From: a virus
Lineage: Duplodnaviria > Caudoviricetes
Reading direction: 5' to 3' (one strand)
Length of the DNA: 38,102 nt
IMG/VR virus record: IMGVR_UViG_3300048599_000143
Location: 1 to 38,102 of that record
Shown here: positions 1 through 38,102 of the stretch, in pieces
How positions within the stretch are numbered: position 1 is the first letter of the stretch
Layout of the letters: every line of letters begins with the position of its first letter
Translations under genes and position numbers: made by a program
Notes under the pieces: model-generated
Told to the model about the DNA's origin: nothing
The model's input: only the letters and a program-made list of their open reading frames with translations
Database searches by the model: none

Positions 1-276
1 GCCTCGATCGGCGACCGCGCCTCGATCGGTTACGGCGCCTCGATCGGCAACCGCGCCTCGATCGGCGATGACGCCTCGATCGGCGACCGCGCCTCGATCG
101 GTTACGGCGCCTCGATCGGCAACCGCGCCTCGATCGGCGATGGCGCCTCGATCGGCAACCGCGCCTCGATCGGCAACGACGCCTCGATCGGCGACGGCGC
201 CTCGATCGGCGACGGCGCCTCGATCGGCGACCGCGCCTCGATCGGCGGTGGCGCCTCGATCGGCGACGGCGCCTCG
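1..276 (+). repeat. Coding tandem repeat, 18-bp unit gcctcgatcgg(c/t)NNNNNc, 15 full copies plus a partial
   Basis: Read directly; units start at 1, 19, 37 ... 253, partial at 271. Confidence 0.97.
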
Positions 277-555
277 TTTGAGGCCGGCGACTGGCTCTGC
301 GTGCTCGGGCCGCAAGGTTCGCGCAATGCCTGGGCGACCGCGATCTGGTCGCCGAAGTACGGCTTGCGGTGGTGGGTCGGCTGCCAGTGCGGGATCACCA
401 CCGAGACGCTCTTGGAGCGGGTGGAACGCGATCATGGCGGTGGCCCGCACGGTGCGGACTACCGGCATGCCATCGCCTTCGTGACCGAACATCCGGGTCT
501 CGCCAGAGCTAAGGCCGAGACGAGGCGCACCGCACGTCGAGAGGACGGTAAATGA
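1..555 (+). CDS. Hexapeptide-repeat (ASIGxx) phage protein, 5'-truncated by the window
   Basis: Frame 1 is open from base 1: (ASIG[D/Y/N/G][R/G/D])x15, then ASFEAGDWLCVLGPQGSR...WVGCQCGITTETLLERVERDHG, a C-terminal domain typical of phage repeat proteins; the stop overlaps the next ATG. Confidence 0.8.
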   Translation, partial: ASIGDRASIGYGASIGNRASIGDDASIGDRASIGYGASIGNRASIGDGASIGNRASIGNDASIGDGASIGDGASIGDRASIGGGASIGDGASFEAGDWLCVLGPQGSRNAWATAIWSPKYGLRWWVGCQCGITTETLLERVERDHGGGPHGADYRHAIAFVTEHPGLARAKAETRRTARREDGK

Positions 556-995
556 TCCGCCCGCAGCGCGTCCCGCATTTCGCCGAGCGCCTGCCGCGCG
601 ACGCGGTCGCCCGGACTACCCAGGTCCCATCCAAATATTGCCGGCCGCACATGGCGATCGAGCTGCGTTTCGCCTGCCCGGCCTGCAATCAGGAATTCGA
701 TTGCGAATCCGGCGAGCCGGTCGCGCATGAGCTTCGCACCTGCAGGTGCGGCCTCATCATCCAGATCGAGGAAGATTGCGCATTCGTGTGGCGACGCCGA
801 GCGTTTACCGGCGATCGCGCCCGTGCGGCCGTCTCGATCCTGCTCGCGGCCGTCGTCGCCGCCGGCGCCGGCATCGGCGTCTATAGCGGCCTGATGCTGC
901 TCGAACGCGGCGCGGTGTCCGCCGTCGCTGCGGCGATCAAGGCGAACAAGCCGAAGGATCAGGCGCGGCTCGCTGTTTGGGAGCGAGGCCGATGA
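552..995 (+). CDS. Hypothetical protein with Zn-ribbon (CPAC...CRCG) and a hydrophobic segment
   Basis: GGA(C)GG upstream; overlaps both neighbouring genes. Confidence 0.65.
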   Translation: MIRPQRVPHFAERLPRDAVARTTQVPSKYCRPHMAIELRFACPACNQEFDCESGEPVAHELRTCRCGLIIQIEEDCAFVWRRRAFTGDRARAAVSILLAAVVAAGAGIGVYSGLMLLERGAVSAVAAAIKANKPKDQARLAVWERGR

Positions 996-1153
996 TGAAG
1001 ATGGTCGACCTCACCCTTGTCGTCGTCCTCGGCCTGCTGCTCGCGCTGTCGAACAGCGTCGAGCTCATCAAGCTCGCGGCCATCGCGCTCGCCCTCACGC
1101 TTGGCGCGCTCGTGGTGCTGTGGGCCTTCGATCCGTCCAAGCAGAAGGAGTAG
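992..1153 (+). CDS. Small two-helix membrane protein (53 aa, MMKMVDLTLVVVLGLLLALSNSVELIKLAAIALALTLGALVVLWAFDPSKQKE)
   Basis: Translated by hand (not in ORF track); ATGA overlap with the upstream stop; fills the operon gap. Confidence 0.7.
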   Translation: MMKMVDLTLVVVLGLLLALSNSVELIKLAAIALALTLGALVVLWAFDPSKQKE

Positions 1154-1159
1154 CGTTCG

Positions 1160-1564
1160 ATGGTCAAGAAATCTCCGAACCCGACCGACAAGCACGTCGG
1201 ATCGCGCGTCAGAATGAGGCGCATGATGCTCGGCATCTCGCAGGAGAAGCTCGGCGACGCGCTCGGGCTGACCTTCCAGCAGGTGCAGAAGTACGAGAAG
1301 GGTACGAACCGCATCGGCGCGAGCCGCCTGCAGCAGATCGCGAACATCCTCCAGGTGCCGGTGGCTTTCTTTTTCGAGGGCGCGCCGAATAGCGGCGCCG
1401 CCGTGCCGGACGAAGGCGCGGCGCAATCACCGTCCTTCGTCTCGGATTTCCTCGCGACCTCCGATGGCCTCGCGCTGACGCGCTCGTTCACCCGCATCCA
1501 GGACGGAAAGCTCCGCCGCCGGATCGTGGACCTCGTGGAGCAGATTGCGGGAGAAGCGGCATGA
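1160..1564 (+). CDS. XRE/HTH_3 transcriptional regulator (alphaproteobacterial type)
   Basis: DKHVGSRVRMRR...SQEKLGDALGLTFQQVQKYEKGTNRIGASRL signature; AAGGAG RBS. Confidence 0.93.
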   Translation: MVKKSPNPTDKHVGSRVRMRRMMLGISQEKLGDALGLTFQQVQKYEKGTNRIGASRLQQIANILQVPVAFFFEGAPNSGAAVPDEGAAQSPSFVSDFLATSDGLALTRSFTRIQDGKLRRRIVDLVEQIAGEAA

Positions 1565-2016
1565 CACCGGAGCGCTTTCATTCAGAGATCGTGAAGCTGC
1601 AGCGCGAGATCGGTTTGCGCGCCGAGATTTTCGTCAGCTTCGACACGACCTACTTCAACAAAGCGACCGCCGAAAACATTCTCAACGCCAGCGTCTACCC
1701 GCGCGGAATGGGCGGAAAGGAAGAATGCGCCTTCCGGTCGACCGCACGGAATTTCGAGGACCTTCTCGAAAAAATCGAGACAAAGTGGGCGGAATGCAGC
1801 GCCCGGCATCGCGCGGAAATCATCCGCAAGATGGCGCTCCGCATCATCAACCTGACCGCCGAGCATGGCGAGTGCACCGACGCCGCGCTGCGCGGTGACG
1901 TGTTCAGCGCCGGCGACATTTCAATGTACGGCGTCGAGGCCTGCGAAGAAGCCAATCGCATCGCCGCGAAGGGGCCCTTCTCGATCATCGCGATCAAGGG
2001 GGCGAACGCGGCATGA
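1561..2016 (+). CDS. Hypothetical phage protein
   Basis: ATGA-coupled on both sides; protein-like composition. Confidence 0.8.
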   Translation: MTPERFHSEIVKLQREIGLRAEIFVSFDTTYFNKATAENILNASVYPRGMGGKEECAFRSTARNFEDLLEKIETKWAECSARHRAEIIRKMALRIINLTAEHGECTDAALRGDVFSAGDISMYGVEACEEANRIAAKGPFSIIAIKGANAA

Positions 2017-2474
2017 CCATCGCGGGCTATTACTATCTCCACTCGAACGGCGACCTGATCTGGAAGCGCAATCTCGACGACGGCCAGGTGGCGGATTTTC
2101 GGGAATCGTCCTTCGTCATTCAGTTCTGGCCGCTCGATCCGCAGGATCGGGAAACTTGCTGGCGGATCCTCGTCGAAGCGTCGGCGCTCGGCGCCAAGGA
2201 GCATCGGCTCAACGAGCTGGCCGATAAATGGGGCTGCGATGATGCCGACGCGCAAGTCTATGCCCACCGGATCGGCGTCGATCTGAAGCGCGACGGCAAT
2301 GCGTGGTGCGCCATGCAGATGGGCGCCACCAACATCCAAGAATTTGCGGCGGGCTTCAGTGAGCAGTCCGCGCTGCGCGCGATGGCCGAGCTTTGCAAGG
2401 AGCTTGGTTACCGCGCGCAGAAGATGTGGGGACCGAGCTTTGAGCAGCTCGTCAGCGGACGGGTGCCGGCATGA
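2013..2474 (+). CDS. Hypothetical phage protein (GYYYLHSNGDLI...)
   Basis: ATGA-coupled; protein-like. Confidence 0.8.
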   Translation: MTIAGYYYLHSNGDLIWKRNLDDGQVADFRESSFVIQFWPLDPQDRETCWRILVEASALGAKEHRLNELADKWGCDDADAQVYAHRIGVDLKRDGNAWCAMQMGATNIQEFAAGFSEQSALRAMAELCKELGYRAQKMWGPSFEQLVSGRVPA

Positions 2475-2650
2475 CGATCCCGGCCAAGGAAACCTATCTG
2501 GGCGACGGGCTCTACGCATCGTTCGACGGCTGGCAGTTCAAGCTGCGAGCGCCGCGCGAGGATGGCGACCATGTCGTCTATCTTGATCCGGATGTGTATC
2601 GCTCGTTCGAGCGCTTCGCCGCCGTGTTTGTCAAGGCGGTGGGGCAATGA
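2471..2650 (+). CDS. Small phage protein (59 aa, MTIPAKETYLGDGLYASFDGWQFKLRAPREDGDHVVYLDPDV...)
   Basis: Translated by hand; ATGA overlaps at both ends; YLGDGxYxxFDG motif recalled from small phage proteins. Confidence 0.75.
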   Translation: MTIPAKETYLGDGLYASFDGWQFKLRAPREDGDHVVYLDPDVYRSFERFAAVFVKAVGQ

Positions 2651-2913
2651 CCACCGGTGAATACAGCGTCGTGCAGTTCTTTGCCGACGACACCTACGAA
2701 ATTGTCCGCGAGCGCGTCGAGGCGAAGGAAGCGGTCGAGACCGCAAAGAGCTTCACCGAGCGGCCCGCCGCACTGATCGGCATCATCAAGCGCGTGATCA
2801 TCGTCGATGCGGGCGATTTCATCAATTTCGAATGGCGTTTCGGCGAGGGCGTTGTCTACCCGCCCCGCGATGCCGAGGGGAAGTTCGTCGCGGACCATCC
2901 AGCGGCTGGTTGA
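2647..2913 (+). CDS. Hypothetical phage protein
   Basis: ATGA-coupled; protein-like. Confidence 0.75.
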   Translation: MTTGEYSVVQFFADDTYEIVRERVEAKEAVETAKSFTERPAALIGIIKRVIIVDAGDFINFEWRFGEGVVYPPRDAEGKFVADHPAAG

Positions 2914-2964
2914 TTTTTTCACCGGCCCGAGGCGTACCGCGGGCCACAACACGGGAGAACTGCA

Positions 2965-4446
2965 ATGGCACTTTTCAAACCGGCGGAAGTTACCTCCGCC
3001 TATCTCAAGATGGGGCTGCTCGGCTTCGCCGGCAGCGGCAAGACCAAGACGGCCGACCTGATTTCGATCGGCCTGATCCAGCACCTGCGCAAGCTCAACA
3101 TCGATTACGCGGGCAAGCCCGTCTACTTCATCGACACCGAAACCGGGTCGGACTGGATCAAGCCGGATTTCGACGCGATGGGCGTGCCGCTGATGGTCGC
3201 CAAGACCCGGGCCTTCGTCGACCTGCTCGACGCGGTCAAGGAAGCCGAGAAGAACGGGGCCATCCTGATCGCCGATTCGGTGACGCATTTCTGGAAGGAG
3301 CTTTGCGATAGCTACGTTCGCTCCAAGAGCAAGGGTAACAGCACCTATCGCCTGCAGTTTCAGGATTGGGGCTACCTCAAGGGCGAGTGGGGCAAGTTCA
3401 CCGACAGCTTCGTCAACTCGAACCTGCACATCATCCTCTGCGGCCGGGCCGGCTTCGAATACGACTATTTCGAGGACGAGGACGGCAAGAAGCAGCTCGA
3501 AAAGACCGGCGTCAAGATGAAGGCCGAAGGCGAGATGGGCTACGAGCCCTCGCTGCTGGTCATGATGGAGCGTCATCAGAAGATCGAAGGCAACCGCGTC
3601 GTCGAGACCTGGCGCGAAGCTTCGATCCTCAAGGATCGGTCGACCCTGTTGGACGGCAAGACCTTCGCCTTCGACGGCGAAGGCAAGACGCTCCAGCAGA
3701 TGGTCAACCACACCTTCGGGGTGTTCAAGCCGCACATCGATCGCCTGAGCCTCGGCGGCAAACAACTCGGCGTCGACACCACCCGCACCAGCGCGCACGC
3801 GATCCAGCCTGAGAAGAAGGACTGGACCTCGACGCAACGTCAGATCGCGCTGGAGGAGATCGAGGCGCTCCTGGTCGAGCACTATCCGTCAACCTCGAAG
3901 GAAGACAAGCAGGCGAAGGCCGCGCTGATCTTCAAGCATTTCGAAACGCGGTCGTGGACCGAAGTCTGCAACATGCGGGTCGAGGAGCTGAAGCTGCGCT
4001 ACGACGCGCTGCATCAGGAACTGGCCGGCGCCCCGTCCCGTTACGCCGTCCCGCTGCGGCAAGCGGCAAATACCGACATCAACGACAGCCTGCCCGACTT
4101 CGACGACGCGACCACCGCGCCGGCGCAGCCGACGCTGACGGTCGAGGACAAGGTCATGGCGGAACTGCCTAACCTGATCACCATCAACGACTGCCTGCAC
4201 GTCGCGCAACAGGTCGCCAATATGGATCTGTCGGCCGAGGCGCTCGGCCGGATCAACACCGCGCTTATGAAGCGCCAGAACGAGATTGCGAAGGGACCGA
4301 AGCCGGACGCGGCCGAGCCCGAGCAAGGAAAGGAGCCTGAGAACACCGACGGCCAGGGCCTCCCCGTGGACCCTGCGCCGAATGACGGGGGCAACAAGGC
4401 GCGTGCCCGCCGTGCCGCCCCGGCCTCGGCCCTCGTGGCCGGGTAA
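2965..4446 (+). CDS. AAA_24/Sak4-like ATPase (putative recombination/annealing protein)
   Basis: Walker A GFAGSGKT, FIDTETGS, LIADSVTH; GGGAGA RBS; located in the recombination module. Confidence 0.8.
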   Translation: MALFKPAEVTSAYLKMGLLGFAGSGKTKTADLISIGLIQHLRKLNIDYAGKPVYFIDTETGSDWIKPDFDAMGVPLMVAKTRAFVDLLDAVKEAEKNGAILIADSVTHFWKELCDSYVRSKSKGNSTYRLQFQDWGYLKGEWGKFTDSFVNSNLHIILCGRAGFEYDYFEDEDGKKQLEKTGVKMKAEGEMGYEPSLLVMMERHQKIEGNRVVETWREASILKDRSTLLDGKTFAFDGEGKTLQQMVNHTFGVFKPHIDRLSLGGKQLGVDTTRTSAHAIQPEKKDWTSTQRQIALEEIEALLVEHYPSTSKEDKQAKAALIFKHFETRSWTEVCNMRVEELKLRYDALHQELAGAPSRYAVPLRQAANTDINDSLPDFDDATTAPAQPTLTVEDKVMAELPNLITINDCLHVAQQVANMDLSAEALGRINTALMKRQNEIAKGPKPDAAEPEQGKEPENTDGQGLPVDPAPNDGGNKARARRAAPASALVAG

Positions 4447-4496
4447 ATGGTGGGGGCCTTAACCATGCAGTTAGAAAAATCGGTGTTTAAGGCTGC

Positions 4497-4970
4497 ATGG
4501 ACCTCGTCATGGTCAGGGACGAGCGCCGGCTTGCGCTCGTCCCTGCTACCGATCTCGATGCCGATCGCCTGCGCGCCCTGCCGAGGCTCTGGCCGATGCA
4601 GGTTCAGACACGGCTTGCGCGATCGAACAAGCTCAATCGTTTCTGGCGCGGCATCATTGACAAAGCCGCTGCGGGCCTTGGACTGCATCCGCAGGCGCTC
4701 CACAACGAAATCAAACTCAGGGCTGGGCTGGTCGAGCAGGTCATGCTTCTGCACGCAGGTCGGAACGTCGTCACTGTCAAGTTGCGATCAACCGCATTTC
4801 CCGAAATGGGTGATGACGAGTTCTCCGCATTCGTCGATTTCGGCATTCAATGCCTATTTCGAGACTACCTGCCCGGCATCAAAAGGCCGGAGCAGCGAAA
4901 GCTCATTGAGGAGTGGGCCGGTCGCCGTCCCAAACTCGAAGAACCGCCCCGTATCATTCTTCCGGCCTAG
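4497..4970 (+). CDS. DUF1367/NinB-like recombination-module protein
   Basis: RSNKLNRFW...LHNEIKLRAG...STAFPEMGDDEFSAF pattern; follows the AAA ATPase. Confidence 0.6.
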   Translation: MDLVMVRDERRLALVPATDLDADRLRALPRLWPMQVQTRLARSNKLNRFWRGIIDKAAAGLGLHPQALHNEIKLRAGLVEQVMLLHAGRNVVTVKLRSTAFPEMGDDEFSAFVDFGIQCLFRDYLPGIKRPEQRKLIEEWAGRRPKLEEPPRIILPA

Positions 4971-4985
4971 GCCACGAGGCGTCCG

Positions 4986-5699
4986 ATGAACGGGCGCCAA
5001 GTCAAACACAATCTCAAGCCCGGTCAACGCTTTGGGCGGCTAACGACGTTCGGCACCATCAAGCAGGGTCGCAATACAGTCTGGATTTGCGACTGCGATT
5101 GCGGCCAGACGACATTGGTGCCCGCCTTTCGCCTAGCATCCGGAGAGACCAGATCGTGCGGATGCTTCAAGCGCGAGCTGCTCGCAAAGGGCCAAGTTAG
5201 GCATGGCGCCGCGCGAGTCGGCGCCGCCACGCCCGAGTATCGTGCTTGGCGCAATATGATCGAGCGCTGCTCGGGCCGCGATCCAAGGATTGCCAAGCAT
5301 TATATTCATCGCGGCGTGCGTGTCTGCGACAAATGGTTAAACAGTTTTGAAGCGTTTTTGGCCGATGTCGGGCCGCGGCCGAGCAAGGCTCACAGCCTCG
5401 ATCGTTATCCAGACAACAACGGCAACTATGAGCCCGGCAATGTCCGATGGGCGACTCGCAAAGAGCAGGCCAGAAACAAGCGCGACAATGTAGTCGTTGT
5501 GGTCGATGGCGTAGAAATGACGCTTACCGACGCCGCAACGTTGGCAGGCTTGCCGCTGATTACCGTCTCGATGCGGTTGATCCGCCTCGGTTGGACTATC
5601 GAGCGCGCCCTCGGATTGGGGCCGGATCACATCGTTAAGATGATCGGTCGGCGGGGCGGAAAATCGTCTCGACGACGATCCGCGGGAGACGCCGCATGA
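4986..5699 (+). CDS. HNH homing-type endonuclease
   Basis: GQRFGRLT, WICDCDCG, SCGC, EYRAWRNMIERC, SLDRYPDNNGNYEPGNVRWAT..EQARN. Confidence 0.88.
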   Translation: MNGRQVKHNLKPGQRFGRLTTFGTIKQGRNTVWICDCDCGQTTLVPAFRLASGETRSCGCFKRELLAKGQVRHGAARVGAATPEYRAWRNMIERCSGRDPRIAKHYIHRGVRVCDKWLNSFEAFLADVGPRPSKAHSLDRYPDNNGNYEPGNVRWATRKEQARNKRDNVVVVVDGVEMTLTDAATLAGLPLITVSMRLIRLGWTIERALGLGPDHIVKMIGRRGGKSSRRRSAGDAA

Positions 5700-6127
5700 A
5701 GCCCGCCCGCGTCAACCGCGAGCTCGCGCTCAAGGCGCTGAAGCTTTCGCGCAAGAACATCGTCGGCGACGAGCTCGCCACCAAGCTCAAGGTCGAACCG
5801 GCGCAGGCGGAAATGCTGTTCCGCGTCGGCACGCTGATCGAACACTACGAGGGCCACAAGCTTTCGCAGCGCGAGTGGGACGTGCTCAAGGTCATCGTCC
5901 GCGTCATCGCGCAAAATATCTTTCTCGGCCGAGAATACGCGAACACCGGCGACATCGATTTCGCCGCCGGCAAGCGCTCGGGGTGGTGCTCGCAACAGAT
6001 CCCGGGGCTGTCCGGCATGGGGCTCGTCTCGATGCCGATGCGCGGGCAAATCTATCTCACCCGCGCCGGATGGGTGCTCGCCTGGGAAACCGGCCTCATC
6101 AAGCCGAACTGGAAGGTGCCGGCATGA
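5696..6127 (+). CDS. Hypothetical protein, possible winged helix
   Basis: ATGA-coupled; C-terminal GLVS...GQIYLTRAG wing-like motif. Confidence 0.7.
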   Translation: MKPARVNRELALKALKLSRKNIVGDELATKLKVEPAQAEMLFRVGTLIEHYEGHKLSQREWDVLKVIVRVIAQNIFLGREYANTGDIDFAAGKRSGWCSQQIPGLSGMGLVSMPMRGQIYLTRAGWVLAWETGLIKPNWKVPA

Positions 6128-6771
6128 AGGACATCCCGATCATCTATTCGGGACCGATGGTCCAAGCGCTCCTTCGCGAAGCTCGTGCGCCCGGCACCGG
6201 CAAGACGCAGACACGGAGGCTCGCGACAAAAGAATACACACCGCGCCGATTTTGGGGCTCTCGCCTGCATTCAGTCACGATCCGTTCGTCTTGGGCGAAA
6301 GTGAAGGTCGGCGACCGACTGTGGGTTCGGGAGAATTGGTCGCACACCGGCGTCGGCGTCTGGACGATCAACGAAGCGCGTATGGCTTTGAACGGTAAGC
6401 CCGTCTACGCCGCAGACGGCCAGGACGGTCCGTGGTGGCCATCGATCCACATGCCGCGCGAGTTTTCCCGCCTCACGCTGGTCGTGACGGCGACAAAGGT
6501 TGAGCGCCTGCAGAGCATCAGCGACACCGACGCCAAAGCAGAAGGCGTCGTCGAATGTGACGGCGCTACGCCGGACATTTGGTACATCCCCGGCGCGGCG
6601 AAATCGGGCTGGAAAATCCAAATGGCATCGCGGCCGGCGCCGGTCTTTAAGAGCCTCTGGATCGCGCTTCACGGCGCCGAAGCGTGGGACGCCAACCCTG
6701 AAGTGGTGGCACTCACTTTCACGGTGCACCTGCACAACATCGACAGAATGCCAAAGGCGGTGGCCGCATGA
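6124..6771 (+). CDS. ASCH-like phage protein (KTQTRR / GDRLWVRE / PSIHMPR family)
   Basis: Conserved motifs; likely start is the ATG at 6124 (ATGA overlap), not 5875. Confidence 0.82.
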   Translation: MKDIPIIYSGPMVQALLREARAPGTGKTQTRRLATKEYTPRRFWGSRLHSVTIRSSWAKVKVGDRLWVRENWSHTGVGVWTINEARMALNGKPVYAADGQDGPWWPSIHMPREFSRLTLVVTATKVERLQSISDTDAKAEGVVECDGATPDIWYIPGAAKSGWKIQMASRPAPVFKSLWIALHGAEAWDANPEVVALTFTVHLHNIDRMPKAVAA

Positions 6772-6896
6772 CCGCGCCCGCCCCGCAATCCGTCCAATGC
6801 CCTCTGTGCCGCGTCACTGTTCCGGTCTCGGCTCTGTCCGCCCCGAACCGCTGCGTCAGCAAGGACTGCCCGCTCAAGCCGAAGGGTGACGCATGA
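6768..6896 (+). CDS. Tiny Cys-rich protein (42 aa, CPLC...C..KDCPLK)
   Basis: Translated by hand; ATGA overlaps at both ends. Confidence 0.55.
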   Translation: MTAPAPQSVQCPLCRVTVPVSALSAPNRCVSKDCPLKPKGDA

Positions 6897-7618
6897 CTGA
6901 TCGAATTCGCGTGTTTGACGTTGAGACCACCGGAACGGACCCAAAAGAGGACCGCGTCGTCGAGATCGCAGCCTATGATGTAGAGAGATACGGGCTCGAT
7001 ATCGCGCCGGTCGCGACCTACCTGGTTGATCCGGGACGCCGGATTCCGCCTGCCGCTTCGGCGGTGCATCACATTACGGATGCAGACATTGAGAAGGCGC
7101 AGGCGCCGCTATTCGGCGAGGTCTGGCCAAGGCTGCACGACTCTGAGGTTAAGTTTTTTGCCGCACACAATTGCGAGTTCGAACAAGGCTTCATGCCGTC
7201 GCCTGCGGGCGTCGAATGGATATGCACCTATAAGTGCGCGCTGCGCGCATGGCCGGACGCGCCGGGGCACAGCAACCAAGTTCTACGCTATTGGCTCGAT
7301 CTCGATAAGGAGATTTATTTTATTCGCGCGAACGCGACCCCAGCCCATCGAGCCGGGCCGGACGCATACGTTACAGCGTTCCTTCTCGCCACCCTCCTCT
7401 CGGAGGGCGAGCGCACCGTTGCGGACCTCGTCGCCTGGTCAAAAGAACCGAAGCTCTACACCACACTGACCTTCGGCAAGCACCGTGGCCTGAAGCTGAC
7501 CGAGGCTCCCTTTGACTATCTGCAATGGCTTCGCGACGGCCGCCACGACATGGAGGCGGATTGGCGCCATTGCGCGAAGGTGGAGCTGGAGCGGCGCAAG
7601 AAAGCAGCCTCGGCATGA
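6893..7618 (+). CDS. exoX: Exodeoxyribonuclease X-like DEDDh 3'-5' exonuclease
   Basis: FDVETTG, AHNCEFE, AHRAGPD motifs; C-terminal FGKHRG...YLQWL domain. Confidence 0.88.
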   Translation: MTDRIRVFDVETTGTDPKEDRVVEIAAYDVERYGLDIAPVATYLVDPGRRIPPAASAVHHITDADIEKAQAPLFGEVWPRLHDSEVKFFAAHNCEFEQGFMPSPAGVEWICTYKCALRAWPDAPGHSNQVLRYWLDLDKEIYFIRANATPAHRAGPDAYVTAFLLATLLSEGERTVADLVAWSKEPKLYTTLTFGKHRGLKLTEAPFDYLQWLRDGRHDMEADWRHCAKVELERRKKAASA

Positions 7619-7791
7619 CGGACCGGCAGGAATTTCACCCAATCTTCGGCATCAGCCGCCGCAACGGCTCGACCGACACCCGCTCGAAGTGCGGCCACAC
7701 AATCCCGGAGGAGCATGTCCCGCTGCTCGGGAACGATCTTGCCGAGCGCTACAACGAGGCGCTCGAAGCCGGACGGAGGGCGCGGTCGTGA
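7615..7791 (+). CDS. Small hypothetical protein
   Basis: ATGA/GTGA coupling. Confidence 0.5.
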   Translation: MTDRQEFHPIFGISRRNGSTDTRSKCGHTIPEEHVPLLGNDLAERYNEALEAGRRARS

Positions 7792-8006
7792 CCGCCACAC
7801 GTGACGCGATCTATCGTCCCGGATTCGTCATCAGGCGGATGACGCGCTCCGAATATATGGAGTGCCTTGGCGAACTTCTCGTAGCGTTGGTCGAGGTGCA
7901 CGGCCCGTTGACCGTCCGCGCCGCGCACGAACTCGCCAATCAAGCCATCCTCAGTTTTGGGATCGACAACGCCGCCGCCGCTATACGGGGGGCTCATCGT
8001 GGCTAA
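7788..8006 (+). CDS. Small hypothetical protein (VTATRDAIYRPG...)
   Basis: GGAGG RBS; GTGA overlap. Confidence 0.55.
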   Translation: MTATRDAIYRPGFVIRRMTRSEYMECLGELLVALVEVHGPLTVRAAHELANQAILSFGIDNAAAAIRGAHRG

Positions 8007-9147
8007 AGATCACGATTGGTCCCCGCAGCAGGTCGCGGCCATCAAGGCGGTTGAGGAATGGTATCGCGAGCCGAACGCCCCGCAGATTTTTCGGCTGTTC
8101 GGCTATGCCGGCACCGGCAAGACGACGCTGGCGAAGCACATCGCTTCGATTGTGCGGAAGGTTGCCAAGGAGGGAGATGAGGAATCCGGCAAGGTCGTTT
8201 TTGGGGCCTTCACCGGCAAGGCCGCGCTCGTCCTGCGCTCGAAGGGCTGCCACGGCGCCTCGACCATCCACGGCATGATCTACACCCTCGATGAGGAAAG
8301 CGGAGGCGTGCCCCGCTTCATCCTCAACGAAGACGGCAGCCCGCTCAAGGACGCCAAGCTCTGCATCATCGACGAATGCTCGATGGTCGGCGCCGAGCTG
8401 GCGCACGATCTTCTGAGCTTCGGGGTCAAGGTGCTGGTCCTCGGCGACCCGGCGCAGCTTCCGCCGGTCCAGGACGCGGGCTTCTTCACCGAAGCCAACC
8501 CCGACGTGATGCTGACGGAAGTCCACCGCCAGGCGGAGGGCAACCCGATCATCCGCATGTCCATGGACATCCGGAACGGCAAGCGGCTCGACTACGGCGA
8601 TTTCGGCGCCTGCCGCGTCGTCACCCGCGGGCACCACGACCTCCAGGCGGCGGTGCTCGGCGCCGATCAGATCCTCGTCGGGCTCAACCGCACCCGCACC
8701 GCCTATAACGGCCGCGTCCGCGAGCTGCGCGGGATCAAGAGCGAGTATCCGAAGGTCGGGGAAAAGCTGGTCTGCCTGAAGAACGACCGCAGCCGCTACC
8801 TGTTCAACGGCGGGCTTTGGTCGGTCGCCAAGCTCCGCAAGGCTAATCCGGTCTCGGTCAACATGGTGCTGAAGCCGGAAGACGCCGGCGGCGTGGAACG
8901 ATCGGTCGACGTGAAGGTGCACCCGTTCTTCTTCGAGGGTCGCGAGGGCGAGCTCACCTGGGAGCAGCTCAAGGACTTCCAGCAATTCACCTACGGCTAC
9001 GCGCTGACGGTGCACAAGTCTCAGGGCTCGCAGTGGAACAACGTGGTGTTGTTCGACGAAAGCGGCGTTTTCCGCGAGGACCGCGAGCGCTGGCTCTATA
9101 CCGGCGTCACCCGCGCGGCCGAGAAACTGACCGTGGTGATGTCGTGA
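7999..9147 (+). CDS. Dda/RecD-like SF1 DNA helicase
   Basis: GYAGTGKTT, IIDECSM, LGDPAQLPPV, LTEVHRQ, YALTVHKSQGSQW, YTGVTRA; probable GTG start at 7999. Confidence 0.93.
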   Translation: MAKDHDWSPQQVAAIKAVEEWYREPNAPQIFRLFGYAGTGKTTLAKHIASIVRKVAKEGDEESGKVVFGAFTGKAALVLRSKGCHGASTIHGMIYTLDEESGGVPRFILNEDGSPLKDAKLCIIDECSMVGAELAHDLLSFGVKVLVLGDPAQLPPVQDAGFFTEANPDVMLTEVHRQAEGNPIIRMSMDIRNGKRLDYGDFGACRVVTRGHHDLQAAVLGADQILVGLNRTRTAYNGRVRELRGIKSEYPKVGEKLVCLKNDRSRYLFNGGLWSVAKLRKANPVSVNMVLKPEDAGGVERSVDVKVHPFFFEGREGELTWEQLKDFQQFTYGYALTVHKSQGSQWNNVVLFDESGVFREDRERWLYTGVTRAAEKLTVVMS

Positions 9148-9428
9148 AGACCGAATACATCGCCCTCACCCCTCTCGGCTTTGCCGCTGCTGTTATCGCC
9201 GGCATTCTAATCGGCGCCACCGTGAACGCACCGAGCGCGACCAACATCGTCTCGCTGCTCTCGATCGCGGCCATCCTAGCGCTCCACGTCCGCAACGACG
9301 CCCGCCAGCCGATCGGGACTGGCAGTTATCGGCGAACCGCCTTCTTGGCTTGGCGACTGAACGAGGAGTCGAGACAGACCATCCTGCCGGACGCTCCAGT
9401 CGAGTTCGAGCGGAGGAATTTGAATTGA
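9144..9428 (+). CDS. Small membrane protein (two hydrophobic segments)
   Basis: GTGA overlap; hydrophobic stretches. Confidence 0.55.
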   Translation: MKTEYIALTPLGFAAAVIAGILIGATVNAPSATNIVSLLSIAAILALHVRNDARQPIGTGSYRRTAFLAWRLNEESRQTILPDAPVEFERRNLN

Positions 9429-9826
9429 TCTCCACCCGCCGCAAGCGCGCCCGCAAAGCGATCGCCATCCGCGAGATCGCCGCCGCGGCTTTGTCGCAGC
9501 TCCTGCCCGAATCGGAGCGAACCGCGCTGCGCGAGGCCAAGGTGCCGGCCCGGCAGATCATCAGCCTGTTCACGCCCGATCACGTGATCCTGCACGCGCT
9601 CGGCGGCCCGGACCGATGGTTCAACATCACCATGACGCGCCGCGGTCCGGCGCTCAAAGCCAAGGACAGCGCTGACACGTCCCGCGTCGCCAAGGTCGAT
9701 CGCATCATCGACCAGGCCAACAGCCACGCCCGCGCGATGGCACTGAAGCAATGCGGCCAAAAGCGAAAGCCCAAGGGCTCGATCCCGTCCCGCCCCTTCC
9801 CCCCGACCCGAAAGCAAAGGTTCTGA
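9425..9826 (+). CDS. Degenerate HNH-like protein
   Basis: DHVILHALGGPD..FNI...K...D...VAK..R resembles small phage HNH proteins but lacks CxxCH; GGAGG RBS; TTGA overlap. Confidence 0.55.
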   Translation: MISTRRKRARKAIAIREIAAAALSQLLPESERTALREAKVPARQIISLFTPDHVILHALGGPDRWFNITMTRRGPALKAKDSADTSRVAKVDRIIDQANSHARAMALKQCGQKRKPKGSIPSRPFPPTRKQRF

Positions 9827-9828
9827 CC

Positions 9829-10110
9829 ATGAGCATGGTAGCCGAAGCCCTTTCCGTGAATCCGACGCGCCGGAAAGCCTCCGCAATCGTGAAGCGCTCT
9901 GTGGCCGTCTCCGGACACAAGACCAGCATCACGCTGGAATTCGACTTCTGGGCGCGGCTGAAGGAGATCGCCCGCCAGCGCGAGATCACGATGTCGGTCC
10001 TGCTCGGCGAGATCGCCGGAGCGCGCCAGGGCAATTCCAACCTGTCGAGCGCCTGCCGGCTGTTCGTGCTCCGCGAGCTGCTCGGCCAGATCGAGCGGAA
10101 GCCGCAATGA
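9829..10110 (+). CDS. Ribbon-helix-helix (RHH_4) DNA-binding protein
   Basis: IVKRSVAVSGHKTSITLE..FW..LKEIA...NLSSACRLFVL. Confidence 0.88.
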   Translation: MSMVAEALSVNPTRRKASAIVKRSVAVSGHKTSITLEFDFWARLKEIARQREITMSVLLGEIAGARQGNSNLSSACRLFVLRELLGQIERKPQ

Positions 10111-10535
10111 GCGATAACGCCAAGGTGCCAGAGCCGATCCCGGCATACGTCTCCGACGACATGCTGCATCAGCTCGTTGCGCCCCAGATCGGGCGCGATC
10201 GCTTCCGGGCGCAGATCAGGGATTTGGAAGACCGCGAAGGTTTTCCCAAGGCTAACCCTCTGTTTCGTGGGCGTTATTGGCGTTCTGTGTGTGCGTGGCT
10301 GGACCAAAGGAATGGAGTCGGGACAAATGCCCCCGCAGACACAGGCGAGGACGGGCCAGAAAACTTCGATGCCCCCGCGTGGCGAGAGACAAGGCTTCAA
10401 AATCGGCAGAAACGGCCGTCGCTATTGGATTGCGAGCCAGGCGCGGCGGGCGGGAACGCTAGGCTTTCCGGACGCGACGATCGAGCTGCCGGGCCGAGGC
10501 CCCTTGCCATCGTTGGACGAAACGGCGACCGATAA
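10107..10535 (+). CDS. Putative excisionase (Xis-like HTH)
   Basis: Directly upstream of and overlapping int; GFPK.NPLF.GRYW.SV.AWLD pattern. Confidence 0.6.
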   Translation: MSDNAKVPEPIPAYVSDDMLHQLVAPQIGRDRFRAQIRDLEDREGFPKANPLFRGRYWRSVCAWLDQRNGVGTNAPADTGEDGPENFDAPAWRETRLQNRQKRPSLLDCEPGAAGGNARLSGRDDRAAGPRPLAIVGRNGDR

Positions 10536-11697
10536 GCAGCGCGCCGAGGTCGAACAGATCAATGAACTTTGTGCAGGCTATACCGCGCGCCTCATTGCCT
10601 GGATCCACGAGCAGGGAAAAATCGCTGCGGCCGAGGGGACGCAGGAGACCAGGACACGCTATGACGGCACGGTGCGCAGCGGTTGCCGCATCTTTCAGGA
10701 GCACAAGCTCTCGCCGTTCAATACGCGATTCAAGTTTAATACCCAAAAAACCTGCATCAGCTTCCTAAAGCTGATCGAGGCGACGGCCGGCCATCATATG
10801 TTCCGCAACGTGACCGTGCCGCTCGTCCAATCCTGGTACGAGGATTGGCGCGCACCGGATTTTAACGGTGATGACGAGCACGTCAAACGCGCGCACGAAG
10901 GCGTTTCGACATTGCGGCAAGTGGTCTACTTCCTGACCGCCATGCGAAAGTACGACGGAGTTTCGAAGCTCGCCGCAGAGTTGCAGCTTGTACAGTTTGA
11001 AAAGCCGCAGGCGCGCACGCAGGAGATCACCTACGAGCAGGCCGTCGCGTTCTGCAAGGCTGCCGAACAGCTGGCAGCGATCGGCAAGATGCCGGCCGAG
11101 CGTGCTCTCCATATGCAGATAGGTGTGATGTCGCAATTCGATCTGATGTTGAGGGAAAAAGACGTCATCGGCGAATGGGCGCCGGCGGGCGCAAAGCGCA
11201 GGCTGCCGCCAAGCATTACGGTGCTCGACCGCGGAGCCGAGGCCTGGGCTGGCTATTACACCTGGGAAAATCTGCACGGCTGGCGATGGATCATGCGCAC
11301 GTCGAAGTCTCGCTTCCGCGAAATCGGCGATTTTCAGCTTGAGAACTACAGCCTGCTTTTCCCGCTCCTCGAGCGGGTTCCACATTCCGAGCGGACCGGC
11401 GCGATCGTCAAGGGCGAGCACGGCCTTCCGATGCGCGCGCGAAGCTACTCCAATTGGTTTAGGGAGATAGCGATCATTGCAAAGCTCCCGCGGGACGTCT
11501 GGAAAATGGATGGCCGTGCTGGCGGCGCCGGCGAGGCCAAGCGCTCCGGTGCGAAGCTGGATGACATTCAGGACGCCCTCACGCACAAGACCCCGGCGAT
11601 GACGCGCCGATACATTCGCAGTGGTCGCGCCGACGGGATTGCTGCTGTTGCTAGCGCGCGTGCCGCGTCGCGACCTAAATCATCCGATCCAGTATAG
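10369..11697 (+). CDS. int: Tyrosine recombinase / phage integrase
   Basis: R (LMLREKDV), K (RTSKS), MDGR in place of HxxR, H (ALTH), Y (MTRRY); adjacent att core; start uncertain (10312, 10327 or 10369). Confidence 0.88.
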   Translation: MPPRGERQGFKIGRNGRRYWIASQARRAGTLGFPDATIELPGRGPLPSLDETATDKQRAEVEQINELCAGYTARLIAWIHEQGKIAAAEGTQETRTRYDGTVRSGCRIFQEHKLSPFNTRFKFNTQKTCISFLKLIEATAGHHMFRNVTVPLVQSWYEDWRAPDFNGDDEHVKRAHEGVSTLRQVVYFLTAMRKYDGVSKLAAELQLVQFEKPQARTQEITYEQAVAFCKAAEQLAAIGKMPAERALHMQIGVMSQFDLMLREKDVIGEWAPAGAKRRLPPSITVLDRGAEAWAGYYTWENLHGWRWIMRTSKSRFREIGDFQLENYSLLFPLLERVPHSERTGAIVKGEHGLPMRARSYSNWFREIAIIAKLPRDVWKMDGRAGGAGEAKRSGAKLDDIQDALTHKTPAMTRRYIRSGRADGIAAVASARAASRPKSSDPV

Positions 11698-11763
11698 GCG
11701 GGGGAACGCCGTGAGAACCGCGGGTGAGAATCGCCTGAGAATCGCTTATCGAAAACTGAGAGG

Positions 11764-11822
11764 AATCAATATGATAGGATGGTGCGCGCGACAGGGATCG
11801 AACCTATCCCAACCCATTGAAT
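11764..11822. promoter_or_regulatory. Two IHF-like sites flanking the att core
   Basis: aatcaatatgata (11764-11776) and caacccattgaat (11810-11822) each differ by one base from WATCAANNNNTTR or its reverse complement. Confidence 0.5.
11780..11805 (-). other. attP core: tRNA 3'-end fragment (AGGTTCGATCCCTGTCGCGCGCACCA)
   Basis: T-arm, acceptor strand, discriminator A and CCA on the - strand, about 80 bp after the int stop; resembles alphaproteobacterial tRNA-Val 3' ends from memory. Confidence 0.85.
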
Positions 11823-11910
11823 CTGCTAGCGGCGATTCTCAGAAATGCCGGTTTGCCCCGGCGAATGACCGCCACTTCACCCTTGCGATTCTCGAATTGC
11901 CGGCGCGCCG

Positions 11911-12345
11911 ATGACTACCGCGCGCCGCTGGTTTCTCCACCACATCAGCGACGTCCTCGGCTCGCCAGACGATCGCACCGAGGTTCTCCTGCCGACTACG
12001 AGCCAGGCTATCTGCCCTGTTGGGTGCGCGCGGTCGGCGAGCCGAAGTCATGGGCGTCGAGTTGGCGTGCACGGATCTGCGGCGCAGCCTGGGTCCTGTG
12101 CGGCAAGGCCATCGCCCTGCAATGGCCGATGGGCCGGGCAGCTCGAGCTCGCCTATTACGGCAAGCCCGATGATCCGCGGGAGGAGACGGCCGAGGAATT
12201 GAAATTCCGGGAGTTCTTCGAGGGTCCGCAACGGACGCCGGAGCAGATCCGAATGTTCGAAGCTGCTCGAGGCGATATCGAGCGGATCACTAATATTCGG
12301 CCGATCCCAATCATCAACTTCCGTCGAAATGGAGAGCCAACATGA
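11911..12345 (+). CDS. Hypothetical protein, probably with an internal pair of compensating frameshifts
   Basis: Protein-like ends in frame 1; protein-like middle in frame 3; ATGA overlap with the ATPase gene. Confidence 0.55.
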   Translation: MTTARRWFLHHISDVLGSPDDRTEVLLPTTSQAICPVGCARSASRSHGRRVGVHGSAAQPGSCAARPSPCNGRWAGQLELAYYGKPDDPREETAEELKFREFFEGPQRTPEQIRMFEAARGDIERITNIRPIPIINFRRNGEPT

Positions 12346-14231
12346 GCGCGGATGCGCGCATGGCCGCGGCGCTGCGCGGCCGATCGTTTTCGGGTCAGGC
12401 GGCGCCAGCTCGTCCGGAAAGCAACGTTGTTCCGCTCGCTTTGCCAAAGCTCCGAGACGGTGACATCCATCTTGGCGATACGGCCGCCAATATCCCCGTC
12501 GGCATCGATCTCGGGAAGCTGATCGAAGGCCGGTTGCTCATCCAAGGAAATTCCGGCGCGGGCAAATCGATGCTCCTGCGCCGGTTGTTCGAGCAGGCCT
12601 TCGGCCGCGTGCAGCAACTGCTCATCGATCCGGACGGCGAGTTTTCGACGCTGGCTGACAGCTTCGATGTCGCAGTTTTGAACTCAGCGGAAATGCTTCG
12701 GGTCGGTGGCGGCGCTTTCGCGCACCATTTGCGCGAACACCAATACAGCGCTGTGCTGGATCTGTCGGACGCCACCTCCGAGCAGCGTTTATCGATCGTC
12801 GCAGATATCGCAGCCGGTCTTGTCAATGCTCCGGAGGCGCACTGGCGCCCTCTCCTGGTCTTAATCGACGAGGCGCAGACATTCGCGCCTCACTACGACA
12901 CAGGCGATGTCGACGCCGAAACACGCAAGCGGGCGATTGCGTCGCTGGCCGACTTAATGGGCCGCGGCCGCAAACGAGGCGTCGCTGGCATCATTGCGAC
13001 GCAGCGCCTTGCAGAAACCTCCAAAGCTGTCTGCAGCAAGGCGACAAACATCATCGTTGGCCGGACCATCTTTGATCGCGACCTGGAGCGCGCCGGCGCC
13101 TTGCTCGGTTTTACGGTCGGACAAAGCCGCCCGATCCGCACGCTGCCTGACGGCGAATTCCTTTGCCTTGGACCGGCACTCGCCGGGCCAAAGCGGATGC
13201 GCTTCAAGGCCGGCCCCGTGGTGACTCGGCACAAGGGCGCGGCGCCGAAGGTCGCTCCGCCGCCGAAAATGTCGGCTGCGCAATCGGTCGCCTTGCTCAA
13301 GCAGGTGCCCGGACAGTCGGCCGAAGGCTCGCCTTCCGCCGGCGCACAGCGTAACGAACGTGGAGTGCGGCGCGGTCGAGACTGGCGGCCCGAGGAGGAT
13401 GAGATCATTCGTGCCGGTTACGCCGTCGGCCAGCCAATCGCGGCCATTGGCGCCCAACTCGCGGCGATCGGATACGGCACGTCGACGAGCAACATCTCGA
13501 TGCGTGCACATTCACTCGGGCTGATCAGCGCCAGAGCGGCCGTGGCTTGGTCAGATCGAGAAGATGAGATCGTTCGCGACGCCTATGTCCGCGAGGTCCG
13601 CATCATCGACATCGTCGACTTACTCGCGGCGGAAGGCTTCGCCCGCGGCCGCGTTGCCATTCAGATGCGGGCAATCGGTCTGGGTATCACGCGCGACCGC
13701 GTGAATTACTGGACCGAGCCGGAAAAGGCGATCGCCACCGCCGGTCTTGAGGCCGGCAAGCCGCATCGTGAAATTCTAGAGGAGTTGCGTCAGGCGGGAT
13801 TCCATCGCGGTGTCACCGCGCTGTTCAAATTTGCCCAAAAGAACAATTTTAGCCGCGGGGCGGAGGCCTGGACACTGGACGAGCTCGACAAGCTCAAGAA
13901 CCTGTATGCCAAAAAGTTGCCGGTTAAAGAAATCGCGGAACAGATCGGCAAATCGATCTCGGCCGTCCGGGGGAAAGCGAGCGTACTCGGGCTGAAGATG
14001 CGCGAAGCTTGGACTGAGGAAGATTACAAGCGCCTTCGACGGTACAGCGAAGACGGCACGAGCCTGATCGCTGCGGCGCAAAATCTCGGGCGGTCCTACA
14101 TAAACGTGTCGCGCGTCGCTTCGACGTTGCGGCTTGACTTCAGTCAGAACCGGAAAACGAAAGCGGCGTCGAAACCTGTCGAGCGTGCGAAGCCGAAGGC
14201 CAGCAAACGCAAGGCAGGAAAAAAGCGATGA
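12342..14231 (+). CDS. HerA/FtsK-superfamily (DUF87) ATPase fused to five Myb/GcrA-like HTH repeats
   Basis: GNSGAGKS, LLIDPDGEF, VLIDEAQ, GRGRKRG, ATQR; C-terminal W-x3-[ED] repeats; GGAG RBS. Confidence 0.85.
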   Translation: MSADARMAAALRGRSFSGQAAPARPESNVVPLALPKLRDGDIHLGDTAANIPVGIDLGKLIEGRLLIQGNSGAGKSMLLRRLFEQAFGRVQQLLIDPDGEFSTLADSFDVAVLNSAEMLRVGGGAFAHHLREHQYSAVLDLSDATSEQRLSIVADIAAGLVNAPEAHWRPLLVLIDEAQTFAPHYDTGDVDAETRKRAIASLADLMGRGRKRGVAGIIATQRLAETSKAVCSKATNIIVGRTIFDRDLERAGALLGFTVGQSRPIRTLPDGEFLCLGPALAGPKRMRFKAGPVVTRHKGAAPKVAPPPKMSAAQSVALLKQVPGQSAEGSPSAGAQRNERGVRRGRDWRPEEDEIIRAGYAVGQPIAAIGAQLAAIGYGTSTSNISMRAHSLGLISARAAVAWSDREDEIVRDAYVREVRIIDIVDLLAAEGFARGRVAIQMRAIGLGITRDRVNYWTEPEKAIATAGLEAGKPHREILEELRQAGFHRGVTALFKFAQKNNFSRGAEAWTLDELDKLKNLYAKKLPVKEIAEQIGKSISAVRGKASVLGLKMREAWTEEDYKRLRRYSEDGTSLIAAAQNLGRSYINVSRVASTLRLDFSQNRKTKAASKPVERAKPKASKRKAGKKR

Positions 14232-16000
14232 GACATCCCATTCCGCGTGAAGCGTTGGACGATCGGCTCGGCTTCATCGGCACGTCGGGCTCGGGCAAGA
14301 CCTACAATGCCGGTACCGCCATCGAAATCCTGCTGTCGAACAAGCATCGCGTCGTCATCATCGACCCGCTCGGGGTGTGGTGGGGCTTGCGGCTCAATGC
14401 CGACGGCAAGAGCAAGGGCTTCGACATCGCGATCTTCGGCGGACCGCATGGCGACCTGCCGCTGACCGAAAACGCCGGCGCGCTGATCGGCGAGACCGCG
14501 ATCGGCATGAAGGAAAGCTGCATCATCGATCTGAGCGAGCTCAAGACGCGCTCGGCCGAACGCCGCTTCATGGTCGCATTTCTCGAAACGATCTATCGCA
14601 AAGCTTCCGGTGATCCCTTCCACCTGGTCGTGGACGAGGCCGACCTGTTCGCACCGCAGCGGCCGCAGGCAGGCGACGAGGTCCTGCTTGGGCACATGGA
14701 GAACATTGTTCGCCGCGGCCGGGTGAAGGGGTTCATCCCGTGGATCATCTCTCAGCGGCCGGCGGTCGTGAACAAGAACGTGTTGAGCCAGGTCGATGGC
14801 CTGCTCGCGTTCAAGCTCACATCCGTGCAGGACCGCGACGCTCTCGATAGCTGGATCGAGGGGCAAGCCGACAAGGCGGTCGGTAAGGAAATCAAGGCGT
14901 CGCTGCCGGCGCTGCAGATCGGCCAGGGCGTGGTCTGGCTGCCCGGCCATCAGATCCTGCGCACCGCGGACTTCCCGAAGAAAGCGACCTTCGACAGCTC
15001 GCGGCGTCTGAAACGAGGGGAAAAATCGAAGGCCAAGGCGCTCAAGCCGCTCAACCTCGATGCGCTGAAGACAAAGTTGGCCGCCGTCGAGGCCGAGCAC
15101 AAAGCCGACAATCCGAAAGCGTTGCGCGCGGACAAGGCGAAGCTGCTCGCGGAGAGGGCCGCGCTCGATCGCCAGATCGAAGCTCTCAAGAAAGCGGTAC
15201 CGAAGGCCGATCCCGATGCGATCCGGAAGGCTCAAGAGCAAGGCTTCGAGACCGCCAGAAAGAAGCTGGAGAACAAGTTCAAGCGCGAGCTCATCAAGGC
15301 GAAGCGCGAAGCTTTGACCACCGTGGCGGCCGAGTTGACGAAGTTCGCCAACATCGTCGGCCAGAGCCTCAAGAACTTCGATGTCGAGGACAAGGCGCTC
15401 GCGATCGAGTTTGATGTTCCGCCCGTCGCGCCGTCACGCGTGACAGTGCCCCGCCCCGTGACAAGCCTCCCACCCCAAACACCGTCCCCGGCCAAGCCTG
15501 TTACCCCGATCGCCGGCGACGGCAGTTTCACCGCCCCGCAGATGAAGGTCCTGCGCTCGCTCGCGATGTGGAGGGCGCTCGGCCACGACAGCCCGACCCG
15601 TGAAATGGTCGCGGCAGCGTCCGGCTATAGCCCGTCCTCGGGCGGCTTTAATAATCTTCTCGGCGGTCTCGCCACGATGGGCGCGATCGGCAAGCCGATG
15701 CCCGGAACGGTGTCCCTCCTGACCGAAGCCGCCGACATGACGATCGACGAAGGCCGGGCGATGCTGTGGGGCAATCTCAGCGCTCCGCAGCAAAAGCTCG
15801 TCTCGGCGCTGGTCGGAGTGGCCGAGGCCTCCCGCGAGCAGCTCGGCGAAGCCACCGGCTATTCCGCGTCTTCTGGCGGGTTCAACAACCTGATCGGCTC
15901 GCTGAACACCCTCGGCATCTTCGTGAAGCCGAAGCAGGGCTATGTGGCGCTCTCCGGTTGGGCGCAGGAACTGCTCGGCGGCATGGCGGAGGCGGCATGA
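14228..16000 (+). CDS. Second HerA/DUF87 ATPase with a coiled coil and two C-terminal winged-helix repeats
   Basis: GTSGSGKT, IIDPLG, VVDEAD, RRGRVKG, SQRP; duplicated GYS.SSGGFNNL.G.L motif. Confidence 0.88.
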   Translation: MRHPIPREALDDRLGFIGTSGSGKTYNAGTAIEILLSNKHRVVIIDPLGVWWGLRLNADGKSKGFDIAIFGGPHGDLPLTENAGALIGETAIGMKESCIIDLSELKTRSAERRFMVAFLETIYRKASGDPFHLVVDEADLFAPQRPQAGDEVLLGHMENIVRRGRVKGFIPWIISQRPAVVNKNVLSQVDGLLAFKLTSVQDRDALDSWIEGQADKAVGKEIKASLPALQIGQGVVWLPGHQILRTADFPKKATFDSSRRLKRGEKSKAKALKPLNLDALKTKLAAVEAEHKADNPKALRADKAKLLAERAALDRQIEALKKAVPKADPDAIRKAQEQGFETARKKLENKFKRELIKAKREALTTVAAELTKFANIVGQSLKNFDVEDKALAIEFDVPPVAPSRVTVPRPVTSLPPQTPSPAKPVTPIAGDGSFTAPQMKVLRSLAMWRALGHDSPTREMVAAASGYSPSSGGFNNLLGGLATMGAIGKPMPGTVSLLTEAADMTIDEGRAMLWGNLSAPQQKLVSALVGVAEASREQLGEATGYSASSGGFNNLIGSLNTLGIFVKPKQGYVALSGWAQELLGGMAEAA

Positions 16001-16389
16001 CCATCACCCTCGCCGATCTCGAAGCCGCCCATATCGTGCATGCCGCTCACCTGGACGGTCCCCGCGGCCGTAATGGCTGGTTCGGTGACATGCACCGTTG
16101 CGTGCAGTATCCGCGCCTGCAGCGCCGCGTGCGCTACTTCCGCAAGGACCGCAGCCACGATGTCACCTGGTACGTCGACGGTCAGGAAGTCGGCAAGGCG
16201 CTCGCCGACGCGCTGCCGCTGCTGAATGTCCCGCCTGAATTGACCGACGAGGAAAAGCGCGTCCTCGACATGGTGACCGACGATTTCGTCGATCTCCGCC
16301 GGCAGGGCATCACCGTTGAGCTGCTCATGCTCCAGAACAAGGGCCTGATCGAGTTTGCGGAGGGGAAATGTCGGAGGCGCGCGCCATGA
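15997..16389 (+). CDS. Hypothetical protein (MTITLADLEAAHIV...)
   Basis: GGAGG RBS; ATGA overlaps. Confidence 0.7.
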   Translation: MTITLADLEAAHIVHAAHLDGPRGRNGWFGDMHRCVQYPRLQRRVRYFRKDRSHDVTWYVDGQEVGKALADALPLLNVPPELTDEEKRVLDMVTDDFVDLRRQGITVELLMLQNKGLIEFAEGKCRRRAP

Positions 16390-16583
16390 GCGATCCGCGG
16401 GATTTCACGGTGGAAGAAATCGAGCTTGCGAGAACGCTCGCTCGGGAGAAGCCATCCACGAGCTTTCTGCAACGAAAGATGCAGATCGGCTACAATCGCG
16501 CGTCGGCACTTATGGACATTCTTGAAGCAGAGGAGCGCGTATCGGAGCCCGGTCCGGCGGGCGTTAGGACGGTGCTGAGATGA
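16386..16583 (+). CDS. Standalone FtsK gamma domain protein
   Basis: STSFLQRKMQIGYNRASALMDILEAEERVS.P...G.R.VL matches the FtsK-gamma signature; GGAGG RBS. Confidence 0.88.
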   Translation: MSDPRDFTVEEIELARTLAREKPSTSFLQRKMQIGYNRASALMDILEAEERVSEPGPAGVRTVLR

Positions 16584-16792
16584 GCCTCCTCCGCGACGAA
16601 GATCTGAAGGTAGAGGCGCTCGGCCGGCCGCCCGGCGGCCAGCATTTCGGCATGGAGACTGGCGTGCGCGTCACCCACTTGCCGTCGGGCCTGATGGCCG
16701 AGTGCAAGACCGAGCGCTCGCAGCACCGAAACAAAGCTATCGCCCTCGACATGATTCTGGGCGGCCTCACATCACCACACTATCGAGGCTAG
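16580..16792 (+). CDS. Standalone release factor GGQ (RF-1 domain 3)-like protein, 70 aa
   Basis: DLKVE...GGQH....GVRVTHLPSGL.AEC..ERSQHRNK..AL aligns with RF1/RF2 domain 3. Confidence 0.87.
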   Translation: MSLLRDEDLKVEALGRPPGGQHFGMETGVRVTHLPSGLMAECKTERSQHRNKAIALDMILGGLTSPHYRG

Positions 16793-16971
16793 TGATGCGT
16801 CGATCGCCCGGACTGCCTATCGATATAGGTGAGCGCATCAGCGAGATCGTCGGCGGCTTCCAGCGTCAGCCCGGTCTGAGCGACGCCATACAGTACCGCC
16901 GGAAGCCCGGTCACATTGTCCCGTACTGTCCAGCCGGTTGCGTCAGGAACGATGTCATATCGCGCGATCAT
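16789..16971 (-). CDS. Small hypothetical protein (GWTVRD..TGLPA...GL.LE.ADDLAD.L)
   Basis: Protein-like; convergent 4-bp overlap with the GGQ gene; motif recalled from alphaproteobacterial mobile-element proteins. Confidence 0.65.
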   Translation of the reverse strand: MIARYDIVPDATGWTVRDNVTGLPAVLYGVAQTGLTLEAADDLADALTYIDRQSGRSTHH

Positions 16972-16988
16972 TGGAGGAGTGTTTCCGC

Positions 16989-17231
16989 ATGGAGCGCGTG
17001 AGTCAATCCGGGACTTTCCTCCTCGCCTGCTCTCGCTGCACGCGGCACTGGCTTGTCCATGCGTTCATCTTCGCGCGCACCTGCCCGACCTGCGGATCGG
17101 AGCCGATGCGCTGCGATCCCTTCACCGCACCGCTCAGAAAGGAGCACCATGAGCACCACCGAAGAAAGCAGATCCCGTTCAGAGGATCCGTGGGACGCGG
17201 ATCACTACGACGACGATCCGCGCGAGGATGA
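16989..17231 (+). CDS. Possible Zn-ribbon protein (CSRC...CPTC)
   Basis: GGAGGAG upstream; two CxxC pairs; tail overlaps the next gene. Confidence 0.45.
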   Translation: MERVSQSGTFLLACSRCTRHWLVHAFIFARTCPTCGSEPMRCDPFTAPLRKEHHEHHRRKQIPFRGSVGRGSLRRRSARG

Positions 17232-17493
17232 CTGCGATCACGACGACTACGAGTCCGACATCCTGACTGGAGATGCCACCTGCTATCGATGCGGCCATCG
17301 ATGGATCATGACGGCCAATGAAATCTACGCAGAGATCGAGCGGATACGTCGATATGACGACTGGCTGCGCGAACAGGAGCGTCCATGGAACAGGTTCAAG
17401 GAATGGGTCGTGCAGAAGGTTTGCGCGACTTTCCGGCTCTTGCGGCGTCTTTGGTCGCCGAGGAAAGGATCGGATGACGAAATTCCTTTCTGA
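17149..17493 (+). CDS. Acidic Zn-finger protein ending in SDDEIPF
   Basis: AAAGGAG RBS before the ATG at 17149; CDH...CYRCG; SSB-like C-terminal tip. Confidence 0.75.
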   Translation: MSTTEESRSRSEDPWDADHYDDDPREDDCDHDDYESDILTGDATCYRCGHRWIMTANEIYAEIERIRRYDDWLREQERPWNRFKEWVVQKVCATFRLLRRLWSPRKGSDDEIPF

Positions 17494-17514
17494 ATCGCTG
17501 GCGAGGACACACTC

Positions 17515-17694
17515 ATGATCGAACGTGATCGGGGCGACATCAAAATCATATGCGATGTCTGCGGTCTGGTTCGCGAGACTGGAACCGACGAATGGGATGT
17601 CGCGTGGCAGACGGCAAAGCGCGATGGCTGGAAGGCCGAGAAGGTCGGCAAGGACTGGCTGCACGCTTGCGAAGATTGCGATACGCGGGGATGA
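17515..17694 (+). CDS. Small Zn-ribbon protein (59 aa, MIERDRGDIKIICDVCG...AKRDGW...HACEDC)
   Basis: Translated by hand; GAGG RBS; CxxC...GW...CxxC. Confidence 0.75.
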   Translation: MIERDRGDIKIICDVCGLVRETGTDEWDVAWQTAKRDGWKAEKVGKDWLHACEDCDTRG

Positions 17695-17712
17695 TCGGCA
17701 ATGCCCGGATCG

Positions 17713-18132
17713 CTAAGGCCAGCCCGGCCGACGATCCCGATCAATCGGCTTCCCCGGCTCGTGATGCGGACTGAGCTTCAGGACGCGCGGAATTGGATGC
17801 CGCCCCTCGCACATCGAGCACTCGAACTTCGGCACCACCGCGGTCACCGGCAGATTCGGATTGCTCTTGCGGAAGGTGAGATCGATCGCGCTCACCGTCT
17901 CGCAGCGCCGGCAGACCACATGCAGCCACGGATGGCCGGCGAGCATCGCGCATTCGACGGTCGGGACCGTCAGAATCCGGCGCTTCTCGGCGATCCGGGC
18001 ATTGAAGTTACCGACCAGCCATTGCGCGTGATCGAGGTCCTGTGCCTGTTCGGCCGCGCGCTTCTCCAGCGCTTCCTTCTGGAACTCGCGCTCGCGGGCC
18101 TCAAGCTGGCGGCGACCAAGGGTGTGGGACAT
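17713..18132 (-). CDS. Hypothetical Zn-binding protein (PT...A..AG.PWL.V.C..C)
   Basis: Two CxxC pairs; GGAG upstream. Confidence 0.7.
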   Translation of the reverse strand: MSHTLGRRQLEAREREFQKEALEKRAAEQAQDLDHAQWLVGNFNARIAEKRRILTVPTVECAMLAGHPWLHVVCRRCETVSAIDLTFRKSNPNLPVTAVVPKFECSMCEGRHPIPRVLKLSPHHEPGKPIDRDRRPGWP

Positions 18133-18196
18133 GGGACGGATTCTCCGCAGCCGGGTGCCGACTGCAAGCCGCTAGATGCTGTGTTAGCCTCCGGGC

Positions 18197-18439
18197 ATGG
18201 CCACGAGCTGGCAGCGACGTTTCAAGGAACCCATTCGTCTCGCGGACGGAACAAAACTGCTCACGCTGCAGGACGCGGCGGACTGGTTCATCGATCACAA
18301 CCCGCCTGGTCCTCAGCCCTTGCATTTCCGGATCGCCATCGATCGACTGATGGACGCGGCAAAGCGGGCCGACGACATCGAATCCGCCGAAACCGCGGTG
18401 CGTCTGGCCTTGTTCAAAGGGCTGGATTTCGGTCGGTAG
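18197..18439 (+). CDS. Small hypothetical protein (W.R.F.EPI.L.DG..L.TL.DAA)
   Basis: Protein-like; motif recalled from Rhizobiales hypothetical proteins. Confidence 0.7.
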   Translation: MATSWQRRFKEPIRLADGTKLLTLQDAADWFIDHNPPGPQPLHFRIAIDRLMDAAKRADDIESAETAVRLALFKGLDFGR

Positions 18440-18449
18440 GTTCGCGGGA

Positions 18450-18641
18450 ATGAGCGCTATCGGCGTCCTATGCGCCGCGATCGGCGCCATGATCGTGATC
18501 GGCATGAACGCCATCGCCGGCTACCGGCTGCACCGGCTCATAGAGGAGAGAGCGCCGGGGATAGGCGCCCTGCTCCCTACTGATACTGGAGTTTGGCTCG
18601 GGATCCTCGCCGGGGTTGCGATGGTCGGGAGCTGGTGCTGA
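18450..18641 (+). CDS. Small membrane protein
   Basis: Two hydrophobic segments. Confidence 0.5.
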   Translation: MSAIGVLCAAIGAMIVIGMNAIAGYRLHRLIEERAPGIGALLPTDTGVWLGILAGVAMVGSWC

Positions 18642-18643
18642 AC

Positions 18644-18664
18644 AGCGCCTAATTGGTAGGCGCT
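18644..18664. terminator. Hairpin between convergent transcription units
   Basis: agcgccta-attgg-taggcgct, an 8-bp stem; U-tracts are weak. Confidence 0.5.
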
Positions 18665-18688
18665 TCGCGGATTTCCCGCAAGCCGCCA

Positions 18689-19396
18689 TCAATACTTCGA
18701 AACGATCGGCCCTTTGCCGCCGCCGAAGCGATAGTTCAGCCCGAGCTTCACGGTGTGCGAGTTGAAGTCGGCATCGAAGCCGCCCGGCGCGAAATATTCC
18801 TCGCTGCCAAGCGCGACATAGAGATACTCGACTTTCGCGGTCCAGCCGTCGACGAGCGCCCATTCGACACCACCGCCGGCGGTCCATCCGGTGTGGGTCT
18901 TCTTCTCGCTGATGGTGGCGGAAATCCCGGGAGCTGTCAGGGTCACATCGACCTCGGCCTTGCCCCATGCAAAGCCGCCGGTGCCATAGACGAGCACGCC
19001 GTCCCAGGCATAGCCGATGCGCCCGCGCGCGGTGCCGAAATAAGTGATCTCGCCACCGAGCGTCATGGTGGCAGGCGCGATCGTCGCCGACACATCGCCC
19101 TTGAGCGCCGCGAAGGCGGAATCGACCTCGATGCCGAACACCCACGGCGAGCCCACGGCCTGATAATTGACGCCGATCAGCCCGCCGCCGAACCAGCCGT
19201 CCATGTCGATCGAGCCGCCGAGGAAGGTGGAGTTTCCGTCGCCCGTACCGTAGCCGCCGAATCCGCCGACATAGACGCCGCTCCAGTTGTAGGCAGGAAC
19301 GACAACGGGCGCCCTGTAGACAGGAGCGGAAATGTCGGCCGCAAGCGCCTGGCCCGAGACGAGCAGAGCGGCGCCGATGATGGCGAAACGTCGCAT
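18689..19396 (-). CDS. Omp25/Omp31/RopB-family outer membrane beta-barrel protein (moron)
   Basis: Signal peptide ending ALA-AD, YNWSGVYVG, RGRIGYA.D..LVYGTGG.A, GWTAGGGVE, KVEYLY, VKLGLNYRF. Confidence 0.92.
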   Translation of the reverse strand: MRRFAIIGAALLVSGQALAADISAPVYRAPVVVPAYNWSGVYVGGFGGYGTGDGNSTFLGGSIDMDGWFGGGLIGVNYQAVGSPWVFGIEVDSAFAALKGDVSATIAPATMTLGGEITYFGTARGRIGYAWDGVLVYGTGGFAWGKAEVDVTLTAPGISATISEKKTHTGWTAGGGVEWALVDGWTAKVEYLYVALGSEEYFAPGGFDADFNSHTVKLGLNYRFGGGKGPIVSKY

Positions 19397-19475
19397 GGAA
19401 AGCCCCCAAGTTCGCGCATTGCGCGCGTGCAGGAACCTATCCTTACCACCTTGGATGAGTCCAGCCCCGGAGGTA

Positions 19476-22400
19476 CTATTTCGAAAGCGCCTCGGCTTTT
19501 TCCTGTATTTTCCGCTTCTTGGCGACGATCTCCGAAATCGCCTTGTTGAATTCCGTCTCCGAGATGAGCCCGCGCTGCTGGCGCCGGCCGAGTCGCTGCA
19601 CTTCCTCGTTGAGCGCCCGGTCCACTCGCTTGAGCTCGATCGCCTTCCACTTCATGGCGTCCTCGACATCCTGCGGCTTGAGCTTGATGCCGACGGAGGA
19701 TGCGAGCGCGAGTGACACCGAATACGGCCGGCCGGCGGAATCGGTCGCGCCCTTCACCGCATTGGCGACGCGATCCCAATAGAACGAATTCGGGACATAG
19801 GCTGCCGACGGCACCCACGACTTGTAGAGATGGTCGGCGCGCTTCTTGCCGCGGTCCCACCAATCGTCTGTCTTGGTGTTGACGATCTCGTTGCCGGTGA
19901 AGGCTTGCCGGTTGAGGAACAGCTCGGCGCCGATCATCAGCGGCCCGCCGAAATTCAGCCAGGCCGGCAGGTCGCCCTGCGACAGATCGAAGATATCGCC
20001 GGCAGGGATCCACCGCCGGATGTCGAGGAAGACCGGATTTTTGTGCCGGTCGTTGAACGGCATGCGCGTCATCCGCTCGGTGCCGATCCAGGTGCGGCCC
20101 TGCTCGTTCTCGCGCAGGCTCTTGCGTTCCTTGTCCTCGTCTCCGCCGGTCAGCGCGTAGGCCATCGCGTTCAGCACATAGGCGATCGTGAAATACTTCG
20201 CGAGCTTCCACGGCCGCGTCGCCACCGCTTTGGCGACCAGCGGCGCCGCCCGGTAGGTATAGGAGATGAAGGGCAGGATCGAGTTGCGCGCCATGTTCAC
20301 CCACGGCGCGCGGATGTCGTAGTCGATGAACTGCTCGCGCGCCATGTCGGCTGCGGCCTTCGCATCGTCGCCCAGCGCCCGGCGACGCATATAGGTCGCC
20401 ATCCGGAAAACCTCGTCTTCGACCCGGTAGGCGTCGATCATCTTCTTGTCGAGCGCCTTGAGCTTCGACCACAGCAATTCCGTCACGCGTGACACCGCGC
20501 CGAGCGTGCCGAGCTGGTTGCTCTGCTGGAACGTGTTCTCGCGCATGATCTCGTCGAGCACGGGCTTGAGCACCTGCTCGCGGACTTCCTGCGTCATCAT
20601 GTCGGCGCCGAAGGCTCCGTGCCGGAATGCCTCCTCGTAGTTCTCGTCGCCTGCGAGATAGGAGCGGATGCCGTCGGCGAGGTCCTGCATGCGCACGTCG
20701 ATCATGTCCATCAGGACGAAGTTCGACATCACGTTGTTCATGTGCACCACCGGCGAGCGCGCGGTCTTGTTGAGCTTCCATTGCGTCAGCAACGTCCGCC
20801 ACACGTTCGGCCGCGACATCACGTCGATCTCGTTGAGGTCGCGCCAGATTTCCTCGCGGACATATTTGCCGGCGAGCGCGCCCCACCGCTTCTTGCCGCC
20901 CGAATCCGGGATCTCGGTCGTGGGCACCTTCACCCACTCGACATTGCCGCGCTTCACGTAGCGCTGGCCCTGCGCGCTCCATTCCGCCGCATCGAGCGTC
21001 ACGCCGGACGGCGGCTGCGAAGTTGCCCAATCCTCGTTTTCAGCGATGTCCTTCAAGAACTTGCCGACCGACAGATCGTGCGCCATCAGCATGAAGGTCT
21101 TGCCGATGGTGTAGCGCGCGTCGAGGATTTCGCCCATGCGGGTGCGCTCCTCCTTGGTGAAGTCGCGCCAGAGCGTGATCTTGCCGCCCTTCGCGCCGCG
21201 AACTTCCCATATGCCCTGATTGCGGAAACGCTCATAGCGATCGGGGATCGCCTGGTCGGCAGGCCAATAGACGGTGCGGATCGGCTTCTCGGTGGCGCGG
21301 TTCTCGTCCAGCTCGAGCGCGCCCTGGTCGGGCATCTCGTCGAGCCGGATGAAACGCTCGCCGTTCTGCGGCGCGCCGCGCTCGGCTTCGACCCAGCCCG
21401 GCACATTCTTCATCAACTGGCCGACATGGACCTCATGGAAGATGCCGCGGCCACGGAGCTGGTCACCGATGATCTTCTTGCGGCGGTTGCCCATGATGGC
21501 GTTGACCATCCGGACAAGCCCGTTCTGCTCCGCCTCGTACTTCTTATAGACCCGGTGAAGATAGGTGCCGCGATTGCGTTCGAAGCTTTCGGGTGACACG
21601 AGACCCAAGCCCACCGCCTCCTGGCCGAGATGGTCGACGGCGGCGCGGATCGGCTCCGCCAAAGCGCCCATCTGACCTTCGCTGACTTCCTCGCCGGTGA
21701 GGATTGCCTGCAGGACCTTGGCCTCCTGCGGGCCGACAGCATGATCCTTGAGCGAACGCAGGACCTCGGCGCCCTGCATCATCACCGCGCGCTCGTCCAG
21801 CGCCCGCTCGCGTTCCCGCGTGACATAGTCGTCGGCGAGACCGTAGCGATCGACCAGGCCCGCGCGTGCCACTTCAAGCCACGGATTGGCGAAGGCGAAG
21901 CGGCCCTCCACGGAGAATTTCGCGGTCGTGATGGCGCGAGAGGCGGCATCGAACAGCCGGGCGCCCGGCTTCCATGTGCCGTCGTAGTCGGTGCCGCCGA
22001 ACCAATCGAATGGCATGCGGATCGCGCGATCGAGGAATTGCCCGCGCGCGAGGAAGCCCTGCATGACCGCCTGACGTTCGATCGCGGTCTGCGGATCGCG
22101 GCGCAGCGAGAAGACTTCGTCGGAATCGTCCGGCTTGGTCAGCCCTTCGGGCGCCGTGCCTTTTTTGGACTGGGACTCGTCATCGGGCGAAAGCTCCCCT
22201 ATATTGGAATCGCCGGGACCGCGGTGTTCCAATCCTGGATCGCGTACTCGAAGGGTATCCTTCTCCGCACCAGCGATCCGCGCGTCCCGGTCTTTTGACA
22301 AATCATAGAACAGATGGCCGTCGCGCATTTCGCGAACCGTCAGAATCACGTCGATCGTTCGCCTGCCCACCTCTACGGCTCCGCCGAATTTGTGGATTGC

Positions 22401-25400
22401 CTTGATGTCGTTTCGGCCGCGATCGTCGGGCTGCTCGCCAAGATAGCGCCCGGTTTCAAGGAGATCAGGAATTGCCGGGAAGATACGCAACAAATCTTCG
22501 CCCTTGCCGACGCTCGCCCTTTTCAATCCCTGCCAGCCAATCCTGATTGTCTTGCCAGTCGCCTTGTTGACAACCTCGCGGTTGGCAAGATTCGCGCGGG
22601 CATATCTCGATGCCAGCTGACGCAGATGGCCGAGGCTGGACGCCTTCCCCAACTCGTCACCGGTGAGCGTTGCAGCGACCGGCGAAGGTTCGCGCACCGC
22701 GAACATATCGCCCTGCATATTTGGTTCCTCGAACAGCGGCAGGCCGCCGGTCCCCCTTTGCGATTTCCTTCCCCGCTTCGGGTTGCCCTTGAGCCGCTCC
22801 TTCTCGCTGATGCGCTCGGCGCCGGGAATGATGAGCTGCTCGCGCGGGCCGTCCGGGGTTTGCACGATCTCGGACTTGAACAGGTCGCCGTCGCCGGAAG
22901 GCACGGCATAGGCAACCGCGCCCTGCTGCGACCATTGTCCAGACGCGCTGTCCCGCGGCTGCGAGCGCCGGCCGATGTCGCCGCGATCGATGCTGCGGAA
23001 GATGTCCTCCGCGGCCCTAAAACCATTTCCGCGCAGCGCGTTGCCGAGCACCTGGAGAAAATCAGTAATGCGCTTGAACAGCCGGGCGATGCGGCCGTCG
23101 ACCTGCATTTCGCCGGATTGCCACGCGGCATAGGCGTGTGCGACCGCCTCCTCCGTCTTTACCCATTCCGGCCAACTGTCATAGCGGCGGCCGATCTCGA
23201 ACTTCTGGCGCCAGACTGGCGCCGCGCGCGTCAGGATCGACCATTCGGCCGGTGTGAACAGACCCTGCCGTCGGATCGCATGCAGCGCCTCATGATGGAG
23301 CGTCTTGAACTTGTTCTCGGTATCGAGCGCGATGGTGATGACGTTTCTCAGATACATACCGTCCGCGGTGATGAGCTCGCCATTGACCCATCGTTCGATC
23401 GTGTCCTCGAACTTGAGCGCGACCTTGCCGAGCCCGATGCGTTTGAGTTCGCGGCTCAGATGGGTGTACGTGCTTTCACGCCGACCGAGGAAACTCTCGT
23501 TGAACGGCGTGCGCAGGCGCGTGTCTTCGGGATTGTCGCGCAGCGCGAAGGCGCTTTCCGCGGCATCGTCGGCAGATTGTCCGCGTTCGAGGAGTTCGGT
23601 CGCCGGCCGGTATTGCGTGATGGCCTTGATCGCCTTCTCGCCGGCAGCCGGCTCGGTCGGGATGAAATACCGGAGCCGATGCTGGATCATCTCGGTGAAC
23701 GCGCCGTCCTGCTTCGCCTGCTGGCCCTCCGAATAGCTGGACGGGCCTTTGAGCTCGATGCGGTTCTGATCGGCGACGCGCGCGCGGTAGAGCGTCCAGC
23801 CGTTGGCGAGCGTGGCGCGCCCGCCATCCATCAGCGCCTTGAACAGCTCTGCCGGCGTGACCTTGGGCGCCTCGGCCTCGGTGCCGAGCGCGCGCAGCGT
23901 GGTCGAGACATAGCCCTGCGGGATGACGCGGCCGATGAACTGTTCGCCGGCATCGGTCTGGAGCCGCACCACGCGCGCGGATCCTTTCAGCCGGTCCCAG
24001 ATCGGCAGCACCGCCCCCGAGATCAAATGCAGCGGCTCTTCCAGAAATTCCGGGGCGGCGTCGATTTCCTTCTTCCAGTGATCCTGCGCCTCGTCCCGCG
24101 CCAGGCGCGACCAGCCCTTGCCGTTGTCGACCTTCTCGCGTTCGGTCACGCGTGACGGAGAGATCGGATTGATGAGCCGGTAATAATCAACGATCTTGCC
24201 TTTCTCGTCGGTGAGGCTTGAGGCTTCCGCCACGGCATAGACCTTGCGGTTCGGGGACAGCACGTAGAACTTGACCGGCCGCGACTTCGAATCTGCGACG
24301 TCGTTGAAGGCAAGTGCCTTGAAGCGGTTCGACAGGGTGAATTTGACGTATTTGGTCTCGGCCGCGGTGTCTTCGACCGTGTGAACCACCTTCTCCATAT
24401 CCTTGACGATCTTGTCGGCGCGCACCGTTTCCAGGCCGACATCGAGCAGCCCCGCCTGCTGGCGCGCCTCGATGACGCGATCGAGCCGCTCCGAGAATGC
24501 ATCGAACACGCGGTTCTGCATCTCGATCTTGAGGGAAAGCAGGCGGTTGAGGAATTGCGTGATCGGCGGCACGTCCTCTTTCGCGCCGAGCACCCGGCCC
24601 TCCTCGTCCTTGTTGCGGAGCGAGAGCCCGGTCTGCTTCTCGAATTCGTCGACCGTGATGCCTTTGATGTTGTCGCGCAGCAGGTCGTTGTAGAATTGCC
24701 GCAGCGCCTGCACGGCCTCGGTGCTTTCGAGATTATCGCGCGCGGAGAAGATGCCCTGGTCGCCCGCCTGGCGCTGACCCTTGGTCAGGGCGCCGAGCTG
24801 CGCCAGCCGCCGCGCGATCGAGGAGATGAAGCGCTTCTGGCCCTGCAGGTCGGTCGTGACCAGCCGCACCATCGGCGCCGACGCCTGATTGGTGCGATGG
24901 GTGCGGCCGAAGCCCTGCACCGCCTTGTCGGCGCGCCAGCCGCCCTGCACGAGGTAATGCGCACGCCGGGCATTCTTCGAGGGCGCGGTATTGTCGGCAT
25001 GATAGGAGCGGCCGGTGCCGCCGGCCTCGGAGAACACGAGAATTTTCTTCGTGCCGGCCTGGAAAGCATCGGTCTCGGCAAGGTTCGCAGATCCCGGACG
25101 CGAATCCTCGACCCGCTTTCGCTGGCCGGTCTTCTCGTCCTCTTTCAGGATGAAGCGACGGCCGCGGCCGGTGACTTCCGCCACCACGTCGGCGCCGAAG
25201 TGATCGAGCACCATGTCGAGCGGACCTTGCGGCACGCGCACCGATGCCAGCCGCTCGACCAGCGCATCGCGCATGCGGACGGCCTGCTTGTTCTGGACCG
25301 GCTCTCCGTTCGAATCCGTGACCGGACGGGAGCGGACTTTCTCCTTGCCGTCCACGATCTCGGAATATTGCTCATACTCCTGCGTCGGGAATGACCGCTC

Positions 25401-28400
25401 CACGAGCTGGATGATCTGGTCACGCGGCGTGATGTCGAGGTCCTCGATCTCCTCGGCCGTGGTGGCCTTGGCCGCGGCGCGCTCCTGCGACGCCTCGTTG
25501 GTGTTGGTGAGCTGCAGCACCGCCTGCCGGCCGGCAGCAAGATCGGCTTCCACCGCCTTGATGACAGAGGGCATCTGCATCGACGTGATGATCTGGTTGA
25601 AGAAGCGCTGATGCGCGCCCCAGAAGGCAGAGAGTGCCGCGGATTTCGCGCGGGCGTCCTTGTTGCCGCCGGTCAGCTCGAGCGCGGCGGTTATGTTGCC
25701 GAGAACGCCTTGCCACGCCTCGGCGAGCGTGTCGTAGATTTCACGCTGGTTGTCGTCGAGCTTGTGCTCGATGCGATCGTATTCGACGCCGTCATAGGAC
25801 AGGTTGCGCGCGGTATAGAGGCCGAGCTGCTTCATGTCGCGCGCGATGAGCTCCATCGCGGCAATGCCGCCCTCTTCCACATCGGCGATGAACTTATCGC
25901 GCGACGCAAACGGCGTTCCACGGCCCCACAATCCGAGGCGGGAGCCATAGGCAAGGTTCTCGACTTCGGTCGCGCCGGTCGCCGAAACATAGACAACGCG
26001 AGCGTTGGGCAAGGCTTCCTGCAATGCCATGCCGGCGAGCGCCTTTTGAGCGGCATCTTTCTGGCCGCGCTCGGTCTTGCCGCCGGTCGCATTGCCCATG
26101 TTATGGGCTTCATCGAAGGCGATCACGCCGTCGAAGTCCTTGCCGAACCATTCGACAAGCTGATCGACGCGGGACTTGACCTGCACCTGCTCCAGGGCCG
26201 TGACCTCGGGGGCGGGAACGGTGATGCGGGTCTTGTTGTCGAGATCGATGGTGATGTTCGCCGGGCGCTTCGAATTGCCGGGCTCGACCTTGGCGACAAT
26301 GCCGCGCTGGCCGTTCACCTTGACCTTCTGCTTGCGCACGAAGGAGCCGCGCGCGATCGCGGCCTGATCCGACATACCGCCCTTGAGCGTGTCATAGGTC
26401 ATGAAGGCGATGCCGCGCGCGCCCTGCACCGGCTCGCCGGTCTTCACCTTGCCGGCGTTGAAGACAAGGTTCGGGTCCTGGCCGAGCCCCTTCCAGTCGC
26501 GCTTGGCGTCGCTGAAAAGCGTTTGTTTCTCGGAAATCCAGATCGCCTTGCGGCGACCCTGCATCCAGTTATCGAGGATGATCCCGGAAATCTCGCGACC
26601 TTTGCCGACGCCGGTGCCGTCGCCGATGAAATAGCCGCGGCGCTTCGGCGTCTCGCCGTCGGCCGCCGGCAGCATCTTGGAATGCGCCTGCCCGGCATAG
26701 ACCGTGGTCTCGAGCTGGGCGAGCGAAAGCAGGCCATCGGCGATGACCTTCTTCGGCACATGCGGTTCGTAGGTCACCGGCGGCGGCGACACCGACGCCA
26801 TCGAGGCGGATTCGACGAGCGGCCCGGGGTGCGGCTTTGCGCCCTTCACCCGCACGCGCTGCGGCTCGTAGGATTGATACAGGCTTTCGTTGATCTCGGA
26901 AGCGCCCTGCTTGCCGGGATCGACGCGTTCTAGTCCGACCCGCTCGCCGACGGCTGCAGCGCCGGATTGTCCGCTACCTGCCTGCTCCAGATTGTTTCGA
27001 GCAGCCGGAACGCCGCCATTTCCGCCTTCGGCGCGGTCTGCAGGACGTGCAGAAGATTGCTTTCCTGTTCCTCGCGATCCGGCCCGTTCGGGTTGCTGGT
27101 CAGCCACCCCATCACGCTGTCCGGGCTCCACGCGAACATCTGCGCCAGTTGCTCCTCCAGCGGATATATCTCGGCTGTCGGAACGACCGCGTCCTCCAAC
27201 CCCCACTCCGCCAGTTGCAGCAGGTACAGACGGTGATCCTCGATCGGTGCTTGCGGCTTCGCCTCGCGCAGCCATTCCAGCGCCAGTTGATTGATCGGCT
27301 CGCTGTTCTGCGGAAGCGTTCGGGCGGCCATCGCGGATCGGCTCCAAGGCGCGCATCAGGTCTTCGACCGTCTGCGCTTCGGTCAGCACCGGCTTATGCC
27401 CCGCCGGCGGCGCAACCTTATCTATGACCAGTAAACGAGTGCCGAAAGTGGTGCCGTATTTCTCGTAGACCTTGCCCGAGACCCCGATATTGGCCTGCAC
27501 GGTGTTGGCCTTGGCGATTCTGTTCCACCACACCCGATAGGCCGGCGCGCCCTTCGTGAAGCCGCCATTGACGATCGCGACCAGGCGCCCGCCATCTTCG
27601 AGCCGGTTGAGCGCGGCCTCGATGTGGTTGGCGGCCACCATCGGCACCTTCTGATTTCCCATGCGGCCGGCGGTCTGCGAGAACGGCGGGTTCATCACCA
27701 CCACCGTCGGCTTCACGTCGTCGGGTAGAATGTTGTCGAGCTGCTCGGCATCTTCGGTGAAGACGCGCCCTCGATCGCCGACAAGACGGCGAAGGAGCGG
27801 CACGCGGCGCTGTGCGAGCTCGTTGACAAAAAATGTCAACCCGGGCCGCGACGCCGCCGCGACCAGGGAACCGGTACCGGCCGACGGCTCCAGCATGCGG
27901 TCACCTTCGCGGAGGTTCGCGGCATAAGCGGCGGCCGCCGCATAATGCGGTGGCGTCGAGAATTGCTGATAAGCAACCTGCTCCTCGTCGCGCACGCGCT
28001 GCGTCGGCAGGCGATTGAGCATCTCGGACAGCCGCGTGTTGGCGGATTTCCAATCGCCTCGATCGACCCGCAGTTCGGCGTCGTCGCGCACCATGATGTT
28101 GACGGCGAGCTCGAGCGCGTCCGCCATGTCCTTGCGGTTGAACTTGCCCTCGGAAAGCTTCGCCTTGTAGGCGCGCTCGGCCGCCTCTTGCAGATCCTTC
28201 TGTGTGATCCGGCGCCCCGCCATCAGGAGACCGACCAGCGACGTGGCAAGATCCAGCGCCGGCAGGTTCGACATCGGACCGGCTTCGGCTTCCGCCATAG
28301 ACGACTGCGCCCCGGACTGGCCGGGGCGTTCATCGCGTGCTGCAGGTTTAGGTTCGGGCGGCGCCGGCGGCGGCGCTCCGGACCTCGTGGCTTCCGCCTC

Positions 28401-31400
28401 CGCTTGCTGCTTGCCCGTCACATAGCCAGGCTGGATCATCTTCGCGATGACCTTGCCGAATTGCGACCAGTATTCGGGATCGGCGTCCTTGATGGCCTGC
28501 GGCGTGGCGGCGAGAACCTTCTTCGCTTCACGCGCGGCGTCCATCACTGCCTTGCGGTCGCCGGCTTCCACCGCTTCCTCGATCTTGTCGAGTGCGGCTT
28601 CGATCGCCTTCGAGGCGCGGTCCTGCTCATCCTCGGCGGGAAGCGGGATGCCCTTGACGGTCTCGGCTTGCTGGACGATCGGCGGCTCGTCGCGGCGCGG
28701 GCCTTCCACCCGCTCGGCGGCTTTAGCCCCGCTGGCGTCTGGTTCTAGCTGGTCACCTTCTTGCGGCTGTTCAGCGCCACGAGGTTCTGCGCCAGGCGGC
28801 GGGCCTCGCTCTTGTCGGCCGCCTTCATTCCCGGCTGGCCGTTCGCGCGCCGGCGGAGGCTCTGCGCGAGGCGCATCCTCTGCTGCGGTATCAAGCGCTG
28901 ATTGGGACCATTCATCGCCGAGTCCTTTTTCGGTTGCGGATTGTACCTGATCTGCCTCGAACTTCACAGCGGCACGCTCGATCACATCGGTGAGCGCGTC
29001 GATTGGGTCAGCACCATTGACCAATACGGCCTGCGCGGCCTCCGCGATCTCTTCGTCGGTGAGCTTGGCACCGAGCTCGCGGCCGGCGGCGCGCACCTGG
29101 TCCTTTGCTTCGGAAACCCGGGCCTCTTGCTCCTCGGCCTGGCGCTGCGCCTGCCGATCGGCAGCCGCCTGCTCGTCGGCGATCGAGAACACCTTGGCGC
29201 CGCGGGCTTCGCGGTCGAAGGCTTCGAGCAGCTCGCTGATGTCGGCGCCGCCGTTGCGCAGATAGCCGGCTTCCGCCGCCGCCTCGCGCGCGCGGTCGAG
29301 GCTCATGCCGCCCCGACGAACGAGCGCGCCGAATCCGGGAACGAACACGCGGCCAAGACCGAGATAGCCGAGCTCGCCACCCTGTTCGGCGATACCGCCC
29401 CGGGAAGCAATGAACTGGAAAAGCGATTGCGGGCCGAGCTGCGGGGTGCGCTGGATGCCGCCCTTCGTCATGCGAAGGCCCGGATGGCCGCTGCCGACCA
29501 TGCGGCCGAGCACCTGCCGCACCACGCCCGGCGTCACGCCGAGCGTCTTGCCGAGCACCTTCGGATCGAGCGTTTGGCTGCGATCGGCGATCAGCTTCGT
29601 CAGTCGGGAGAATTGGTCACGCGTGACGCCGGCATGCACCGGCTCGCGATAGGACAGTGCTTTCGTGGTCTCGCCGTCCTTCGCCCAGGACTTGAAGCCC
29701 GCAACCGGCATGGCCTTGATGCCGCCGATCCGGTCCGGTCCCTTGCCGTCCGAGAACGCGCCTTCATATGCAGCGCGCGCAGCAGCTTCGCTGTCGAAGC
29801 CCTGCATGATCTTGTGCTCGTCGAAAGCGTCGGTCGCGGTGTCGATCTGATCGATGATGTAAACTTGCGACGCCTTCGGATTCGGCCCGATGAAGACATC
29901 GAGCGCGTCGCCATCCTTGCCCTTGGTGCCAAGGACTTCGCCGTAGGCCACCGGCATGGTGACTTCCCACGGGTTCGGATCGCCCGGCTTGGACCGGCGA
30001 ACACCGCCGGCCTCGGTCTCGATCGTGATGTCGAGCCCTTCCCATTTCAGGTGGCGCTTGCGGTAATTCCCGGCTTCGGCCTGCGCGGGCGTCGGATCGG
30101 CGGTCTGCTCGGCACCGAGCGCGACGTCGGACGGTTGCTCGAGCTGCACCGGCGTCTGCTTCGTACCGGCCGCGGGCGGGATGCGAACGTAGGTTTTGCC
30201 GCTCTCGTGCTTGAACTCCATGCCGGCCGCGCCAGTCACGGGATCGGGCACCATATTGGCGCTACCGATCGAGCCTCGAACCTCCTGCCAGTCCGGCGAG
30301 ACGCGGAAATTCTTCGACCACGCGTCGGCCGCCTCGATTTCCGCCCGCATCTCATCCGCGCTGCGCGGATCCGCGAGCATCTTCTCCAGCGTGAAGCGGC
30401 TGGTCGGCGGCAGCGGCTCGGCCTCGATGATGTTGTTCGCGCGATTCCAGTCTTCGACCGCGGCGCGATTCTCGGGCTGCTGACGCCAGACTGCGTAGTC
30501 CTCGTCGGACATGCCCCACGGGTTGCCGTCCGCAGCGGTCCATGGCACCTGCTGGAAGCTCGTGGGATCGATCGGCGGCAGCACTTCGCCTTCGAGCGGC
30601 GCGGCAAGATTCGCGACAGTCGGTGTCTGTGCACCGACATCTTCCGCCGGTAGCGGTGCTGCTGCGGTTTTGGCCACGGCTCGCGTCAGCGTGCCATGCG
30701 CCGGGATCGGTTCCGGCTCGATCGCCGCCGCAGGAAGCACGGCGTCGGCAGGCACAGCCTGATCCAGATTCACTGGCTGAAGTCCGGACACATCGAGTGT
30801 CGGCGCTTGCGCGTTTTGCGCGCCCTTGCCCTCCGCAGCCGAAAACGTACCTGAAGTACCGCCTCCGACGATCATGCCGACCGCGATGTTGCGCGGCACG
30901 TCCTCCAACAAATCCTGATCCGGCTTGTAGATACCGCGCGCGATGGCGTTCTGGATGAACTGCTGCAAGCCTTCCTGGCCGCCTTCGGCGAGCGCGCCGG
31001 CAACGGCGGCATAGCCGACACGGCCGATAAGCCCGAGTGCCTTGCCGGTGGAGCCCAGAGCGGGAAGCAGCGCGTCCACCACATCGGTGGCGCCAGCGAT
31101 CGTGCCGAAACGCGCCGCTTGCTGGATCTGCTCCGGAGTGGCGCCGGCCTTCACCGCGCGATCGGCGGCTTCGCCCTGCCCGCTGGTGACGAACATCAGA
31201 CCGGCGGCCGCGGGGCTGAGCAGCGACATGCCGATGCCACCGGCGACCGAGCCGAACCCCGAGCCGATGTCGCGCGTCCAGGACCGGCCTTCGAAGCCCG
31301 GTCGCGGCGCGAGCGCTTCCTTGCCGAGGTTCTCGATTGCCTCACCCGCCTGCCATACCGGGTCCTGTGTGAGCGGCGGAATCGGTGGCGGAGCTGCCCG

Positions 31401-31742
31401 CACCGTCTCCACCGCGGCGGCCGGGTCCTCGCCCGCTGCCACGCGCTCGATGCCAGCGCCGAGGCCCGCGCGTTCTTGCGCGCCCAGGCCGAGCGATTGC
31501 GAGGCGGCGATGCCTTTCAACGACGATGCAGGAAGGTTCTTCGCGCCTTCGACAAAGCTCTTGCCCAATTCGACCGGATAGTCGGACAGCGACGTCGTGA
31601 CGTTTTCGGCGCGCATCGGCGTGAGGCCGCTCACGTCGAGCGGTTTCAGGCCGCTATTGTCGAGCGGCGCCTGCGCGGAATCGACCGGCGTGAGGCCGCT
31701 CGTGTCGAGCGGTCTCAACCCGGTCACATCGAGCTGTGACAT
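19476..31742 (-). CDS. Giant DarB-like polyvalent virion/ejection protein (iPPase-like, N6-MTase, strawberry-notch SF2 helicase, zincin, LPD-like domains)
   Basis: AGNYRKRH...DGDALDVFIG...DEHK (~30100-29700); EPSAGTG and MNPPF (~27890-27680); GDGTGVGKG and FDEAH (~26630-26100); QGFGRTHRTNQ; HHEALH...EEAVA (~23300-23140); follows the ejection genes. Confidence 0.92.
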   Translation of the reverse strand: MSQLDVTGLRPLDTSGLTPVDSAQAPLDNSGLKPLDVSGLTPMRAENVTTSLSDYPVELGKSFVEGAKNLPASSLKGIAASQSLGLGAQERAGLGAGIERVAAGEDPAAAVETVRAAPPPIPPLTQDPVWQAGEAIENLGKEALAPRPGFEGRSWTRDIGSGFGSVAGGIGMSLLSPAAAGLMFVTSGQGEAADRAVKAGATPEQIQQAARFGTIAGATDVVDALLPALGSTGKALGLIGRVGYAAVAGALAEGGQEGLQQFIQNAIARGIYKPDQDLLEDVPRNIAVGMIVGGGTSGTFSAAEGKGAQNAQAPTLDVSGLQPVNLDQAVPADAVLPAAAIEPEPIPAHGTLTRAVAKTAAAPLPAEDVGAQTPTVANLAAPLEGEVLPPIDPTSFQQVPWTAADGNPWGMSDEDYAVWRQQPENRAAVEDWNRANNIIEAEPLPPTSRFTLEKMLADPRSADEMRAEIEAADAWSKNFRVSPDWQEVRGSIGSANMVPDPVTGAAGMEFKHESGKTYVRIPPAAGTKQTPVQLEQPSDVALGAEQTADPTPAQAEAGNYRKRHLKWEGLDITIETEAGGVRRSKPGDPNPWEVTMPVAYGEVLGTKGKDGDALDVFIGPNPKASQVYIIDQIDTATDAFDEHKIMQGFDSEAAARAAYEGAFSDGKGPDRIGGIKAMPVAGFKSWAKDGETTKALSYREPVHAGVTRDQFSRLTKLIADRSQTLDPKVLGKTLGVTPGVVRQVLGRMVGSGHPGLRMTKGGIQRTPQLGPQSLFQFIASRGGIAEQGGELGYLGLGRVFVPGFGALVRRGGMSLDRAREAAAEAGYLRNGGADISELLEAFDREARGAKVFSIADEQAAADRQAQRQAEEQEARVSEAKDQVRAAGRELGAKLTDEEIAEAAQAVLVNGADPIDALTDVIERAAVKFEADQVQSATEKGLGDEWSQSALDTAAEDAPRAEPPPARERPAGNEGGRQERGPPPGAEPRGAEQPQEGDQLEPDASGAKAAERVEGPRRDEPPIVQQAETVKGIPLPAEDEQDRASKAIEAALDKIEEAVEAGDRKAVMDAAREAKKVLAATPQAIKDADPEYWSQFGKVIAKMIQPGYVTGKQQAEAEATRSGAPPPAPPEPKPAARDERPGQSGAQSSMAEAEAGPMSNLPALDLATSLVGLLMAGRRITQKDLQEAAERAYKAKLSEGKFNRKDMADALELAVNIMVRDDAELRVDRGDWKSANTRLSEMLNRLPTQRVRDEEQVAYQQFSTPPHYAAAAAYAANLREGDRMLEPSAGTGSLVAAASRPGLTFFVNELAQRRVPLLRRLVGDRGRVFTEDAEQLDNILPDDVKPTVVVMNPPFSQTAGRMGNQKVPMVAANHIEAALNRLEDGGRLVAIVNGGFTKGAPAYRVWWNRIAKANTVQANIGVSGKVYEKYGTTFGTRLLVIDKVAPPAGHKPVLTEAQTVEDLMRALEPIRDGRPNASAEQRADQSTGAGMAARGEAASTDRGSPSVPAATGGVGVGGRGRSDSRDISAGGATGADVRVEPGQRDGVADQQPERAGSRGTGKQSSARPADRAEGGNGGVPAARNNLEQAGSGQSGAAAVGERVGLERVDPGKQGASEINESLYQSYEPQRVRVKGAKPHPGPLVESASMASVSPPPVTYEPHVPKKVIADGLLSLAQLETTVYAGQAHSKMLPAADGETPKRRGYFIGDGTGVGKGREISGIILDNWMQGRRKAIWISEKQTLFSDAKRDWKGLGQDPNLVFNAGKVKTGEPVQGARGIAFMTYDTLKGGMSDQAAIARGSFVRKQKVKVNGQRGIVAKVEPGNSKRPANITIDLDNKTRITVPAPEVTALEQVQVKSRVDQLVEWFGKDFDGVIAFDEAHNMGNATGGKTERGQKDAAQKALAGMALQEALPNARVVYVSATGATEVENLAYGSRLGLWGRGTPFASRDKFIADVEEGGIAAMELIARDMKQLGLYTARNLSYDGVEYDRIEHKLDDNQREIYDTLAEAWQGVLGNITAALELTGGNKDARAKSAALSAFWGAHQRFFNQIITSMQMPSVIKAVEADLAAGRQAVLQLTNTNEASQERAAAKATTAEEIEDLDITPRDQIIQLVERSFPTQEYEQYSEIVDGKEKVRSRPVTDSNGEPVQNKQAVRMRDALVERLASVRVPQGPLDMVLDHFGADVVAEVTGRGRRFILKEDEKTGQRKRVEDSRPGSANLAETDAFQAGTKKILVFSEAGGTGRSYHADNTAPSKNARRAHYLVQGGWRADKAVQGFGRTHRTNQASAPMVRLVTTDLQGQKRFISSIARRLAQLGALTKGQRQAGDQGIFSARDNLESTEAVQALRQFYNDLLRDNIKGITVDEFEKQTGLSLRNKDEEGRVLGAKEDVPPITQFLNRLLSLKIEMQNRVFDAFSERLDRVIEARQQAGLLDVGLETVRADKIVKDMEKVVHTVEDTAAETKYVKFTLSNRFKALAFNDVADSKSRPVKFYVLSPNRKVYAVAEASSLTDEKGKIVDYYRLINPISPSRVTEREKVDNGKGWSRLARDEAQDHWKKEIDAAPEFLEEPLHLISGAVLPIWDRLKGSARVVRLQTDAGEQFIGRVIPQGYVSTTLRALGTEAEAPKVTPAELFKALMDGGRATLANGWTLYRARVADQNRIELKGPSSYSEGQQAKQDGAFTEMIQHRLRYFIPTEPAAGEKAIKAITQYRPATELLERGQSADDAAESAFALRDNPEDTRLRTPFNESFLGRRESTYTHLSRELKRIGLGKVALKFEDTIERWVNGELITADGMYLRNVITIALDTENKFKTLHHEALHAIRRQGLFTPAEWSILTRAAPVWRQKFEIGRRYDSWPEWVKTEEAVAHAYAAWQSGEMQVDGRIARLFKRITDFLQVLGNALRGNGFRAAEDIFRSIDRGDIGRRSQPRDSASGQWSQQGAVAYAVPSGDGDLFKSEIVQTPDGPREQLIIPGAERISEKERLKGNPKRGRKSQRGTGGLPLFEEPNMQGDMFAVREPSPVAATLTGDELGKASSLGHLRQLASRYARANLANREVVNKATGKTIRIGWQGLKRASVGKGEDLLRIFPAIPDLLETGRYLGEQPDDRGRNDIKAIHKFGGAVEVGRRTIDVILTVREMRDGHLFYDLSKDRDARIAGAEKDTLRVRDPGLEHRGPGDSNIGELSPDDESQSKKGTAPEGLTKPDDSDEVFSLRRDPQTAIERQAVMQGFLARGQFLDRAIRMPFDWFGGTDYDGTWKPGARLFDAASRAITTAKFSVEGRFAFANPWLEVARAGLVDRYGLADDYVTRERERALDERAVMMQGAEVLRSLKDHAVGPQEAKVLQAILTGEEVSEGQMGALAEPIRAAVDHLGQEAVGLGLVSPESFERNRGTYLHRVYKKYEAEQNGLVRMVNAIMGNRRKKIIGDQLRGRGIFHEVHVGQLMKNVPGWVEAERGAPQNGERFIRLDEMPDQGALELDENRATEKPIRTVYWPADQAIPDRYERFRNQGIWEVRGAKGGKITLWRDFTKEERTRMGEILDARYTIGKTFMLMAHDLSVGKFLKDIAENEDWATSQPPSGVTLDAAEWSAQGQRYVKRGNVEWVKVPTTEIPDSGGKKRWGALAGKYVREEIWRDLNEIDVMSRPNVWRTLLTQWKLNKTARSPVVHMNNVMSNFVLMDMIDVRMQDLADGIRSYLAGDENYEEAFRHGAFGADMMTQEVREQVLKPVLDEIMRENTFQQSNQLGTLGAVSRVTELLWSKLKALDKKMIDAYRVEDEVFRMATYMRRRALGDDAKAAADMAREQFIDYDIRAPWVNMARNSILPFISYTYRAAPLVAKAVATRPWKLAKYFTIAYVLNAMAYALTGGDEDKERKSLRENEQGRTWIGTERMTRMPFNDRHKNPVFLDIRRWIPAGDIFDLSQGDLPAWLNFGGPLMIGAELFLNRQAFTGNEIVNTKTDDWWDRGKKRADHLYKSWVPSAAYVPNSFYWDRVANAVKGATDSAGRPYSVSLALASSVGIKLKPQDVEDAMKWKAIELKRVDRALNEEVQRLGRRQQRGLISETEFNKAISEIVAKKRKIQEKAEALSK
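26930..27331 (-). CDS. Putative overprinted gene (+1 frame) inside the giant gene, 133-aa acidic helical protein
   Basis: Globular composition; GGAG 10 nt before ATG; lies in the G/A/R/S-rich linker of the host frame. Confidence 0.65.
   Translation of the reverse strand: MAARTLPQNSEPINQLALEWLREAKPQAPIEDHRLYLLQLAEWGLEDAVVPTAEIYPLEEQLAQMFAWSPDSVMGWLTSNPNGPDREEQESNLLHVLQTAPKAEMAAFRLLETIWSRQVADNPALQPSASGSD
28745..28915 (-). CDS. Putative overprinted gene (+1 frame) inside the giant gene, 56-aa basic helical protein
   Basis: AAAGGA 7 nt before ATG; MNGPNQRLIPQQRMRLAQSLRRRANGQPGMKAADKSEARRLAQNLVALNSRKKVTS; occupies a disordered linker. Confidence 0.55.
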   Translation of the reverse strand: MNGPNQRLIPQQRMRLAQSLRRRANGQPGMKAADKSEARRLAQNLVALNSRKKVTS

Positions 31743-31745
31743 CGG

Positions 31746-33074
31746 TTACTTCTGGAAGAGCTGCCCGTTGACCTGGATGATCGTGCCGGGAGGCGCGCTG
31801 GTCTTGAACCAGGTGATCTGGTCCTGCGAGGTCGCAACGAACGGCGATTGCCGCGTGCCCGCGCCCTGCATGCCGCCCGCTGATCGTGCTGCAGGAGCGG
31901 GCTGCGGCGCCGGAACATCCTGCACCTCGACGCCTGTGACGGTCTTGCCGGGGCCGGTGAGATTGCGTGAGCCTGGCGCCGCTGTGGCAGGCGCAGCGGG
32001 CGCCGGTGCCGCTGCTGCGGTTGGCGTGTTCGCCTGCTGGATAAACGCCATCGCCTGCCGCGTGGTTTCCTCGGCCTTCTGATGGTTGCCGAAATTCGCC
32101 TGCAGCGCGGTGCGATAGACCTGCGAGCGGATCGTCTCGGGATTGGTCTTCGACATCGAGACCATTTGCCACGCTTCCTGCGCGTTCTTCGCCACCCCGT
32201 TGCTGATGAGCCAGTTCGCGGTCGCGACCTGCGCAGGCGTCTGCGTCTTGTTGTCGAGCGTGGTTTCCGGCGGGGTCGGTGCGTCCGGCACCTGATAGGC
32301 GGCGGCAGGATCGTTCGCGGGCGTCGCGCGCTTGGCGATGTTCTCGATATAGCTGCGCATGAATTCCTGCTGAACGCGCGGGCGGTTGGGGTAGAGCTCC
32401 TGCGCCATCTTCGCTGCTTCCGTGATGCCGGCTCGCAGCTCGGAATTCTCGATCACCGCCGGCGGGATCGTTTGGCCCGCCTGACGCGCGACCTCGACCG
32501 CGGCGTCGGTCTGACCGGCATTCAGCAATTCGAGCGACTTGTAGAACGCCTGCAATTCGGAATTCACCGCCTGCGCCTGCTGCTGGCGCAATCCGGTCTT
32601 GGCGCCCTCGATCTTGACCGGTGCGGTTGCGACCGCGACATCGGCGCCCGCCTCATTCGTGCGCGCAGCATTCGCTGCATTCTGCACCATATATGGCGCG
32701 GTCTGCTGCTTGACGCCGAGATCGACCTGGTTTCCGGCATTGCCGATGCGCGCATTGTCGATCGTATACGGCGCAGTCTCGCTCGCGATCCTTGCTTGCG
32801 TTCCCGCCATGGATGCAGCCGAGCCCTGCTGTGCGACGCGACTGTCAACCGTGCGCTGCGCGACATCGGCATTCGCGCGGGCGGTGTCGGCGCCGGCGGT
32901 CAACGTGCGCAGCCTGGTCGGCGCACCTGCAAGGTTTTCGGCATTGGCGACGATCTGCGCCTCGATCGCCAGATCGGTAGCGTAACGCTGCTGCGCGTTC
33001 TTCTGCCCGGTATTGTAGGCGTCCAAGGCGGGGTTGGACGTGATGAGGCCGAGCGGATTGGAACTGCTTGCCAT
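31746..33074 (-). CDS. Putative ejection/internal virion protein
   Basis: A/Q/N-rich helical protein between the pilot-like gene and the giant gene; probable start MASSSNPLG at 33074. Confidence 0.75.
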   Translation of the reverse strand: MASSSNPLGLITSNPALDAYNTGQKNAQQRYATDLAIEAQIVANAENLAGAPTRLRTLTAGADTARANADVAQRTVDSRVAQQGSAASMAGTQARIASETAPYTIDNARIGNAGNQVDLGVKQQTAPYMVQNAANAARTNEAGADVAVATAPVKIEGAKTGLRQQQAQAVNSELQAFYKSLELLNAGQTDAAVEVARQAGQTIPPAVIENSELRAGITEAAKMAQELYPNRPRVQQEFMRSYIENIAKRATPANDPAAAYQVPDAPTPPETTLDNKTQTPAQVATANWLISNGVAKNAQEAWQMVSMSKTNPETIRSQVYRTALQANFGNHQKAEETTRQAMAFIQQANTPTAAAAPAPAAPATAAPGSRNLTGPGKTVTGVEVQDVPAPQPAPAARSAGGMQGAGTRQSPFVATSQDQITWFKTSAPPGTIIQVNGQLFQK

Positions 33075-33090
33075 GTTGAAGTCCGTGCCG

Positions 33091-33852
33091 TTAAAGCCCG
33101 AGCCGCTTCTCGATATTGGTGAGCCGATCGCCGTAGCGGCTTTCGCGCGACTGATTGGAAATGATCGAACTGATGTCGCCGATCGCCTGACCGTACAGCT
33201 TGCCGTTCGCAGCATCAGCCTGCGCTTCGTAGAGCCCGCTCTTCGCGGCGGAATCGCCTGCGACCTTGCCGGTGTTCGAGATCAGGTTGGCGGAGTTGTT
33301 ACCGAGGCCCGCGGTGAGGTTCGCGACGTTGGTGCCGACCTGCATGGTCTGGCCCGCACCGGCCATCTCCGCCGCATTCGAGCGCCCTGCCATGACATTG
33401 GCGGCGTCGACCGCGCGCTGCTTGTTCTTCTCCAGCGCATCATTGGCAAAGTCCGTCTCGGCCGAGCGAAACAGCGAACGCGCGGTACGACCGGAACCTG
33501 CGAATTGCGAGCCGCGGATTTGGTTGTCGACGCTGCGGCGCAATTCGTCGAGCTGCGCCTGCTGTGTTGGCGTAAGCTTGCCGGGATCTGCAACGACGCC
33601 CCGCAGATAGGTGCCGCCCGGGGCATTGGTCTCCTGAATCTGGCGATAGGCTTCCTGCGAGACTTCGTTCGCCTGCTGGATGGCAGCGGTCGCTTCCGCG
33701 GTGCGGCGCTCGAGCTCGGCTTGCGCGCGAGCATTGGCTTCGGCCTGAAGCCGCGCACGTTCGCGTTCGGCCTCGGCCGCGGTCGCCGCGGCCCGGCTGT
33801 TGGCCGAGCTTGAGAACAGCGCTCCGCCAATGCCCGCAATGAGTTCCCACAT
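33091..33852 (-). CDS. Putative DNA pilot/ejection protein (P22 gp7-like)
   Basis: N-terminal LIAGIGGALFSS..N.RAA, coiled coil, A/G/N-rich C-terminus; typical position. Confidence 0.72.
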   Translation of the reverse strand: MWELIAGIGGALFSSSANSRAAATAAEAERERARLQAEANARAQAELERRTAEATAAIQQANEVSQEAYRQIQETNAPGGTYLRGVVADPGKLTPTQQAQLDELRRSVDNQIRGSQFAGSGRTARSLFRSAETDFANDALEKNKQRAVDAANVMAGRSNAAEMAGAGQTMQVGTNVANLTAGLGNNSANLISNTGKVAGDSAAKSGLYEAQADAANGKLYGQAIGDISSIISNQSRESRYGDRLTNIEKRLGL

Positions 33853-33864
33853 CGCAGTCTACTT

Positions 33865-34197
33865 TCAGGCTTGGGCGCCGATTCTGCCGAGCGCCGTGGT
33901 TGGCTTTGCGGTCTGGAAGGGAGCGGGCTTGCCCGCGTCCGCTGGCGGAGGCGAATCGGGCGCGGGCATCGCCGGACCTTGGCCGCACAGATCGAGCAGG
34001 AAGCCAATCTCGGGCACGATCTTCTTCAACGCCGCGAGCGCGGGCTGCGAGATGCCCGTCTTCATGGCGGCGATCTCCTGATCGGACAGCGCACCGGCGC
34101 GGTTCAGCAATTCGCTCTGAAGCGGATCGTTGGGATCGATCTGCGCCTCGATCTCGGGCGGCATCGGCTTGCCGAGCGGAGAATTGGGATCAAACAT
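33865..34197 (-). CDS. Hypothetical virion-module protein
   Basis: GAGGAG RBS; in the late operon. Confidence 0.75.
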   Translation of the reverse strand: MFDPNSPLGKPMPPEIEAQIDPNDPLQSELLNRAGALSDQEIAAMKTGISQPALAALKKIVPEIGFLLDLCGQGPAMPAPDSPPPADAGKPAPFQTAKPTTALGRIGAQA

Positions 34198-34207
34198 CGG
34201 GCTCTCC

Positions 34208-34573
34208 TCAAAACCACTTGTTCAGCGTGCGACTGATGCCATTTCCCATTTGATTGACGAAGTTGCCGTAGCTCGACACAGCCTGCGCCGGCGTCGACGC
34301 GGTATTCTGCACGCCCTGCGGCGCGGGCTCCATCGGCATTGCACTGACGGCGGCGAGCCTAGTGGTTGATTGTCTAGGTTCGAGCAGGTCGGCGAGTTGC
34401 GAGCCCTGCCCCTGCACCGCCTGACCTCGGGCGGCGAGGTCCGCCGAACTTGCCTGCAGATTGCCGCTGGTCGGATCGAGTTGGCCGCCGACAAACTGCG
34501 GCGTGCGCTGTTCGGTGTAGCGCGATGGCATCAGGTCGGTGCCACTTTGTCCAAGGGGAGATTGCCTCGCCAT
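34208..34573 (-). CDS. Hypothetical virion-module protein
   Basis: Fills the operon; Q/S/A-rich; start 34573 or 34579. Confidence 0.6.
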   Translation of the reverse strand: MARQSPLGQSGTDLMPSRYTEQRTPQFVGGQLDPTSGNLQASSADLAARGQAVQGQGSQLADLLEPRQSTTRLAAVSAMPMEPAPQGVQNTASTPAQAVSSYGNFVNQMGNGISRTLNKWF

Positions 34574-34583
34574 GTTCAAGCCC

Positions 34584-35180
34584 TCATGTCAGTTTTGGAA
34601 AAAGGATGACGTCGAATGACACCGTGTTGCCGACGCCAGGCGCCGCGGCAGTGGTGAAGGTGAAGCTGTCGGCTGCAACGCTGATGCGCGTCACCACGAA
34701 CGCGCTGGCGGCCGGCGCGCCGCTGAAATCCTTGGTGGTCGCCAGCACCACATATTCCGCGCTCGCAGGCTTCTCGCCGTCGCCGAAGACGTAGGTGAGC
34801 TGGTTGTTTGTGCTCGCGAGTTGCAGTGTCTTCTGAAAGAAGGCCGCGGTGCGCGTCAGCTCGCTGTTCGCCTGCGTTCCGAGCTGGAACGCCTCATTCG
34901 CGGTGAGCTGGGCCTGCGCGATCGTGGTGTTGGCCGGATCGGGCAGATTGTCGGGCTCGAGCTCGGCGGATTGCGCCTGATAGGTCGGATCGAGCAGCCC
35001 GCTCTGCACCACCGCCGCCTGGTAGAACTGATGCAGATAATCGTTGAGGATTTTCGCGTCCGCATTGTAATCGCCGGTCAGGCGTGGCGGCGTCTGGATC
35101 GTTGTCTCGTTGCGCGCGCGCTGCGTCGTTTGCTGCGCGGGCTGGCTGTCGGCTGCGGCCGTCGAGACGTCATCCGCCAT
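34584..35180 (-). CDS. Putative tail accessory protein
   Basis: Coupled to the gp10-like gene; beta-rich C-terminal domain. Confidence 0.7.
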   Translation of the reverse strand: MADDVSTAAADSQPAQQTTQRARNETTIQTPPRLTGDYNADAKILNDYLHQFYQAAVVQSGLLDPTYQAQSAELEPDNLPDPANTTIAQAQLTANEAFQLGTQANSELTRTAAFFQKTLQLASTNNQLTYVFGDGEKPASAEYVVLATTKDFSGAPAASAFVVTRISVAADSFTFTTAAAPGVGNTVSFDVILFPKLT

Positions 35181-36598
35181 CAGTGACCGACCTTGTCGAC
35201 TTGCGCCTCGGCCTTGATCAGGTCGATCGGGCAGTTATCGGCCGATGAAATCTCGAAGGCGAAGCTCGACCCGAGCCCGAAGCCGCCGAAATAAACGAAA
35301 TGCAAGGTGTCCCCGGCCTTGCCGAGCGAGCGTGTGATCCACGGACCGTAGGGGCGGCCGTCCCGGCTGCAGCGCACGCGAATGGTCGGCGCGGTCTGCG
35401 AGGTCCCGAGGCCGCGGCGGATCCGCAACCGGAAATCCTTGATCTGCAAATCCGTGGCTTCGGCGATGTAGGCGGTGCGCACGAGCCAGCGCTGCAATCC
35501 GTTGCCGTGACGGAAATAATTCGGGTCGAGCTCGTAGAGCTTGCCCTCGCCGCCTACGAAATGCTTGTTCCAGAGCGTCCAGTGCGACCAGCCCGGCCAG
35601 CGGTTCGGCGCGCCGTTCGCTTCGTCCCACCCATAAAGCGTCGAGAAGCGCTTGTTCTTGTAATCGTAGAGCAGCGTCACGCCTTTGGTGCCGTATTCGT
35701 TCGTGGCGTTGGGCGCCTGCAGCACCATAAACTTCTGCCCGACGATATGCAGGGGCCGGTCCGGGAAGCCGCCGAGCCAGGCGTCGGACCAATCGTCGAT
35801 CGCTTCCAGCAGGCGTCCGATCTCGTTGGAGGCCGCGGCCGAGGTCTGGCCCGAGAAGCGCACGAATTCGGTGAGCGCGTTGATGGTCCACAGCGCGTTG
35901 TCAGCAAACAGCATCACATAGGGAAACTTCACGCCATCGCCTACCGACCAGCGCCGGAAGAAAGGGATGCTGCCCGTCGGATTGCGCTCGAACTGCTCCA
36001 TCGAGCTCTCGCCGCCGAGCATGATCTCGCGGAAAGGCGTGATCATCAGCGAGTTGATGTTGTCCGGGTTGCCGTCAGCCGAAAACGTATCGAGCGGGTC
36101 CCACTGATCGGGCTTGCCGGGTGGCGAGTGATAGAAGCGGCCGGAATTGAGCTCTACCGCGATGGTGAAATCATCCATCCATCCGATATGGGTGGCGAGC
36201 GGTGCGTCCTTGGAAAGGAGCTCGCAAGCCTGATCGCGCAGGCGCACGATCGGCCCGCCGGCAGCCATCAGCAATTCGCGGTCGGTCTTCTGGAAGATGA
36301 TGCGCCGGCCGCCGGACACCGGCACGCCGGGGATTTCTGCCACCGCATAGTCACGCGTGACACGGTGAATGCGGCCCTTGTCGGTGCCGGCGATCAGATC
36401 GCCGTTGTGGTCGTTCAGATAGATGCGCGAATTGCCCCCGAAATCCGCGATTTCGCGCATGCCGGGGAACCGCGACTGGCCGTTCAGATCGTTGACGTAG
36501 CCGTTCTCGATCGCGGTCTGATAGCCGACGACGGCTTCCGGATGCAGGTTTGCGTACAGCCCCTTATCCAGGGGGAGCGGCACCCAATCTTCAGCCAT
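35180..36598 (-). CDS. P22 gp10-like DNA stabilization/tail hub protein
   Basis: PD.I...GE.S.E.F; S.EI...L; TLLYD....F; S.DG..YG.W...LG..G...LG..F.FEI pattern; start MAEDWVPL at 36598 (TGATG overlap). Confidence 0.78.
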   Translation of the reverse strand: MAEDWVPLPLDKGLYANLHPEAVVGYQTAIENGYVNDLNGQSRFPGMREIADFGGNSRIYLNDHNGDLIAGTDKGRIHRVTRDYAVAEIPGVPVSGGRRIIFQKTDRELLMAAGGPIVRLRDQACELLSKDAPLATHIGWMDDFTIAVELNSGRFYHSPPGKPDQWDPLDTFSADGNPDNINSLMITPFREIMLGGESSMEQFERNPTGSIPFFRRWSVGDGVKFPYVMLFADNALWTINALTEFVRFSGQTSAAASNEIGRLLEAIDDWSDAWLGGFPDRPLHIVGQKFMVLQAPNATNEYGTKGVTLLYDYKNKRFSTLYGWDEANGAPNRWPGWSHWTLWNKHFVGGEGKLYELDPNYFRHGNGLQRWLVRTAYIAEATDLQIKDFRLRIRRGLGTSQTAPTIRVRCSRDGRPYGPWITRSLGKAGDTLHFVYFGGFGLGSSFAFEISSADNCPIDLIKAEAQVDKVGH

Positions 36599-38102
36599 CA
36601 GGATGAGACCACGTTGACGTCGCCGGTCCACTCGACCGTCTGGCTGGCGTCGCCGATCACTCGCAATTCGATCTCGCCGACATTTGCCACGAAGGCGCAA
36701 TGCCAGTTGGCGTTGGTCTCGATGATGGGGGTGACACGGTTGTCGGCGAAGGCGAGCAACCCGTCGGCGACGCCGTTGCCGGTCACGCCATTGCTCAGAT
36801 TCTCGTTGTCGACGAAGGCGCCGTGAATGTCGTTCAGCGTCAGCGTGCCGGTCGCGCCTCCGTCGCTCTGCGAGACGAGCTTCGCGGTAGCGCCAGAAGT
36901 CGCGCCGGTGATCGTGTCGCCATTGGTGAAGTTCGAGGATTGCCCGTCATAGGCGAGCGTCGCAGCGCTCTTGATCTTGACGTTCGGCGACGAAATCGAA
37001 CCGTTGACGGTCGCGGAACCGCCGGCGCCATCGGTGATGATCTCGTTGTCGACGAAGGTGCCGGTGATGTCCTGAAGCGTCAGCGTGCCGGTCGCGCCTC
37101 CGTCGGTATCCGCTGTGATCCGGGCGCTGGCGCCCGACGTTGCGCCGGTGACGACATTGCCGACCGTGAAATTGCCGGTCTGGGCTTCGTACGCGAGTGC
37201 GGCGCCTGGACGCTCGGCCGCGATCGCCAGATGATAGAAGCCGACATTGACCCCGTTGCGCTGGCGGCCGATGACCTTCGCCTCCAGATAGACCTTCTGC
37301 CCCGGCCGAAGCGGCATGCCCCATGCCTTGGTCGCGGCATTGCCGGTGGTGACGCCGGAGGCCGATCCGCGATCGAAGCTCTTGGAGCGCAGCCAGGCGG
37401 TCGCGGCGCCTGCGATCGAGACGCCGGAGATTTCCCGGCAATCCTGCACGAGGATGTTGTTGCGCGGCGTGGTGATGGTGATCGCCACGTCCTGAAATGA
37501 CATGCGGCGGAAGGCGAGCGCTTCGACATTGCCGGTGAGGGCGATCGAGCCGTCCTTCATCGAGCCGCCGAGGAATTCCAGGCCGACCACGGTGTTCTCG
37601 GTCGTTTCGGGAACGCCGTCCTCGACCGAAAGGTTGACGGTGTTGTCCTCGAACCAGGCGTCGATGAAGGATGTGGCGCGTGCGCCGACGATCTTGACCG
37701 CGGTGCCGGTGTTGCTCTCCAGCCCGAGGTTGACAAACTGGTTATGGGTGCAGGCGAGGTCCTTGTTCTCAAGATCGATCGCGGCGCCCGTGCACAGGTC
37801 GATCTTTCCGCCGCGCCACACGTTGAACCGCAGCACGCCGCCAACGCCAGCCGCGTTCTCGCCATAAGCCTTGTAGCCGGTGACGCATTGCTGGACGAAC
37901 AGGTCATTCCATGCGCAAAGCGCGCCGCCCTTGCGGGAAAGGCCGGTCTCAAAGCGCTTGATCTCGGCGTCGTTGAAAACGATCTCGTCCTTGTTCTCGG
38001 CAAGGACGCCGATCGAATTGCCGACCAGCGTCACCCCATCGAGCGTCAGCCGGCAGAAGCCCGCCCTCTTGCCGCCGATCGTCACCACGGTGCCAGCCTG
38101 CG
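36598..38102 (-). CDS. Tailspike-like (parallel beta-helix) protein, 5'-truncated by the window
   Basis: Frame is open to the window end; N/G/I/V beta-helix-like region; duplicated C-terminal module. Confidence 0.65.
   Translation of the reverse strand, partial: QAGTVVTIGGKRAGFCRLTLDGVTLVGNSIGVLAENKDEIVFNDAEIKRFETGLSRKGGALCAWNDLFVQQCVTGYKAYGENAAGVGGVLRFNVWRGGKIDLCTGAAIDLENKDLACTHNQFVNLGLESNTGTAVKIVGARATSFIDAWFEDNTVNLSVEDGVPETTENTVVGLEFLGGSMKDGSIALTGNVEALAFRRMSFQDVAITITTPRNNILVQDCREISGVSIAGAATAWLRSKSFDRGSASGVTTGNAATKAWGMPLRPGQKVYLEAKVIGRQRNGVNVGFYHLAIAAERPGAALAYEAQTGNFTVGNVVTGATSGASARITADTDGGATGTLTLQDITGTFVDNEIITDGAGGSATVNGSISSPNVKIKSAATLAYDGQSSNFTNGDTITGATSGATAKLVSQSDGGATGTLTLNDIHGAFVDNENLSNGVTGNGVADGLLAFADNRVTPIIETNANWHCAFVANVGEIELRVIGDASQTVEWTGDVNVVSS

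Follow-up and report, generated by a model that had tools for sequence, protein, structure and literature searches.

A 133-codon open reading frame enclosed in a giant phage gene, in its +1 frame and on the same strand (26930..27331, minus strand; ATG to TAG), is very probably a real protein-coding gene, with a probability of about 0.97 as judged from the comparisons laid out below. The evidence for the gene is its codon pattern, frame-specific selection and a conserved start, not the length of the reading frame. The window, that is, the whole 38,102-nt stretch of DNA analysed here, is a linear viral record with an estimated completeness of 61%. The nested ORF spans codons 1471-1605 of the giant gene, between an adenine methylase and a Strawberry-notch helicase, and fills the linker between them (codons 1471-1604; 26931..27332, minus strand), which is rich in G, A, R and S and shares its DNA with the nested gene. 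The encoded small protein is predicted to be all-helical, with a pI of 4.4.

The host gene (19476..31742, minus strand) encodes a polyvalent protein of 4,088 aa that comprises, all on the minus strand, an InPase domain (29679..30086) and an LPD3 domain (22305..22628), both found as domain matches, an adenine methylase region (27333..28265, ~aa 1160-1470, with FSTPP, LEPSAGTG and NPPF motifs) and a Strawberry-notch-type SF2 helicase region (24426..26903; AAA_34 and Helicase_C_4; N half at aa 1614-2170, C half at aa 2174-2450). As in polyvalent methylase-helicase dyads, the methylase lies N-terminal to the SF2 helicase, further polyvalent domains are present and virion genes are nearby; a head-closure (connector) gene (35180..36700, minus strand; phrog_578, E 6e-19) stands upstream on the same strand, which places the giant in a virion gene block. 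With its InPase, TP/NPPF methylase, Strawberry-notch helicase, LPD3 and virion neighbours, the giant matches the polyvalent methylase-helicase proteins described in the main text of Iyer et al. 2017 (PMC5512222), according to which phage polyvalent proteins are thought to be packaged and injected; the gene context makes the same fate likely for the giant protein of the window. Its 'DarB-like' PHROG match is confined to the InPase region (aa 517-696), and profiles of the window methylase and helicase gave no domain match on gp69 of Burkholderia phage JC1. At ~22140-22320 (giant codons 3141-3200), just past LPD3, GC3 dips to 0.55-0.57 and the other frames carry no coding signal. Elsewhere in the window, two adjoining HerA/DUF87-type ATPase genes occupy 12342-16000 on the plus strand, the first of which ends in a GcrA-like helix-turn-helix.

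A sequence-only reading had proposed a +1-frame ORF with a GGAG ribosome-binding site, and a Shine-Dalgarno-like GGAG is indeed located at 27342..27345 (minus strand), 10 nt ahead of the nested ATG and inside the last methylase codons (L-E-P-I-R in the giant frame). No sigma-70 promoter was found in 26800-29300. The composition reported in the same reading is likewise borne out. Read in the giant frame, the linker is 60% G/A/R/S, compared with 34% elsewhere in the giant protein, and is devoid of F, W and Y, while its third codon positions are A/T in 57% versus 19%; L, E and W together make up 28% of the small protein versus 17%. Within the whole giant gene, the 133-codon windows with the lowest GC3 fall on the nested ORF (0.42, the lowest non-overlapping window being at 0.59), and the small frame, with GC1/2/3 of 0.69/0.44/0.81, is virtually indistinguishable from the remainder of the giant gene (0.68/0.46/0.81). 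ORF length was dropped as evidence for the gene, since the linker residues by themselves predict an open +1 frame: when these were fixed and the codons redrawn, 84% of trials kept that frame open for the window, and 20-84% did so across six loci.

Frame-specific selection, a check that the earlier reading had proposed, was assessed on the window and five distinct loci, that is, six loci in 15 pairs. Across these, the small frame retained 54% identity with a pN/pS of 0.64, below 1 in 15/15 pairs, whereas the giant frame over the same bases retained 38% identity with a pN/pS of 1.26, above 1 in 15/15; these ratios are uncorrected proportions from diverged sequences, and the pairs are non-independent. 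The flanking methylase and helicase, read in the giant frame, gave 0.35 and 0.38, and their +1 frames contain 2-12 stops per locus. The small protein diverges faster than the enzymes (54% versus 71-72% identity). Its boundaries are nonetheless kept, with TTG GAG preceding the start in six out of six close loci and the TAG stop created by a rare Leu codon of the giant frame, CTA, in five of them.

Searches with the 133-aa protein initially returned eight relatives at 45-59% identity and eventually, at E values of 0.001 or better, a family of 368 cluster representatives. Among 24 loci fetched by the small protein, six (five distinct) carry it nested in an open giant gene, two carry it intact without a giant, and 16 are decayed. 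A wider survey added 128 further loci fetched by the methylase or helicase rather than by the small protein. Filtering reduced 153 loci plus the window to 89 rows, by dropping those that lacked both domain matches or repeated the same 90 bases; two rows have methylase and helicase in different ORFs, and the other 87 were classified by linker. Linkers are 119-249 aa long in 44 loci (which include five originally found via the small protein, the window itself and some near-copies) and 55-62 aa in the remaining 43.

All 44 long linkers contain a +1 ORF of 109-145 codons, with the giant frame open across every one of them. Stops in the nested frame of homologous linkers would have spoken against a gene, and they were encountered in 0/44; by comparison, of 1,379 helicase windows, each 109 codons long, just 67 have an open +1 frame. 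The nested ORF starts two codons before the methylase end in 41 loci, three before it in two and six after it in one, from ATG in 42 and GTG in two. An SD-like motif precedes this start in 43 of the 44, as opposed to 415 of 4,094 other +1 ATGs (a 10% background), and GC3 drops at the nested ORF in all 44. In a clustering test in which two of the 44 ORFs were shortened, 35 joined one family and two groups of three and four loci showed no detectable likeness to it; one of the shortened ORFs, L044, matches the family profile. The proposal of a real nested gene is strongly supported by the selection that acts on its frame, by the conservation of its start, stop and SD motif, by the size of its family and by a confidently predicted fold.

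Short-linker enzymes behave differently. None of the 43 matched the family, their GC3 is near normal, and +1 ORFs, which begin within the methylase and reach at most 91 codons, are present in a few. These enzymes stand alone, with ~1,400-1,600 aa where complete; five of the six loci whose neighbours were scanned adjoin a Toprim gene, as in conjugative elements, and some of the six neighbourhoods also hold ParB, YAcAr or Antirestrict genes. One tree branch separates the long and short classes (42 and 43 rows; two truncated loci of the long class were left out), so that the split amounts to a single contrast. In the sequences compared, whether from phages or from conjugative plasmids, the nested gene thus goes with the large, multi-domain forms of the enzyme. 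Additional searches yielded little: among 401 genomes of the family of G001, three gave a match, of which two had been found before and the third is a piece of 35 residues; annotated phages and plasmids, searched by tblastn with the window protein, gave none; and no longer fusion forms of 274-2,000 aa were found, a result that carries little weight.

Free-standing relatives, which the sequence-only reading had proposed to look for, do exist. L003:173-580 and L004:1535-1960, on contigs of 6.7 and 2.3 kb, have an intact small gene with its own ATG and no giant. The small frame looks constrained in them (pN/pS 0.35 for this one pair), while two stops have been gained in the former giant frame, relics of which persist at both ends. 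Since these relics flank the gene on both sides, the two copies derive from nested ones, and their stops show that an unneeded giant frame becomes closed. Because both are intact and constrained without the giant, the small protein may function where no enzyme is present in cis. The neighbours of L003 and L004 resemble mobile-island remnants. The 16 decayed loci (L006-L021) are pieces of linker DNA on short metagenome contigs, with stops or shifts, that have lost the giant gene as well. In seven such pieces that were inspected, the giant frame for the most part runs on from a start that we take to be signal-peptide-like, as if captured by a host gene.

The sequence-only reading called the gene overprinted. 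Its nesting stands, but the implied direction may be backwards, as the small frame has the ordinary codon pattern of the genome. Atypical codons or residues in the newer frame, a signature of de novo overprinting, were looked for; the small frame proved typical, although present codon use cannot date the frames. In ordinary genes of this phage, the -1 frame is open in 146 of 691 windows of 134 codons, with G, A and R abundant in its translation. Compared with such readings, the linker scored slightly better as a -1 reading (log-likelihood -348) than as frame 0 (-353). From its letters, the giant frame over the nested gene therefore resembles what a normal gene gives when read out of frame, and the 'linker', rather than the small gene, may be the by-product. 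Insertion of a small gene could mimic a linker, given that ordinary genes often leave a G/A/R-rich -1 frame open. Capture of the small gene, or a domain fusion across it, is at least as plausible as a new gene arising on an old linker, the tree being unrooted.

The family also occurs in conjugative plasmids, which were reached through the helicase. The best three of 556 records were opened, namely plasmids of Methylotuvimicrobium alcaliphilum 20Z, Methylomonas sp. LL1 and Thioflavicoccus mobilis; their linkers are 119-144 aa long, and all three harbor a nested family member of 114-117 aa with the same start (E 7e-13 to 2e-7). In the first two the nested product has 114 aa (L161:4636-4977 and L162:4639-4980). 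A fourth plasmid matches too. These nested genes are all missing from the gene table of PLSDB, itself incomplete, and a plasmid copy had no match in annotated phages. In two plasmids the giant comes after genes for a coupling protein, traF and a topoisomerase, and the fetched stretches show transfer genes around the giant and no virion genes. L161 carries ArdC-N, MPTase and Toprim, domains that occur in proteins such as ArdC and TraC1, which undergo transfer together with the DNA (main text of PMC5512222). In the Thioflavicoccus plasmid (L163), the giant gene shifts frame inside the helicase C-terminal region, at about codon 1233. The plasmid enzymes branch within the phage group in a quick tree of 41 rows, and the nested gene therefore appears to have survived a change of delivery route. 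A role restricted to the capsid is unlikely, considering that the same family is nested in conjugative plasmids. Common to both settings would be an enzyme made in one cell and used in another.

An AlphaFold2 model of the small protein consists of seven helices and helices only (pLDDT 93, pTM 0.86). A fold search of PDB and BFVD found no match at E 0.001, the best Foldseek E being 0.74 and the best Z 4.3 (rmsd 2.7, 70 aligned). The ESM Atlas returned an unnamed protein as best hit (0.87), followed by DUF7207 at 0.86, which serves as a lead only. Pfam gave nothing for the window protein up to E 1, TnpV (PF14198) included, and no family common to more than three of 77 members; PHROG gave no match for it either. 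The best-kept columns among 108 sequences are N9, N14, A17, L21, L40, A106 and A107, none of them an invariant residue of catalytic type. Ocr and ArdA are DNA-mimic inhibitors; a similar role was considered here and rejected, as the family lacks a strong conserved acidic surface, with only E46 and E88 acidic in the 33 columns kept at 60% or more. The acidity put forward in the sequence-only reading is the usual state (pI below 6 in 30/34) but not a universal one (pI 4.1-9.2). Since no catalytic-type residue is invariant and acidity is not fixed, the sequences point to a binding protein rather than an enzyme or a DNA mimic.

The giant gene also holds a second nested +1 gene (28745..28915, minus strand), in the linker upstream of the methylase, which encodes a basic 56-aa protein predicted as a helical hairpin. 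Its family comprises eight distinct loci, the window included, and pN/pS is 0.68 in its own frame (below 1 in 15/15) versus 1.26 in the giant frame; the ESM Atlas gave nothing for this ORF. Three database proteins (P0013, P0014 and P0035) join the 56-aa family to the 133-aa family, and P0121 joins a third nested family to the latter; these fusion proteins may be products of deletions. P0013 was modelled with pLDDT 91.5 and pTM 0.67, packing between its parts being unsupported, and its fold search returned generic helical hairpins alone (best Z 6.9, rmsd 3.5, 57 aligned). P0013 loci were not found in viral contigs.

Other +1 ORFs were noted along the way. The third nested family (54-77 aa) lies downstream of the helicase at codon 2538 of L001, 2902 of L034 and 2771 of L040, and was not detected in the window. 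Candidates of 52-113 aa with coding-like codons occur in other giant linkers (L028, L044, L053, L056, L076 and L077). From giant codon 1607 onward, L034 has a 177-aa +1 ORF within the helicase region, across which the giant frame is open; its C-terminal half presumably resembles a very-short-patch-type endonuclease. In cultured Burkholderia phage JC1, the DarB-like gene for gp69 contains two unannotated +1 ORFs, L164:5130-5315 (62 aa) and L164:6804-7139 (112 aa), both with SD-like motifs and at GC3 dips, neither of which matches the nested families described here or Pfam.

We tentatively favour, at slightly less than even odds, a role of the small protein as a donor-side chaperone or safety catch (inhibitor) of the delivered giant enzyme. 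Ribosomes would initiate at the internal SD of the late message that also encodes the giant, and would so yield the small protein alongside it. The small protein, being non-catalytic, would bind the methylase-helicase in the producing cell as chaperone or inhibitor, and would then stay behind or be released on transfer, which would free the enzyme to methylate incoming DNA. Several considerations count against this explanation: the split between long and short linkers is a single contrast, and an embedded gene would travel with the enzyme whatever its role; L003 and L004 are intact and look constrained without the giant; the seven of 44 nested ORFs unlike the family fit a site at which position matters over sequence; and the small protein diverges faster than the enzymes. 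A somewhat unlikely alternative is a real gene that acts elsewhere, be it on a target in the host, on a defence system or on a different protein of the element, its embedding ensuring co-expression and hindering loss, and its linker location following from a flexible spacer that tolerates any sequence. The intact L003 and L004 with stops in the giant frame agree with such an independent role, as do the unrelated ORFs at the same site in those seven loci, the nested ORFs of other linkers and the ease of capturing an arbitrary gene, given that -1 is open in 146 of 691 ordinary-gene stretches. A dispensable passenger would not, however, predict that one family (35/44) occupies the same site both in plasmids and in phages from several phyla, nor was the gene lost in any long-linker locus examined; the free-standing copies, with their giant-frame relics, derive from nested ones.

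It is distinctly less likely that the small protein is a loading factor steering the giant into the capsid, in the way that Ulx and DdrB help to load DarB in phage P1, or a co-delivered cofactor that acts after entry. The giant does sit in a virion gene block, and P1 DarB needs small helpers, of which the 17-kDa Ulx 'aids DarB localization' in the available text of PMC9024508; for Bcep22-like phages no such helpers are known, according to the accessible part of PMC9144972. Against this reading stand the same family in conjugative plasmids, whose fetched stretches hold transfer genes and no virion genes, and the lack of a PHROG match for the window protein. The conserved SD-like motif at the domain border (43/44 loci) might also belong to a translational device, in which a programmed +1 shift at the methylase end yields a shorter fusion or inner-frame ribosomes tune helicase output. 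SD-like motifs can stimulate +1 shifts, as in prfB. This is nevertheless very improbable in view of an initiator codon in 44/44 loci (42 ATG, two GTG) at normal spacing from the motif, a product predicted as a self-contained domain and own-ATG copies that exist apart from the giant. Least credible of all is the absence of any gene, the ORF being a shadow frame of a low-complexity linker. An open frame is expected from the linker residues (P 0.84), and 16 of the 24 loci found by the small protein are decayed, with stops or shifts; yet the decayed fragments lost the giant gene too, and frame-specific pN/pS, ordinary small-frame codons, conserved start, SD and stop, 368 relatives and a confident fold all argue for a gene.

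Genes of this kind have precedents. In Rz1/Rz pairs, the inner gene occupies the +1 frame of the same strand and both products act jointly. The lambda-type arrangement likewise places a whole gene inside another phage gene, as the 'embedded class' of PMC9144972, and embedded genes are thus a known kind (see also PMC6606913; both as far as the available text goes). As in that class, the gene found here lies inside an open gene in another frame, with conserved start signals and purifying selection on its own frame; Rz1, however, is a short lysis lipoprotein, whereas the present product is a 133-aa predicted soluble helical protein in the linker of a 4,088-aa enzyme, and the giant gene, unlike Rz, holds a second nested gene in another linker. 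Bacillus subtilis comS is reportedly a small shifted-frame gene inside the very large multi-domain gene srfAB, on the same message, a likeness that extends to the case described here. ComS, by contrast, is a short peptide whose target is an unrelated regulator, whereas the predicted folded protein is three times longer and fills the linker in 44/44 loci. Class I type III secretion chaperones are alpha/beta dimers; they too are small, usually acidic and encoded at the cargo gene, and the job proposed here would be alike, although the small-protein model is all helices. P1 DarB with Ulx and DdrB offers another parallel, that of a large virion-borne methylase-helicase with small helper proteins, but the P1 helpers are separate genes (both points from the available text of PMC9024508), and the giant of the window has a Strawberry-notch-type helicase and a DarB-like match confined to the InPase region.

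No mention of embedded genes was found in the text covered from PMC5512222. In the literature covered, which excludes most subscription journals and supplements (those of PMC5512222 may bear on this point), no description was found of genes nested in polyvalent-protein linkers. On the sequence evidence, that the gene exists, with a family and fold that are uncharacterised, is close to certain.

Among the anti-restriction strategies of phages and conjugative elements, polyvalent methylase-helicases are a main theme, and the nested gene is a concrete candidate for keeping such enzymes quiet and deliverable in the producing cell. Low-complexity linkers of polyvalent proteins can be second genes that annotation has missed. 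Since plasmids of cultured methanotrophs and of a sulfur bacterium carry the family, its role can be tested without culturing the phage. A broader and rather doubtful proposition is that giant methylase-helicases carry their control proteins inside their linkers, each spacer being the shifted reading of a captured gene, and that a new helical fold silences the enzyme in the donor. If this were true, bacteria with the small gene alone, as in L003 and L004, would own an inhibitor of an invader's anti-restriction enzyme.
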